Assembly: GCA_030054135.1 (NCBI GenBank)
Contig: JASGCN010000002.1
Coordinates: forward strand, 21,484-85,483
DNA from: Alphaproteobacteria bacterium
GTDB taxonomy: Bacteria > Patescibacteriota > Minisyncoccia > Phycocordibacterales > JABAAK01
DNA: 64,000 nucleotides
Direction of reading: 5' to 3'
The notes under the pieces were generated by a model that saw nothing but the letters and a program-made list of their open reading frames with translations, did no database searches and was not told the origin of the DNA. Numbering within the stretch: the stretch's first letter is position 1; each line of letters opens with the position of its first letter. Shown piece after piece: positions 1 through 64,000 of the stretch. The translations under genes were made by a program, and so were the position numbers.

Positions 1-11
1 AAGTAAGTTAC

Positions 12-41
12 GCACACCGAAAGGTGTGCGTTTTTTTGTAT
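12..41 (+). terminator. Rho-independent terminator hairpin (CGCACACC-GAAA-GGTGTGCG + T7); copy 1 of a repeated terminator module followed by GTATAATTTTAGACAATTTT
   Basis: Perfect 8-bp stem, GAAA loop, 7 T run; identical module recurs at 706-752. Confidence 0.6.
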
Positions 42-190
42 AATTTTAGACAATTTTCGATACATATACACAGTGGAAATCTTTATTTTTTATTGTGAAT
101 ACAAGCGTATAATTAAGATACACGTGTCCCGGTCTCTCCGTCTCTCTGCAGACAAGAAAGACTGGGCACATTTATTTTAAAATTTTTCTG

Positions 191-219
191 TTGCTATTTT
201 AAGTTTTATAGGTATACTA
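191..219 (+). promoter_or_regulatory. Putative sigma70-type promoter TTGCTA-N16-TATACT upstream of small SD-led ORF
   Basis: Hexamers read directly from sequence; spacing 16. Confidence 0.3.
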
Positions 220-250
220 ATTATTAAATAATAAAATAAAGGAGAAAAAT

Positions 251-343
251 ATGATTTATAATCATAGATCCATGATTATAAATCATGGATCTTTACTTCG
301 CCCCACCCTTTCTTGCAAATTTTTTCATAAAATATCATTTTAG
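251..343 (+). CDS. 30-aa ORF (MIYNHRSMIINHGSLLRPTLSCKFFHKISF) with AAGGAG Shine-Dalgarno 6 nt upstream; coding DNA is itself palindromic (ATGATTTATAATCAT / ATGATTATAAATCAT)
   Basis: SD AAGGAG at 239-244, ATG 251; too short for the ORF track; no homology recognised. Confidence 0.2.
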   Translation: MIYNHRSMIINHGSLLRPTLSCKFFHKISF

Positions 344-421
344 ACACAAGTAAAAGGGATGGGGCATTTTATTTGTCAAAATTTTAGATTTTCATTATAT
401 ACAGCATACAGGGTGTATACA

Positions 422-450
422 TTGACAATCATGAGTTTTTAGTTTATAAT
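422..450 (+). promoter_or_regulatory. Canonical sigma70 promoter TTGACA-N17-TATAAT
   Basis: TTGACA 422-427, 17-nt spacer, TATAAT 445-450; followed by SD-led ORF at 483. Confidence 0.55.
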
Positions 451-482
451 TAATTAAATACATTAAAAAAGGAGATAAAAAA

Positions 483-701
483 ATGGAAGAAGAAAAACAA
501 TTTGTTATTACACCAGAAAAACTAAAAAAGTATGGCAATAGTATAATACGCCCTGATGACCCCCCCAAGGAGAAAGAAGCGGTATCTTCATCAGATGAAA
601 ACCCTTTCAAAAGATTTCTCGATGAATTTGATAAATCACCGGGGGGTCTAAAAAATTTTTTTGAGTTTCTTTTGAAACTCTCCCCACCGGAAAAGAAGTA
701 A
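483..701 (+). CDS. Hypothetical 72-aa acidic/lysine-rich protein, SD-led (AAGGAG 8 nt upstream of ATG)
   Basis: ORF track 483..701; strong SD at 469-474; terminator immediately downstream; no family recognised. Confidence 0.5.
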   Translation: MEEEKQFVITPEKLKKYGNSIIRPDDPPKEKEAVSSSDENPFKRFLDEFDKSPGGLKNFFEFLLKLSPPEKK

Positions 702-705
702 ATAT

Positions 706-735
706 CGCACACCGAAAGGTGTGCGTTTTTTTGTA
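706..735 (+). terminator. Rho-independent terminator, copy 2 of the repeated module (identical hairpin to 12-41)
   Basis: CGCACACCGAAAGGTGTGCGTTTTTTT followed by GTATAATTTTAGGCAATTTT. Confidence 0.6.
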
Positions 736-813
736 TAATTTTAGGCAATTTTAATGATGTGTGTGTGGGGGTTGTCTTTTTTTAAAAATGTGGATATTTG
801 TGTATTTTTTGTA

Positions 814-840
814 TTGCAATTTTAAAAATAGGTGTATAAT
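814..840 (+). promoter_or_regulatory. Putative promoter TTGCAA-N15-TG-TATAAT driving a short transcript
   Basis: TTGCAA 814-819; TGTATAAT 833-840. Confidence 0.4.
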
Positions 841-846
841 AAAGTA

Positions 847-920
847 AATCAACAAACAAAAGGAGGTGATCCGTCTACCCCTCTCTCCAAATTGTTAACA
901 ATTTGGAGAGAGGGGTTTTT
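847..920 (+). ncRNA. Candidate small RNA (~70 nt): single-stranded AAAGGAGGUGAUCC followed by 15-bp-stem intrinsic terminator (CCCCTCTCTCCAAATT-GTTAAC-AATTTGGAGAGAGGGG + T5)
   Basis: Promoter-to-terminator unit with no plausible ORF (only GTG directly abutting the AGGAGG, 10 codons); terminator 878-920. Confidence 0.3.
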
Positions 921-1008
921 ATTTTCAAAGTGTTATACAAATATGTCAAGCATCGTTTTTTCTATACATAGTTATATTTCAGTACAATTTATATTGGTAT
1001 AATTAAAT

Positions 1009-1743
1009 ATGAGCAGAGAAACACGTAGGAGTGGGGGACAACAAAAAAAAGAGAAGTTTGCAAGACAAAAAATAGAAAACATAATCAACCAAATAAAAAA
1101 AATAAATAGTGAAAATGGAGAAAAAAAATTTATTATTGTGTTAAAAGATACGAACCTGAATGTGTTGATATGCAAACAATTGATTTCAAAAAAATTATTT
1201 TCTGAAAATCATATAAAAATATTTCTACTCAATAAAAATTATATAGAAAATTATAATGCCATAGAAGCATTAATTAGAAATGAAAATATTATTCCCAGTG
1301 ATGCATTGGATACACTCATTGCACATGTAAATACAATTTTTTCTATAAGAACACAGATTAATAATCAAGATACAGATATTATTTTTTCATTTACGAATGC
1401 ATATATTAAAGCTAAGGAAACTAACCAATTTCCTCCATGTAAGTATTTAACATACTTGGATCCAATATTTATTAATGAATTAAAAAAAATACTGAATCAT
1501 ATTCCAGTATCTAGAAGTTTTTTGCGTCATCTTAATACACGCTTTTCGTTCATAAGACAAATTGCACAATTGAAATATGCCAGTGGCATTTCTGTTATTC
1601 AACGCGGTCGCAAAGATGAAGTATTAAAAAAATATACTGCAACCACAGACAAAATATTGCAACAAAAATTGAAAAAATTATATCTATTGATACACGAAAA
1701 ATCTGTACAATTGCAACATGACATTATCACAAGAAATAAATAG
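1009..1743 (+). CDS. Hypothetical protein (244 aa); leaderless-type start (TGGTATAAT 5 nt upstream of ATG)
   Basis: ORF track; -10 box at 998-1003; no family recognised. Confidence 0.55.
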   Translation: MSRETRRSGGQQKKEKFARQKIENIINQIKKINSENGEKKFIIVLKDTNLNVLICKQLISKKLFSENHIKIFLLNKNYIENYNAIEALIRNENIIPSDALDTLIAHVNTIFSIRTQINNQDTDIIFSFTNAYIKAKETNQFPPCKYLTYLDPIFINELKKILNHIPVSRSFLRHLNTRFSFIRQIAQLKYASGISVIQRGRKDEVLKKYTATTDKILQQKLKKLYLLIHEKSVQLQHDIITRNK

Positions 1744-1747
1744 ATAA

Positions 1748-2296
1748 TTAATTTTTATTTATTTTTAAATTGGCAGTGGTGATGAATTGACTGAAAAATT
1801 CACACCATATCACAATGCTTAGTGTTTCTGAAACAACATAATCAGAGGGAAGGGTAAAAATTTGCATACCACTATATTGTTTCACATCTGCAACGCGGAT
1901 AGCGTTTTTCTTATTTGTATTGAATTTTTCTTCTGTGTCTATATTGTGTTTCGGCACAAGATAGAGTTTATAATCTGGACCATTGGTTACTTTGAATGAA
2001 TCTGAAAAAATAATGTGGTGTGTGTCGTGTTGTTTCACAAGTGATACCCCTCCCCATCCACGATGTAATGCATCTGATCCTTCAGCATTAGGATTAAACA
2101 TACCTGTTGCAATAATTTGTATATCGTTTGCTACTGCTGTGCGACCATTTTTTATTGCATTCATTGTATTTTGAAGAATTGTACTTTGTTCAGAAGTTAT
2201 TTTTTGTTTTTCTGACATGTGTAGGGAAGCAAACCACACACCACCAATACCAAGTAGTATTAGTGTAAATACAATAGTGGTATGTGTAGCGCTCAT
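1748..2296 (-). CDS. Membrane-anchored DM13-domain protein
   Basis: N-terminal TM helix; HRGWGGVSL...FKVTNGPDYKLYLV resembles DM13 domain signature (GxG...NGPDLxVYL). Confidence 0.5.
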   Translation of the reverse strand: MSATHTTIVFTLILLGIGGVWFASLHMSEKQKITSEQSTILQNTMNAIKNGRTAVANDIQIIATGMFNPNAEGSDALHRGWGGVSLVKQHDTHHIIFSDSFKVTNGPDYKLYLVPKHNIDTEEKFNTNKKNAIRVADVKQYSGMQIFTLPSDYVVSETLSIVIWCEFFSQFITTANLKINKN

Positions 2297-2307
2297 ACTC
2301 TATTAGT

Positions 2308-2667
2308 TTATTTCGTAAACGAGAAAATATCGTCATCTAATCTTTTTTTTTGATCTAATTCCTTAAGTGCCGCGATATGTGCATATTGTTCTGGGTTTTC
2401 GCGATTTTTGATTAATAAGGATAGGGTTTCTTCTACAGTTAAATTCTTATTCTTTGCGTATATAAGAACCAACATATCATCCTGGTCTTCTTTTATTTTA
2501 TATTCAGTGGCACCTATATTGAATGATGTTGGTTTGATTTCATCTGGGTTAATTTTATTTTTCAGCAGAGTTGTTACTAATAAAAAAGTTTTTGCCGCAA
2601 CAAGTTGGCCATAAAAAAAGCTCTCTACTGCTTCTTGTGTTGTTTGTATTTTTGGTGCTTTTTCCAT
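2308..2667 (-). CDS. Hypothetical protein (119 aa)
   Basis: ORF track; TATAATTAAAT directly upstream of ATG on minus strand. Confidence 0.45.
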   Translation of the reverse strand: MEKAPKIQTTQEAVESFFYGQLVAAKTFLLVTTLLKNKINPDEIKPTSFNIGATEYKIKEDQDDMLVLIYAKNKNLTVEETLSLLIKNRENPEQYAHIAALKELDQKKRLDDDIFSFTK

Positions 2668-2791
2668 ATTTAATTATACAACATATTTTTATATAAAAAT
2701 GTGTTGTGGGGTTAATGTAAGTTAATTATTGAAAAAAACAAATTACACGACCAACAATAAAGAGAGGGTATACCTTTTTTATAACAAGATT

Positions 2792-3529
2792 TTAATTTAT
2801 AATCTCTAAAATGTGTTTTTGTGTGTGAAAGTATAGATCGGCACCTTTTTTATGAGTAGAAAATATGTCTGCGTTAATGGGTATTGATATACAATAACGA
2901 GGTTCATGTATATTTTTTACTAATCGGCCATATCCGACACATGTGCCTGAAATTTCTAAAAATTTTTCATACGATTGAATTTCGATACCGTGGGGGTTTG
3001 CTCGTGACGCGTGAATTACCGTATCTTCTGTAAGGTACATACCAACATGGTCAATCCCTTCAGGTATTTTTGTTCCTGGAATATACTCAACGCTTTCGTA
3101 ATATATGTTTCCTTTACCAGTGTTGGTAAACACCATGTCTCCATACACACAATCGTTTTTATTTTTTGGTTGGGGGATATTTTTTAAATTTTTAACATAG
3201 AGATATTTGTCTATTGAAATTGAAGGTATGTATATACCACGATACAGATATGAAACAAGCGAAGAACAAGAAAAAAAATTGGGAGCATCAAGGCGCATAT
3301 TGCTTGGATTTTTGTATTGAGCATTCAATACTACTGGTATACGCTTTTGTATTTCATTATACGGAGAAATGAGTTGGGTAGGGTAGTGGGCGTTTAACTT
3401 TTTTAGAGTGTGTTCTGTGTGTGTGCATGTGGATGTGTCTATGGATATATCGTAATTCATAGTATGAGTGTATTGTAGAATACTAGTATATGCAACACAA
3501 TAATACAAAAAAAGAATGCAAAAAAACAA
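2792..3529 (-). CDS. NlpC/P60-like (papain-fold) cell-wall peptidase family protein
   Basis: Cys...His...His arrangement: FFSCSSLVSYLYR, NDCVYGDMVF, IDHVGMYLTEDTVIHAS resembles NlpC/P60/DUF1287 motifs. Confidence 0.5.
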   Translation of the reverse strand: MFFCILFLYYCVAYTSILQYTHTMNYDISIDTSTCTHTEHTLKKLNAHYPTQLISPYNEIQKRIPVVLNAQYKNPSNMRLDAPNFFSCSSLVSYLYRGIYIPSISIDKYLYVKNLKNIPQPKNKNDCVYGDMVFTNTGKGNIYYESVEYIPGTKIPEGIDHVGMYLTEDTVIHASRANPHGIEIQSYEKFLEISGTCVGYGRLVKNIHEPRYCISIPINADIFSTHKKGADLYFHTQKHILEIIN

Positions 3530-3531
3530 AT

Positions 3532-3768
3532 ATGTGTCAGATGTGTCTTATGCCTGAAGAAAAAGATACAGGTGTTCGTGAACGGGCTGATTTTTGTAGC
3601 TATTGTTTTAAACATGGGAAGATACTTTTTAAAGGCACTAGAAAAGAATTTCAAACAATGGTGTATAAACAAATGCGTACCGATGGTGTTTCTTGGATTA
3701 TGGCACATGTGTATGCGTGGATGATACGCTTTGCGCCATATTGGCGAGGCAAACAAACAATTGACTAG
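3532..3768 (+). CDS. Putative zinc-ribbon protein (Zn_ribbon_2-like: CQMC...FCSYC)
   Basis: MCQMCLMPEEKDTGVRERADFCSYCFKHGKILF pattern matches putative zinc ribbon family; start chosen at internal ATG so it is divergent from 2792..3529. Confidence 0.5.
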   Translation: MCQMCLMPEEKDTGVRERADFCSYCFKHGKILFKGTRKEFQTMVYKQMRTDGVSWIMAHVYAWMIRFAPYWRGKQTID

Positions 3769-3881
3769 CTATTGATGAGTGGATGCCTTATACTACAGTT
3801 GTAAGAGATAACTACATTGTTACAATGTTGACGGTGCAAGTGAGCTTACGTTATTATTATTGATTTTGATATTTGATATTT

Positions 3882-4310
3882 ATGAACAAAAAATTATATG
3901 TCGGTGGTCTTGCGTGGGCAACTACTGACGAGTCATTACAAGCTTACTTTGCATCAGCAGGAGAAGTTGCTTCTGCTCGTGTAATTCGTGAACATGGGAC
4001 TAATCGTTCACGAGGATTTGGTTTTGTGGAAATGGCCGATGAGGCTGGCGCACAAAAAGCAATTGACACACTTAACAACACAGAACTTGATGGGCGCGCT
4101 ATTTCAGTTAATGAAGCTCGTCCTGAAGATCCTAATCGATCACAAGGTGGTGGTGGAGGCGGATACCGAGGCGGTGGCGGAGGTGGATATCGAGGCGGTG
4201 GCGGAAGCTACGGCGGAGGTTCACGCGGAGGCTACGGCGGAGGTTCACGCGGAAGCTACGGCGGAGGTGGCAATCGTTACGAAAACAAATCATCTAACGG
4301 AGGGTACTAA
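3882..4310 (+). CDS. Glycine-rich RNA-binding protein with RRM domain
   Basis: KLYVGGLAW...RGFGFVEM RNP2/RNP1 motifs; C-terminal GGGGGYRGGGGG repeats. Confidence 0.85.
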   Translation: MNKKLYVGGLAWATTDESLQAYFASAGEVASARVIREHGTNRSRGFGFVEMADEAGAQKAIDTLNNTELDGRAISVNEARPEDPNRSQGGGGGGYRGGGGGGYRGGGGSYGGGSRGGYGGGSRGSYGGGGNRYENKSSNGGY

Positions 4311-4336
4311 TAATAGTATTTGTTAGAGGTTTAGAA

Positions 4337-4378
4337 AAACAAACGCGCGGAAAGAATCTATTCTTTTCCGCGCGTTTG
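4337..4378 (+). terminator. Rho-independent terminator (AAACGCGCGGAAAGAAT...ATTCTTTTCCGCGCGTTT)
   Basis: Long perfect inverted repeat downstream of RRM gene. Confidence 0.55.
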
Positions 4379-4392
4379 TGCTATCATGGCAT

Positions 4393-4848
4393 ATGAACGA
4401 TTGGAAACAATTTACTGAAGAACAAAAAAAACAAAAACTTGCAGAAATGGATTCAGACACAATTGATGTTACACAACACGCGGGAACAGAAGCTCCATAT
4501 TCTCACCCATTGGATTCACATTATGAAAAAGGTATTTATGTTGATATTATTTCAGGAGAACCTCTTTTTTCATCAACGGATAAATTTAATAGTGGGTGTG
4601 GATGGCCTGCGTTTTCAAAACCAATTAATAAGGCAATGGTAAAGGCTATTAATGATACATCACACGGTATGCGACGCATAGAAGTGCGAAGTTCTGTTGC
4701 TGGTTCTCATTTGGGGCATGTGTTTGAAGACGGCCCTGAAGAATCAGGAGGGCTTCGATATTGTATCAACGGAACATCTCTTCGTTTTGTAAAATTTGAA
4801 GATATGGAGAAAGAAGGATACGGAGAGTATAAACAATTCGTTTCATAA
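4393..4848 (+). CDS. msrB: Peptide-methionine (R)-S-oxide reductase MsrB
   Basis: [27 protein letters not shown] conserved SelR motifs. Confidence 0.85.
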
Positions 4849-4849
4849 T

Positions 4850-5407
4850 ATGACAGAAAAACTAATACTTGCAGGGGGTTGTTTTTGGTGTGTTGAAAGT
4901 GATCTAAAAAAAATTGATGGGGTTATGACTGTTACTAGTGGATACACTGGTGGAGATAAAAATCACGCAACCTATGAAGATGTATGCTCTCACAACACTA
5001 CTCACCGTGAAGCAGTGGAAGTGGTCTATGACAGTAGTAAAACATCTGCTAAACAAATTATTCAATTTTTTCTTGATCACATTGATCCAACAGACGGAGG
5101 AGGACAATTTGCAGATAGAGGACATCAATATGAGCCAGTGATTTATTACAAAGACGATGCAGAAAAACAAATTGCACACGAAGCACTGCAAGAACTTGAA
5201 GCAAGTGGTATTTATGAAAAACCTATCGCAGTGAAATTAGAAGAAGTAAAACCATTTTTTGAAGCCGAAGAATATCATCAAAATTATTCAGAAAAAAATA
5301 AAGGACACTATATGCTCTATCGCAAAGGAAGTGGAAGAGAAGATCAAGTGGCTCGAGTGTGTCAGATTCGTTTAGAAAAAGGAGTTGATTGGAAAGAGGT
5401 GAAGTAG
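4850..5407 (+). CDS. msrA: Peptide-methionine (S)-S-oxide reductase MsrA
   Basis: LAGGCFWCVE active-site motif; start set to MTEKL directly after msrB stop. Confidence 0.85.
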   Translation: MTEKLILAGGCFWCVESDLKKIDGVMTVTSGYTGGDKNHATYEDVCSHNTTHREAVEVVYDSSKTSAKQIIQFFLDHIDPTDGGGQFADRGHQYEPVIYYKDDAEKQIAHEALQELEASGIYEKPIAVKLEEVKPFFEAEEYHQNYSEKNKGHYMLYRKGSGREDQVARVCQIRLEKGVDWKEVK

Positions 5408-5429
5408 TTTTTAGTGGTATATTTTACAT

Positions 5430-6959
5430 ATGACAGAATATGTTTCACCACGAAGGCCCGTGCGTCCCAAACCAGAACCGGAGCCGCCTGCTCCTGTTGT
5501 ATTATCTGAACAAATACAAAGAATACCTGCGCCAGCATTTGAAAGTTCTAAGAAATTAAAAAGAAATAAAAACAGAAAACATAGATATTATTCTTTTGAA
5601 GATGAAAATAGATCGGTGAAATCTATTGATATTTTTCGCGGTATTATTGGAGAAAAAGAAGGCATTAATCAAGATGGATGGTTTTTTAATAAAAAATTTG
5701 GGATCTATGGAGTTTTTGATGGTGTATCAATAAGTTCTGGAGATCGTCCTAGTCAGGCACATGATTTAGTAAAAAAATTCTCTACATATATTAGTACAGA
5801 TACCACATTGGCAGAATGCGGATTTAAACCAGATGAAGAAACAATGACTGCAGATGAAGTTCGCAATGCATTTAATTTATTATATGAAAAATTTATTAGT
5901 TCTAATCAGAGTACATTTCTTCTTTCTCAAAAAAACCACTTTACCATATCATGTGTGCGAATTGGAGAACCGATAACAGCAATACATATGGGGGATTCGC
6001 AGGCGTATGTGCATTCACCGTCTTCAGATATTCATCCACTTAACGGGTATCGATATTTTCAAGCTCCACATACACCAGCACTGTTTAATACTTTACCACG
6101 AGATGTTGCATTTATTGATATTGAACGAGGTTCACAAGAAACTAAACAAAAAATAAAAGACATTATATCTGATTCGTATCTTCATATAAAACAGATTCCA
6201 AGAGATGATGTAGGTGGTATTGTTCTTACAACGGATGGCATAACAGATAATATAAAAAAAATTAACATGCAAGAATTTATCCAGGATTTCCAGCATTGGT
6301 TTGGAAACAGATATTTTTCGACGTCTTTTTTGATTGATAACAAAACAATTTCCAAAGAAGAAATAGAAGGTGTGGCAGATGAGTGGAAACATTTTTGGGG
6401 AGAAAGAAACAGAGAAGAGTCTGATTTTATGGGAAATATGATTTATGATATATGTGAAGAATTTAGTAAGCGATTCCATGCTATGCAAAAAGAAAATGAA
6501 AAAGGAGACTATGTAGATCTTTCTAATGAAATTTCAAATACCATGTATAGATATACCAACTTGCTTAAGGAAAAAAATATACCATTAGAGCATGGAAAGC
6601 TACATTTCATTAATTTATGTAGTACGGCATATGATTTTCTTGAGAAAAATCAAAATACATCTGTGGCTACTATAGTAGATGAATTTTTAGAAGAGCGATA
6701 TATGTATATGCCGACTAAGCATTCTAATATAAAATTTTTATTGAAAGAAGTGATGGCACCATTATTTTTGGTGTACTTTGGATTTGTGCATGAAACATTT
6801 ATACAACAAGAAAATGTTTTGAAGATATATGCTTCTAAAACAAAAGAGCTCCCCAAGAATGAAACAGTATGGAATAATTTTTTTAATGAATTAGAAAAGA
6901 ATCCACTAAAACCTGATGATGCAACATTGATGTATATTGGACTTAAATCTAAACAGTGA
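5430..6959 (+). CDS. PP2C/SpoIIE-like Ser/Thr phosphatase domain protein with Pro-rich N-terminus and ~230-aa C-terminal extension
   Basis: IYGVFDGVSISSGD, MGDSQAYV, LTTDGITDNI resemble PP2C motifs; N-term RRPVRPKPEPEPPAP. Confidence 0.45.
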   Translation: MTEYVSPRRPVRPKPEPEPPAPVVLSEQIQRIPAPAFESSKKLKRNKNRKHRYYSFEDENRSVKSIDIFRGIIGEKEGINQDGWFFNKKFGIYGVFDGVSISSGDRPSQAHDLVKKFSTYISTDTTLAECGFKPDEETMTADEVRNAFNLLYEKFISSNQSTFLLSQKNHFTISCVRIGEPITAIHMGDSQAYVHSPSSDIHPLNGYRYFQAPHTPALFNTLPRDVAFIDIERGSQETKQKIKDIISDSYLHIKQIPRDDVGGIVLTTDGITDNIKKINMQEFIQDFQHWFGNRYFSTSFLIDNKTISKEEIEGVADEWKHFWGERNREESDFMGNMIYDICEEFSKRFHAMQKENEKGDYVDLSNEISNTMYRYTNLLKEKNIPLEHGKLHFINLCSTAYDFLEKNQNTSVATIVDEFLEERYMYMPTKHSNIKFLLKEVMAPLFLVYFGFVHETFIQQENVLKIYASKTKELPKNETVWNNFFNELEKNPLKPDDATLMYIGLKSKQ

Positions 6960-7000
6960 TAGCATGTGTACGAAAAAGTATTTTACTGTTATAGTAGAGT

Positions 7001-8413
7001 ATGAAATACCATTTTATTGGTGTGGCAGGTTTAGGTATGAGTGGGGTTGCAAAACTTATTCTTGATGCAGGGCACACAGTGACAGGAAGTGATAGCGCAC
7101 ATGTATATCCACCAGCCTCAGATTATTTAGAGGAACATACTATATCATATGTATTTCCATACGCGAGAAAAAATATTCCTCATGATGTTGATTGTATCGT
7201 GATAGGTAAGTCAGCCGGTCTTGTTCCTGAAACAAATGATGAAGTGGCGTATGCGTATGAATTAAAAGAAAAAGGAGTCAATGTTTTTTCATTTCCTGAA
7301 GTGTTGAATATACTTACGAAAAATAAAACTGAAAGCATTGTCGTTGCAGGAAGTTTTGGTAAATCAACATGTTCTGCTCTCATTGCATGGTGTTTGCAAA
7401 GTTCTGGGGTCGATACGGGATATTTTATTGGAGCGTCAACAAAAACCCCAAAAGTGAATGTCGCTATTGGGAGCACTAATCATTTTGTCTTTGAAGGAGA
7501 TGAATATCCAACATCAAATTGGGATAATCGCCCAAAATTTTTACATTATCACCCACGCTATGTATTTCTCACAGCTCTTGCGCACGATCATATTAATATA
7601 TATCCAACACATGAAGAGTATATCGCACAATTTAAATCACTCATTGATATTCTTCCAGATGATGGTATGTGTTTTGTTTGTATTGATGATGAAACAAATA
7701 GAAAAACAACTTGGTTTACACATGCAGTTACTTATGGATTTTCCACAGATGCAGATTATGTTGGTTCCTATGTGTCACAAGGTGTAAAAAATATAATTAC
7801 TATTACACACAAAGGAGAAACACTTGGCACATTTGAAACTTCACTATTAGGTAAGCATAATGCCCAAAATATTATTGGGTGTGTCTCATTTCTTTTGCAT
7901 ACAAAAAAAATTACCATACAACAAGCACAGCATGCGGTTGCAACATTTGAAGCACTCACCAGACGATTGGATCTAAAAAGCAAAAAAACTCGTATTCCTA
8001 TATATGAAGGATTTGGCTCTTCGGATGAAAAAACTCGCTCTGCGGTGTATGCCATGAAAGAGCACTTTCCAGATAAAAAATTGTTTGTCGTGTTTGAACC
8101 GCATACTTTTTCTTGGCGGGATCCGAATGCGGTGCATTGGTATGACACTTCTTTTGAAGGTGCGCACGCTGTATATGTTTACACCGACCCAACACATCAC
8201 CTCACAGGACAAAAATTATCTCTTGAAGAGATTGTTCATCGTATACAAAAAACAAACATAATATCTTTTGGATTTAGAGAAACAGAACCAATGATCTCAA
8301 CGCTTACTCGAGAGATTGGGGATGATTCAGTTGTGTTGTTCCTTTCTTCTGGTGCATTGGGAGGATGCATACCACAGTGCGTTGCTATCATAGAAAAAAT
8401 GTTTCCTATATAA
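7001..8413 (+). CDS. Mur ligase family protein, MurC/Mpl-like (UDP-N-acetylmuramate ligase)
   Basis: N-term HFIGVAGLGMSGVA; P-loop GSFGKST; FEGDEYPTSNWDNRPKFLHYHPRYVFLTALAHDH resembles Mpl/MurC central motif. Confidence 0.7.
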   Translation: MKYHFIGVAGLGMSGVAKLILDAGHTVTGSDSAHVYPPASDYLEEHTISYVFPYARKNIPHDVDCIVIGKSAGLVPETNDEVAYAYELKEKGVNVFSFPEVLNILTKNKTESIVVAGSFGKSTCSALIAWCLQSSGVDTGYFIGASTKTPKVNVAIGSTNHFVFEGDEYPTSNWDNRPKFLHYHPRYVFLTALAHDHINIYPTHEEYIAQFKSLIDILPDDGMCFVCIDDETNRKTTWFTHAVTYGFSTDADYVGSYVSQGVKNIITITHKGETLGTFETSLLGKHNAQNIIGCVSFLLHTKKITIQQAQHAVATFEALTRRLDLKSKKTRIPIYEGFGSSDEKTRSAVYAMKEHFPDKKLFVVFEPHTFSWRDPNAVHWYDTSFEGAHAVYVYTDPTHHLTGQKLSLEEIVHRIQKTNIISFGFRETEPMISTLTREIGDDSVVLFLSSGALGGCIPQCVAIIEKMFPI

Positions 8414-8419
8414 TAAAAT

Positions 8420-9169
8420 ATGAAAAAATCAACATTTGAATTTGGACATTCGTATGAAACATATTCCTTTGCATATTGTTTGTATGTAGAAAAAGAAAAA
8501 AAAGATACACTGTCTGATATATATAACGCGGGATATTTGCCATTTACTGCCGCGAAAGGAATAAAAAATATTTTTTATATGGCACGCAGTGCACGATATC
8601 CAGTGCAACAGTGGAAAGAAACAAGTGAAAATAAAAGAGTATTTAAAAAATTTGACGATGTATTTGAAAAAGAAATTCTCTCTGTTGCAGATATACGACA
8701 TGATACACATTTTTTTGATGTATCACTTACATATTTTAAAAAAACACATGGGTTGGTTATGCCGCGTAAGCGTCTCGAATTGATATTGGATTTTGGCATT
8801 ATTAAAGAAGTGGTAGTATACAAAAAAGATGGGGTAGCACAGGCGTATATTCTTATCACTGGGGACGATGTGTGTTCGCACTATTGGTTTTCTTTTTATG
8901 ATGTAGAGTATCAAAAATCTTCTCTTGGCATGTGGCTTGCTCTTGATTATATTCGTTCCATGAAAAAGACAAAGCAAACATATTTTTATTTTGGTACATG
9001 TTATGCAGAAAAAGCATTATACAAAACAAATATTGAACCACTTGAATATTGGGATGGATCTGTATGGGTGAAAGACAAAAACTCACTTAAAACATTGTGT
9101 CGTACAGATACGACAAGAAAAATTTCAGGGCACAAGGATATGTATAAAAGCAATCTCGAACTGTTTTAA
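8420..9169 (+). CDS. Hypothetical protein; weak resemblance to Ate/Bpt aminoacyl-tRNA protein transferase C-terminal region
   Basis: YFYFGTCYAEKALYKTNIEPLEYW resembles the YLGYxIxxCxxMxYK motif of Bpt/ATE_C; otherwise unrecognised. Confidence 0.3.
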   Translation: MKKSTFEFGHSYETYSFAYCLYVEKEKKDTLSDIYNAGYLPFTAAKGIKNIFYMARSARYPVQQWKETSENKRVFKKFDDVFEKEILSVADIRHDTHFFDVSLTYFKKTHGLVMPRKRLELILDFGIIKEVVVYKKDGVAQAYILITGDDVCSHYWFSFYDVEYQKSSLGMWLALDYIRSMKKTKQTYFYFGTCYAEKALYKTNIEPLEYWDGSVWVKDKNSLKTLCRTDTTRKISGHKDMYKSNLELF

Positions 9170-9177
9170 AGTACTAG

Positions 9178-9918
9178 TTAATAATGTCCGACCACAAGTT
9201 TATTATTTCGTATTTCGTATGTTTTTGTGTATGCAATATGAGGTTCAGTGGAAAACGGTTCGTGAGGGTATCTATCTAAATAATTTACAATCACTTTTTT
9301 ATCTTTGATTTTTATATTTTTGATACGGATACGATCTCCCAGCGAATCTTGATACAGTGTGTTTGTATTTCCATCAACAATGAGAGCAGTAAAAAAAGTT
9401 CCAGTACCAGCAGAACGAAATATAAGTATTGAAGCATAATCGCGAATAGTATCTTCTGAAATATTTCCTGATACAACATTTTTTCGTTCTATGATGTACG
9501 ATCCATTTTCTTCTATCTCGAGATACCCATTCTCAAGAGTTATTGTCTCTTCATTTTCTGTTTCTATTGGAATTTGAATAGCACTAAATATATTAAATGC
9601 CTTTTGAGCTATGTGTGTTCGGTAGGTGTACCACCCGTAGCAAAGCACCGCTACCATCACCACGAGGATAAAACTTATTCGTTTGTTTGCCATTGTGTGT
9701 TTTATTATTTCACGCAGAAGTATGACAATTGAGAGTACTATTTTTTTTATAAATGATATGCGTGGTGCATGTGGTGTTGGTGTATACCTTTTTTTCTCTT
9801 CAGGAATATGCACAGGAAGAGTAGGCGATGTATGTGATTTCAATATGGGGGTGGAACGAGCTTTTTTTTCTTTTGGTTTTTCTTTTGTTATTTTTTTCTT
9901 GGATATTTTTTTAGGCAT
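9178..9918 (-). CDS. Hypothetical membrane protein with highly basic Lys/Pro-rich cytoplasmic N-terminus and one TM helix
   Basis: ORF track; MPKKISKKKITKEKPKEKK...; TM ISFILVVMVAVLCYGWY. Confidence 0.5.
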   Translation of the reverse strand: MPKKISKKKITKEKPKEKKARSTPILKSHTSPTLPVHIPEEKKRYTPTPHAPRISFIKKIVLSIVILLREIIKHTMANKRISFILVVMVAVLCYGWYTYRTHIAQKAFNIFSAIQIPIETENEETITLENGYLEIEENGSYIIERKNVVSGNISEDTIRDYASILIFRSAGTGTFFTALIVDGNTNTLYQDSLGDRIRIKNIKIKDKKVIVNYLDRYPHEPFSTEPHIAYTKTYEIRNNKLVVGHY

Positions 9919-9984
9919 AGTATTATTTTTCTATCATACTATATTTAAGTGTATACATGCTAGAGACACGATATGTATGTGCAA

Positions 9985-10557
9985 TTAGTACACGCGAGCA
10001 AATGCAATGCAAAGTACATGAGTGTGTCCTTTTCTTACAAGGGTTTCTCTTGCGGATACTATAGTTGCGTTAGTGGTGGTCACATCGTCAAGAATAATGA
10101 TGAGGTCTTCTTTTGGAGGTAGGGTATTACAATCAAATGCATTGATCATATTTTTTAGGCGATCTTTTTTATTCAATGTATGTTGTTCAGAAACATTTTT
10201 TTTGTATACAAACATTGGGCGTACGCGTATGTTGTATGTAGGAGTTAATGCGTTCACACAGAGGGTGGCTATATTTGTAAGATGATCTATGCCGTGCGTT
10301 TTAATACGAGTAGCGCTTGGCGGTATAGGAGCAATGTGTATTACACGAGAATGTTTTTGTGTGTGAAGTATCTCATCACTATCAATATCTAAAAGAATGT
10401 CGCTCAAGCCACGGGAGAGATATGTTGCAATCATCTGGGTTGCTTTTGTATCATTTTCATATTTACACGCAAGAAGAATAGATTTACTATCTGAGTATTT
10501 GGTGAGTGAGTATATGCCATTGTGATATGTGATACGCATGGGCATTGCGTGTTGCAT
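9985..10557 (-). CDS. comF: ComF-like phosphoribosyltransferase-fold competence protein (start uncertain; ORF extends to 10722 but that would overlap pilM)
   Basis: C-terminal PRTase motif IIILDDVTTTNATIV; 245-aa ORF, start trimmed to MQHAMPM to leave divergent intergenic space. Confidence 0.55.
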   Translation of the reverse strand: MQHAMPMRITYHNGIYSLTKYSDSKSILLACKYENDTKATQMIATYLSRGLSDILLDIDSDEILHTQKHSRVIHIAPIPPSATRIKTHGIDHLTNIATLCVNALTPTYNIRVRPMFVYKKNVSEQHTLNKKDRLKNMINAFDCNTLPPKEDLIIILDDVTTTNATIVSARETLVRKGHTHVLCIAFARVY

Positions 10558-10678
10558 ACTACGTATGTGTGTATATGTTCTTTTTGGAAAAATAACAGTG
10601 CTTATCACTCGGAAATATTTTTTAATAAACACAAAGAGATTCATAAGAACATGGTACACTGTCAGTATATTTGACATT

Positions 10679-11821
10679 ATGACTATTGTTGATTCTCTAA
10701 AAAATATTTTACATGTAGGCAAAAAAGAATCAGTTCTTGGAATTGATGTTGGAACCTCAGCTATAAAAATAGTTCAATTACATCAAAGTAGCGATGGGCC
10801 AGTTCTTGATACCTACGGGTCACTCGCCCTTGGCCCACAAGTAGAAGAAAAAAAAATTGCAATTGGTGAGTCAGTGCCAATTACTGTTTCACTTATAAAA
10901 AAATCTCTTTCGTATCTTATGCGTGAATCGAAAACCACAGCAACTGTTTTTGGTTTTTCACTTCCTTTTAGATCGAGTTATGTAAAACAAATTACAGTAC
11001 CACAAATGTCGGATGAAAGTTTGCGAGAAGTTATAGACATAGAAGCAAATAAACATATTCCTGTTCCATTGCAGGATGTAACATTTGAATGGTTTCCTGT
11101 GCCTGAATTGTTTAGTGATATTGAAGAGAACCAACTCACTACAGTCGGTGGAAGAGACACTCCACTCCTAGAGAAAAAAAATACTGATACTCGTACACTT
11201 GTACTTTCTGTGGTAGAAAATACTACTCTTAATTTATACAAATCAATTGCAAGTGAATTACAAATGCTTAACCCACGCTTCGAGATTGAAATATTTTCTG
11301 CGTTGCGGTCTACTACAAAAGAAACCCATGCACCAACACTCATTATAGATATTGGTGCTCGGACAACTAAATTTTATATTGTATTGCACAGTATTGTGTT
11401 TCGGTCATTTTTTATAGATCAAGGAGGGGAAACACTTACTCATGTGATTATGAATTCTGAAAAAATTGCATTTCAGGATGCTGAACTTAAAAAAAGAGAA
11501 TACGGACTTGAACATCCACATGAAGAGTTACGTGAAAGTATGAATGCAATTATTGATAATTTAATTAGTGAGATCAATATCAACATGCAAGATTTTGAGT
11601 CACACTATCATCATGCCATTGGGCGAGTTGTTCTTACTGGGGGAGGGAGTACTCTTGGGGGGCTGTATCAAAAAATTAAAGAGAATATACCTGTGGCGGT
11701 TGAATACGCGAATCCATTTCTCTATGTGGCTCATCAGAAAAATGTTAATGATATTTTACAAAAAGTGGGGCCTGAGTTTTCAGTTGCCATTGGCATAGCA
11801 ATGCGTATGTTACAAAAATAG
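10679..11821 (+). CDS. pilM: Type IV pilus assembly ATPase-fold protein PilM
   Basis: VLGIDVGTSAIKIVQL actin-like N-terminal motif; ~380 aa. Confidence 0.8.
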   Translation: MTIVDSLKNILHVGKKESVLGIDVGTSAIKIVQLHQSSDGPVLDTYGSLALGPQVEEKKIAIGESVPITVSLIKKSLSYLMRESKTTATVFGFSLPFRSSYVKQITVPQMSDESLREVIDIEANKHIPVPLQDVTFEWFPVPELFSDIEENQLTTVGGRDTPLLEKKNTDTRTLVLSVVENTTLNLYKSIASELQMLNPRFEIEIFSALRSTTKETHAPTLIIDIGARTTKFYIVLHSIVFRSFFIDQGGETLTHVIMNSEKIAFQDAELKKREYGLEHPHEELRESMNAIIDNLISEININMQDFESHYHHAIGRVVLTGGGSTLGGLYQKIKENIPVAVEYANPFLYVAHQKNVNDILQKVGPEFSVAIGIAMRMLQK

Positions 11822-11886
11822 AGTATACTTCATATACCGTGTCAACTAAAGTTGCATGGTTATAATAATTATTTTAATCATATTGT

Positions 11887-12561
11887 ATGAACACATATCT
11901 ATCCGGATTTAGTAATGTGCAGGATACTTTTTATGGTGTTCTTAATGTTATTCCTACTTTAATACTTGCGATTGTCATTTTTGTGGCTGCGTGGGTAATA
12001 GGATGGCTAGTAAAAGAATTTATCATGATTGTATTTAAGCAAGTTTCTATCATTGACGAAGCTCTAAAAAATCTTGGTCTTGAAGAAATCACCTCACGTA
12101 TGGGGATGAAAGTAAACGTTGGAAAATTTTTCGGCGTTATCATTCAAATATTTGTAATAGTACTTGGTTTAATGATCTCACTAGACGTGCTTGGTCTTAC
12201 CGCCATCACTGAGTATCTCAAAAATGATGTACTAGGATATATTCCTCGTGTAATTTCTGCTGGTATTATCATTGTTATCGGTTTACTAGTGGCTAACCTT
12301 CTTTCAGGAGTGGTGTCAGGAGCATCTCGTGGTGCTCATGTAAACGGTGCGATGGCTGCAACTACTGCTAAGTATGCGGTAATCATTTTCACAGTGATTA
12401 TTGCTCTTACTCAGCTTGGTATCGCTGCGGATATCCTCAGAACTGTTATTTTCGGTGCTATTGCTGCTGCGTCTCTTGCATTAGGCCTTTCATTTGGTCT
12501 TGGTGGACAAGATGCTGCTAGAGAATTCATTGAAAAAACAAAAAAAGAAATGCGTGAATAA
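11887..12561 (+). CDS. Membrane protein with repeated conserved-TM-helix motifs (MscS N-terminal-like)
   Basis: Four hydrophobic repeats of similar pattern (ILAIVIFVAAWVIGW..., IQIFVIVLGLMISL..., IIIVIGLLVANLLSG..., VIIFTVIIALTQLG...). Confidence 0.45.
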   Translation: MNTYLSGFSNVQDTFYGVLNVIPTLILAIVIFVAAWVIGWLVKEFIMIVFKQVSIIDEALKNLGLEEITSRMGMKVNVGKFFGVIIQIFVIVLGLMISLDVLGLTAITEYLKNDVLGYIPRVISAGIIIVIGLLVANLLSGVVSGASRGAHVNGAMAATTAKYAVIIFTVIIALTQLGIAADILRTVIFGAIAAASLALGLSFGLGGQDAAREFIEKTKKEMRE

Positions 12562-12590
12562 TCTATAGATTATTTAGGTTGTTTTTTAAC

Positions 12591-12624
12591 AAACCCGCCC
12601 TTTTAGGGCGGGTTTGTTTTTTTC
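12591..12624 (+). terminator. Rho-independent terminator (AAACCCGCCC-TTTTA-GGGCGGGTTT + T7)
   Basis: Perfect 10-bp GC-rich stem plus T run. Confidence 0.65.
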
Positions 12625-12633
12625 TCATTTTCC

Positions 12634-12663
12634 TTGACATAGTGTGTCGTACGAGGGTATAGT
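12634..12663 (+). promoter_or_regulatory. Putative 23S-5S rRNA promoter TTGACA-N17/18-TATAGT
   Basis: TTGACA 12634-12639; TATAGT 12658-12663; same architecture as the 16S promoter at 39127. Confidence 0.45.
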
Positions 12664-12980
12664 GAGTAAGTAATGTTAGAAGTGAGCCTTCACACTTTTA
12701 GCTTTCTTAATCACACATTGTATGACAATGTGGGAACATAAAAAAGATTTTTGCGTGGGCCCCTTATAGCTCTTGCACTTAAACCAGCGTATGACAATAC
12801 AATAGCAAAGGCAATTTTCATTGAATGCGAAAGCATTTAATAACATTGTATTTTTGAGCAATAACATAGTGGTTCGTTCACTATGTCGTTCACTAGAAGT
12901 AATTGTGGTGAGATCGTAAAGAGAGCAAAACAAAAAAAGAACCAAAATAAAAATAGACAAACATGTGTTCTTTCGTTTCC

Positions 12981-15923
<2,943 letters not shown>

Positions 15924-16044
15924 AAATGAAAGAACATAACACATGAAAGCAAATAACAACACAATTATTTTATAGATACAATGTGAAGAAAGTTGCCTTT
16001 GCTATTGAATTGTCATATACTGAAAGAGGATACTTAGTATTTAA

Positions 16045-16152
16045 CTTTGGTGATATACTCGTGGAGGTAACACCCGTTCCCATTCCGAATACGGCAGTGA
16101 AGGGCCACAGAGGTGATGATACTCGAAAGGGGAAAGTAGCTCGTCGCCAAAG
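16045..16152 (+). rRNA. rrf: 5S ribosomal RNA
   Basis: CACCCGTTCCCATTCCGAATACGG core; terminal helix CTTTGGTG...CGCCAAAG. Confidence 0.8.
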
Positions 16153-16186
16153 TTAAGTACTCAGTTGTGTTTGTTATTATCATACT

Positions 16187-16519
16187 ATGAATTTTTTATT
16201 TATCAAAAAAAATAGTTACCGTTTTTTTTTGATTTTTTGTTTCGTCATAGTGGGGAGTACTATAAGTATTGTCGGAATAGTGTTTACCATACATCCAGAT
16301 CGAATTACCATGCTACACACTGTCCCTACATTATTAGAGAGAGTGTATGCTGATAGTGATATATACATACAGAAAAAAGATTCATCACAAACTTCGGTAT
16401 TTCAAAAAACAACATTTACCTTTGCAAGTACTATACTCAATAGTCATGTAGCACTTATAAAAAAAATTGTAAGTATAACACTTGATCGGGTTGTTATAAA
16501 AGAAAAAGACACATTGTGA
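16187..16519 (+). CDS. Hypothetical small membrane protein (110 aa)
   Basis: ORF track; one TM segment. Confidence 0.4.
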   Translation: MNFLFIKKNSYRFFLIFCFVIVGSTISIVGIVFTIHPDRITMLHTVPTLLERVYADSDIYIQKKDSSQTSVFQKTTFTFASTILNSHVALIKKIVSITLDRVVIKEKDTL

Positions 16520-16526
16520 TGTATAT

Positions 16527-17267
16527 ATGAGTGGAACAAATGATTTTAGTATTGTTGCTTGTTTGCAATATGCGTGGAAAAGAAAATTTTATCACGATAG
16601 ATATAGTACTTTTTTTTCTACAACGCTTCTTGTTTCTACTGTGAGTAGTGTATACATGCAAATACAGGGAGAATTTTTATTAGCTCTTTTTTTAGATGCA
16701 GTTACATTTTTTTTTATGGTGGCACACTTTAACTTTTTTCTTCATATTGTAGAAAGAAAAACTATAAAAGCATCTTGGACTGCTCTTATTCCAACCCTCA
16801 AGGTATATACGCAAGTAGTAGTAAGTATTTTTTTGGTGATTGGGCATATTGCAAAAAAAATATTATCCGTTCTTGTGCCGTTACTTTTAGTGATTTTTTC
16901 TTTGGGGGTATTGGGTAGTCTGTTTGCCCAGTCGCCATATACTATTATTACTTTTGCAAAAACAATGCTTGACGCCCTTTCGTTGCCAGTGATTGTGGGG
17001 GGAGGGATTCTTTTGTATAGTATGTTGGTTCTCTATATTATTGAGTATTATTTCGTAATATGCGCATGTTTGGATGGGCATAGCTCACATGAGGCGATTA
17101 TAATAAGTAAACGCATTGCTCGAAAAGAAAGATTTCGTCTTATAGGCCTTTTTCATGTCTCTCTTTTTGTACTCATTGTAGGGTTTCTCTCTTTTTTTGT
17201 GGGGGCATACCTCACTATTCCTTTGTTTATGCTTATGCAGGTATACGCGTACAATAGTTTAAAATAA
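16527..17267 (+). CDS. Hypothetical polytopic membrane protein (246 aa)
   Basis: ORF track; 5-6 hydrophobic segments. Confidence 0.5.
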   Translation: MSGTNDFSIVACLQYAWKRKFYHDRYSTFFSTTLLVSTVSSVYMQIQGEFLLALFLDAVTFFFMVAHFNFFLHIVERKTIKASWTALIPTLKVYTQVVVSIFLVIGHIAKKILSVLVPLLLVIFSLGVLGSLFAQSPYTIITFAKTMLDALSLPVIVGGGILLYSMLVLYIIEYYFVICACLDGHSSHEAIIISKRIARKERFRLIGLFHVSLFVLIVGFLSFFVGAYLTIPLFMLMQVYAYNSLK

Positions 17268-17278
17268 TTTTTTCTTAT

Positions 17279-20089
17279 TTGATAGTATCATGGTTCTATA
17301 TGGTTAAATATCCTGAGGGAGGTAGTGGACCAGCACATAAAGAGGTTTATATCGAAAGAAATTTTATACCGTGGCATACTCTGGCACATTTGGAAAGGTA
17401 CGATGAAATTTCAGATTATTCAAATGACAATAAAAAATATTTGGTGAAAGATTTTAATTCTGATACACCAGGAGTTGTTAAATTGCATAATAAAACAGAT
17501 GATACATGGGGTAATTACAAAATTGCAAAAACAAACGACACATGGAAAGTATTTCCAATTGACCACATATTTCTTCAAAAAGACAATCATCCACGAATTC
17601 AAATAGATAATAAAAATTATTCCTTAATATATTCTAATGCTGGTAAAAAAAAACGGGTAAAAGTATATGAAGAAAAATTTGATCCTGAATCTGGAACATG
17701 GAAACATGAGGTGATATCACCAGATACAATATTACAAAATAAAATTAAACAAGAAATAGGTAAACAAAAAGAAACAGAAAAGCTATTACTAGAGTACTTG
17801 AAGTCTCAAGCACCTTCTTTAGATATATTTGATGTAATTCCATTTTATTCGGATGACAAAAAAACATATCGAGTGTTGAAGTTTGTCTCTGGTGAACCAG
17901 GAGTTGTTGAATTGTATAATCAAACAGATGATACATGGGGTAATTACAAAATTGCAAAAATAAACAACACATGGAGAGTATTTCCAATGGAGCATCATTT
18001 TATTCCACAAAAAAATGGTTATAAAATATTTTCAATGAAGAATAAAGTTTATCATTTAAAAAAAAATAGTGGTAAGAACTTTGAAGTGTGCGAGGAAATA
18101 TTTGATACCACACAAGGATCATGGAGGTTTAATGAGGTACAAGATAAAGTACTCAAACAAAAAATTGTAAGTGTTTTTCTCACACAAGGTAGAGGAAAAG
18201 ACGAGGGTAAGACAAAAGAAAACACCAACTGGTTCGATCTCCCCCGATTTGGTTTAAAAGCAAATGATAAAGTTCAATATGAAAAAAAAGATTGCGTAAT
18301 AAATGATTTTTTGTTTTATAAGCCTGGATGTATTACATTGAAAGACTACGGAGAAAAACAATTTAAAATTGCAAAAATAAATGGCACATGGGGGGCGTTC
18401 TCAATTGACCACACTTTTGCTCCCAAACCATATAAAAAAATTACAGCAGAGGGTAAAAATTATTTTATCAATTCGCATGAAAACAAAACACCATACACAC
18501 TATGGGAAGAAAGATTCATCTCACATGCAGGAACATGGAACCTTCATACAGCAACAATAAGTGAATCAATGAGAAAGAAAATTAAAGATGAACTTTGGTA
18601 TTTTGATATTCCTAAAGAAGTTCTCTTTAAAGGAAATGCCGCAAAAATTGAGCATTTCATAGAAAAAAAATTAGGATTTGTTACATTAAAAGGCGATGGG
18701 GATCAACAATTTAAAATTGCAAAAATAAATGGTAGGTGGGAGGCATTTATCTATAATTATAACTTTTTCAACAAAGAATATATACGGGTTGGTATAAATA
18801 ATAAAAATTATTTCGTAAAAAAAAATCTCGCTGAAGAAATAAAAATATATGAAGAAAAATTTAATCCTAATTCCGAAGAATGGGTACTTTCTGGTGTGGC
18901 CGTAGGTGATACATTGCGAAATATAATAATATCAAAAGGAAAGGAGATTCTTGCTGAACAAGTAAATAAAAAATCGTTTACACCAACCACACCATTAACT
19001 ACAAGTACACCTGGGTATGCTGGAGAAGCTTGGGGTATTCATCCTGGTGGTTGGGGGGGTACTGAGGGTATACCAAAAAAATCTGAATCAAATTCCTATA
19101 AACCCACTATTTCAAAAATTGAACCACAAACATTGCAAGATCTGATAGCGCAGGAACGTACCATGGAATCGGACATGCAAACATCAAAGCAGACAATGAA
19201 TACATTACAAACAAAAGATGAACAAATATATTCGAAGAATCGATTTTTAATAGAAACAGATCCAGAAAAATTAACTCCTAAAGAAAAAGAAAAATTAGCC
19301 TCCATTCTTTTGAAAAGACTTGCTCTTAAACTAGAAATAGAACATTTTAAAAATGAAAAAAATGGTAACGAAAGTAGGCTATACATAAGACAATTATTGA
19401 AAGATAAACCAATACAAAAAAATCAAATACCAATCATGGGGGAGGAGACTTTGCGAGGTCTTGTGGAAAGCCCCAGCAATACTTCAAATCCAGATAAGAC
19501 AACAATTCAACCCATTGGTAGTGACCAAACAATAATTCAACCAACAGCCTCATCTACTGGTACATTTCCTACTGAAGATGTGACTCATAAGAACATACAA
19601 GGTACACAACAAATATTTACACAAGCGGTGCGTTTTTTAAAAGATATTACACATAATAATAAACCAAATAAAAAAGCATTAGCTTATTTTGCGGCCTTCC
19701 TTATTGCGCTTGGATTGCCAAAGGGGGTAAAGGATGACTCAGATACTTCTTTCCAGCTACAAAAAAATTCAAACATATTGGAGTACCAAAAGCAAGAAAA
19801 TAAAAAAAACAACAATATAGTATCATCGGAATCAAAAATTTCCATACCTGAGAGCAAAGAAACACCTACAATATCTGACATATATGTAGTAAAAAAAGGA
19901 GACAGATTAATGAAAATTTTAAGAGAAAAGGGGTACACACCTGCTGATGTTATGAACGCAATAATGGATAGATCAGGATTCATAGAAGAGTTGGCACATC
20001 AAGGTATAACTGACCCGAATAAAATTTATCCTGGAAATGAAATAAACATTTCTAAGCTTGCGCCATACTTAAATAAATCAAGAGTATAA
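17279..20089 (+). CDS. Giant repeat protein (936 aa) with four ~35-aa GVVxLxNxTDDTWGNYKIAKxNxTWxVF repeats and C-terminal LysM domain
   Basis: Repeats read directly; C-term YVVKKGDRLMKILREKGYT...IYPGNEINI is a LysM fold motif; leaderless-type start. Confidence 0.6.
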   Translation: MIVSWFYMVKYPEGGSGPAHKEVYIERNFIPWHTLAHLERYDEISDYSNDNKKYLVKDFNSDTPGVVKLHNKTDDTWGNYKIAKTNDTWKVFPIDHIFLQKDNHPRIQIDNKNYSLIYSNAGKKKRVKVYEEKFDPESGTWKHEVISPDTILQNKIKQEIGKQKETEKLLLEYLKSQAPSLDIFDVIPFYSDDKKTYRVLKFVSGEPGVVELYNQTDDTWGNYKIAKINNTWRVFPMEHHFIPQKNGYKIFSMKNKVYHLKKNSGKNFEVCEEIFDTTQGSWRFNEVQDKVLKQKIVSVFLTQGRGKDEGKTKENTNWFDLPRFGLKANDKVQYEKKDCVINDFLFYKPGCITLKDYGEKQFKIAKINGTWGAFSIDHTFAPKPYKKITAEGKNYFINSHENKTPYTLWEERFISHAGTWNLHTATISESMRKKIKDELWYFDIPKEVLFKGNAAKIEHFIEKKLGFVTLKGDGDQQFKIAKINGRWEAFIYNYNFFNKEYIRVGINNKNYFVKKNLAEEIKIYEEKFNPNSEEWVLSGVAVGDTLRNIIISKGKEILAEQVNKKSFTPTTPLTTSTPGYAGEAWGIHPGGWGGTEGIPKKSESNSYKPTISKIEPQTLQDLIAQERTMESDMQTSKQTMNTLQTKDEQIYSKNRFLIETDPEKLTPKEKEKLASILLKRLALKLEIEHFKNEKNGNESRLYIRQLLKDKPIQKNQIPIMGEETLRGLVESPSNTSNPDKTTIQPIGSDQTIIQPTASSTGTFPTEDVTHKNIQGTQQIFTQAVRFLKDITHNNKPNKKALAYFAAFLIALGLPKGVKDDSDTSFQLQKNSNILEYQKQENKKNNNIVSSESKISIPESKETPTISDIYVVKKGDRLMKILREKGYTPADVMNAIMDRSGFIEELAHQGITDPNKIYPGNEINISKLAPYLNKSRV

Positions 20090-20096
20090 TGAATAC

Positions 20097-20804
20097 ATGA
20101 TAGAACAACATTCTAACATTGAAAAAATACCCTATAGTGATACGAGCGTTCTACAATCATTTAAAAATATTTTTATAGATGGTACATTAAAAAAAATTGA
20201 TAAAACAGAGCCAGTCCCAGATGAGTGCGCGATGGAATTTTCTTCTGCTGATGTTTCTATATTGAAGGAGCTGGATGAATCAAAAGACATTTTTTATTTC
20301 TTTTGTATGGCTGAACACGCATATACCTATGTACCGTGGAGTATGGAAACATGGGCTTTGTATTTAAGTAAAAAAACTCCTATAAACATATCGGCGGATT
20401 ATAGATGTACTACTTATATACAATCTAATAAAAATTTAAATAATATACAAGAAATATCTTTTTTTAATCAACCGCAAGCCGACATTCAAAAACATTGGGA
20501 GTGGCACTGTGGTGAAAATGGTTACGCACTTTTTAGAAAAAATTCAGCGCCTGAAGGCATTGCTCATGTACCAATTTCCACTGAGAAAAAAACGCAATCA
20601 GTTGTTGCATTTGAGCGAGCAAAGAAGACATTTAATGAGACCGTATTATATATTCTTACTGAACCATTGAAACAAGAATTTACTGAGCTTATCAAAAATG
20701 AAAAATTTTCAAAAGATCATTTATTAAGTTTTATTATGAAATGTGTTCCACACCCATATGGGTTAATGTCTACAATTCTTCAAAATCTTCAAAAAGAGAA
20801 TTAA
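20097..20804 (+). CDS. Hypothetical protein (235 aa)
   Basis: ORF track. Confidence 0.45.
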   Translation: MIEQHSNIEKIPYSDTSVLQSFKNIFIDGTLKKIDKTEPVPDECAMEFSSADVSILKELDESKDIFYFFCMAEHAYTYVPWSMETWALYLSKKTPINISADYRCTTYIQSNKNLNNIQEISFFNQPQADIQKHWEWHCGENGYALFRKNSAPEGIAHVPISTEKKTQSVVAFERAKKTFNETVLYILTEPLKQEFTELIKNEKFSKDHLLSFIMKCVPHPYGLMSTILQNLQKEN

Positions 20805-20824
20805 ATGCGTGCTATTCTGTGAGT

Positions 20825-23272
20825 ATGAGTATATTTAAAGGTAATGGTTCACCTATTAGTCGGTATGTAGATCCTATTGGGACTCCACAGGAGGATTTGA
20901 ATGAATATAGAAACAACAAACCATTAGATTGGAATGAGTTCGATACCACTATTCGTCGGTATGTAGATCCTATTGAGACTCGACAGAATGATAGAAACAA
21001 AAAACCATTAGATTGGAGTAAGTTCGATACCACTATAGGCACAGACTCTTCTATAAAAGAAAATGCCATTGAGAAAGATAATAAATTTGAAACACAAAAT
21101 GAAAACATTATAAAAGGTATTAAAGAAACAGATCAAGATGCAGAAAAAAGAGGATTAAAAAAAATTTTTGAATCATTAAAAAAACAATGGGATGCAACGC
21201 CTTCGTGGATGAAAATCACTCTCTCGGGGCTAGTTACTGTTGGGGGGTTAACAGGGGTTTCTTTAGCAATCCCTTCTGCTATAGCTGTTACAAGAATAGT
21301 GGGGACTGCTTTATCCGTAATCAGTATTACAGATATTTTGTCAAAAATTAAAGGCTATAATAAAAAAGATGGTTTGACAAGTGATGTTTTTCTTGGGGCG
21401 GGGAGTATTATTTCAGCGGTGGCGTCTCTTGCTACAGTTGGAGTTTCAGTAATTAACCCGAGTCTTGATATAAGAAAATATCAATCGTTTGCATATAGTT
21501 GGGGGGCAATAATGGGTATGGCGAATGTTTATTTTGCAAAAACAACATTGGGGAAGGGGCTCGGTGTATCAGCAGCACTTATTTCTTTATTTGGGCTTGG
21601 GTCGATGCCCACAGAACAACACAATGAACAGGCATATAATTCAAATCCACCATCAACTCCACCCACACCGCCATCAAATATTTATTCAGATGGACCGTCA
21701 TTCCCACCTACACCAACTTCTACATCTCCACTAACTCCAACCCCAACACCACCAAATATTTATTTAGATGGAGCATTATTTCCACATAATGCAGAATTTT
21801 ATAATAACGAACATGTAGTACAGTATGAATCATCTGCATCTATTAGTGATTTGGAATATATTGTTACTGCCAAAGATGGGGATACGGTTACTTCTATAAT
21901 AAAGAGGGCAATAGAGGATCGAGCGCTTGATGATCCAGCCGTAGCCTCTGCGCTTGAACAGTTTAAAGTATCTGGTGGATACGACCAGCGCATGGAAAAT
22001 ATTGTTCAAAACATTCTTTTTACAAAGCTTGGAGAGGGCTCTACCATAACCATAGGAAACGATTCATTATTAGATATCATAAACGAATGCAAAAGAGAAC
22101 ATATATTGGTAGGGGATGAAATATGTATAAAAATTCCAAAAGATGACTTAGGAGTAATTCTTGCACGAGCTTTACATCTTGAACCTAAAGATATTGCAAA
22201 CATACAAGAAGGATCAAGAGTCTACCAAGAAGCACTCACACATGGTGAAGAGCATCTACGCATACCTCGTTGTGACTCAACAATACTATCTGAAGTGAAT
22301 GGCGTATATACTCAAACAAAAGTTGAAGGTACGCAAGATCAAATCGCTAAAAATACACAATGGGTATACGTTGATGATCAACCACACTCTCAAGAAGAAA
22401 AACATGTACCATACAGAATAGAAGGCCCGAAGGGAATAGCACATACTGCGTGGCGTATGGAACTTATTACTCTTCCATATACAGGAACTGATCCAGAAAT
22501 TCTTGCACAGACTAAAAAATCAATAGCAGGATTTGAAACTATAGTTCCACCACCACCTATTATTTCAACTGATGAACAATATATTATCAACGAAAACATT
22601 TCAGAGTCTCAATTTAAAGAAGGATTGTCGGATGACAATACTACCAACAATGTAAGTGCTCAGCGTTCTGAAAGTACATACACCCCTCTATCTGCTGCGT
22701 CTCTTGGAACCAATGCATTGCCAAACACCACCATAGAGGATTATCTTCATGAGACTCCAGTACAATTATCACACACACAAATAGTAGAAGCACTCGCACC
22801 AACCCAAAGCAGTGTGTTAAGTAATTTTTTTAGTGCGTTAACATTTGGAATATTTGATTCGAAGTCATCTTCAATTGATGTGTTAAGTAATAATAATTTT
22901 AATTATCTTCCAGAGGATAAATCCTCTGGGTATCAAATTCTTTATGATGACACACCTCCTCACAAAAATATCACTGTTACAAATATTCCTATTAGTCTTC
23001 AAAATATATATTCAGACAGTTCATATACAAAACTATTAGATACCCCTGCAGTTGAATTTATTAACACACCAGCAACCACAGATTCTGAAAAAATACTCTT
23101 AGGAAATATTGCTCGTGAATCACGAGAAGCTTTAGGGTATTATAAGCCAGCTGTTAATGAAATTGGGTATGTAAATATTGGCCCATTGGGGTCTCCAAGA
23201 TCTGGAGAAACAGTAAAAGAATATTTAACTTTTTTAACAACACATAATATTGTAGTCCGTAATACACTTTAG
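20825..23272 (+). CDS. Large hypothetical membrane/surface protein (~815 aa): N-terminal RYVDPIxTxQxD...KPLDW repeats, multi-TM segment, Pro/Thr linker, large C-terminal domain
   Basis: ORF track 20741..23272, start trimmed to MSIFKG; PPSTPPTPPSNIY...TPTPTPPNIY linker. Confidence 0.5.
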   Translation: MSIFKGNGSPISRYVDPIGTPQEDLNEYRNNKPLDWNEFDTTIRRYVDPIETRQNDRNKKPLDWSKFDTTIGTDSSIKENAIEKDNKFETQNENIIKGIKETDQDAEKRGLKKIFESLKKQWDATPSWMKITLSGLVTVGGLTGVSLAIPSAIAVTRIVGTALSVISITDILSKIKGYNKKDGLTSDVFLGAGSIISAVASLATVGVSVINPSLDIRKYQSFAYSWGAIMGMANVYFAKTTLGKGLGVSAALISLFGLGSMPTEQHNEQAYNSNPPSTPPTPPSNIYSDGPSFPPTPTSTSPLTPTPTPPNIYLDGALFPHNAEFYNNEHVVQYESSASISDLEYIVTAKDGDTVTSIIKRAIEDRALDDPAVASALEQFKVSGGYDQRMENIVQNILFTKLGEGSTITIGNDSLLDIINECKREHILVGDEICIKIPKDDLGVILARALHLEPKDIANIQEGSRVYQEALTHGEEHLRIPRCDSTILSEVNGVYTQTKVEGTQDQIAKNTQWVYVDDQPHSQEEKHVPYRIEGPKGIAHTAWRMELITLPYTGTDPEILAQTKKSIAGFETIVPPPPIISTDEQYIINENISESQFKEGLSDDNTTNNVSAQRSESTYTPLSAASLGTNALPNTTIEDYLHETPVQLSHTQIVEALAPTQSSVLSNFFSALTFGIFDSKSSSIDVLSNNNFNYLPEDKSSGYQILYDDTPPHKNITVTNIPISLQNIYSDSSYTKLLDTPAVEFINTPATTDSEKILLGNIARESREALGYYKPAVNEIGYVNIGPLGSPRSGETVKEYLTFLTTHNIVVRNTL

Positions 23273-23330
23273 ATTTTATGTACAATATGCCTATAGCGTA
23301 AAAAGCACGTCTCGTGGTATATTTGAATAT

Positions 23331-23633
23331 ATGGTAGCTATTTCTTCTCTTGCGTTGGTACCAAAAGATCTTATTAATTTTCTTGGTATGAGTAAATATT
23401 CAGACGAACAACAAACAGTTATTCTTGAAAATTTAGGATTACTTATTATGAAAAAATATATTCTTGAAATTGATAAAATGCTTCTTCCTACGCAGCGAGC
23501 AGAATTTCATTTACTCATTGAAAAAAATGATCAACAAGCGATTATGAATTTTCTTGCAACTCGTGTTCCTAATCCTCAAGGATTACTCATGGCAATAGCT
23601 CAACGAGTGGTATACCAGTATCGTGGTAACTAA
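23331..23633 (+). CDS. Hypothetical protein (100 aa)
   Basis: ORF track. Confidence 0.4.
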   Translation: MVAISSLALVPKDLINFLGMSKYSDEQQTVILENLGLLIMKKYILEIDKMLLPTQRAEFHLLIEKNDQQAIMNFLATRVPNPQGLLMAIAQRVVYQYRGN

Positions 23634-23647
23634 GTGTACACTAGAGT

Positions 23648-24496
23648 ATGTCTCGCTGGTCTTCTGAAAGAAAGTCTCTGATCTTGTATGCCTGTGTAGC
23701 AATAACTCTTGTTGTGGTGGCGCTGATATTTTTTTCATATTTTTATAAATTGCCAAGTTGTACAGACGGCATGTTAAATCAAAATGAAGAAGAAATAGAT
23801 TGTGGGGGGGTGTGTGCATTAAAAGAAAATGGAGGACGCGCGTGTGTGATAGCACCGTTTCTTATGTCAGTGGTATGGCAAAGATCATTCCTTCTTACAC
23901 TTCCTAACGATGAAGAAACTATTTATGCACTTGGAGCAATGATACAAAATCAAAATAAAAACATTGCCGCACAGAAAGTGCCGTATACCTTTACCGCAGT
24001 AGATGAAAAGGGAAATATTCTTGCAGAAGTACGAGGTGTTGTAAATATACAACCATCTGGATTTACTCCTGTGTTTGTCCGTGCGGTGGATACAAAAAGA
24101 AAAAAAATAGCACAAACAATATTTGCATTAGATGATGCACGCAACTATTATCAAGAAGTACAAGAACCACCACAGGTGCGATTCTCTCAGTATGTGCTTG
24201 ATGTTGAAGGAGAGAATCCAAATGCGGAAGTAACGGTTCATAATGAATCTACCAAAAATATTTTTGATATGTCGGTATTGATAGTGGTGTATGACTCAGA
24301 AGGAAGCGCGGTATCGATGTCGCGAACATTGGTGGACACACTTTCTCCTAGTGCATCAAAAAAACTTTACTTTACGTGGCCAAACAAAATACAAAGCAAT
24401 AAAAAGCCATTATGCGATGCATTGGTTGATCAATTTACTCCAGAATTATGTTATTATCCTATAACTCATTTTGAAGCGTATGATATCTATCAATAA
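23648..24496 (+). CDS. Hypothetical membrane-anchored protein (282 aa)
   Basis: ORF track; N-terminal TM then soluble domain. Confidence 0.45.
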   Translation: MSRWSSERKSLILYACVAITLVVVALIFFSYFYKLPSCTDGMLNQNEEEIDCGGVCALKENGGRACVIAPFLMSVVWQRSFLLTLPNDEETIYALGAMIQNQNKNIAAQKVPYTFTAVDEKGNILAEVRGVVNIQPSGFTPVFVRAVDTKRKKIAQTIFALDDARNYYQEVQEPPQVRFSQYVLDVEGENPNAEVTVHNESTKNIFDMSVLIVVYDSEGSAVSMSRTLVDTLSPSASKKLYFTWPNKIQSNKKPLCDALVDQFTPELCYYPITHFEAYDIYQ

Positions 24497-25646
24497 ATAT
24501 ATATTATTATTAAAACAATATGCTGTTGTTCCTAGTGCCATTGTTGGACTCATCTATAATTTTTTAAAAGAGTATTTCGATGGAGTACTTTTTCTTTCTG
24601 CAGTAACATTATTTTTATTTGGTTTTATTACTAATAGCACACTTTTTTTTACTGACAGTTCAACCCTTGTTATCAAACACGGTGTCTTTTTTTTCGTATT
24701 TTTATTAACAATTATGTTGGGGAGAGTATTTCCGCATAATATATTTAGACAATCTAATTTGGTGAGCCCGCTTGCGTATACGCTTGCGTGTGTTGCACTC
24801 GTGTCTCTTTTATTTTTTGCGACTCCATTAAATGGTGCGCGAGGATGGTTCGTGCTAGGGCCCATTGCGATACAGCCAATAGACATGGTGGCATTAACAT
24901 TGATATTTGTGTTGGCACGATATTTTATGTTACGTCATGTGTACATAAAAAGAATACAAGTACTTATCCCGCCTTTGTGTATGTCATTATTTTTAGTATT
25001 GTTAGTCTTATTACAACCTGACTTAGGAGGAGCGGTAGTACTTTTGGGAATTGCAATTATTGTAATTATATATTCAGGAGTGTCGTTAAAACATTTTTTC
25101 TCTCTTGTGTCCATTGGCATAGTGACAGCGGTTATTTTGTGGCACACTGGACTTCCAGCATATCAAAAAGAACGACTGGTCGCATTTCTCGATCCGTATA
25201 CCTACATTGATAGCACAGGGTATAATACGTATCAATCTCTTATTGCGATTGGGAGTGGGGGATTGTTTGGAAAGGGAATTGGAGAAGGAGATCAATCAAA
25301 ATTAGGATTTTTACCTTTTCATGAGTCAGATTTTATTTTTGCTTCTTTTTCTGAAGAATGGGGCTTCATCGGAGTTTTACTATGTCTTTCATTGTTTTTT
25401 ATATTTTTATTACGCTTAGGAATTATTGTATACAAAAGTAGCAATACATACGATGCATTGATTTTGATTGGTATATGGGCGTATTTTTTTATGCACATTT
25501 TTATTCACATCGGGGTAAATATTGGTTGGCTTCCTGTGACAGGTATTACACTTCCATTTATGAGTTATGGGGGATCGCATATAGTAGTAGAAGGAATTGC
25601 TATAGGGATAGCTACTAGAATTGCAAAAAGCGAACGATTAATTTGA
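24471..25646 (+). CDS. ftsW: SEDS-family peptidoglycan glycosyltransferase FtsW/RodA
   Basis: ...LPFHESDFIFASFSEEWGFIG... and LPVTGITLPFMSYGGSHIV C-terminal SEDS motif. Confidence 0.85.
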   Translation: MKRMISINKYILLLKQYAVVPSAIVGLIYNFLKEYFDGVLFLSAVTLFLFGFITNSTLFFTDSSTLVIKHGVFFFVFLLTIMLGRVFPHNIFRQSNLVSPLAYTLACVALVSLLFFATPLNGARGWFVLGPIAIQPIDMVALTLIFVLARYFMLRHVYIKRIQVLIPPLCMSLFLVLLVLLQPDLGGAVVLLGIAIIVIIYSGVSLKHFFSLVSIGIVTAVILWHTGLPAYQKERLVAFLDPYTYIDSTGYNTYQSLIAIGSGGLFGKGIGEGDQSKLGFLPFHESDFIFASFSEEWGFIGVLLCLSLFFIFLLRLGIIVYKSSNTYDALILIGIWAYFFMHIFIHIGVNIGWLPVTGITLPFMSYGGSHIVVEGIAIGIATRIAKSERLI

Positions 25647-25679
25647 TGTTGCATGCAATTGTAAAGAAAGATACTATAG

Positions 25680-27026
25680 ATGTACACTACACTCATGAAA
25701 CTTATGTCAATACATCGCATTGTTGTATCCTTTGCTAAGACAATGGGTCGTTTTCTGCGTTCTTTTGGAGTTCTTATTGTAGTACTCGGGGCAGTTGCAT
25801 ATAGTTTTTATACACTGTATCCAAATAAAATTGCTTTTGAAAATTCTTTTATACGGGGGCTTGATATTGCTGGAGGAGTACAATTTACCTATCATATTAA
25901 CACTAAAGATGTTGCGCGAAGTGATGTGGACGCTCGATTAGATTCATTAAAGGTTGTTATTGAAAGAAGAGTGAATGGATTAGGAGTAAGTGAGCCACAA
26001 ATATTTATTGCGTCAGGAGGAATTGGAAATAATGATACGCATAAACTTGTTGTTGAATTGCCTGGAGTGACTGACGTAGCGAAAGCAGTTGAACATTTAG
26101 GAAAAACCCCTCACTTGCAATTTAAAGTATACTCTGACGCAAAAAAAGATTTCGTGGACACTGCTCTTGATGGAACACGAGTTGAACATGCACAAATGCA
26201 ATTTTTACAAGGACACGTTGGTTCTCTTACAAATACTCCGGTAGTCGCATTAACATTTGATTCAAAAGGAAGAGATCTTTTTGCAAAACTAACAAAAGAC
26301 AATATTGGAAAACAATTGGGTATTTATCTTGATGGTGCACTTATTTCAGCGCCTGTTATACAAGAAGCAATTCCAGGCGGAACCACTCAAATAACTGGAA
26401 GTTTTACCATTACTCAAGCACAACAACTCGCACAAGATCTTTCACTGGGGGCGCTCCCACTTCAAATTGCTCTGGAATCTACAAAAACAGTGGATGCAAC
26501 ACTTGGGAACGAAACATTGACATTAAGTGTTCGCACTGGGCTTGTGTCTATTCTTGCAATCTCTATTTTTATGCTTGTGGTGTACCGTGGAATTGGTTTA
26601 CTTGGTGTTGTTGCACTCGGCATATACACATTGATGACATTGTTATTATTCAAACATATTCCCGTAGTGCTTTCAGCATCATCTCTTGCTGCGTTTATTA
26701 TGTCTGTGGGGCTTGCGGTTGACGCAAATGTGCTTATCTTTGAACGAATCAGAGAAGAATTACAGTCTGGTAAAATATTTAAAGAAGCTGTTGAAATTGG
26801 TTTTAATCGAGCATGGACATCGATACGGGACTCTCACATATCAGCTGTGCTTATTGCGATATTGTTATTCTGGTTTGGAGTGTCTGCAGTTAAAGGATTT
26901 GCGTTTACTTTTATACTTGGTGTGGGTATTAATCTTATATCGTCTTTCATTATTTCAAGAATATTCTTGCGTGCGCTCGCAAAGATAATTCGTGGTGGCG
27001 GAAATGCATTACTTATAGCAAAATAA
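25680..27026 (+). CDS. secD: Protein translocase subunit SecD
   Basis: GLDIAGGVQFTY..., C-terminal LIFERIREE and 6-TM domain. Confidence 0.9.
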   Translation: MYTTLMKLMSIHRIVVSFAKTMGRFLRSFGVLIVVLGAVAYSFYTLYPNKIAFENSFIRGLDIAGGVQFTYHINTKDVARSDVDARLDSLKVVIERRVNGLGVSEPQIFIASGGIGNNDTHKLVVELPGVTDVAKAVEHLGKTPHLQFKVYSDAKKDFVDTALDGTRVEHAQMQFLQGHVGSLTNTPVVALTFDSKGRDLFAKLTKDNIGKQLGIYLDGALISAPVIQEAIPGGTTQITGSFTITQAQQLAQDLSLGALPLQIALESTKTVDATLGNETLTLSVRTGLVSILAISIFMLVVYRGIGLLGVVALGIYTLMTLLLFKHIPVVLSASSLAAFIMSVGLAVDANVLIFERIREELQSGKIFKEAVEIGFNRAWTSIRDSHISAVLIAILLFWFGVSAVKGFAFTFILGVGINLISSFIISRIFLRALAKIIRGGGNALLIAK

Positions 27027-27030
27027 TTTT

Positions 27031-27996
27031 ATGATAAGCAAACATGCTCCAGCGTACGTATTAATAAGTATTGTCATCGCTTTGGTCTGTGTGGGGGCGT
27101 GGAGTGTGTTTGGGTTTAAATTATCTCCTGAGTTTGCTGGTACCTCAGTAACTCGTATACAATCACCAGATCTCCTCACAGAAGAACACATAGCGCCTTT
27201 GTTGTCAAAAAATATTTCTATTATTTCTTTTAAAAAAGAGGGGAATGTGTATATTCTTACCGCCCCTCCAATACATACAGAAGAGTATGCTTCTTTTTCT
27301 CAGGCATTGATTAAAAAATATCCAACTGCGCGTGTTGTTCAATTTGAATCAGTTGGGCCAGCATTAAGTGTAGAACTCATCAAAAAATCTTTTCTTGCGG
27401 TGGGTGTTGCGGGGCTCCTTGTTTTAATTTTTATTGCATTTGCATTTCGCAAAGTGTCTCGTCCAGTTTCTTCATGGAAGTATGGTTTCACTGCGATGCT
27501 TACTCTTATTCACGATATTACCATTCCTGTGGGTGTATTTGCATTGGCTGGGTATGTGAGTGACGCATCAGTTGATACACTATTTGTGACTGCAATGTTA
27601 GCAGTGTTGGGGTACTCTATAAGTGACACAATCGTTATTTTTGATCGTATTCGTGAACGATTACTACACAATGAGGAAAAAAATAAAAAAGAATCTTTTG
27701 ATATTACTGTTGATATGGGGGTACGACAAACATTGCGTCGATCACTCTTTACTTCAATAACAACACTCATTCCGCTTGCTGTTTTGTTTTTATATGTCCC
27801 AGTTACAAAATGGTTTGCTCTTGCTTTGTTTTCAGGTATTTTAGCAGGAACATATTCATCTATATTTTTTGCAACAAGTGTGCTTGTGCTTATGAATAGA
27901 TATTGGCCTGAAAAACACAAAGAAGAAAGTGCAGAGGGGGATCTTGAACTTGCTGAAATGGAAATGAGAAAGAAATTTACAGGGGAATTGATATAA
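27031..27996 (+). CDS. secF: Protein translocase subunit SecF
   Basis: IVIFDRIRE motif; 6-TM; immediately downstream of secD. Confidence 0.9.
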   Translation: MISKHAPAYVLISIVIALVCVGAWSVFGFKLSPEFAGTSVTRIQSPDLLTEEHIAPLLSKNISIISFKKEGNVYILTAPPIHTEEYASFSQALIKKYPTARVVQFESVGPALSVELIKKSFLAVGVAGLLVLIFIAFAFRKVSRPVSSWKYGFTAMLTLIHDITIPVGVFALAGYVSDASVDTLFVTAMLAVLGYSISDTIVIFDRIRERLLHNEEKNKKESFDITVDMGVRQTLRRSLFTSITTLIPLAVLFLYVPVTKWFALALFSGILAGTYSSIFFATSVLVLMNRYWPEKHKEESAEGDLELAEMEMRKKFTGELI

Positions 27997-27997
27997 T

Positions 27998-29278
27998 ATG
28001 GGAAACCCAGATACAAAATTACAAACACTTTCAAATGGAGTTAGATGTGTTTCTACATATGTCCCAAACAGCTCACTAATAAAAATACAGGTAGGCGTTT
28101 GTATTGGTTCTAATCATGAAGAAAATGGAGAAGAAGGACTCGCACATTTTTTTGAGCACATGTGTTTTAAAGGAACTGAAATGTTCAAAACACCACAAGC
28201 ACTTATATCGCATATGGAAAATAATGGAATAATTGCAAATGCCTATACCAGTCTTGAAGCAACGACATATTATCTTGAAGGACTTGTAGAAAAAAAAGAG
28301 ATTATCTTTTCGACATCTGCAGATATTTTACTTAATAGTACTTTTCCAGAAGAAGAAGTAAAAAAAGAAGCACAAGTGGTGATACAGGAATTAAAAATGT
28401 ATGAAGATGAACCATCTTCTTATATTGGGCAGAAAGTTTTAGAAGAAATATTTGCTGACACTCCTCTTCGACATCCTATTGGAAAAAAAGAAGTGATAGA
28501 AACAATGACTCGTGAAAAATTTTTGAATTTTTATAAAAAACATTACCATGCGGGGAATATTATTTGTTCTGTATCGGGTGGGCTTTCTCATGATGAATCT
28601 TTTGCATTGTGTGAAAAACATTTTTCAATTCTATCAAAAACACTTACAACACCACTGCCCACTATTTTTCCAATGGTACCAAAAAAAAAATTTGTTACTA
28701 AACAAAGAACAGACATACAGCAAGATGTGATAGATATTAGTATGCGTGCGTATGGAGATGCCGATGATCGTAGGTATGCTCTTACTGTTGCTACCCATAT
28801 ATTGGGGGGAGGAATGAGCGCACGTTTATTTTCTGAAATAAGAGAAAATCTTGCTGCGTGTTATTCTATCAAAAGTGATTTTGATCCATTTAGTCATTTT
28901 GGTATTTTTGGTATTACTACACAAATAGATCCGAGTAAACGCCATCTAGTGCTCAATACTATTGCATTGATTATTTCTGAATTAAAAAAAAATGGGCCAA
29001 CACAAGAAGAACTTGATCGGGTAACAACTCAACTAGTATCACGCTTTATTCGTCGAAGTGAATTAAGTACAGTATACGCAAATTCAAATTTCATTTCTCT
29101 GGTAAAAAATATACCAATCATTTCTCCTGAAGAATACATCACTCATATTTCAAAAGTTACCGCTATACAAGTACAAGAAGTATTGCACGATGTAGTGAAA
29201 GGGGAATATATTGTACTTGGTATTTGTTCTCCTGATATAGTGACAGAAGAGGTGGGAAATGCTTTGTACACATTATAA
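27998..29278 (+). CDS. M16-family (pitrilysin/insulinase-like) zinc peptidase
   Basis: Inverted zinc motif HFFEHMCFKGT (HxxEH). Confidence 0.8.
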   Translation: MGNPDTKLQTLSNGVRCVSTYVPNSSLIKIQVGVCIGSNHEENGEEGLAHFFEHMCFKGTEMFKTPQALISHMENNGIIANAYTSLEATTYYLEGLVEKKEIIFSTSADILLNSTFPEEEVKKEAQVVIQELKMYEDEPSSYIGQKVLEEIFADTPLRHPIGKKEVIETMTREKFLNFYKKHYHAGNIICSVSGGLSHDESFALCEKHFSILSKTLTTPLPTIFPMVPKKKFVTKQRTDIQQDVIDISMRAYGDADDRRYALTVATHILGGGMSARLFSEIRENLAACYSIKSDFDPFSHFGIFGITTQIDPSKRHLVLNTIALIISELKKNGPTQEELDRVTTQLVSRFIRRSELSTVYANSNFISLVKNIPIISPEEYITHISKVTAIQVQEVLHDVVKGEYIVLGICSPDIVTEEVGNALYTL

Positions 29279-29301
29279 AAGTTGTGGTATACTACTACAG
29301 T

Positions 29302-29742
29302 ATGGAAAAAATTACATTTAGTCTTGTTGTTGAATATTTTTTTAGTTTAATATTCTTTGGGCAAGCATTGTTTATTATTATTTTTAATATTATTAATCTT
29401 TCAATACTTTCTGTATTGTTAGGGCTTTTTCTTTTAGTAATCGCTTTCTTTGTATATCCATGGCATGTAACTAAAGCGCCAAAAACAAATTTTTTTGCAC
29501 GATTGCATAGCATTGGTTCAGGATTTGATAATCAAGTAACCATTGGGGGAAAAGTAGCACTCACGTTAGTTGCACTTTTTGTATTTTTATTATTTTCTGA
29601 GGCATTTTTAGCTCTTGAAAGTGGAAGACATGAAAGACATTATGGAAAAGATCAAGCAGGTTATCCATTTGAAAAAAAAAGAAGTTTAAATAAAGACTCA
29701 CAAGATGAATTTGATTTTATTTACGACCGAATAAATAAATAA
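29302..29742 (+). CDS. Hypothetical membrane protein
   Basis: ORF track 29284..; start moved to ATG 8 nt after TATACT. Confidence 0.45.
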   Translation: MEKITFSLVVEYFFSLIFFGQALFIIIFNIINLSILSVLLGLFLLVIAFFVYPWHVTKAPKTNFFARLHSIGSGFDNQVTIGGKVALTLVALFVFLLFSEAFLALESGRHERHYGKDQAGYPFEKKRSLNKDSQDEFDFIYDRINK

Positions 29743-29746
29743 TGAT

Positions 29747-30172
29747 TTGGTAGTTACACCTATGCGACATATATCAATTTTTTTCACTCTTTGTATATTA
29801 CTTGGTGGACTCAATGTCGGCATTATTGGTGTTACTTCAATTGTTGGCCCGCAACGATTTGATGTCATTCAGTACATTTCCGTCATGGTGCTACAAACTC
29901 CAATAGTTGCTTCAATCGTTTATATTATCATTGGTGTATCAGCGGTTTCTCTTTTGTTTTTTTCTAGTTTTTTTAAATGTCTTGTTTGTATTTGTGATGA
30001 TACAGATTTTTCTGTACCATCTACCACTCATGTTCATGACACTCACACCATGAAACATCGACACATTAAAAACAAAAAAAGTCAATCACAACAAACTGAA
30101 AGCGCCCCCACTGAACAAACTACTAACACAAATGAAACAGTATCCTCTTCTATTGAAGTAGAAAACCAGTAA
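29747..30172 (+). CDS. Hypothetical membrane protein (141 aa) with Cys-rich segment and Thr/Gln-rich tail
   Basis: ORF track. Confidence 0.45.
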   Translation: MVVTPMRHISIFFTLCILLGGLNVGIIGVTSIVGPQRFDVIQYISVMVLQTPIVASIVYIIIGVSAVSLLFFSSFFKCLVCICDDTDFSVPSTTHVHDTHTMKHRHIKNKKSQSQQTESAPTEQTTNTNETVSSSIEVENQ

Positions 30173-30178
30173 GAAAAA

Positions 30179-30213
30179 ACTTGACATGATATAACAGCGT
30201 TAGTATACTTGTA
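30179..30213 (+). promoter_or_regulatory. groESL promoter TTGACA-N17-TATACT; no CIRCE operator detected
   Basis: CTTGACATGATATAACAGCGTTAGTATACT read directly. Confidence 0.55.
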
Positions 30214-30227
30214 TTGCATAACTAACT

Positions 30228-30521
30228 ATGAAACATATACTTCCTCTTAATGATAAAATACTTATACAAAAGGCCGAAGGAAAGGAACGAGAGCGATCTG
30301 GTATTATTCTTACAGAACAAAAAGATGGGCAAACAAATCGTGGTATTATTGTGGCAGTAGGACAAGGACGAATGGATAAAGATGGAAAACTTGTGTCAAT
30401 AGATGCTCGTTTAGTAAAAGGAACGGAAGTTGTATTTAGTTGGGGGGATAAAGTTGAAATAGATGGGGAGGAATATTTTCTTGTAGGATCGGACTCCGTT
30501 CTTGCAATTATTACACAATAA
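30228..30521 (+). CDS. groES: Co-chaperonin GroES
   Basis: ~97 aa, LKPLxDKILI-type N-terminus, mobile loop. Confidence 0.95.
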   Translation: MKHILPLNDKILIQKAEGKERERSGIILTEQKDGQTNRGIIVAVGQGRMDKDGKLVSIDARLVKGTEVVFSWGDKVEIDGEEYFLVGSDSVLAIITQ

Positions 30522-30522
30522 T

Positions 30523-32169
30523 ATGGCTAAAAAAGTTTTATTTTCAACAGATGCACGAGATAAAATAAAAAAAGGAATGGATATACTTGCTCGCGCTGTG
30601 CGGGTAACCATTGGCCCATTTGGAAGAAATGTTGCGCTTGCAAAAAGTTATGGGGGGCCAACCATTACCAACGATGGAGTTTCTATTGCAAAAGAAATAA
30701 CACTTGAAGACCAGTTCGAAAATATGGGCGTTGAAATACTAAAAGAAGTTGCATCAAAAACCAATGATATTGCAGGGGACGGGACCAGTACTTCAATTGT
30801 GCTTGCGCATGCGCTCATCGATAAAGGTATGGATCATTTAGGAAAAGGAATAAACGCCATTGCTTTGCGGGCGGGGATTGAACGTGCAACAAAAGAAGTT
30901 GAACATGGGCTTGATCTTGCAAAACGAGATGTTCAAACAGATGAAGAAATTCAACAAGTTGCAACCATCTCTGCAGAGAACAAAGATATAGGAAAAATTA
31001 TTGCAGACACTGTTAAAAAAGTTGGCAAAGATGGTGTAGTTACCGTTGAGGAATCACAAACATTTGGTATTACATCAGACATTGCAGAAGGAATGGAATT
31101 TGATAAAGGATTTATTTCTCCATACATGATGACAAACCCTGAACGCCTTGAAGCTGAATATAAAAATGTTCCAGTGATTATCACAGATAAAAAAATATCT
31201 GCAATTAAAGAAATTCTTCCTCTTCTTGAAAAACTTGCACAAACGGGTAAAAAAGATGTTGTGATTATTGCTGATGATGTTGATGGAGAAGCACTTGCTA
31301 CTCTTGTATTAAATAAATTGCGAGGAACATTTAATGTGCTTGCAATTAAAGCCCCTGGGTATGGAGAGCGTAAAAAAGAACTTCTTGAAGATATTGCGGT
31401 TACGCTGGGTGGGAAAGTGATTGCCTCTGATTTGAATATGAGTTTTGATAAAGTAGAAATAGCAATGCTTGGGGTTGCGTCAAAAGTTGTTGCCACAAAA
31501 GATAAAACCGTTGTCGTAGGAAAAGACACCAATAAAAAAGAAATAGAAGCACGCGTAGTAATGCTTAAAAATCATGCAGAAGAAAGTACTAGCAAATATG
31601 AAAAAGAAAAAATATATGAACGGATAGCAAAGCTCACAGGGGGTGTGGCGGTTGTATATGTTGGTGCAGCAACAGAACTTGAAATGAAATATTTAAAACT
31701 TAAAATTGAAGATGCAGTAAATGCAACAAAAGCTGCAATTGCAGAAGGTATCGTTGCAGGAGGTGGAGTTACTCTTGCAAAAATTGCTCACAAATTAAAA
31801 GATCGTTTGCCCGCGAAAGACACAAATGATGAGATGACAGGAGAGCGATTGGTGTATGATGCGCTTTTTGAACCATTGTATCAAATTGTTGAAAATGTAT
31901 ATGGAGAAAAAAAACAAGCTCAAGCAATAGTAAAAAAAGTACTTGCACACACAAGTACTGATGCAGGATTTAATGCACTCACAAAAGAAGAAGTGAAGGA
32001 TATGTTTGTGGCTGGAATTATTGATCCAGTGAAAGTAACTCGCTCTGCTTTAAAAAATGCAACTTCAATTGCGTCTACTTTTCTCACAACTGAGGCAGCT
32101 GTGGTTGATATTCCTGAACCAAAAACACAAACATCTGATGGCAGGGGTGGGGGTATGGACATGTACTAG
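30523..32169 (+). CDS. groEL: Chaperonin GroEL
   Basis: MAKKVLFSTDAR..., GDGTSTS..., C-terminal GGGMDMY. Confidence 0.95.
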   Translation: MAKKVLFSTDARDKIKKGMDILARAVRVTIGPFGRNVALAKSYGGPTITNDGVSIAKEITLEDQFENMGVEILKEVASKTNDIAGDGTSTSIVLAHALIDKGMDHLGKGINAIALRAGIERATKEVEHGLDLAKRDVQTDEEIQQVATISAENKDIGKIIADTVKKVGKDGVVTVEESQTFGITSDIAEGMEFDKGFISPYMMTNPERLEAEYKNVPVIITDKKISAIKEILPLLEKLAQTGKKDVVIIADDVDGEALATLVLNKLRGTFNVLAIKAPGYGERKKELLEDIAVTLGGKVIASDLNMSFDKVEIAMLGVASKVVATKDKTVVVGKDTNKKEIEARVVMLKNHAEESTSKYEKEKIYERIAKLTGGVAVVYVGAATELEMKYLKLKIEDAVNATKAAIAEGIVAGGGVTLAKIAHKLKDRLPAKDTNDEMTGERLVYDALFEPLYQIVENVYGEKKQAQAIVKKVLAHTSTDAGFNALTKEEVKDMFVAGIIDPVKVTRSALKNATSIASTFLTTEAAVVDIPEPKTQTSDGRGGGMDMY

Positions 32170-32189
32170 TAAAGTGGTACAATAGAAAT

Positions 32190-32744
32190 ATGAATATACT
32201 ATATATTGTAATTATAATATTTGTACTATTAGTGTTATATGTGATTTTTGCTTTCAACTCTCTTGTTGCAGCACGCAATAGAAAAGAAAACGCGTGGTCA
32301 GATATTGATGTGCAAATGAAAAGAAGATATGATCTCATTCCTAATCTTATAGAAACAGTAAAGGGATTTGCAAAACAAGAAAAATCAGTTTTTGAGGAAG
32401 TAACAAAAGCACGCAGTCAAGCAATGCAAGCAGGGTCTCTACAAGAGCACGCACAAGCAGAAAATATGCTTACTGGTGCGCTTAAATCTCTTTTTGCGGT
32501 GAGTGAAGCGTATCCTGATCTTAAAAGTAATCAAAATTTTCTTCACTTACAACAAGAGCTTGTAGATACAGAAGATAAAATACAAGCGGCTCGTCGATTT
32601 TTCAATTCTGCCGTGCAAGATCTTAATGACAAAATACAAATGTTTCCTGGAAACATTATTGCTACTATTTTTTCATTTAAAGAAGAAGAGTTCTTTACAT
32701 TGGAAGAACAAGGTGCTCGTCAGCCAGTGAAGGTATCATTTTAA
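32190..32744 (+). CDS. lemA: LemA family membrane protein
   Basis: N-terminal TM then NSLVAARNRKENAWSDIDVQMKRRYDLIPNL LemA signature. Confidence 0.85.
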   Translation: MNILYIVIIIFVLLVLYVIFAFNSLVAARNRKENAWSDIDVQMKRRYDLIPNLIETVKGFAKQEKSVFEEVTKARSQAMQAGSLQEHAQAENMLTGALKSLFAVSEAYPDLKSNQNFLHLQQELVDTEDKIQAARRFFNSAVQDLNDKIQMFPGNIIATIFSFKEEEFFTLEEQGARQPVKVSF

Positions 32745-32752
32745 ACACAATT

Positions 32753-33661
32753 ATGGCATCTCTCTTTACACAAAAAAGTGGAAACATTTGGCGAACATAT
32801 ATATTGATGGCGGTGTATATAGGAGTGGTGCTTGCTATTGGTGTTTTTGTGAGTTTGTATACAAAAAGTAGTGCTGCACTCTACATCGCACTTGCGTTTG
32901 CGTTACTCATGAATATTTCTTCTTTTTGGTTTGCAAATACTATTGTGATGAAAATGCAAGGCGCACAAAAGGCAAACAGAAAAGAACACTATGAAGCTTG
33001 GAATGCACTTGAAAATATTTGTATTAGTATAGGGCAACCAATGCCAGAACTCTACATTATTAACGATCCATCTCCTAATGCGTTTGCAACTGGGAGATCT
33101 CCAGAACATTCAGCGATTGCTGTAACTACTGGGTTACTTGATATATTAAATAAAAAAGAACTTGAAGGAGTAATCGCGCATGAATTGGCTCACATTCAAA
33201 ATAGAGATACACTTCTTATGGTCACAACTTCTGTACTGATGAGTGTGGTTACTATTTTACTTGATATGTTGTTGCATGCAAGTGGGTTTATGCAATCAAG
33301 AGAGGGGAGAGGAAATATCATTTTTATAATCATTGGAATTATTGCAGCATATATTTTGCTTCCTCTTATTATGACAATTATTCAAATGGCAATCTCTCGT
33401 AAAAGAGAGTTTTTGGCAGATGCAACGGGCGCTATATACACTCGCTATCCAGAAGGGCTAGCATCTGCTCTTGAAAAAATATCAGGAATGGCGCGACCAA
33501 TGAAAGTTCAACATGCATCCACGGCACACTTGTTTATTGCAGATCCAACAGCTCAAGACACAGGCAAAAAAATTATAAAAAAAGAAGGGAACTTTTTCAC
33601 TCGCGTTCTATCCACTCACCCACCAGTTGCTGAACGTATCAAGCGCCTTCGTAATGCATAA
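32753..33661 (+). CDS. htpX: HtpX-like M48 zinc metalloprotease
   Basis: HELAHIQNRD (HExxH) within TM protein; classic lemA-htpX pairing. Confidence 0.85.
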   Translation: MASLFTQKSGNIWRTYILMAVYIGVVLAIGVFVSLYTKSSAALYIALAFALLMNISSFWFANTIVMKMQGAQKANRKEHYEAWNALENICISIGQPMPELYIINDPSPNAFATGRSPEHSAIAVTTGLLDILNKKELEGVIAHELAHIQNRDTLLMVTTSVLMSVVTILLDMLLHASGFMQSREGRGNIIFIIIGIIAAYILLPLIMTIIQMAISRKREFLADATGAIYTRYPEGLASALEKISGMARPMKVQHASTAHLFIADPTAQDTGKKIIKKEGNFFTRVLSTHPPVAERIKRLRNA

Positions 33662-33783
33662 AATTTTTGTGTTATACTTATATTAGAAAACAACAATAGG
33701 AGATTTAAATGGAAGAAAAAAAAAATCAAAATAGTACATACATATGTACGATTGAGGGCACTATTGTGTCTGAGCCAGAAAAA

Positions 33784-33813
33784 CCCGACAACGAATAGTT
33801 GTTGGGTTTTTTT
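33784..33813 (+). terminator. Rho-independent terminator (CCCGACAAC-GAATA-GTTGTTGGG + T7)
   Basis: Hairpin plus T run downstream of htpX. Confidence 0.6.
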
Positions 33814-34050
33814 ATATACATATGTGTTAGTAAAATCAATGGCTTACAAAATACCTTGTGATTTTAATTCCGAACAAAGCGAGCATGGTGTAGTTGGCAT
33901 TTCCTTCGTTTGAGCAGCGAACGAAGCATTCGGTTTATATTATAAAATTGCAACTGTCTGAACGAAGTGAGTTTTGCAATTTTAAATATAAGAGAATGCG
34001 GAGTGAGCGAATAGCGAAAACGGGAAGTGACAAGTATACCTGCGAGCGAG

Positions 34051-34122
34051 TGACCCTACCGGGGATCGAACCCGGGTTAACAGATTGAAAACCTGCTGTC
34101 CTAACCGCTAGACGATAGGGCC
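34051..34122 (-). tRNA. tRNA-Glu (anticodon UUC)
   Basis: Cloverleaf folded by hand: acceptor GGCCCTA/TAGGGTC, T-arm CCGGG-TTCGATC-CCCGG, anticodon loop TTTTCAA. Confidence 0.8.
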
Positions 34123-34167
34123 GTACATATACGATACTATACATGGTACCTTTTTTCAAAGTGAATA

Positions 34168-34238
34168 TGTCGGATCGTCTAATGGTAGGACATCGCCCTC
34201 TGGAGGCGAGTATCTTGGTTCGAGTCCAAGTCCGACAA
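34168..34238 (+). tRNA. tRNA-Gln (anticodon CUG)
   Basis: Acceptor TGTCGGA/TCCGACA, T-arm CTTGG-TTCGAGT-CCAAG, anticodon stem TCGCC/GGCGA with loop CTCTGGA. Confidence 0.75.
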
Positions 34239-34273
34239 CTATGTATGCATAAAAAATGTAGTATTATATAACT

Positions 34274-34780
34274 ATGAAAATATTAGAAATAGGAAAAGTT
34301 GTATTGAAAACAATAACCGTGATTATTATTATTTTAGGCGTGTGGGTCATTTATAGACTAGGTTTTAGTGGCCCAATTCCGGCACTTGCTTTTGTAGATT
34401 TTCCTGCAGAAGTTAAAGAAATAAAAATAAACTCTATTGACTGGAACAATGCAAAAAATAAAAAATTTACAACCTATCAAACAGCAATAAACGAAGCAGT
34501 AAAAACACAAAAAATTAATCTTGCTGGCAAATACACTGCAGTAGTGGTTGGATGTGGAACAGCATGTAGCCACGCATATTTTGTGAACAGAGAAACTGGA
34601 ACAATAACAGATTCAAAAATAACTGCCACTAATGGATTTGAATACAGAAAAGATAGTACTTTATTTGTAATGAATCCAGTTGATCAAGTATATAAAACAT
34701 ATGGAGACCAAGTTCCTGAAGATGTTTTGACACAATATTATGTACTAGAGGACGGTGTTCTAAAAATACTTAATCCGTAA
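34274..34780 (+). CDS. Hypothetical secreted/membrane-anchored protein (168 aa)
   Basis: ORF track; N-terminal signal anchor. Confidence 0.45.
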   Translation: MKILEIGKVVLKTITVIIIILGVWVIYRLGFSGPIPALAFVDFPAEVKEIKINSIDWNNAKNKKFTTYQTAINEAVKTQKINLAGKYTAVVVGCGTACSHAYFVNRETGTITDSKITATNGFEYRKDSTLFVMNPVDQVYKTYGDQVPEDVLTQYYVLEDGVLKILNP

Positions 34781-34835
34781 TAGTTTTGTTCGTGTTTTGA
34801 AATAAAAAAGATCAATTTGATATTTTTTGTGTATA

Positions 34836-35684
34836 ATGAATAATATGGTGTTTAAGGAAATTAATATCATTGAAGAAAAACCATTCAATCAAGAAACTTA
34901 TAATAAATACATGGCAGAGGGGGTTAAGTTATTCGAATCAAAATCTTTTTTTAAAGCAATACAATATTTTGAAGAAGCAAAAAAGCTAGATCCAGTAAAT
35001 TATCTGCCATATTTTTATCTAGGGAATATATATCTGCAATTAGGAAAGCCTTTATGGGAGAAATTAGATCTAGAAAATATTGATCGTGAGACAATAGAAA
35101 AACTTTTGAAAGCAAAGGTTTTTTTTAATAAAGCGATAGTAAATTATATTAGTTTGATACAATATATTGAAGTAAAAAATGATATCAAAATGGATACTCT
35201 CATTAATGTATTTATTTACTGTGGGTACACATATCATCAATTAGGATTAATTACAAAAATAATTCTTCGTCATGAGCCAATCGCAATACAACTCCTCGGA
35301 TCAGAAAAAATTAATAAATTAGAATATGTTTCTTACTATACTCAAGTAAAAAAATATTATACTAAAGTAATGGAATATTTCAATGATCTAAATCCAGATC
35401 AAAAAAATCTTATTTTTGATATATATATAGATTATGCAGAGGTGTGTTTTGAATTAGGAGAAATTTCAAAAAAAATAGGAAATGACACCATCGCAATAAA
35501 GAATTATGTTGAGGCAGAAAAACATTATTCAGAAGCAAAAGATAATTTTAGCGAAGCAAAAAAGGCTTATGGAGAAGTATTAAAATTAAACCAATCACAT
35601 GCTTCTGCGGATATTAATCTTTCAGAAACAAACAGAATGATAGAAGAAATACCAACACAATTATCAAGTACAAAAATACAGTAA
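34836..35684 (+). CDS. TPR-like repeat protein
   Basis: AIQYFEEAKKLDPVNYLPYFYLGNIYLQLGK TPR-like helices; start uncertain (34827 TTG / 34836 / 34845 ATG). Confidence 0.5.
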   Translation: MNNMVFKEINIIEEKPFNQETYNKYMAEGVKLFESKSFFKAIQYFEEAKKLDPVNYLPYFYLGNIYLQLGKPLWEKLDLENIDRETIEKLLKAKVFFNKAIVNYISLIQYIEVKNDIKMDTLINVFIYCGYTYHQLGLITKIILRHEPIAIQLLGSEKINKLEYVSYYTQVKKYYTKVMEYFNDLNPDQKNLIFDIYIDYAEVCFELGEISKKIGNDTIAIKNYVEAEKHYSEAKDNFSEAKKAYGEVLKLNQSHASADINLSETNRMIEEIPTQLSSTKIQ

Positions 35685-35777
35685 GATGCACTCATGGTAA
35701 GCAATGGGTAGGGTGGGAACCAACATTAAGAAAAAAAATCAGAATAGTTTTTCCACATGTAGTATACTATAGATAGT

Positions 35778-38378
35778 ATGCATGATGGTATGAAGAATTC
35801 TAATACTATGCCATCAAAAAATATAACCAAAGAAGATATACGAAAGGAATTTATTTTTTTGCCAGAAGAATATAGAAACAAACAATACAGAAAATTTGTA
35901 GAAACTGAAATGAAAAGGGGTATCAAAACTTGTCTTTCCTGTAGAAAACAAAAAAATTATCAAATGACACTGCATCATGTGCTTCCACTTGGAGTGTTTG
36001 GAAGTAAAGAATCAGACACTCTCGCTCCATTGTGTATTGATTGTCACAAGGCAGTTACGTATCGGGTAAAACTTCATACCACACAAAGAGAAGAATGGAT
36101 CGATGCAACTGCAAATGAAATTGTACGTATGCAAAAAATTCTTGCAGACATTGAATCAAAACGAGTGTACACGCACAGTACATTTGAAAAATTTCCAGAA
36201 AAACCTTTTAATGCGCGCGATCTTCCTATTTCTGAAAAAGCAGCAGACATTATGCAACTTGTTGATATGTATGGCATTGTCATAGTATCTGCAAGCACTG
36301 GCTCAGGAAAAACAATGTTAATTCCTGAGCTTTTGCAACGATCAATTGGTGGAAAAGTATTTTGTACTCAACCAAGACGCATTGCTGCTCGTTCGGCATT
36401 TGAAACAGTTGCCCTCACTACTAGCGAGGGTACACATATCCCAGGCAAACTTCCAACCAATGAATATGTGGGGTATCGTACACGACACAAAGATCATACC
36501 GTTTCATCTACTAAAGTCATTTATGGAACAGCTGGTATTTTGCGCAGACAACTGGAACATGATCCACTGTTGAGCGAGTATCGCACTATTTGTATTGATG
36601 AACAGCATGAACGCTCAATTGATATTGATCTTATTACCGCACTTGTGTATGAGGCATACACAAAAAGAAAGGGAACAACAAACCCGCTTTCAATTGTTAT
36701 TATGTCAGCAACTCTTTCGGTAGAGTATTTGCAAAAAAAATACACCATTGATCCACAAGCCCTCATTGAAGTTACGTCTCGCAGATTTCCAGTCGATCTT
36801 CATTTTCTTGATGAAACACCGCACCCAAGTGATACATCAGATGCGGGAGCACATGTTGTGGAAGATATATTAAAAAATACGAAATATGGTGATGTATTGG
36901 TGTTTATGCCAGGTAAATATGAAGTGGAACAAACAATTGTAAAATTAAAGGAAAAATTAGGAGAGCGTGCTCCATATATATTTGTACCTGTGCATGCAGA
37001 TTTATCTGCAGATGAACAGCAATTGATATATACAGTGGCTGAAGAAGGTACCAGAAAAATAATCGTCGCGACAAACATTGCTGAAACTTCTCTTACTATT
37101 CCAAATATTGCATATGTTGTTGATAGTGGATTAAAGCGAGAAAATTATTTCAATACCGAGCATGCAATTAATGAGCTTCGTATGCAATATATTTCTCTTG
37201 ATGAACAAACGCAACGCACTGGTCGTGTGGGGAGACAATACCCAGGAGCATACTACGCATTGTATTCGCCCGAAACTACTCTTTCGTTTAAAAAACAACG
37301 AGATCCAGAAATACTTCGTGCCAGCATTAGTAGAGCGATTCTCACACTTGCAAGTGTTGGAGTAAGAGATTTCAAAAAATTTCCATTTGTTACCGCGCCA
37401 AAAGAAACAGTTCTTGAAAAAACTGCAAACAAACTCACCATCTTAGGTGCATTGCGAATAGATGAACAAGGTAGGTATTTTATTACCGATGAAGGACGTG
37501 TGCTGATTGACTTACCTCTTGAGCCACACATTGGTAAAATATTGATACATGCATGTGCGAGTGACGCATTATGGGTTGCAACCCCTGTGCTTTCTCTTAT
37601 GTCAGAGCGGTCGCCATTTATAAAATCAACTGACGAAGACGAAAGAGAAGACGCCACTGTGGCACACAAAAAATATATATATCCGTATTCAGATTTTTTT
37701 ACTATGCTTAAAATATGGGCAGGGTATGTGTCTGCACGAACACAGTACGAAATATTTGTTGATTTAGAAGCATGGGCAAAAAAAGAATACCTGCGTCTCG
37801 AAGTGCTTGAACGCGCTGAGGAAAATTTGAACCAGTTGTATGAAGTATTGGCAGATAATAAAGAGTTTATCGCAACGATCACATCAAAACATGTGCAAGA
37901 CATAGCAAATACCATTAACTCTCACCAAGCAAAAAAATTAAATCATACCAATGAAAAAATAAGCACAGACACTTTGGAAGTGCTTAATGGCGTGATTTGT
38001 TCTTCTCTTGCATGGAATGTATTTATTTTAATAGAAATAAATAGAAAAAACCCCAAAAAAGTATATGGGGTGTATGAATCACACAATGGTGCAGTGAAAA
38101 AAATACAAGCACGCGTGTATGCTGTGGGGCAGTCCACGTTACCAGAGGCTTTTGTTTGTGGTGGGGTGTTTACGCTTACACATTTTGATGACAAAACATT
38201 AGTACACGAACATGAAAAAATAAAAACTCTTACACAACTGCATCCAACAGAACGTCCACAAGGAGCGAAAAATTTTTCTAGGAATATCTTTTCAGAAAAA
38301 AGCTTATACCCCAGAAATAACAAACAGCACGGCAAACACAAAAAAACATTCCAAAGACGAGGTGGAAAAAGATATTAG
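35778..38378 (+). CDS. HNH-endonuclease domain fused to DEAH/RHA (HrpA/HrpB-like) helicase, 866 aa
   Basis: N-term CLSCRK...LHHVLPLGVFGSKESDTLAPLCIDCHKAV (HNH); helicase motifs SASTGSGKT (I), CIDEQHERS (II), MSATL (III), TNIAETSLTIP, QRTGRVGR (VI). Confidence 0.7.
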   Translation: MHDGMKNSNTMPSKNITKEDIRKEFIFLPEEYRNKQYRKFVETEMKRGIKTCLSCRKQKNYQMTLHHVLPLGVFGSKESDTLAPLCIDCHKAVTYRVKLHTTQREEWIDATANEIVRMQKILADIESKRVYTHSTFEKFPEKPFNARDLPISEKAADIMQLVDMYGIVIVSASTGSGKTMLIPELLQRSIGGKVFCTQPRRIAARSAFETVALTTSEGTHIPGKLPTNEYVGYRTRHKDHTVSSTKVIYGTAGILRRQLEHDPLLSEYRTICIDEQHERSIDIDLITALVYEAYTKRKGTTNPLSIVIMSATLSVEYLQKKYTIDPQALIEVTSRRFPVDLHFLDETPHPSDTSDAGAHVVEDILKNTKYGDVLVFMPGKYEVEQTIVKLKEKLGERAPYIFVPVHADLSADEQQLIYTVAEEGTRKIIVATNIAETSLTIPNIAYVVDSGLKRENYFNTEHAINELRMQYISLDEQTQRTGRVGRQYPGAYYALYSPETTLSFKKQRDPEILRASISRAILTLASVGVRDFKKFPFVTAPKETVLEKTANKLTILGALRIDEQGRYFITDEGRVLIDLPLEPHIGKILIHACASDALWVATPVLSLMSERSPFIKSTDEDEREDATVAHKKYIYPYSDFFTMLKIWAGYVSARTQYEIFVDLEAWAKKEYLRLEVLERAEENLNQLYEVLADNKEFIATITSKHVQDIANTINSHQAKKLNHTNEKISTDTLEVLNGVICSSLAWNVFILIEINRKNPKKVYGVYESHNGAVKKIQARVYAVGQSTLPEAFVCGGVFTLTHFDDKTLVHEHEKIKTLTQLHPTERPQGAKNFSRNIFSEKSLYPRNNKQHGKHKKTFQRRGGKRY

Positions 38379-38413
38379 TAGCACAATGTATCAAATTGTG
38401 GTATTGTTTTTGT

Positions 38414-39115
38414 ATGATTGATATACAAACGATATTCAACACTACCAATAAAATATTATTTGTTATTTCTGTTGTAATTCTTATAACGATAAGCATCGTG
38501 TATATTGGTTCTCGCAATTTTTCTGATAACTTGTATTATGTTGAAGTAAAAGGAGTGGCAGAAAAAATAGTAAAAGCTGATATCGCAATATGGTCGATTA
38601 GTTTTGAAGTAAAGAGCAATGATGTGCGTCAGTTGTATGCAGAAATTGAACGCAATATAAAAAGCACTCAAACATTTCTTACAAAATCAGGATTCATTGA
38701 ATCTGAAATTAATCTTGCTCCAATTGATGTGTATCAAGACACGTACGAGCAAGCAAAGTTTCGTTACAATGCTCATATAAATATTTCTGTATATACAAAC
38801 AAAATAGACCAAGTAAAAAAAGTATCACAAAATATTCTCCCGCTCATCCAACAAGGAATTATCGTAAGCGGAGGATACGGTAAGGGAGTCACCTATGAAT
38901 TTAGTGATCTTAATAGTATAAAGCCCGAAATGCTAAACGAAAGTGTGAAAAATGCCAAGAAAAGTGCTGAGCAATTTGCTACAAGCTCTGGCGCATCTCT
39001 TGGGCGCATTGCAGGAGCAACTCAAGGTATTTTTAGTATAGAAAACAAAGATCCAGGATCACCAGAATATAAAAAAGTAAGGGTGGTGAGTACTTTTAAA
39101 TTTTTAATTAAATAG
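38414..39115 (+). CDS. SIMPL-domain (DUF541) protein, membrane-anchored
   Basis: C-terminal ...NAKKSAEQFATSSGASLGRIAGATQG... resembles SIMPL family; N-terminal TM. Confidence 0.55.
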   Translation: MIDIQTIFNTTNKILFVISVVILITISIVYIGSRNFSDNLYYVEVKGVAEKIVKADIAIWSISFEVKSNDVRQLYAEIERNIKSTQTFLTKSGFIESEINLAPIDVYQDTYEQAKFRYNAHINISVYTNKIDQVKKVSQNILPLIQQGIIVSGGYGKGVTYEFSDLNSIKPEMLNESVKNAKKSAEQFATSSGASLGRIAGATQGIFSIENKDPGSPEYKKVRVVSTFKFLIK

Positions 39116-39126
39116 TGATATATCTA

Positions 39127-39155
39127 TTGACATACTGTGAAAGGATGTATATAGT
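39127..39155 (+). promoter_or_regulatory. Putative 16S rRNA promoter TTGACA-N17-TATAGT
   Basis: TTGACA 39127-39132, TATAGT 39150-39155; same architecture as 23S promoter. Confidence 0.5.
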
Positions 39156-39370
39156 GTATCTACTACAAGGGTACTCGCACCCAGTTAGTGTATGCACTAA
39201 TTAAAACCTTTTTTAAGGGCGAAATTCACTTGTATTTGCTCTTTAACCAGTATTGATAGAATAATAATCTACAAGAAAAAAAGAAAGTGGTAATCGTATA
39301 TTTACTTTTACCCCGATCTTTCCTTTTGATTTGAAATTAAAGTGATTTGATGATAACAAAAAAAATATAT

Positions 39371-40828
<1,458 letters not shown>

Positions 40829-41023
40829 CTTTTGAGCAATCTGTAATAAGATTGTTTGGTCAAATGTCTTTACTTTATGTAAAGACAAGATAATAACACA
40901 ACATCTCTAAAGAGTGTTCGGTATAGCCCATACACGATAGGGTAGGAAAGAACGGGGTAAAAGTAAGTAGACGATATCATAGATTATTTTTTCTATACAA
41001 TATTGGATAACGCGAAACAAAAA

Positions 41024-41050
41024 ATAACCGCAATATTGCGGTTATTTTTT
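41024..41050 (+). terminator. Rho-independent terminator downstream of 16S (ATAACCGCAATATTGCGGTTAT + T6)
   Basis: Hairpin plus T run. Confidence 0.55.
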
Positions 41051-41063
41051 GTTTCAACACATT

Positions 41064-41216
41064 TTTTATCAAAAAAACAGAGAAGTTGTTATTTCTCTAT
41101 TTTTATGTTTTAATATAATCAGAGCTATATATAAAAAGTAAAAAAAAGAATAGACAATAGTGTCTCTTTCTTGTTTTTTTATTTTGGTCATCAACGATCA
41201 CATATAGTTAGGATCT
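41064..41216 (+). repeat. Conserved ~150-bp leader element copy 1 (promoter TTTTAATATAATCAGAGCTATATA + short terminator-like hairpin + T run) upstream of small membrane-protein gene
   Basis: Near-identical to 41860-42004; partially conserved at 54897-54999. Confidence 0.6.
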
Positions 41217-41789
41217 ATGTCAAAAATATTGTTTTTTTTGTTCGGGTTAATTTTTATTAGTATACTGTTTACGGTATACGCCAACTTTGATAAGATAATA
41301 AATAGCGGAAATCCAGGTGTAAATTTATTAATTTACATGATTATTGGAATAATTGCATGGGTATTCACTTATTTGTTTTTCAAATTTGCTTTTAAAAGTA
41401 AACAGTCCAATGAAGACTCTGAATCAACATTTTTCTTCGAATTAGGAAAAATGTTAAATTCAAGTGAGGGAGAATGCAACGGCACCTCTTTTGTTTTTGC
41501 TTTACTGTTTATATCAATTTCTGTCATATTTTATTATGACTTAACAGAAGATTGGATAGAAATTTACAAAACGAGTTTTTGGGGAGTGTATGTTGTTATA
41601 TTACTCATAACCGTTACGCTCTCAATTGTTTATTTAAATGTAGGTTATAAAAGGTCTACATTTAAAAAAGAATTTTTTGAAATGTTTTTTGGAACAAATC
41701 ATCAAAAAACAACAATTGCAAATGGTGGTATTCTATCATCTATTAAAAAATTAATAGAGTACATTGATTCATTTGCAAAATATTTATAA
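41217..41789 (+). CDS. Hypothetical polytopic membrane protein (190 aa)
   Basis: ORF track. Confidence 0.5.
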   Translation: MSKILFFLFGLIFISILFTVYANFDKIINSGNPGVNLLIYMIIGIIAWVFTYLFFKFAFKSKQSNEDSESTFFFELGKMLNSSEGECNGTSFVFALLFISISVIFYYDLTEDWIEIYKTSFWGVYVVILLITVTLSIVYLNVGYKRSTFKKEFFEMFFGTNHQKTTIANGGILSSIKKLIEYIDSFAKYL

Positions 41790-41796
41790 TGTAAAA

Positions 41797-41826
41797 AACC
41801 AGAACAGTGTGTTCTGGTTTTTTTTA
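41797..41826 (+). terminator. Rho-independent terminator (AACCAGAACA-GTGT-GTTCTGGTT + T8)
   Basis: Hairpin plus T run. Confidence 0.6.
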
Positions 41827-41859
41827 GTTTCAAACCAAATTTTTATAAATTGCGTTCTT

Positions 41860-42004
41860 TTTTATCAAAAAAACAGAGAAGTTGTTATTTTTCTATTTTT
41901 ATGTTTTAATATAATCAGAGCTATATATAAAAAGTAAAAAAAAAGAATAGACAATGGTGTCTCTTTCTTGTTTTTTTATTTGGCCACCAAGGGCTTATAT
42001 AGAT
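41860..42004 (+). repeat. Conserved leader element copy 2, ending in GGCCACCAAGGGCT box
   Basis: ~95% identical to copy 1 over ~130 bp. Confidence 0.6.
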
Positions 42005-42523
42005 ATGAAAATGAAAAAATTCCTTTATATAGTATTTTTTGTAACCACAGTATATCTCGCATTTTCTTTAATAGTTAACTGGTTGGATAATACGGGTACA
42101 ATATTATTTGATATAGGAGTATTGATAGTGTCTGCAATACTCACCAGAATTTTGTATGCAGCAACTATTGTTGCAAGCATTCAAGATTCAATATCAAATA
42201 TGATATTTATTAATATCATAAAAATATTAAAAACACCGCAATTTAAAGAATCTGTTTTTTGGACATACACAGATGAACAAAAAAAAATAATCTGCAACAA
42301 TATAGGAGAACTTGTGCATAAAAAAACAATTCTTGTAATTGATGATATGTTACAAAATTCTAAAGAAATGAAAGAAAAATTTCGTTCACTCATTGAAAAA
42401 AATGATGATAAAAAAATTCTTCATTTTTTTCAAAATGATATGTTGGATTTTTCAAAAGGGTCTTTCATATTCGATAATTTTTTAGAAGAATTAATTACAA
42501 ATACTATTTCAAAGTATTTGTAA
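42005..42523 (+). CDS. Hypothetical membrane protein (start at MKMKKF)
   Basis: ORF track 41954..42523, upstream part overlaps conserved leader so start trimmed. Confidence 0.45.
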   Translation: MKMKKFLYIVFFVTTVYLAFSLIVNWLDNTGTILFDIGVLIVSAILTRILYAATIVASIQDSISNMIFINIIKILKTPQFKESVFWTYTDEQKKIICNNIGELVHKKTILVIDDMLQNSKEMKEKFRSLIEKNDDKKILHFFQNDMLDFSKGSFIFDNFLEELITNTISKYL

Positions 42524-42532
42524 CAAAGACCA

Positions 42533-42568
42533 AACAACCAGAAAAACATATTTTCTGGTTGTTTTTTT
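42533..42568 (+). terminator. Rho-independent terminator (AAACAACCAGAAAA-CATA-TTTTCTGGTTGTTT + T)
   Basis: Hairpin plus T run. Confidence 0.6.
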
Positions 42569-42618
42569 GTGTCAAAAGTAATATTGTGTACACAACAATA
42601 TAGAAACAAATCAAGTGC

Positions 42619-42647
42619 TTGACATCATTTTTTATTCTCTGTAGTAT
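42619..42647 (+). promoter_or_regulatory. Promoter TTGACA-N17-TAGTAT placed 5 nt upstream of ATG (leaderless mRNA)
   Basis: Read directly; ATG at 42653. Confidence 0.5.
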
Positions 42648-42652
42648 TAGGT

Positions 42653-43300
42653 ATGTTTCGTGCTATACATATCGCGCTGGTAGTAATTATTATCTCATCG
42701 TTTGTTTTGTTTCTTTTCATAAAAAGGGCAGAATCTCCAACACCAGTTTCAATAACAACAGAAAATGCAGGAAATACAGTAGAATTAAACACGCAAGAGG
42801 AAAGTAGTTTTGTTGATCTTATTCCAAAAAACTATCCTTCTCAGAAAAATATAACAACCACAAACTATGTAGGACTACCAAAAATTTCAAACGAAAAAAA
42901 TCTTACCATCTCAACAAATGCTCAGACAACACAACAGGTAACACCAACCACTGCATCACCAGTACCTTCTATAACAAAAAAAATGAGCGGGTATTTTACA
43001 TATACAAAAGAACTACTGTCATTAGCTGAAGACACAAGTGCAGTTGTTATTTTTTTTCACGCAACATGGTGCCCAACATGTAGATCATTAGATAGAAACA
43101 TCCGTGAAAATATTAAAAACATACCAGCACATGTTACAATTCTTGATCTTGATTATGATTCACAAGAAGGGAAAGAACTTAGAAAAAAATATGGAGTAAC
43201 ATATCAGCATACATTTGTGCAAGTACACAGTGACGGCAGCCAAATTACAAAATGGTCTGGTTCACCCACACTTGAAAGTCTGCTAAAAAATATAAAATAA
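42653..43300 (+). CDS. Membrane-anchored thioredoxin-fold protein (WCPTC active site) with Thr-rich linker
   Basis: VIFFHATWCPTCRSLD thioredoxin-like CxxC motif. Confidence 0.75.
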   Translation: MFRAIHIALVVIIISSFVLFLFIKRAESPTPVSITTENAGNTVELNTQEESSFVDLIPKNYPSQKNITTTNYVGLPKISNEKNLTISTNAQTTQQVTPTTASPVPSITKKMSGYFTYTKELLSLAEDTSAVVIFFHATWCPTCRSLDRNIRENIKNIPAHVTILDLDYDSQEGKELRKKYGVTYQHTFVQVHSDGSQITKWSGSPTLESLLKNIK

Positions 43301-43301
43301 C

Positions 43302-43523
43302 ATGCACACCAAAAATAATAGTATGCGATTAACTGTTATTATAGATGGGGTTCAGCATGTTTTTGTTATTCCTCAAGGAGTAGACGTTACATTTGAATTT
43401 AAAAACTCACCGAACAATCCAATGATACCTGCACGACGTATGGCTTATATTGAAAAAAGAGAAAAAGCAATTAATACATTTCTTGATCAAGTGACAAAAC
43501 AAATGAAGAGAAAGAAAAAATAA
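43302..43523 (+). CDS. Hypothetical small protein (73 aa)
   Basis: ORF track; tightly packed between trx-like and rsmI. Confidence 0.4.
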   Translation: MHTKNNSMRLTVIIDGVQHVFVIPQGVDVTFEFKNSPNNPMIPARRMAYIEKREKAINTFLDQVTKQMKRKKK

Positions 43524-43524
43524 T

Positions 43525-44217
43525 ATGGGCATACTATACATAGTAGCTACACCAATTGGTAATTTATCAGACATCACTTTTCGAGCAGTGGATATATTAA
43601 AAAAAGTATCTGCCATATATTGTGAAAATCCTCGTGTCACTAAAAAACTTACCACCCACTATTCAATGTCTGCAAAATTATATACGTACAACGCACATTC
43701 TTCTTCACGTGTTCTTAACTATGCGATTAAACTTCTTGAAAGCGGGGAAGATGTAGCTTTAGTTAGTGATGCAGGAACACCAACTATTTCAGATCCAGGA
43801 GTTCGTTTTGTGCGAGGTATTCGGGCAGAACTTCCAGATGTGTCTATCATTGCAATTCCGGGCCCTTCAGCTTTAGTGAGTGCACTTTCTATTTCTGGGG
43901 CACCGGCGAGCGAATTTATTTTTTATGGGTTTTTACCACAAAAAAAAGGTCGTTCTGCTTTGATAAAAGAAATTGCAGAACAAAGTCGCACTTCTGTGTT
44001 ATACGAAGGGCCACACAGATTGCTGAAAACACTAGAAGCATTTTCAGAGTGTCTTGATCCATTGCGAGAGGTTGCAGTCGCTCGCGAACTTACAAAAATA
44101 CACGAAGAATGTATTGTTGGAAATATCGCGTATGTACTTTCGTACTATACAGCCAATCCAGATCGCGTGCGTGGAGAATGTGTCATTATTATTTCTTCAT
44201 TGTATACACGAGTGTAA
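43525..44217 (+). CDS. rsmI: 16S rRNA (cytidine1402-2'-O)-methyltransferase RsmI (tetrapyrrole-methylase fold)
   Basis: MGILYIVATPIGNLSDITFRAVDIL...IYCE N-terminal signature. Confidence 0.8.
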   Translation: MGILYIVATPIGNLSDITFRAVDILKKVSAIYCENPRVTKKLTTHYSMSAKLYTYNAHSSSRVLNYAIKLLESGEDVALVSDAGTPTISDPGVRFVRGIRAELPDVSIIAIPGPSALVSALSISGAPASEFIFYGFLPQKKGRSALIKEIAEQSRTSVLYEGPHRLLKTLEAFSECLDPLREVAVARELTKIHEECIVGNIAYVLSYYTANPDRVRGECVIIISSLYTRV

Positions 44218-44269
44218 CCAGGGGTGCCATTAATCGCTACATAATATTTCTGTGTGATATACTGTGTAT

Positions 44270-44416
44270 ATGTATACTCGACAAATAGCCTACATGGGTG
44301 TGTTTTATATTATTCTTGCGTATTTATTTTTGCCATATCTATGGGTGCGTGTTCTTATGGCATTGGGTGGGGTTCTGCTTCTATATATTGCCTACAAACA
44401 ATACAAAAAAAAGTAA
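44270..44416 (+). CDS. Possible 48-aa two-TM membrane peptide (MYTRQIAYMGVFYIILAYLFLPYLWVRVLMALGGVLLLYIAYKQYKKK)
   Basis: Hand-translated; below ORF-track size cutoff; hydrophobic with basic C-tail. Confidence 0.25.
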   Translation: MYTRQIAYMGVFYIILAYLFLPYLWVRVLMALGGVLLLYIAYKQYKKK

Positions 44417-44476
44417 ATACAACATGTGCAGAGTAAACACGCTATACTACAAGTGATACAAGATTGATGTAGATAT

Positions 44477-44788
44477 ATGAAAGATATTACCTATTTAGGA
44501 GAAAGCAATGCACGTGGAGAACGTATTCGTTTTGGCATAAAAGAAGAAGATCGTGCACGACACATGTATATTATTGGGCAAACTGGTACAGGTAAATCAA
44601 CGCTCATCGAAAACATGGTGATACAAGATATCGTTAATGGAAAAGGATGCATTTGTCAAAAAAATTCTTCTTATCGATCTTTCAAAAGGGACCATAGGGG
44701 AAACAAATGCAAAAATGTTAGGAGTATTGTTTACCACGAAAGTGTATCTTGCTGCACTTTCTCGTGCAGATGTATCTACCAAGAATAA
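44477..44788 (+). pseudogene. Internally deleted, 3'-truncated duplicate of the P-loop ATPase gene at 46826 (first ~180 coding nt identical, then junction to a segment ~47518-47640 with 1-bp indel)
   Basis: 44436-44656 identical to 46785-47005 (including 40 bp upstream of ATG); 44657-44782 ~95% identical to 47518-47640. Confidence 0.7.
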
Positions 44789-44836
44789 CAACTGATTCTA
44801 AAAAACATAAATTTTTGTGATATACTTCTCTATAAT

Positions 44837-45352
44837 ATGAAAAAATATATATTTTATATATTGTCTATAATAATTATATTAATTATATTCTCTCTTTGGG
44901 GGGAAAAATCTCAAAATAATAATTATTTTTTTATGAAATTATTACTCAATCAGTCACCAGAATATGTTGAAAAAATACTTGGCCACCCGGATACAGTGAT
45001 AAAACTAACTGATGATTGTTTTGACTTGAAAATACCACTTTGCGCAACAACTACCTACCAAAACAAAAAATTTGAAGTTGATTATTATGATGGTTTATTA
45101 AAAACCATAGTAATAAATGGGCTTGACGATCAAGCATACAATAGCTCTTTTATTGAAAAAATAGATTTTTCTGGTAAACCATTAATAAACAACTTTTATA
45201 ATATTCGCTGGGACACTACCACACTTCTTGAGGCAGGAATAAAGGAAATTGTGATTTTTCCAAAAAAAGACGACGCTTATTTTATAAGATACGCGATGAT
45301 ATTTGTCGACAAAGAATATAACAAACCATTTCTCTTAATGGAAAAAAAATAA
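44837..45352 (+). CDS. Hypothetical protein with N-terminal signal anchor (171 aa)
   Basis: ORF track; very AT-rich; convergent with SIR2-like gene. Confidence 0.45.
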   Translation: MKKYIFYILSIIIILIIFSLWGEKSQNNNYFFMKLLLNQSPEYVEKILGHPDTVIKLTDDCFDLKIPLCATTTYQNKKFEVDYYDGLLKTIVINGLDDQAYNSSFIEKIDFSGKPLINNFYNIRWDTTTLLEAGIKEIVIFPKKDDAYFIRYAMIFVDKEYNKPFLLMEKK

Positions 45353-45369
45353 GGTTCTATAGGAGTTAT

Positions 45370-46575
45370 CTATCTTGGTATATAAAAATTCTTGTTATCA
45401 AATGGTGCATACACAATCTGTGGTCTATTTTTGTCACCAACATCATACTTAATTGAAATTGAAGAATCTATATAGTCGTTTACATATTTTTTATATTTCG
45501 CATAATCTTCTAGAGGACACTGGATATGAAATTTTAACTGTTGCAATTGTGAACTACTATGCAACAATATACCAATAATGTCTTGATCTACATCTTTATT
45601 TGAAAAAGGAAACGAATATCCTATAATAACAACATCGGTGTATTGACTAGATTGTGCTGCAGTAAGATTTTTGGCATCTTTTCCAGACCATAAGAATTTA
45701 CTCAATTTTGTATTCCTGTTTTTTGAAGAATTTTCCCATGCAAAATTAATAAGTGATATGGTCCCACGTGGGTTCAAAAGCATATTAGTCCATTCTTTAA
45801 TAAATGTATCTAGTGATAATGAATTAAATCTTAACGGATATAGCTCAGTTACATTGCCATTTATTTTATAATGTTGCTTGTTATATATAAGTGATCTAGT
45901 GAGAGTTAGTGGTTTTGGATAAATAATAGGATCATTTTGTAATTTATTAAAAGCAATTTCTAATTGACCATCATAATTCCAACTGATAATTTTAATATTT
46001 TTTGGAAATTTTGGTTTCATTTCTTTATTCCCGCAAATATCAAGTAAAAAATTAATATACCGCTGGTCTTGGCTGGTTTTATTTGGGATATTTTTTTCAT
46101 TATTTTTTTGATATGCACTATAAAAGCGACACAAAATTTCAATCACTTTAAGTTTTTCTTTATCTTGTTCTGGTTTTAAAACATTTACTAGATAATTTTG
46201 TAAATCAAAGCAATTCGATTTTTTCTCCCGTACACCCTCAAAATGATTAAAAATGTCTTTGTCGGAGCATGATTCTTCAAAATAAAAAAATAATGCAAGA
46301 ATTAATTTATATTTGCGATATATATCTGAATTATTTGTAAAATATAAAAATTTAAAATAAGTATCGACTGTTTTATGTTCTTTTATTTCATTGATAAAAG
46401 CAAGATAATCAGATAAAAAATCATTAATATCTTGAGATGTTTGTTCATTATGATGCAGCTCGAATTTCAAAAATGCCCACAATAACTCTAATCGCTCTAC
46501 CATCTCATTAACACAAGGAATTGCATTAGCACTTGCCCCAGCACCAAGCCAATATAATATATTTTTATTTGCCAT
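45370..46575 (-). CDS. SIR2-like (SIR2_2 / DHS-like NAD-binding fold) domain protein, 401 aa
   Basis: N-terminal ILYWLGAGASANAIP (GAGxS), central KIISWNYDGQLE (NYD motif), C-terminal VVIIGYSFPFSNKDVDQDI (GYSFxD-like) match the SIR2_2 family pattern. Confidence 0.55.
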   Translation of the reverse strand: MANKNILYWLGAGASANAIPCVNEMVERLELLWAFLKFELHHNEQTSQDINDFLSDYLAFINEIKEHKTVDTYFKFLYFTNNSDIYRKYKLILALFFYFEESCSDKDIFNHFEGVREKKSNCFDLQNYLVNVLKPEQDKEKLKVIEILCRFYSAYQKNNEKNIPNKTSQDQRYINFLLDICGNKEMKPKFPKNIKIISWNYDGQLEIAFNKLQNDPIIYPKPLTLTRSLIYNKQHYKINGNVTELYPLRFNSLSLDTFIKEWTNMLLNPRGTISLINFAWENSSKNRNTKLSKFLWSGKDAKNLTAAQSSQYTDVVIIGYSFPFSNKDVDQDIIGILLHSSSQLQQLKFHIQCPLEDYAKYKKYVNDYIDSSISIKYDVGDKNRPQIVYAPFDNKNFYIPR

Positions 46576-46825
46576 ATATGGTGTAGTATATCATTCTCAC
46601 AAAATGTGGGTGCATTGAGTGCGGAACAAAAAAATAACAATTAAGCAACTATCATGACTTACATATTATAATGATATTGGAATTTCTTCTGTCGCACCAC
46701 CACAACGCATATAGTAGTGTTACCCCGTGCGAGTGTTTAGACACTTTCAGCGATATAAGTAGATTTTATAGATAATAATGATACAACACGCTATACTACA
46801 AGTGATACAAGATTGATGTAGATAT

Positions 46826-48790
46826 ATGAAAGATATTACCTATTTAGGAGAAAGCAATGCACGTGGAGAACGTATTCGTTTTGGCATAAAAGAAGAAGAT
46901 CGTGCACGACACATGTATATTATTGGGCAAACTGGTACAGGTAAATCAACGCTCATCGAAAACATGGTGATACAAGATATCGTTAATGGAAAAGGATGCA
47001 TTTGTATGGATCCACACGGACAAACAGTGGAACAGATTCTTGAATATATTCCAGAGTATCGCTTGAAAGATGTTATTTATTTTGCTCCACACGATCAATC
47101 ATTTCCTATTGGACTCAATATCATGGAAGATGTTGGGTACGATAAACGGCACTTAGTAGTGAGTAGCTTACTTTCTGCATTTGCAAAAATATGGGGAGAA
47201 AATTCATGGTCTGATAGAATGGAAAATATTCTTTCAAATACATTATTAGCGTTGCTTGAATTCCCAAACACAACACTTCTTGATGTTGGGCGTATGTATT
47301 CAAGTAAACAATTTAGAAAAGAAGTGGTAGATAACATAAAAGATCCACAGGTGAAACAATTTTGGACAGAAGAATTTGCAGCGTATACCGAACGATATGC
47401 AGCTGAAGCAACTCCCGCTATTCAAAACAAATTAGGACAGTTCACATCAAACCCAATTATTAGAAACATTGTTGGCCAAGTAGACAGCGCTTTTAATTTT
47501 AGACAAGTGATGGATGATAAAAAAATTCTTCTTATCAATCTTTCAAAGGGAACTATAGGGGAAACAAATGCAAAAATGTTAGGAGTATTGTTTACCACAA
47601 AAGTGTATCTTGCTGCACTTTCTCGTGCAGATGTATCTACTCAAGAGCTTGCAGCACTTCCTCCATGTACCTTTTATGTTGACGAATTTCAATCATTTGC
47701 GAGTTCAACATTTGCAGGTATTTTGTCTGAAGCTCGTAAGTATAAACTACATTTAGTAATTGCACACCAATACATTGATCAACTTGAAGAAGAAGTACGC
47801 AATGCAGTGTTTGGAAACATTCCTACCATTATTGCATTTCGGTTAGGGCCACTTGATGGTGAGTTTATGGAAAGAATATTTTCTCCAGTGTTTGAAGAAA
47901 AAGATATCATAACATTGCCACGATATTCTATGTATTTAACACTCTGCATCGATGGGGCAGGATCGAGACCGTTTTCCGCTCGATCGTTGCCGCCTCCACC
48001 TCTGCCTGTACGCTCTATTCGAAATGAAGTACTATCGTACTCTCGAGAACAGTACACAACACCTCGTGAAGAAGTAGAGGAACGTATTAATGCTCGCCTT
48101 ACGCAATATGCAAAAAATGTACCCCCTCCTCAAAGACCAGTAGCACAAAATAATTTTAATAACCCCACTAATGAAAGAAATTATGGTGTGCACAACAATC
48201 AAAGATCATACATGCAAGCCTCTTCTTCGTATGAATCTAATACTCCTCCCCAAATGCGACAGGTTCCTCCCATGCCCCAACACACTGGGGTTTCAGCCAC
48301 TGTGGGTACAGTCGAATCAGATGCTAACAAAACTATTATGATTCGTTCAAAAGTAGCAAGGCGCGCTACTCGTGTTGGTACTGGTAGACGAGTAGAAGAT
48401 ACAACAGGTGTGAATATAAAAAAAACAACTAGAACACCTCCATTGTCGGATATCCCTCGTGCCACACTGCTTAAAAAAACTACAACTGTTAAAAAGAAGG
48501 AAGTTGCCAAAGCAGAAACCAAAGTATTGGATAATGGTATTGAAACAGTATCGCAAAAAAAACCAATACAAAAGAATATAGTAAAATCACGGGTTAAAAA
48601 AGTATCACCATCAGTGGATATCTCTCCGGTATCTCCCGTACAAGATAAAATATTAACGGAAGTATTAAAAAAATTACAATCTCATCCAGAACATCTAAAA
48701 AAGTCTACGCCATTGTTTGCGCCACCAACAGGGAGAGAAGAAGGATGGGTCTCTCTTAGTGATGTGTTAAAAAAAGAAAACGAACTATAG
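46826..48790 (+). CDS. FtsK/HerA/TraD-superfamily P-loop ATPase (TrwB/VirD4-like nucleotide-binding domain), soluble, with ~250-aa Pro-rich disordered C-terminal tail
   Basis: Walker A IIGQTGTGKST at residue ~35 followed by DPHGQ; Walker B-like CTFYVDEFQSFAS; KYKLHLVIAHQ; low-complexity tail. Confidence 0.5.
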   Translation: MKDITYLGESNARGERIRFGIKEEDRARHMYIIGQTGTGKSTLIENMVIQDIVNGKGCICMDPHGQTVEQILEYIPEYRLKDVIYFAPHDQSFPIGLNIMEDVGYDKRHLVVSSLLSAFAKIWGENSWSDRMENILSNTLLALLEFPNTTLLDVGRMYSSKQFRKEVVDNIKDPQVKQFWTEEFAAYTERYAAEATPAIQNKLGQFTSNPIIRNIVGQVDSAFNFRQVMDDKKILLINLSKGTIGETNAKMLGVLFTTKVYLAALSRADVSTQELAALPPCTFYVDEFQSFASSTFAGILSEARKYKLHLVIAHQYIDQLEEEVRNAVFGNIPTIIAFRLGPLDGEFMERIFSPVFEEKDIITLPRYSMYLTLCIDGAGSRPFSARSLPPPPLPVRSIRNEVLSYSREQYTTPREEVEERINARLTQYAKNVPPPQRPVAQNNFNNPTNERNYGVHNNQRSYMQASSSYESNTPPQMRQVPPMPQHTGVSATVGTVESDANKTIMIRSKVARRATRVGTGRRVEDTTGVNIKKTTRTPPLSDIPRATLLKKTTTVKKKEVAKAETKVLDNGIETVSQKKPIQKNIVKSRVKKVSPSVDISPVSPVQDKILTEVLKKLQSHPEHLKKSTPLFAPPTGREEGWVSLSDVLKKENEL

Positions 48791-48804
48791 ATGATTCAAT
48801 TATT

Positions 48805-49770
48805 TTAATCTAAGTATTTCCACAAATGTATAAATTGTATTGGGTCAATTGAAAGTCCACGCACTTTGATACTGAGATGTAGATGTGGGGCAAAAGAATA
48901 TCCTGTGTTTCCAGAGAAGCCAATGACATCCCCTTTTTTCACTTTTGTGTGTACAGGAGTTTTGATTGAGGATAAATGTAAGTATAAACTTTGCACACCT
49001 CCTCCGTGGTCTACCACAACGGTAGTGCCGTAATTTCTAAATGTACCAGTGTAGATAACTGTGCCATGGTGAATGCTCACTATTGGGGTTCCAATTCGTG
49101 CACGAAAATCCACTCCTTTGTGTGAAAGTACTTGCCCAACAATATTTCGTCCATACCCAAATGTGTCCGTAATAATAGGAACATCTGTGGGGTATCTAAA
49201 TGCATCTTTCCAGTACGGAGATGGATTGCTCGGAAGTGTGCTTAATAGTAGGTTGTCTTTTGCGAGTGTAGTGATGAGAGTATTTTTTGCTTGTACAGTA
49301 TTACCACCGAGGGTTGTAGGGATATTAAAGTGATACACGGGTTTGTATCTTGCTGCTAGTGTGAAAGAAACGTGTGTTTCTTTCCTATTCCAAAATGTTG
49401 CGTGGAGTATGCGTGTGCCGGGGGTTTCGTTTAAATCAAATGGAATAAGAATTGCAGGGCGTTTGTGTATAGTAATAACACGAAGAGGAGTGCTTTTTTC
49501 ATTAAACGTTAGTGTTACTTTTGCGATATGATTTATACGAACAGTGTCATCAAAACGCACGAGTAGAGTTTCTCCTTGATTGGGGGTGAGAGAGGAGAGA
49601 ATAATGTGAGGGGACTGTTGAGAAATATTTTTTTTTAATACATCTAACAGTGTTATAGTGTGTGCGGTGTATATATGTGTAAAAAAAATAATAAGAAACA
49701 CTGCACATAGCAATCCTAGTTTAGAGTACAAAGTCATACTGCATAATATCAGTTTTTCAATGGGGTACAA
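48805..49770 (-). CDS. M23 (LytM-type) peptidase family protein
   Basis: HKGVDFRARIGTPIVSIHHGTV...VDHGGG...GNTGYSFAPHLHLSI M23 motifs. Confidence 0.85.
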   Translation of the reverse strand: MYPIEKLILCSMTLYSKLGLLCAVFLIIFFTHIYTAHTITLLDVLKKNISQQSPHIILSSLTPNQGETLLVRFDDTVRINHIAKVTLTFNEKSTPLRVITIHKRPAILIPFDLNETPGTRILHATFWNRKETHVSFTLAARYKPVYHFNIPTTLGGNTVQAKNTLITTLAKDNLLLSTLPSNPSPYWKDAFRYPTDVPIITDTFGYGRNIVGQVLSHKGVDFRARIGTPIVSIHHGTVIYTGTFRNYGTTVVVDHGGGVQSLYLHLSSIKTPVHTKVKKGDVIGFSGNTGYSFAPHLHLSIKVRGLSIDPIQFIHLWKYLD

Positions 49771-49772
49771 AA

Positions 49773-49799
49773 AAGTCTCCCGTAGGGGAGACTTTTTTG
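49773..49799. terminator. Bidirectional intrinsic terminator (A6-GTCTCCCC-TACG-GGGAGAC-T6)
   Basis: Hairpin flanked by A-run and T-run; lies downstream of minus-strand gene 49840-50547. Confidence 0.55.
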
Positions 49800-49839
49800 T
49801 TCTGCACCTCTCTATTCTATATAAGCGTCCTTATATATG

Positions 49840-50547
49840 TTATTGAGTTCGTACAGGAGCTTCTTTTCTTTTTTCTCTCTCAACAGATTTGATCACTTGT
49901 TGAGGTTTTTTATTTTCGTATATTTTTGGATTTTCTTTTACTTTTGCAGCATATATAGCAAACTCTTCTTGAGTCAGTACTTTTTTATTTGTACCTTTTA
50001 TTGCTTCAGTATACGCGGCGTAGTTATTTGCATTGATAGCTGCAAATAGCTTATCTCCAGTTTCTTTTTTTGTTGCTTTAGATATTGCTAGAGCATCAAA
50101 TTCAGATTGAGTAAGTATGTTTCTGTTTGTACCTTTTGTGGCCTCAAGATATGCAGTGTAGTCTTTCGCCATAACTGCAGCGTGTATTTTATCACCATCT
50201 GTTCTTTTAGTAACAAAGGCTTTAAAATCAGTTTCACTGATCGGCTTAAGACCAGCAGCAGTTGCTGTAGAAACATAAAGAGCATAATCATTTTTAGCAA
50301 ATGCAGCCTCTATATTTTTTGCTGTACTAGCAGAAACAGTATTTTGTACCGTTTTTCTAACAATTGTGTCGTCTTTTTTATTTCCAGCAAAAAAGTTTTT
50401 TGCACTGGCCATAAAAGATTTTTTTTCTGTTCCGTCAGTCTTTTTTTCAACCTGAGCGTGCACATGAGTAGATGTAAATAACATAGACCCTGCGATAAGC
50501 ACACATGTGCTTACAATAAGAGATGTATGTTTATATGTAGTTGTCAT
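49840..50547 (-). CDS. Secreted repeat protein (three ~45-aa repeats ...AAINANNYAAYTEAIKGTNKKVLTQEEF...)
   Basis: Signal peptide; internal repeats read directly. Confidence 0.5.
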   Translation of the reverse strand: MTTTYKHTSLIVSTCVLIAGSMLFTSTHVHAQVEKKTDGTEKKSFMASAKNFFAGNKKDDTIVRKTVQNTVSASTAKNIEAAFAKNDYALYVSTATAAGLKPISETDFKAFVTKRTDGDKIHAAVMAKDYTAYLEATKGTNRNILTQSEFDALAISKATKKETGDKLFAAINANNYAAYTEAIKGTNKKVLTQEEFAIYAAKVKENPKIYENKKPQQVIKSVEREKRKEAPVRTQ

Positions 50548-50642
50548 AAATGTATTGTATGTGTATGGAATTATAAGTAATAATCATAGAGAGTTTGACT
50601 CCCCACACCTATACATACGCAGTGTAGGTGATTATCTTACAG

Positions 50643-51413
50643 TTACTTGCAGTATGGATTGCGTGTTGCAGATCGCTCAATAAAAGCATTTCTTTTTGCT
50701 TTCGTATCAGCACGATGCATTGGTTTTTCTTCAAAAGCACGAGAAAGAGCAGGGGAGATATCACAAGCAAGAAACACTCCTTCATTTATTTTTTCTCCAA
50801 ACACTCGCACAGGAAGATGTTGCACAAGACTAATAGTATCAATTATGTCTAATGCTTCAAAACGCACCGTCCATTGTCTTCCTAGTCTATCGTGTAACAC
50901 AATATACTCTTCAGCTATGGTATCTATTTCTCCCACAAGAGTTCCTCGTTCAGGATTATTAAGCGCTCGTTCAATGTGTGCTTCTGGACGCTCCCAATGT
51001 TTTTGAAAAAGAATCTTTTCACGAACAGTGGGGAACACATATCCAACAAGTGCCAGTATGACGCATATAATGAGTGTACTTCCTATTATTGTATACAATG
51101 TTGGGCGGTATCCTTTGTTGGTGTATCTAAAGGCAATGTATATGCATACACACAGTGCTATGTATATAAGTATCCACCATACAGGAAATATACGAAAGAA
51201 ATATTCAATACTGGTAACATCACTTAACCGAATATCGTACCATCCGCCATCTATTGCTATAGTAAAAGACAATGACAGGTACAGTCCTGCGTATAGTGTT
51301 GTGATCGCGAGGACTCCCCATATGAACACATTGCGTGCTATAAACAATGCACGAGGAATGCGCTTCACAGAAGCGAGAGCATTAACTAATTTTTTTGGGG
51401 GGTTTTTTGTCAT
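50643..51413 (-). CDS. Polytopic membrane protein, putative anti-sigma factor (translationally coupled downstream of ECF sigma gene)
   Basis: Start overlaps sigma gene stop; multiple TM helices; C-terminal soluble domain. Confidence 0.4.
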   Translation of the reverse strand: MTKNPPKKLVNALASVKRIPRALFIARNVFIWGVLAITTLYAGLYLSLSFTIAIDGGWYDIRLSDVTSIEYFFRIFPVWWILIYIALCVCIYIAFRYTNKGYRPTLYTIIGSTLIICVILALVGYVFPTVREKILFQKHWERPEAHIERALNNPERGTLVGEIDTIAEEYIVLHDRLGRQWTVRFEALDIIDTISLVQHLPVRVFGEKINEGVFLACDISPALSRAFEEKPMHRADTKAKRNAFIERSATRNPYCK

Positions 51414-51415
51414 AC

Positions 51416-52051
51416 TTATAAAGTAGTATAAGGGTACTTATGTGTTTGTTCAAGTAACATGCGAATGTGTTTGCGTGCTCGAGTAAGTGTTGTGCCAACT
51501 GCACTTGTGCTTATTTCAAGGGTGTCAGATATATCTGTATAGTTTTTGTGTTCAAAGTAATATAAATATAGGACATCGGCATATAGTGGGTGCGTTTCAG
51601 ATACGAGTGACAATATAGAACTGATGGTAGTAGAGAGTTCTTGGTGTAATGCGTTCTGTGCAGTATCATCTTTTTCACTTAAAAAAGAAATAAGTTCATC
51701 ACTATTTTTCAGTGTGTACCCTTCTGGACGGACGCTTTTTTTTCTGTGGGCGCTAATACATTCATTTCGTGCAATACGAAATAACCACGCAGAAAAAGAA
51801 AGAGAGGTGTCAAAGCTTTCTAAATATTTGTACGCTTTTATAAAAATATCTTGCACAATGTTTTCAAGCTCTGCGTTGCTTACTGATGTGCGATAGCGTA
51901 CCATGTGAGCAATGTGTGTGTGGTATCGTTCGTAGATGTGTAAAAATGCATCTGGAAATGCAAGAGTGTCTGTAACAAGTTCAATATCTGTTTTTTCTTC
52001 TTTGCTTTTGTGTTCTGGTGTGTGTTGAGGGGACTGCTTTTTTTTATTCAT
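51416..52051 (-). CDS. ECF-type sigma-70 family RNA polymerase sigma factor
   Basis: Region 2 (IFIKAYKYLESFD...SAWLFRIARN) and region 4 HTH (NYTDISDTLEISTSAVGTTLTRARKHI); start trimmed to MNKKKQ because upstream ORF codons are the tRNA-Ile gene. Confidence 0.75.
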   Translation of the reverse strand: MNKKKQSPQHTPEHKSKEEKTDIELVTDTLAFPDAFLHIYERYHTHIAHMVRYRTSVSNAELENIVQDIFIKAYKYLESFDTSLSFSAWLFRIARNECISAHRKKSVRPEGYTLKNSDELISFLSEKDDTAQNALHQELSTTISSILSLVSETHPLYADVLYLYYFEHKNYTDISDTLEISTSAVGTTLTRARKHIRMLLEQTHKYPYTTL

Positions 52052-52053
52052 AT

Positions 52054-52131
52054 CTGGTGCGAATGGGAGGACTCGAACCTCCGACCTCTCCATTATCAGT
52101 GGAGTGCTCTAACCACCTGAGCTACATTCGC
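52054..52131 (-). tRNA. tRNA-Ile (anticodon GAU), CCA encoded
   Basis: RC reads TGCGAATGTAGCTCAGGTGGTTAGAGCAC TCCAC-TGATAAT-GGAGA GGTCGGAGGTTCGAGTCCTCCCATTCGCACCA. Confidence 0.8.
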
Positions 52132-52139
52132 ATTATTAT

Positions 52140-52400
52140 CTATCTGATCAATTTGTTTTTTTACGCGGTACTAGTAATTGAATTCTATACCACAACCACA
52201 ACGGTGGTTAGAGCACTTGTGCTCTCTGTATTTCAGTTCGGGATACCCTCACAACGACCTGAGCTACATTCGCATTTTCAATTTGTTTTTTTACGCGGTA
52301 CTAGTAATTGAATTCTATACCACAACCACAACGGTGGTTAGAGCACTTGTGCTCTCTGTATTTCAGTTCGGGATACCCTCACAACGACCTGAGCCACATC
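52140..52400. repeat. Tandem direct repeat, 2 x ~130 bp, each unit containing tRNA-Ile-derived fragments (GGTGGTTAGAGCAC + inverted GTGCTCT forming a 16-bp palindrome, and ACCTGAGCTACATTCGCA = tRNA 5' end)
   Basis: Unit 52149-52278 repeats at 52279-~52400 (second copy diverges at its end). Confidence 0.75.
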
Positions 52401-52546
52401 ATTGCTATTATTCAAGTATACTAACTTTTTCAAATAAAGTCATTAAAATAATTAAACGCTATACACAGTACCCCCTATTCATCATTCATGTGTATATCTC
52501 AATAGCACTCACAATTCATAAGGCATAGTAGCACTATATACACACT

Positions 52547-54856
52547 ATGCATTTTCCTTCTACAAACATAAAAGGGTTTACTTTTATAGAAGTGCTCATC
52601 GCCATAAGTATTGTTGGCGCGTTAAGTGGCGCAGTCATTTCAGGGCTACAAGTATCTCAAGACAAAGCAGAAGAGAAAAAAAGCAAAGTAGAGCTTTCAC
52701 AAATTATTGCTTCAGCTGAAAATTACTATACCACCTATAGTACCTACACTGGTTTATGTAGCGCAGGCACACTCACAGAAAAATTAAACACAGATATACT
52801 CACACAAGGATATGTATGTTCTGTTTCAAATAATGGGGAAACATTACGGGTGCACACTGTTGCGACACACAATTCAAATATTGTCTGGTGTGCTGATACT
52901 ACAGGGGTGCTCACCAATAAAGATGCTGTTCCTACCACTGCTGGTTGTAACGACACTATTGCAAGTGCTACTCCTGCTATCAGTACAGCAACACATTCAG
53001 CAAATCTTTCTTCTCGTTCATTCATTCGAGGCATTGGTGATTATCTTACAAACTATCTTCCAGGTGGATCGTTTCAACCATCAACAATAGTATCATTAAA
53101 ACCAGTAGTGGCTCTTGTTGAAGACACTGGAGAATCATCAACTGATGGCATTACAAACAATAGCACAGTACAAGTGAGAAATCAAAATCCTGCGTACACA
53201 CTATCGTGGGGAACAGGCAGCACAACTATTTTCCCAACTACATGGGCACCTACCATACCTTCCATCACAACAGATGGAACCCACACAGTGTATGCTCGCT
53301 ACACAAACACAGAAGGAGCAGAATACATTAGCAACCCACTCACATTCATAGTAGACACCACAAGCCCCACGCTTGTTGCTGCCAATCCACTCCAGTATAT
53401 TCAATCTTCAAGTGGAAATGTATCTAGTGTTTCTACTACCTACACACAAGCGGGTACTCCAGAAACTCTTTCTGTGGTGAACACAACACCATTATTTACT
53501 CGCATTGCACACACAATTAAAAGTGCAGTAAGTGATGAAGTTTTTGCGTCTTCACACACACAACTTCCAACTGTATCATTTCCATCAACATCTATTCCAG
53601 TAGCAAAAGCCACCATTACTGCAACAGGAAATGTATCTATTGCTGTTGAAAATGGAGGATCTCAATTTAACGGAACAGTTTCTCTTGTGGGGTTGTGTAC
53701 ACCAGAAAATACATTAGGTACAATCACTAAAAACGCAAGTGGAGCAATCACTTCAATAACATTCCCCAACACCGTTACTTGTGCAGCCACTCCAACAGTT
53801 GTATTTAGCCCCTCAATAGTTGCGTCAAGCAATGCATGCCCCATTACTGATATAGCAGGCAACTGTGCAGTGTATGGAAAAATGGTAAACAATACATTTA
53901 CTCAAACTTCCGCAGCCCCAATCGTTAAACTCAATGCAGTGGATAAAACAGGATGGGTTGATGTTGACGAAGATGGATTAATAGAAGTTGCAAATGCAAA
54001 CGAATTCATCAATATGAAGTTTGCACCAGCAGGAGATAAAAAATATACATCAGCAAACAGCTTTTCTTCTCTTGGGTGTCCATCTGCAATTGGGTTAGTC
54101 GGAGGTCTATCTAGTGGTAAGTGGCACTTTGTGTATGTAACTGATTCAACTAAAAACTTGTACTTCACTAATTTCACCGAACTGCGTGATGCAGGAGTTT
54201 CAGAATCAGAATTAACTAACATACAAAATAAAAATGGGTGGGTCTCTACTTATGCATGTGTAGGGTATGAACAAACAGCAAACACTATTGATGTATCTGC
54301 CACACCTTCATCAGATTTTTATACAGGTACCCAAGAATTGGATTATAATGGAAATAATAATCTAATTTTGGCAAATAGCGTTGACCCATTAGAAAATTCC
54401 TTTATTGAAAAAAAAGATATTCTTATCAGAGCTTATCAGTATAATTTTGATGGTACGGGGTGGAGTGGCGATTGGGGTAACCCTACAGCTAATGAACTTA
54501 TTAATAGCAACGCTATTATTATATACAATAGTGCAGGTACAATTATACCGCTATATTCTTTTATAAAAGAACGGAGAACTGGTAGAACTGGATCTTATGA
54601 TTATTATTTTCCCGCAGCTGATGTTTTTAATTCGCTAAATACTAGTTTGGCAAGTTCAATGTATAGAATTCAAAGTACAGGAGGGTATGTATTTTCAAGA
54701 TGTGTATATGATGGTACTCCTGCTAACAATGGAATACGAAGTAGATATTCACGGTATTCTGTTTCCAATGGTGTGTGGACGTTACCAAATGTATTTATTT
54801 ATATACTTGAAGAAAGAGACACACGGTGCACGGTGTGGCGGGGGCCGGGGTTTTAA
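52547..54856 (+). CDS. Giant type IV pilin-like protein (769 aa): class III signal peptide / N-methylation motif then Thr/Ser-rich extracellular domain
   Basis: N-term ...NIKGFTFIEVLIAISIVGALSGAV = prepilin cleavage/G-F-T-x-I-E motif plus hydrophobic helix; leaderless-type start (TATATA 6 nt upstream). Confidence 0.65.
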   Translation: MHFPSTNIKGFTFIEVLIAISIVGALSGAVISGLQVSQDKAEEKKSKVELSQIIASAENYYTTYSTYTGLCSAGTLTEKLNTDILTQGYVCSVSNNGETLRVHTVATHNSNIVWCADTTGVLTNKDAVPTTAGCNDTIASATPAISTATHSANLSSRSFIRGIGDYLTNYLPGGSFQPSTIVSLKPVVALVEDTGESSTDGITNNSTVQVRNQNPAYTLSWGTGSTTIFPTTWAPTIPSITTDGTHTVYARYTNTEGAEYISNPLTFIVDTTSPTLVAANPLQYIQSSSGNVSSVSTTYTQAGTPETLSVVNTTPLFTRIAHTIKSAVSDEVFASSHTQLPTVSFPSTSIPVAKATITATGNVSIAVENGGSQFNGTVSLVGLCTPENTLGTITKNASGAITSITFPNTVTCAATPTVVFSPSIVASSNACPITDIAGNCAVYGKMVNNTFTQTSAAPIVKLNAVDKTGWVDVDEDGLIEVANANEFINMKFAPAGDKKYTSANSFSSLGCPSAIGLVGGLSSGKWHFVYVTDSTKNLYFTNFTELRDAGVSESELTNIQNKNGWVSTYACVGYEQTANTIDVSATPSSDFYTGTQELDYNGNNNLILANSVDPLENSFIEKKDILIRAYQYNFDGTGWSGDWGNPTANELINSNAIIIYNSAGTIIPLYSFIKERRTGRTGSYDYYFPAADVFNSLNTSLASSMYRIQSTGGYVFSRCVYDGTPANNGIRSRYSRYSVSNGVWTLPNVFIYILEERDTRCTVWRGPGF

Positions 54857-54896
54857 CTGAGCATATACAGGATTTGACATTTTAAATATTGTGTGG

Positions 54897-54999
54897 TTTA
54901 ATATAACTAGAGCTATACAAAAGAAATAAAAAAATAAAAAGGCAATAATGCCTTTTTATTGATTTTTTATTTGGCCACCAAGGGCTGTATAGCGTTGAT
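54897..54999 (+). repeat. Conserved leader element copy 3 (TTAATATAACTAGAGCTATACA promoter-like box, AAAAAGGCAATAATGCCTTTTT hairpin, GGCCACCAAGGGCT box)
   Basis: Shared boxes with copies at 41064 and 41860. Confidence 0.5.
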
Positions 55000-55629
55000 A
55001 TGAAATTTCTTAGTGTATTATTTATTTTATTTTTAAGCCCAACATGGGCTAATAATTTTTCAGTATCCTTGAAAGAGGATATCTCAGATGCAACCCGGGT
55101 GCCCGGTTTGCAAAAGATAACATTTACAAATGGCATGGTTGCACCATGCCATATAAATGGGTTTGCGCGGTGTTACCCAGCGATTTCGCTGAGTGACAAT
55201 GTGTTAATCGAAAAATTTAGAAAATATGGCACAGGCTCCACCAACGCCGCTGAGTATTACTCAGCCTTGATTGGGGGAACCCCACTCAATGCAGCCGGCC
55301 TTGCTGGTTGCGTTGAGACAAGGGGCGAGGTCTCGGCTTGGGACAACTCTCTCATTGAGACATTGTACAATTCAACCCGGTTAAAAATAACATGCCCTGT
55401 AGAGGCATCTGCGCCTCTACAAAAACCCAAAAAGAAAAAAAAATCTTTTTGGGTTCAAAACAGGGATTGGCTAGTGCCGGTAGCGGCACTCTCCATCGGG
55501 TTAGGAGTTGGGCTCACCGCTAAGGTGAGTTCAACCGAAATTTCGCTTGAGGTCCAGGATGGACCTGAAGCGATTAAAGTCAGCGCAGGGAGCGCTGATC
55601 TTACAATTGACTATTCGGTAGATTTTTAA
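55000..55629 (+). CDS. Hypothetical secreted protein (209 aa) with signal peptide
   Basis: ORF track; N-term MKFLSVLFILFLSPTWA. Confidence 0.5.
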   Translation: MKFLSVLFILFLSPTWANNFSVSLKEDISDATRVPGLQKITFTNGMVAPCHINGFARCYPAISLSDNVLIEKFRKYGTGSTNAAEYYSALIGGTPLNAAGLAGCVETRGEVSAWDNSLIETLYNSTRLKITCPVEASAPLQKPKKKKKSFWVQNRDWLVPVAALSIGLGVGLTAKVSSTEISLEVQDGPEAIKVSAGSADLTIDYSVDF

Positions 55630-55647
55630 ATCTACCAAATAATACAA

Positions 55648-55682
55648 CGACTAGAGACATGAAGTCTCTGGTCGTTTTTTTT
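55648..55682 (+). terminator. Rho-independent terminator (CGACTAGAGAC-ATGAA-GTCTCTGGTCG + T8)
   Basis: Hairpin plus T run. Confidence 0.6.
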
Positions 55683-55688
55683 GTGCGT

Positions 55689-55788
55689 TTGACAAAATGC
55701 ACAAGAATTAGTATTATCAAATATCTACCAAGGGCTACCCTCCTGCCCTTGGTAGAGGCCAAGAATTAATAGTTCTTGGCCTTTTTTT
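55689..55788 (+). ncRNA. Candidate small RNA: TTGACA-type promoter, then 11-bp-stem hairpin with loop UACCCUCCU, then terminator hairpin AGGCCAAGAA-TTAATA-GTTCTTGGCC + T7
   Basis: Promoter-hairpin-terminator unit with no ORF; hairpin CTACCAAGGGC/GCCCTTGGTAG perfect. Confidence 0.3.
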
Positions 55789-55838
55789 GTGTCATATTCA
55801 ACTTGACACACATAAGTTGAATGGATATATTAGATTTA

Positions 55839-55870
55839 GAAATATCAATGGAGCGCTCCATTGATATTTC
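55839..55870. promoter_or_regulatory. Perfect 32-bp palindrome GAAATATCAATGGAGC|GCTCCATTGATATTTC followed by C8 tract
   Basis: Read directly; 16-bp arms with no mismatch. Confidence 0.5.
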
Positions 55871-55942
55871 CCCCCCCGACCGTTTAAATCTATATATACA
55901 GAAAAAGTACAAAAAAAAATGTGATCGGGGACTAAATTTATT

Positions 55943-55986
55943 GATCCTCAATTCGAAAAGAATTGAGGATTTTTTATGTCCCATTT
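55943..55986 (+). terminator. Rho-independent terminator-like hairpin (GATCCTCAATTC-GAAAA-GAATTGAGGAT + T5)
   Basis: 11-12 bp stem plus T run, ~25 nt upstream of tgt. Confidence 0.5.
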
Positions 55987-56010
55987 TTAATATATGTGTT
56001 ATAACAGGAT

Positions 56011-57264
56011 ATGAAAAGCTCTATTCAGGGAAATGAAAATCCTTTTTTTACAATACATACAAGAAGTAATACATATCCGCTAATGAGGGCTGGGACAATA
56101 CACACTCCTCATGGTGCTATCAACACACCTGCATTTATTCCAGTAGGGACAAAAGGAACGGTCAAAGCTCTAACAGTAGATCAACTTATATCAATTTCTG
56201 CACAAGCTGTTCTTGCAAACACTTATCATTTGTATTTACAACCCGGAGAGAACATTGTCTGTAAACACGGAGGGGTTGGTAGTATGATGAAATGGGATGG
56301 GCCTACTATGACAGACTCTGGTGGGTTTCAAGTTTTCTCACTTGGGCAGGCAATGGGGCATGGAGTGAGTAAAATTGCAACCAATAAAGAAATAAGCGAA
56401 CACGAATCGCGTATGACAGATGAAGCAAGTGTGCATACTACTCGTAAAGCAAAAATTGACGATGATGGGGTAACGTTTCAATCTGTGATAGATGGATCAA
56501 CACATCGGTTTACACCAGAGAGTAGTATTCAAATACAACACGATATAGGTGCAGATATTATTGTTGCATTTGATGAATGTACTTCACCTCTTGCTCCAGA
56601 GAAATATCAAAAAGAAGCATTACACAGAACACACTCTTGGGCAGAGCGTTGTGTACATGAACACAAAAGATTGGGGCTATCTGCTGCCACTGATTGCAAA
56701 CAAGCATTATATGGAGTAGTACAGGGTGGTGTGTATCCACACTTACGAAAAGAGAGCGCCTTATTTTTGAGCAAACTTGATTTTGATGGTTTTGCAATTG
56801 GTGGCTCTTTCACAAAAGAAGACATGCACATAACTCTCACTGAAAGTGTAAAACATCTCCCAGAAAATAAACCAAGACATTTTTTGGGCATTGGTGGGGT
56901 TGAGGATTTTTTTATTGGTATTGAAAACGGAATGGATACATTTGATTGTGTTGCGGCAACTCGTGTTGCAAGAAATGGATCAATCTATACAAAAAATGGA
57001 AGCATAAACATAACAAATGCCACATACAGAGACGATGTATCTTTGATAGACACAGACCAAAATAATCCTAGCTCAATATATACAAAAAGCTATCTGCACC
57101 ATCTTTTTAAAGCAAAAGAGATATTGGGCTACACCATAGCCACAATGAACAATTTGTATTTTATTATTAATTTGGTTGCAGGTATACGCAACGCAATTAT
57201 ATCAAATACATATGATGAGTATAAAACATATATTCTATCTAATTGGGAACGAGATAGTAAGTAG
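56011..57264 (+). CDS. tgt: Queuine tRNA-ribosyltransferase (tRNA-guanine transglycosylase) homolog lacking the canonical CxCxxC...H zinc site
   Basis: PAFIPVGTKGTV, DSGGFQVFSL, DECT, FDCVAATRVARNG, YLHHLFKAKE conserved; Cys of zinc motif replaced. Confidence 0.85.
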   Translation: MKSSIQGNENPFFTIHTRSNTYPLMRAGTIHTPHGAINTPAFIPVGTKGTVKALTVDQLISISAQAVLANTYHLYLQPGENIVCKHGGVGSMMKWDGPTMTDSGGFQVFSLGQAMGHGVSKIATNKEISEHESRMTDEASVHTTRKAKIDDDGVTFQSVIDGSTHRFTPESSIQIQHDIGADIIVAFDECTSPLAPEKYQKEALHRTHSWAERCVHEHKRLGLSAATDCKQALYGVVQGGVYPHLRKESALFLSKLDFDGFAIGGSFTKEDMHITLTESVKHLPENKPRHFLGIGGVEDFFIGIENGMDTFDCVAATRVARNGSIYTKNGSINITNATYRDDVSLIDTDQNNPSSIYTKSYLHHLFKAKEILGYTIATMNNLYFIINLVAGIRNAIISNTYDEYKTYILSNWERDSK

Positions 57265-57278
57265 CGTATACTGATACT

Positions 57279-58808
57279 ATGCAAGAAAGTGGAAATGATG
57301 AACGATCAATGCGATTGCAAAAAATACAAGCACTGAAAGCTGAAGGAATTATTCCGTATGTTGGATTATTCAAAAAAACACACTATGCAGATGACATTGC
57401 GAGTATGGACAACTCACTTTTTAGAAGTGCAGAAGATGTACTTGCAAACCCAAAACAGCCGATACATTTTGCGGGACGCGTGATGACACTCCGCGACCAT
57501 GGGGGGATTATATTTATTGATGTACAAGATATGACAGGAAATGTACAAGTTGCTCTCACAGAGAATACTATTAAAGAAAAAGGAATGGCTTTTGTGCGGT
57601 CATATATTGATGTAGGAGATTTTATCGGTGTAACAGGAGAGCCGTTTCTCACAAAACAAAATAAACTAGCTCTTCACAGTACCACACCAACACTTCTTTC
57701 AAAAACTCTCCGCCCAATACCTAGTAAACATTTTGGGATTGAAGACACTGAGCTTACATATAGAAGAAGATATTTAGAAACGATTACAGACGAAAAAGCA
57801 AAAAAAAGGTTTGAAATTCGTTCGGCTTTTGTTCAGGGAATGCGTGAGTGGCTTTTGTCAAACAAGTTTACAGAAGTAACAACAAGAACACTTCAGCCAA
57901 TTGCCGGGGGAACAATGGCAGAAAAGTTTAGCACTCACCACAATGCGTTTAAGCACGATTTTTATTTGCGTATTTCAAATGAGCTTGATTTGAAACGAGC
58001 AGTGGTTGGCGGATTTGATCGTGTGTTTGAATTTGCGATTGATTTTCGTAACGAAGGAATAGACCCTTCACACCTGCAGGAGTTTCAAATGCTTGAATGG
58101 TATTGTGCGTATGATAACTATATATCTGGAATGCACATGACAGAACAATTGCTTCGTCACGCAATACAAAAATCTCTTGGAGGACTCACCGCAATTATGT
58201 ATGACAAAACAGGAGAAGCACACAATGTTGATTTTGCAAAAGAAATACCACGAACTACATTTAATGAGTTGCTCTTACAAGAGGGTATAAACATACACAG
58301 CACACTTGAGGAATTGCAAAAAAAAGCTCGTTTGATTGGTATAGAAGAATCACAAGTGAATACTCGCTCTCGTGCAAATTTACTTGATGATATCTATAAA
58401 AAAACAGCTCGTCCAAAAATAATTAAGCCTACTTTTGTTATTGATTACCCAGCAGATCTTTTGCCACTCGCTCGTAAAAAAGATGACGACAATTCGGTAG
58501 CAGAGTCGTATCAACTAGTAGTTGCTGGATGGGAAGTTGTGAAAGGATACTCTGAGCTTGTAGACCCACACGCACAATATCAAGCATTTCTTGATCAAGA
58601 AAAAGCAAAACAAAAAGGGGACTCAGAAGCAATGAGTTTTGATGATGATTATATTATCGCAATGGAATATGGAATGCCACCATTAAGTGGGTGCGGTATT
58701 GGCATTGAGAGAATGGTAGCTCTTCTTACAGGTCAGAGTAATGTTCGTGATGTTGTTTTATTTCCACTTCTTTTGCCAAAAGATGAGAGTGACTCCATCA
58801 TATATTAA
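57279..58808 (+). CDS. lysS: Lysine--tRNA ligase (class II)
   Basis: OB-fold N-domain GRVMTLRDHGGIIFIDVQD; motif 2 FRNEG; motif 3 GCGIGIERMVALLTG. Confidence 0.9.
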   Translation: MQESGNDERSMRLQKIQALKAEGIIPYVGLFKKTHYADDIASMDNSLFRSAEDVLANPKQPIHFAGRVMTLRDHGGIIFIDVQDMTGNVQVALTENTIKEKGMAFVRSYIDVGDFIGVTGEPFLTKQNKLALHSTTPTLLSKTLRPIPSKHFGIEDTELTYRRRYLETITDEKAKKRFEIRSAFVQGMREWLLSNKFTEVTTRTLQPIAGGTMAEKFSTHHNAFKHDFYLRISNELDLKRAVVGGFDRVFEFAIDFRNEGIDPSHLQEFQMLEWYCAYDNYISGMHMTEQLLRHAIQKSLGGLTAIMYDKTGEAHNVDFAKEIPRTTFNELLLQEGINIHSTLEELQKKARLIGIEESQVNTRSRANLLDDIYKKTARPKIIKPTFVIDYPADLLPLARKKDDDNSVAESYQLVVAGWEVVKGYSELVDPHAQYQAFLDQEKAKQKGDSEAMSFDDDYIIAMEYGMPPLSGCGIGIERMVALLTGQSNVRDVVLFPLLLPKDESDSIIY

Positions 58809-58932
58809 TGGTGCTTTGCATATACATTGACTTCGCTAAATTGAGAAAATACAAAAAAATTAAAGTGAAAGTGCATGCATATCTTCTCCTTTTTTATTTT
58901 TCAATATAAGTGAGTAGTGGTATAATGCTCGT

Positions 58933-59793
58933 ATGTCGGCAAAGTGGTTAATTTTATTATTTATATTGTGTTTTGTGGGGGTGGTGTATTATCAGCAAAG
59001 TATAAAAACAGTTAATAAAGAATCAGTGCAGAGTAGCTCCACAAAGCCATTAACAGAAATAACTTTCGGTAAGTACAATAAAGATTTCCCCACAACGACA
59101 TCAGTAGCATCAGTGTCTTCTACTGAAGAAACCTCAATGCCAACTCCATCTCAAAATACCTCAAACCCTGAAATTGAAAGTGTAAAAAAAACTCTTGAGA
59201 AATGGAGCACTAATCTTACAGGAAAACTTGCCAATGTATTTACAAGTGATATATCGGACGCACCTTCTTCAAAAGATGCTCAATCTTTTAAAGAGACATC
59301 TCAAAATTCAACAACTTCAAATGATCAAAAAATAAATACAATCCCACAAGTTCCTGAACCAGCCCCCGCTCCTACTCCTACCCCTGCACCATCTAATTCA
59401 CTTGGATCTGTTGTAAATACACAAGGGTGCAGAATATCAAGTGAACAAGAAATAGGTAATTTATTTGTGCAATGGAATTACACTATAGGGAAAAAAGATG
59501 TGTTTCGTGTGCTTGATTTGTATGCTTCTCGTTCAGTTATACTTCCTACACGATCGGTTGCTCCACTTGAAACTCTTGTAGAGAAAAAATCATATCTACA
59601 AGAATATATCAATACTTCTCCTGATGCAGATGTAGCAAAAAGTTTTGTATCTATTGGGTGCAATACCGCAGTGCATAGTGGTGTATTCACTCTTACTACT
59701 ACTCAAGGTACATCAAAAGTAAAATTTACTTTTGTATACCAGTGGAGTGGTACGCAATGGCTCATTACTTCTCAACAAACTTCTTTGATATAA
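58933..59793 (+). CDS. Hypothetical secreted protein with Ser/Thr/Pro-rich linker and C-terminal globular (possibly NTF2/SnoaL-like) domain
   Basis: ORF track; leaderless-type start (TGGTATAAT 6 nt upstream). Confidence 0.45.
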   Translation: MSAKWLILLFILCFVGVVYYQQSIKTVNKESVQSSSTKPLTEITFGKYNKDFPTTTSVASVSSTEETSMPTPSQNTSNPEIESVKKTLEKWSTNLTGKLANVFTSDISDAPSSKDAQSFKETSQNSTTSNDQKINTIPQVPEPAPAPTPTPAPSNSLGSVVNTQGCRISSEQEIGNLFVQWNYTIGKKDVFRVLDLYASRSVILPTRSVAPLETLVEKKSYLQEYINTSPDADVAKSFVSIGCNTAVHSGVFTLTTTQGTSKVKFTFVYQWSGTQWLITSQQTSLI

Positions 59794-59800
59794 TACAGAT

Positions 59801-60199
59801 ATGATACACACAGATAATTTTAAAGACGAAGCATTGAACAATACATATTTTCGTAAGGTACTTCACACAGGTAAAAAAAGTCAGATTACAGTTATGCATA
59901 TTGCTGAGAATGAAGATGTAGGAGCAGAAACGCATCCTTGTGTTGAGCAAATTTTAATGATTGTACAGGGGCGATGTGTGGCAATTCTTGATGGAAAAGA
60001 AATACAACTTGAAGAAGGATCGACTATTGTTGTGCCTCCAGGTGTACATCATAATTTTACTAACAATGGCACTATTCCTCTTAAAATATATACTTCATAC
60101 GCACCCCCTAATCATATTGATGGGCGCATACACAAAACAAAGAAAGATGCCGAATTAGACCTAGAAGACGAACATTTTCCAGATATATACACTTCCTAA
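59801..60199 (+). CDS. Cupin-domain protein
   Basis: HPCVEQILMIVQGRCV...GSTIVVPPGVHHNFTN cupin_2 motifs. Confidence 0.65.
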   Translation: MIHTDNFKDEALNNTYFRKVLHTGKKSQITVMHIAENEDVGAETHPCVEQILMIVQGRCVAILDGKEIQLEEGSTIVVPPGVHHNFTNNGTIPLKIYTSYAPPNHIDGRIHKTKKDAELDLEDEHFPDIYTS

Positions 60200-60229
60200 T
60201 ATATTAATTTTTATGTATACTAACACTAT

Positions 60230-60754
60230 ATGACATACACAAGAAATGAAATTATCGGTATAGTGGTTGGGGTTATATTTTTTTCATCTTTTTTGTTTGG
60301 TGGAATTTTTAATCAATTACCATTGTTATCTTTTGTAAAACATTTACACGCTGGCTATATTTCTAGTTTTAAAAATGCAACAAGAGAAACACCGGTATCA
60401 TTATACAACGGTGGAGTGATATATGTTGATGATGTTATTGGCGAAGGAAAAGAAGTGAAAGTTGGTGACGCTGCTCACATTCTTTACGAAGGGAAATATA
60501 TACATACTACAACTCACGAAGAAGTTGTATTTTTCAATTCAAAAGATCAAAAAGAGCCAGTTATCATACCAGTAGGGGATAAAAATATAATTCCAGGACT
60601 TTCTATTGCACTTATCGGCATGCGTGAAGGTGGAGTTCGTATTGTACAAATAGATCCTACATTTGCATATGGCTCTGAAGGAAACACAAGAATTAATATT
60701 CCAGGGAACACACCTCTTATATTTCAGATTTATTTATTAAAAATAAGTAAGTAG
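60230..60754 (+). CDS. Membrane-anchored FKBP-type peptidyl-prolyl cis-trans isomerase
   Basis: VKVGDAAHILYEGK...IIPGLSIALIGMREGGVRIVQIDPTFAYG FKBP signature. Confidence 0.75.
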   Translation: MTYTRNEIIGIVVGVIFFSSFLFGGIFNQLPLLSFVKHLHAGYISSFKNATRETPVSLYNGGVIYVDDVIGEGKEVKVGDAAHILYEGKYIHTTTHEEVVFFNSKDQKEPVIIPVGDKNIIPGLSIALIGMREGGVRIVQIDPTFAYGSEGNTRINIPGNTPLIFQIYLLKISK

Positions 60755-60803
60755 TTATTTTTTTATCTATTGCACTTGTGTGCATATATGTCATACTGTA
60801 TGC

Positions 60804-62864
60804 ATGTCTCAATTTAAGATCCAGAGCACTAAAACTCCTTCAGGGAGCCAGCCTACTGCTATTAAAAAATTAGTACAAGGAATTAAAACAGGGCACACAT
60901 ATCAAACTCTTCTTGGAGTTACTGGTTCTGGAAAAACATACACAATTGCTCACGTCATTGAGCAAATTCAAAAACCAACTCTCATACTTGCGCATAATAA
61001 AACACTCGCCGCACAATTAGCACAAGAGTATCGAGAACTATTTCCAAACAATGCTGTGCATTATTTTGTTTCATACTATGATTACTATCAACCAGAGGCG
61101 TATGTTGCTTCAAGTGATACTTACATTGAAAAAGAAGCAATGATCAATCAAGAAATAGAACGATTGCGTCACGCAACAACACAGTCTCTTCTTTCAAGAA
61201 AAGATGTTATCGTTGTTGCGTCTGTTTCTGCAATATATGGGTTAGGAAATCCAATTGAATACGCCAAAGGAAATATTTCACTGAAAGTTGGTATGAAATT
61301 GCAAAAAGAAGCAGTAATGCGATCTTTAATCGGAGCTTTTTTTGAAAGAACAAATATGGATCTACTCTCAGGCACATTTCGTGTTATTGGATCATATCTT
61401 GAAATAATGCCGACCAACGAGGAAATGATTTATCGGTTAAGTTTTTCTGGGGGAATATTACAGCAAATTACTCAAATTCATGCAACGACCAGAGAAATTA
61501 TTAAAGAAAATCTAACATCGTATCTATTGTTTCCCGCAAAACACTTTGTCACCAGTAAGGAAGAGCGAGAACGAGCAGTGCAAGATATAAAACAAGAACT
61601 TAAAGAAAGAATTAAAATGCTAGAAGCCTACGGCGAAAGTAAAGCTATTGAACGAGAGCGATTAAAAAGAAGAACAAAACAAGATATTGCTTTAATTCAA
61701 GAAATTGGTTATTGCAATGGCATAGAAAACTATTCAAGACATTTTGAACATAGAAAAGCAGGTGAGCCGCCACATACACTTCTTTCTTATTTTCCAAAAA
61801 ATAAAAAAGGTGAACCTGATTTTTTAACTGTGATTGATGAATCACACATCACTATTCCACAACTTGGAGGCATGTACGCAGGGGATAGATCTAGAAAAGA
61901 AACTCTTGTGGAGTACGGATTTCGTTTGCCTTCTGCGATCGACAATCGCCCCCTCACTTTTGATGAATTTAATGCGCGTGTGGGGATGTTGGTGTATGTA
62001 TCAGCAACACCCGGAACATACGAGCTAGAGAAAAGTGGGAAAAATAATATTGTTGAACAAATTATTAGACCAACTGGATTAGTTGACCCTGTGGTAGATG
62101 TATACCCAGTGACTGCGGATAAAACAAAAAAATACGAAGGGCAAGTAAAACATTTTATTACAGAAGCAAAAAAAGAAATTACAAAAAAAGGACGAGTGCT
62201 AGTCACTACGCTCACAAAAAAATCAGCAGAGGATTTATCTGCATATATAAAAGAAGCGGGGCTTGAAACAACATATTTGCACAGTGATATAAAAACAATA
62301 GAACGAATAGAAATATTGACGAATTTTCGTAGAGGAACATTTGATGTATTAGTGGGGGTTAATTTATTACGAGAGGGACTTGATTTGCCTGAAGTAACAC
62401 TTGTTGCTATTCTTGATGGGGATAAAGAAGGATTTTTACGCAATGAACGATCACTCATACAGACAATTGGACGCGCAGCGCGTAATGTTGATGGACGAGT
62501 GATTATATATGCAGACATAGAAACTGAATCATTGCGTAAAGCAATACATGAAACTTCTCGAAGAAGAGCGTTGCAAATTGAATACAACGAAAAACACAAT
62601 ATTACTCCCACCACCATCATTAAAAATATAGAAGATATTACCGATCAACTGCAAAAAAAACACACTTCTACTTTACACACACTCCTCAAAACAGACGCTG
62701 AACGATTTGCACAAGATCCAAAAGCTCTCCTTAAGGAAAAGCGAGAAGAAATGGAAGAAGCGGTAGCGCGTATGGATTTTGAAACTGCGGCTCTTATTCG
62801 AGATGAATTATATGCACTTGAAGGAACTCCAAAGAAAAAGAAAATGAAAAAACGATTTCGTTGA
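60804..62864 (+). CDS. uvrB: Excinuclease ABC subunit B
   Basis: PSGSQPTAIKKL, LLGVTGSGKTYT, YFVSYYDYYQPEAY, C-terminal UVR domain. Confidence 0.95.
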   Translation: MSQFKIQSTKTPSGSQPTAIKKLVQGIKTGHTYQTLLGVTGSGKTYTIAHVIEQIQKPTLILAHNKTLAAQLAQEYRELFPNNAVHYFVSYYDYYQPEAYVASSDTYIEKEAMINQEIERLRHATTQSLLSRKDVIVVASVSAIYGLGNPIEYAKGNISLKVGMKLQKEAVMRSLIGAFFERTNMDLLSGTFRVIGSYLEIMPTNEEMIYRLSFSGGILQQITQIHATTREIIKENLTSYLLFPAKHFVTSKEERERAVQDIKQELKERIKMLEAYGESKAIERERLKRRTKQDIALIQEIGYCNGIENYSRHFEHRKAGEPPHTLLSYFPKNKKGEPDFLTVIDESHITIPQLGGMYAGDRSRKETLVEYGFRLPSAIDNRPLTFDEFNARVGMLVYVSATPGTYELEKSGKNNIVEQIIRPTGLVDPVVDVYPVTADKTKKYEGQVKHFITEAKKEITKKGRVLVTTLTKKSAEDLSAYIKEAGLETTYLHSDIKTIERIEILTNFRRGTFDVLVGVNLLREGLDLPEVTLVAILDGDKEGFLRNERSLIQTIGRAARNVDGRVIIYADIETESLRKAIHETSRRRALQIEYNEKHNITPTTIIKNIEDITDQLQKKHTSTLHTLLKTDAERFAQDPKALLKEKREEMEEAVARMDFETAALIRDELYALEGTPKKKKMKKRFR

Positions 62865-62887
62865 TACTGTATTGCTATACTGTATCT

Positions 62888-63340
62888 ATGGACGAATATC
62901 GCATATATACAGATGGGGCGTGTTTAGGAAACCCAGGGCGGGGAGGTATTGGAGTTGTGGTGTATTTACAAGACAGAGAAATTGAAAGCATTGGTATGGG
63001 ATACACATATACAACCAACAACAGAATGGAATTACGCGCATGTATTGTCGCATTAGAAAAGTATGGATTTAAAAGTGAAGTAACTCTTATCACTGATAGT
63101 CAATATGTAAAAAATGGAATTGAAAAATGGATCATCAATTGGAAAAAAAATAACTGGCGTACTGCAAATAAAAAACCAGTGCTTAATAAAGATTTGTGGT
63201 TACAACTTGATGCGCTTACTACTAATCTTGTCCATTGGGAGTGGGTGCGAGGACACACAGGAGATATTGGTAATGAGCGGGCAGATTTTCTTGCAGAGAC
63301 TGCAGCACATCACGGGCCGTATCTCACTGACGAACAATAA
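62888..63340 (+). CDS. rnhA: Ribonuclease HI
   Basis: IYTDGACLGNPGRGG...TDSQYV...HWEWVRGHTGDIGNERAD. Confidence 0.9.
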   Translation: MDEYRIYTDGACLGNPGRGGIGVVVYLQDREIESIGMGYTYTTNNRMELRACIVALEKYGFKSEVTLITDSQYVKNGIEKWIINWKKNNWRTANKKPVLNKDLWLQLDALTTNLVHWEWVRGHTGDIGNERADFLAETAAHHGPYLTDEQ

Positions 63341-63352
63341 TTGGTATTAGTT

Positions 63353-63763
63353 TTATTTTTCCACTTGATTAATTTCTATTGCGCGTACATCAAGGTAGTC
63401 GGGGCCTCCTTCAATAGGATATCCAGGGATTTTTTTTGCTGTGAGTATAACATCTTTCCCAATGTATGCATTTAATTCTTCAGTATTTCCTTTAAGCGCA
63501 TAGATATTTTTTATTGTATGTTGTGCTTTATCTATTGCTATTCCAGTGAGTGTGTGTGTTCCATATTGGTATGTCGTTATTCCAGTTTTTGCAATTGTGC
63601 CGGTATAAAAATTATAATCAAGAGCGAGAGATGTTTCTGTATTGTTTTTTTGATATGTATGTTGTGCTTCCCATGAACGATAATATACACCTCCTACAGT
63701 AATGACAAGTATTGCGAGAATAATAATATATATTATTTTTTTATTCATATATGTATAATACAT
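63353..63763 (-). CDS. Hypothetical secreted/membrane-anchored protein (136 aa)
   Basis: ORF track; N-terminal TM. Confidence 0.45.
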   Translation of the reverse strand: MYYTYMNKKIIYIIILAILVITVGGVYYRSWEAQHTYQKNNTETSLALDYNFYTGTIAKTGITTYQYGTHTLTGIAIDKAQHTIKNIYALKGNTEELNAYIGKDVILTAKKIPGYPIEGGPDYLDVRAIEINQVEK

Positions 63764-63999
63764 TAACTAATAAAAAAAGCTAAGAATATTGTGCTCACCC
63801 ATGATAGTACTGATACACCCCCAGAAATAAAAAGTGACATCCTTTCTTGTTTGGTGGTGCGGGCGAATGTCTTTTCTGTGACTATACGCATAAGACGCCC
63901 AATTACAAATGAATTAATAATAAGACATAACACAAAAAACATTTTTAATAAAAATAAAGGGTTAAGAAAAAAATACAAAGGAGAAATATTCCATACCAT
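63763..63999 (-). CDS. Hypothetical small membrane protein (possibly longer, start at window edge)
   Basis: ORF track; window ends at 64000. Confidence 0.3.
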   Translation of the reverse strand: MVWNISPLYFFLNPLFLLKMFFVLCLIINSFVIGRLMRIVTEKTFARTTKQERMSLFISGGVSVLSWVSTIFLAFFIS

Positions 64000-64000
64000 T

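Follow-up and report, generated by a model that had tools for sequence, protein, structure and literature searches.

In animal mitochondria, tRNAs punctuate polycistronic transcripts, and the mRNAs that result are leaderless. In E. coli, thrU-tyrU-glyT-thrT-tufB forms a tRNA-mRNA operon, in which tufB has a normal leader with a Shine-Dalgarno (SD) sequence. Here, we examined a window of 64,000 nucleotides (the whole stretch of DNA analysed, 64 kb) from a MAG in which a tRNA-Ile(GAU) gene abuts the gene of an ECF-type sigma factor and is preceded by a tandem repeat built in part from the tRNA itself. The locus has in common with both systems a tRNA placed directly upstream of a coding sequence on what would be one transcript. 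It differs from them in belonging to a free-living-type bacterial genome, in having a single junction, in involving a regulatory sigma gene, and in being known from sequence alone. Our literature searches turned up no earlier case of a duplicated tRNA 5′ leader, nor of a bacterial leaderless mRNA generated by a tRNA. A further point of reference is provided by the Parcubacteria, about half of which have lost the anti-SD motif (Tsurumaki et al. 2022, PMC9297842). We put the probability at roughly 60% that the locus is a tRNA-Ile/ECF sigma/putative anti-sigma transcription unit whose 5′ leader has been lengthened by a local recombination scar, in a deep-branching genome of Parcubacteria (Paceibacterota) type.

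The tRNA-Ile(GAU) gene occupies positions 52055-52131 of the minus strand (77 nt, CCA encoded), as identified by ARAGORN and by the Rfam tRNA model (75.1 bits), and the cloverleaf is its MFE structure (-26.7 kcal/mol). This tRNA is probably the sole decoder of AUU and AUC. Between the encoded CCA and the ATG of the sigma gene (52051-52049) lie the three nucleotides GAT (52052-52054, minus strand), which places the discriminator 6 nt, and the CCA 3 nt, upstream of the start codon. A preliminary description of this DNA had set the tRNA 3′ end 3 bp from the sigma start codon and had proposed that the two genes are co-transcribed; the distance is exactly as described, and we saw neither an independent promoter between tRNA and coding sequence nor a -10-like box upstream of the ATG. 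Transcription of both genes as one unit would appear to be the only reasonable reading of such a junction. CCA is encoded neither in the other two tRNAs of the window nor in related tRNA-Ile genes, so that the usual route is probably a cut behind the discriminator, with CCA added afterwards.

The sigma gene (51416-52051, minus strand; TAA at 51418-51416) encodes 211 aa, with Pfam matches to Sigma70_r2 (8.7e-15) and Sigma70_r4_2 (1.1e-8), and its product is identical to NCBI protein P0001. The ATG at 52051 appears to be the only usable start, since the next in-frame ATG, GTG or TTG is codon 50, within region 2, and a T/S-D-x-E-L/I-V motif, conserved in an alignment with seven homologs, is already present at residue 21. 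In that alignment, the N-terminus is 11-12 residues longer than in the 7 homologs, which are at most 44% identical to the protein. Two nucleotides separate the sigma stop codon from the ATG of a gene for a 256-aa membrane protein (50643-51413, minus strand). It has no Pfam match, and we regard it as a candidate anti-sigma factor, a role proposed from position only. At homologous loci with a complete downstream gene, the sigma gene is followed by a family-less protein of 283-323 aa; at loci L020-L022, this downstream gene is interrupted by the contig end.

The association of tRNA and sigma gene appears to be lineage-specific, because no tRNA was found upstream of the sigma homologs in the eight loci scanned (seven distinct homologs), and because, among nine tRNAs checked, none abuts a start codon except the tRNA-Ile of the window. 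Four related tRNA-Ile genes, from Paceibacterota/Kaiserbacteria, have neither the repeat nor a downstream sigma gene. Taken together, the junction and the N-terminal extension look like the outcome of a rearrangement in which the sigma gene lost the promoter and start codon it once had.

The genomic background is relevant to how such a gene might be expressed. NCBI labels the source MAG as an alphaproteobacterium; its sigma homologs, Tgt homologs and tRNA-Ile matches point to Patescibacteria/Parcubacteria. No close relative was present in the databases searched, the nearest Tgt being 62-64% identical. As in the Parcubacteria without an anti-SD motif (PMC9297842), the 16S 3′ tail (GGAATGTAATTAAC) is without CCTCC, and SD motifs are almost absent among the genes of the window. 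Most first cistrons carry a TRGTATAAT-like -10 box that ends 5-9 nt before the ATG, and by these signals the genome looks leaderless. This promoter-at-start-codon layout, and the presence of a tRNA in the promoter's place at one gene, are observations made here and go beyond the motif loss reported for that group. At the sigma gene, no -10-like box precedes the ATG, which sets this gene apart from nearly all other first genes of the window; in a genome of leaderless type, its mRNA 5′ end would most likely stem from tRNA 3′ processing.

The best promoter-like site on the tRNA strand, found by consensus scan, is ATGACT-17-TATACT with TTAGTATACT (52415-52443, minus strand), which matches the genome-specific motif T[AG]GTATAnT. 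Transcription would start at this promoter (52443-52415), and possibly also at a weaker box in each repeat unit; RNase P would then remove a leader of ~275 nt, and processing at the tRNA 3′ end, with a cut behind either the discriminator or the CCA, would leave a sigma/anti-sigma mRNA with a 5′ end of 3-6 nt. Such a short end would suit an organism without an anti-SD motif, in which promoters are otherwise so placed that mRNAs would start at or next to the AUG. The most likely source of the sigma/anti-sigma mRNA would be a tRNA-mRNA co-transcript, its short 5′ end made by tRNA 3′ processing. If so, the locus would represent a bacterial case of tRNA-punctuated leaderless expression, and would also show how such genomes express genes after the loss of their own promoter.

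On the 5′ side of the tRNA lies a tandem repeat (52148-52399; TRF period 130, 1.9 copies, 99% matches, score 497), in line with the two tandem units of ~130 bp seen earlier. Read along the tRNA strand, the promoter-like site is followed after 9 nt by a decayed copy of the tRNA 5′ segment (AGCAATGATGTGGCTCAGGTCGTT), a core (U), a second copy of the 5′ segment (AATGCGAATGTAGCTCAGGTCGTT), a further core U, a 16-nt spacer and the tRNA. The proximal 130-nt unit (52148-52277, minus strand; delimited by TRF, BLAST and alignment) comprises a core at 52148-52252 and a tRNA 5′ copy at 52253-52276. The distal unit (52278-52406, minus strand; TRF and alignment) comprises an identical core at 52278-52382 and the decayed copy at 52383-52406. 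Over their 105 nt, the two cores agree at 105/105 positions. In alignment, the proximal spacer (TCAGATAGATAATAAT, 52132-52147, minus strand) exceeds the corresponding junction between the units by 12 nt.

The relation of these units to the tRNA is partial. The proximal copy (52276-52253 on the tRNA strand) is identical to tRNA positions -3 to +21 at 23/24 nt, 20 nt of them exact, and so takes in 3 nt of the flank upstream of the tRNA; the distal copy is only 67% identical. An exact copy of the tRNA 5′ end had been claimed for each unit, which is correct for the proximal unit (20 nt exact; 24 nt with 1 mismatch) and does not hold for the distal one. Within each core, an inverted-repeat search identified, on the plus strand, an inverted 15-nt copy of tRNA positions 16-30 (GGTGGTTAGAGCACT, 52203-52217 and 52333-52347), with 15/15 complementarity to tRNA 52103-52117. 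The 15-mer has a BLAST E value of 0.006 against the whole window, and a 23-mer containing it gave zero matches in 100 shuffles; judged by its letters, this anti-D segment is not a product of chance. The 16-bp palindrome AGAGCACTTGTGCTCT recurs at 52210-52225 and 52340-52355, so that both the inverted D-arm copy and the palindrome previously noted are present in each unit.

A second 16-bp palindrome, AACCACAACGGTGGTT, which had escaped the earlier reading, abuts AGAGCACTTGTGCTCT. The abutting palindromes (AACCACaacgGTGGTT and AGAGCACttGTGCTCT) span 52194-52225 in unit 1 and 52324-52355 in unit 2, and fold as adjacent hairpins on either strand. Each core can be written as AGAGCAC-aa-GTGCTCTAACCAC-cgtt-GTGGTT. 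Lengthened to 15 nt (AGTGCTCTAACCACC), its centre is exactly antisense to tRNA positions 16-30 and has a matching sense half on each side, which yields the two abutting 16-bp palindromes. An anti-D 15-mer set between both of its matching sense halves is too orderly for chance, and selection, not mutation alone, might have contributed to it. Beyond the 24-nt copy, the 15-mer and the flanking half-complements, the rest of the unit does not resemble the tRNA significantly, whichever way round it is read, and its alignment scores against the tRNA equal those of shuffled controls. The earlier picture of a repeat assembled from scrambled tRNA fragments is accurate for those three components and fails for the remainder of the unit. 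A decayed inverted tRNA body inside the unit was also considered and rejected, as local alignments of the non-identical parts were no better than shuffles.

How, then, did the repeat arise? Duplications produced by unequal crossing-over or slippage have head-to-tail identical cores, a hybrid repeat at the junction and an outermost copy that is the most diverged, all of which are shared by the present array. Two informative sites distinguish its three copies of the tRNA 5′ segment, and in alignment the middle copy is a hybrid, with ATGTA on the 5′ side as in the tRNA and CGTT on the 3′ side as in the distal copy. Exchange of the distal copy with the 5′ end of the tRNA, within GCTCAGGT, would generate exactly this middle hybrid, and such a fragment is the signature to be expected of unequal crossing-over between short direct repeats. 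The array thus combines near-identical head-to-tail copies with direct repeats at the boundaries and a recombinant repeat at the junction. Most simply, it is a recent unequal-exchange duplication in the 5′ leader of the tRNA-sigma operon. The ancestral state would have been DR*-U-DR, with the 105-nt core U between a decayed promoter-side copy and the functional 5′ end of the tRNA; slippage or unequal crossing-over within GCTCAGGT would have turned it into DR*-U-DR(hybrid)-U-tRNA, and no mobile element or integrase would have taken part. Both the ancestral state and the direction of the event are reconstructions, made where the best Tgt homolog is 62-64% identical.

Since the 105-nt cores are identical, the duplication should be either very recent or part of an array under homogenisation. 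Despite this identity, one spacer is set apart from the other by a 12-nt indel and a single substitution, which one clean crossover does not predict. This indel is one respect in which the locus departs from other unequal crossing-over duplications; the others are that its repeats stem from the 5′ end of an essential tRNA and that the array lies within the leader of that tRNA. The decayed copy looks like the original tRNA 5′ end, since parted from the tRNA body by U and a fresh 5′ segment, because the promoter lies 9 nt upstream of it and the -10 boxes of the four related tRNA-Ile genes lie 8-11 nt upstream of the tRNA 5′ end. For the inverted 15-mer and the two perfect palindromes in U, hairpin-templated strand switching near a heavily transcribed gene would offer an explanation. 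In quasi-palindrome or template-switch mutations, too, perfect short palindromes and an inverted copy within ~100 nt of its source are found; what sets the present core apart is a circularly permuted hairpin (b, b′a′, a) in place of a single corrected palindrome, and the mechanism proposed for it is one that we infer.

The repeat had earlier been read as the mark of an integrase-mediated recombination site, and the nearby genes as possible residents of an old island. There are grounds for comparison, as attL/attR sites in tRNA genes likewise have a partial tRNA copy near the intact gene, with the non-gene copy decayed. On such a reading, the fragments would be att cores of an integrative element once inserted in tRNA-Ile, and U would be what remains of the element. 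Direct repeats of a tRNA segment do flank U, the promoter-adjacent copy is decayed and the tRNA-body copy intact, as expected from integration with a replacement segment, and a VirD4/TrwB-like ATPase is encoded 3.3 kb away. However, a Pfam scan of 53 ORFs across the 64-kb window (50/56 ORFs of at least 140 aa among them; most of the remaining six overlap an rRNA gene or another ORF) yielded no domain of an integrase, recombinase or transposase, which also answers the suggestion that such genes be sought nearby. Integrases that target tRNA genes reportedly regenerate, and so duplicate, the 3′ part of the tRNA, whereas the pieces duplicated here come from its 5′ end (-3 to +21), are spaced at 130-142 bp and have between them 105 nt of non-coding DNA with nothing element-like in it. 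The unit had no match in an exact-pattern scan of IMG/VR, nor by blastn against phages and plasmids. Housekeeping genes surround the locus (tgt, lysS, uvrB, rnhA, secDF, groEL, ftsW and rRNAs), and GC content is ordinary (intergenic region 0.369; local 0.37-0.40; window 0.359). Moreover, homologous exchange alone accounts for the hybrid middle repeat. The integrase and island interpretation is therefore not supported, and we judge att remnants a very unlikely origin of the repeat. As to other arrangements, a split or permuted tRNA, a retron, a DGR, CRISPR, type III toxin-antitoxin repeats and an invertible promoter were each considered from the anatomy alone and set aside, either for want of a defining partner gene or because the only tRNA-Ile(GAU) would be destroyed.

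On our reading, unequal exchange has left an ordinary recombination scar in an unusual place, and it serves as a caution that finding pieces of a tRNA next to a tRNA gene is not enough to infer an integrase site. The more useful lead is the presence of a tRNA where the promoter of a leaderless sigma gene should be.

A scar of this kind presupposes that the repeat is real and local. Repeats can be mis-resolved in short-read assemblies, and the unit is rich in hairpins, resembling REP/MITE elements; an assembly duplication or a common dispersed element unrelated to the tRNA had been named from the start as what would undo the tRNA-based reading. In an independent assembly of SRR23378604, Logan unitigs L001 and L002, which carry the flanking genes, stop exactly 30 nt into the repeat, at both branch points (a unitig k of 31 follows from the shared overlaps of 30 nt). 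As unitigs end at the two branch points predicted for a tandem array, both junctions should be present in the reads, and the copy number should be at least two; the true number could exceed two. No second locus of the unit is present within the 64-kb window, which takes in about two thirds of the source contig; further copies may lie elsewhere in the source genome. An exact-pattern scan with a 21-nt pattern in 185,579 species genomes, representatives that do not include the source genome, returned nine other loci with a single match each, all ordinary tRNAs or chance, and the same type of scan in JGI metagenomes gave one chance match within unrelated sequence. With no match in IMG/VR either, and no terminal inverted repeats on the unit, we consider it extremely improbable that the repeat is an artefact of assembly or belongs to a dispersed MITE/REP-like family.

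Whether the duplication has consequences for expression is a separate matter. In each unit, a PWM scan identified a weaker promoter-like box, GTTGTGGTATAGA (52184-52196 and 52314-52326, minus strand), which scores 7.9 bits and ranks in the top 0.09% of window positions with a small home-made PWM of 21 gene-proximal boxes. The repeat could on this basis be a duplicated promoter module, with a working promoter (GTGGTATAGA) in each unit, tandem promoters that raise the expression of tRNA and sigma gene, and the tRNA pieces as passengers. Such a module would be in keeping with the score, which was obtained on boxes from this genome itself, and with the resemblance of the box to GGTGGTATTAT, the promoter of tRNA-Ile in a related genome (L016). 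A transcript that begins downstream of the proximal box would, in addition, be free of the anti-D segment, and is predicted to fold into the cloverleaf (acceptor stem p = 0.99). Yet the T at -7, otherwise almost invariant, is absent from the box, which is also missed by the consensus scan; the PWM is small and hand-made, and the distance from the box to the tRNA 5′ end is 52 nt, as opposed to the 8-11 nt seen for related tRNA-Ile promoters. A promoter module is accordingly an idea that we put forward tentatively and hold to be unlikely. Upstream of the eight homologous sigma loci, the sequences of which are highly diverged, and in the unit, no convincing shared ECF-type promoter motif was found.

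The complementarity between the units and the tRNA raises the further question of regulation by the leader itself, in which the anti-D segments of 15 nt would pair with the D arm of the nascent tRNA-Ile and gate both its maturation and the release of the sigma mRNA, with the sense halves forming hairpins in the "off" state. In the equilibrium fold of the 354-nt leader plus tRNA, the D region indeed pairs with the proximal anti-D segment (p ~0.85), and the cloverleaf helices have probabilities of 0.04-0.14. The cloverleaf can be imposed at a cost of only 1.1 kcal/mol, since the palindromes then pair locally again; so small a difference between two states is what a switch would require, and the a′-a-b-b′ layout masks 13/15 nt. 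This cost is, however, no different from that of shuffled leaders (mean 1.4, sd 1.9; 42% at least as costly), and shuffled or foreign upstream sequence likewise often disrupts the predicted cloverleaf. The unit alone also folds no better than shuffles (z -1.7 and -1.6), and the leader has no match to Rfam families other than tRNA. Furthermore, a strong trap would be harmful, as tRNA-Ile is probably the sole decoder of AUU and AUC. The sole positive support for a regulatory leader is the 15/15 complementarity itself, which is beyond chance, and we find a regulatory role for the leader most doubtful. An even more specific version, in which the duplicated leader is a cis-acting "anti-tRNA" switch whose anti-D segments go back and forth between masking hairpins of their own and a duplex with the nascent tRNA-Ile, and so couple its maturation to the release of a near-leaderless ECF sigma mRNA made by processing, in a bacterium that lacks a Shine-Dalgarno system, seems to us scarcely credible. 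If true, it would be the bacterial counterpart of tRNA punctuation in mitochondria, equipped with a regulator of its own.

A divergently oriented gene is type IV pilin-like (52547-54856, plus strand; 769 aa; Pfam N_methyl and Big_13), and it has a TATATA box 6 nt before its ATG.

Across the window, most first cistrons are preceded by a T[AG]GTATAAT-like -10 box that ends 5-9 nt before the ATG (for example at 995-1011, 5415-5432, 32175-32192, 35760-35780 and 58918-58935), and at most of them a Shine-Dalgarno motif is absent. The 3′ tail of the 16S rRNA, at 40800-40830, reads GGAATGTAATTAAC and lacks CCTCC. Judged from these features, the genome looks leaderless. Loss of the anti-Shine-Dalgarno motif has been described for about half of Parcubacteria (PMC9297842); we found no description in the literature of an architecture that places the promoter at the start codon.

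The -10 box on the tRNA strand, AGTATACT (52410-52424), is a palindrome, and promoter scoring picks it up in either orientation, with 9.9 bits on the plus strand. In the plus-strand reading, 125 nt separate it from the downstream ATG of the divergent pilin-like gene, a gene that carries a TATATA box of its own 6 nt ahead of the start. On the other side of the tRNA, the sigma factor begins with a Lys/Glu-rich extension, MNKKKQSPQHTPEHKSKEEK (codons 1-21, window 51989-52051), and its N-terminus exceeds that of seven homologs by 11-12 residues, an extension that fits the recruitment of a new start codon following a rearrangement.

Scrambled tRNA-Ile pieces are found in another CPR genome, a second such case. 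In a Saccharibacteria MAG (locus L009, contig CAZAKQ010000004.1, 3990-4273, minus strand), a pseudo-tRNA-Ile scoring 24 bits in Rfam, below threshold, shares its 5′ 26 nt with the tRNA-Ile of the window. A repeat of its 3′ 37 nt (ATATCCACGAGAGTGACCGAGTCCTACCATTCGCACA) follows ~170 nt downstream, and the interval between the two copies holds an inverted piece that resembles a T arm.

The source MAG carries the NCBI name 'Alphaproteobacteria bacterium' in the source record of P0001, the protein identical to the sigma factor, and of P0010. Sigma homologs, homologs of the housekeeping protein Tgt and tRNA-Ile matches alike indicate Patescibacteria/Parcubacteria, and on these comparisons the NCBI label is probably wrong. 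Since the closest Tgt is only 62-64% identical, the lineage is deep and poorly sampled.

At a distance of 3.3 kb from the tRNA, the window encodes a VirD4/TrwB-like coupling ATPase (46826-48790) of 654 aa that ends in a long C-terminal tail of low complexity; a PilM-like gene is found farther away (10529-11821). The two could be associated with the 769-aa pilin-like protein, in type IV pilus function or DNA uptake, instead of forming part of a conjugative element. Two large ORFs of 936 and 843 aa (17279-20089 and 20741-23272), together with several adjoining ORFs, had no Pfam match at E <= 1e-4.

The rRNA genes are unlinked and their order is unusual: 23S and 5S (12982-16152) precede 16S (39365-40829) by 23 kb, all three on one strand. 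The tRNA-Ile(GAU) lies outside any rRNA spacer, 11 kb past 16S and on the opposite strand.
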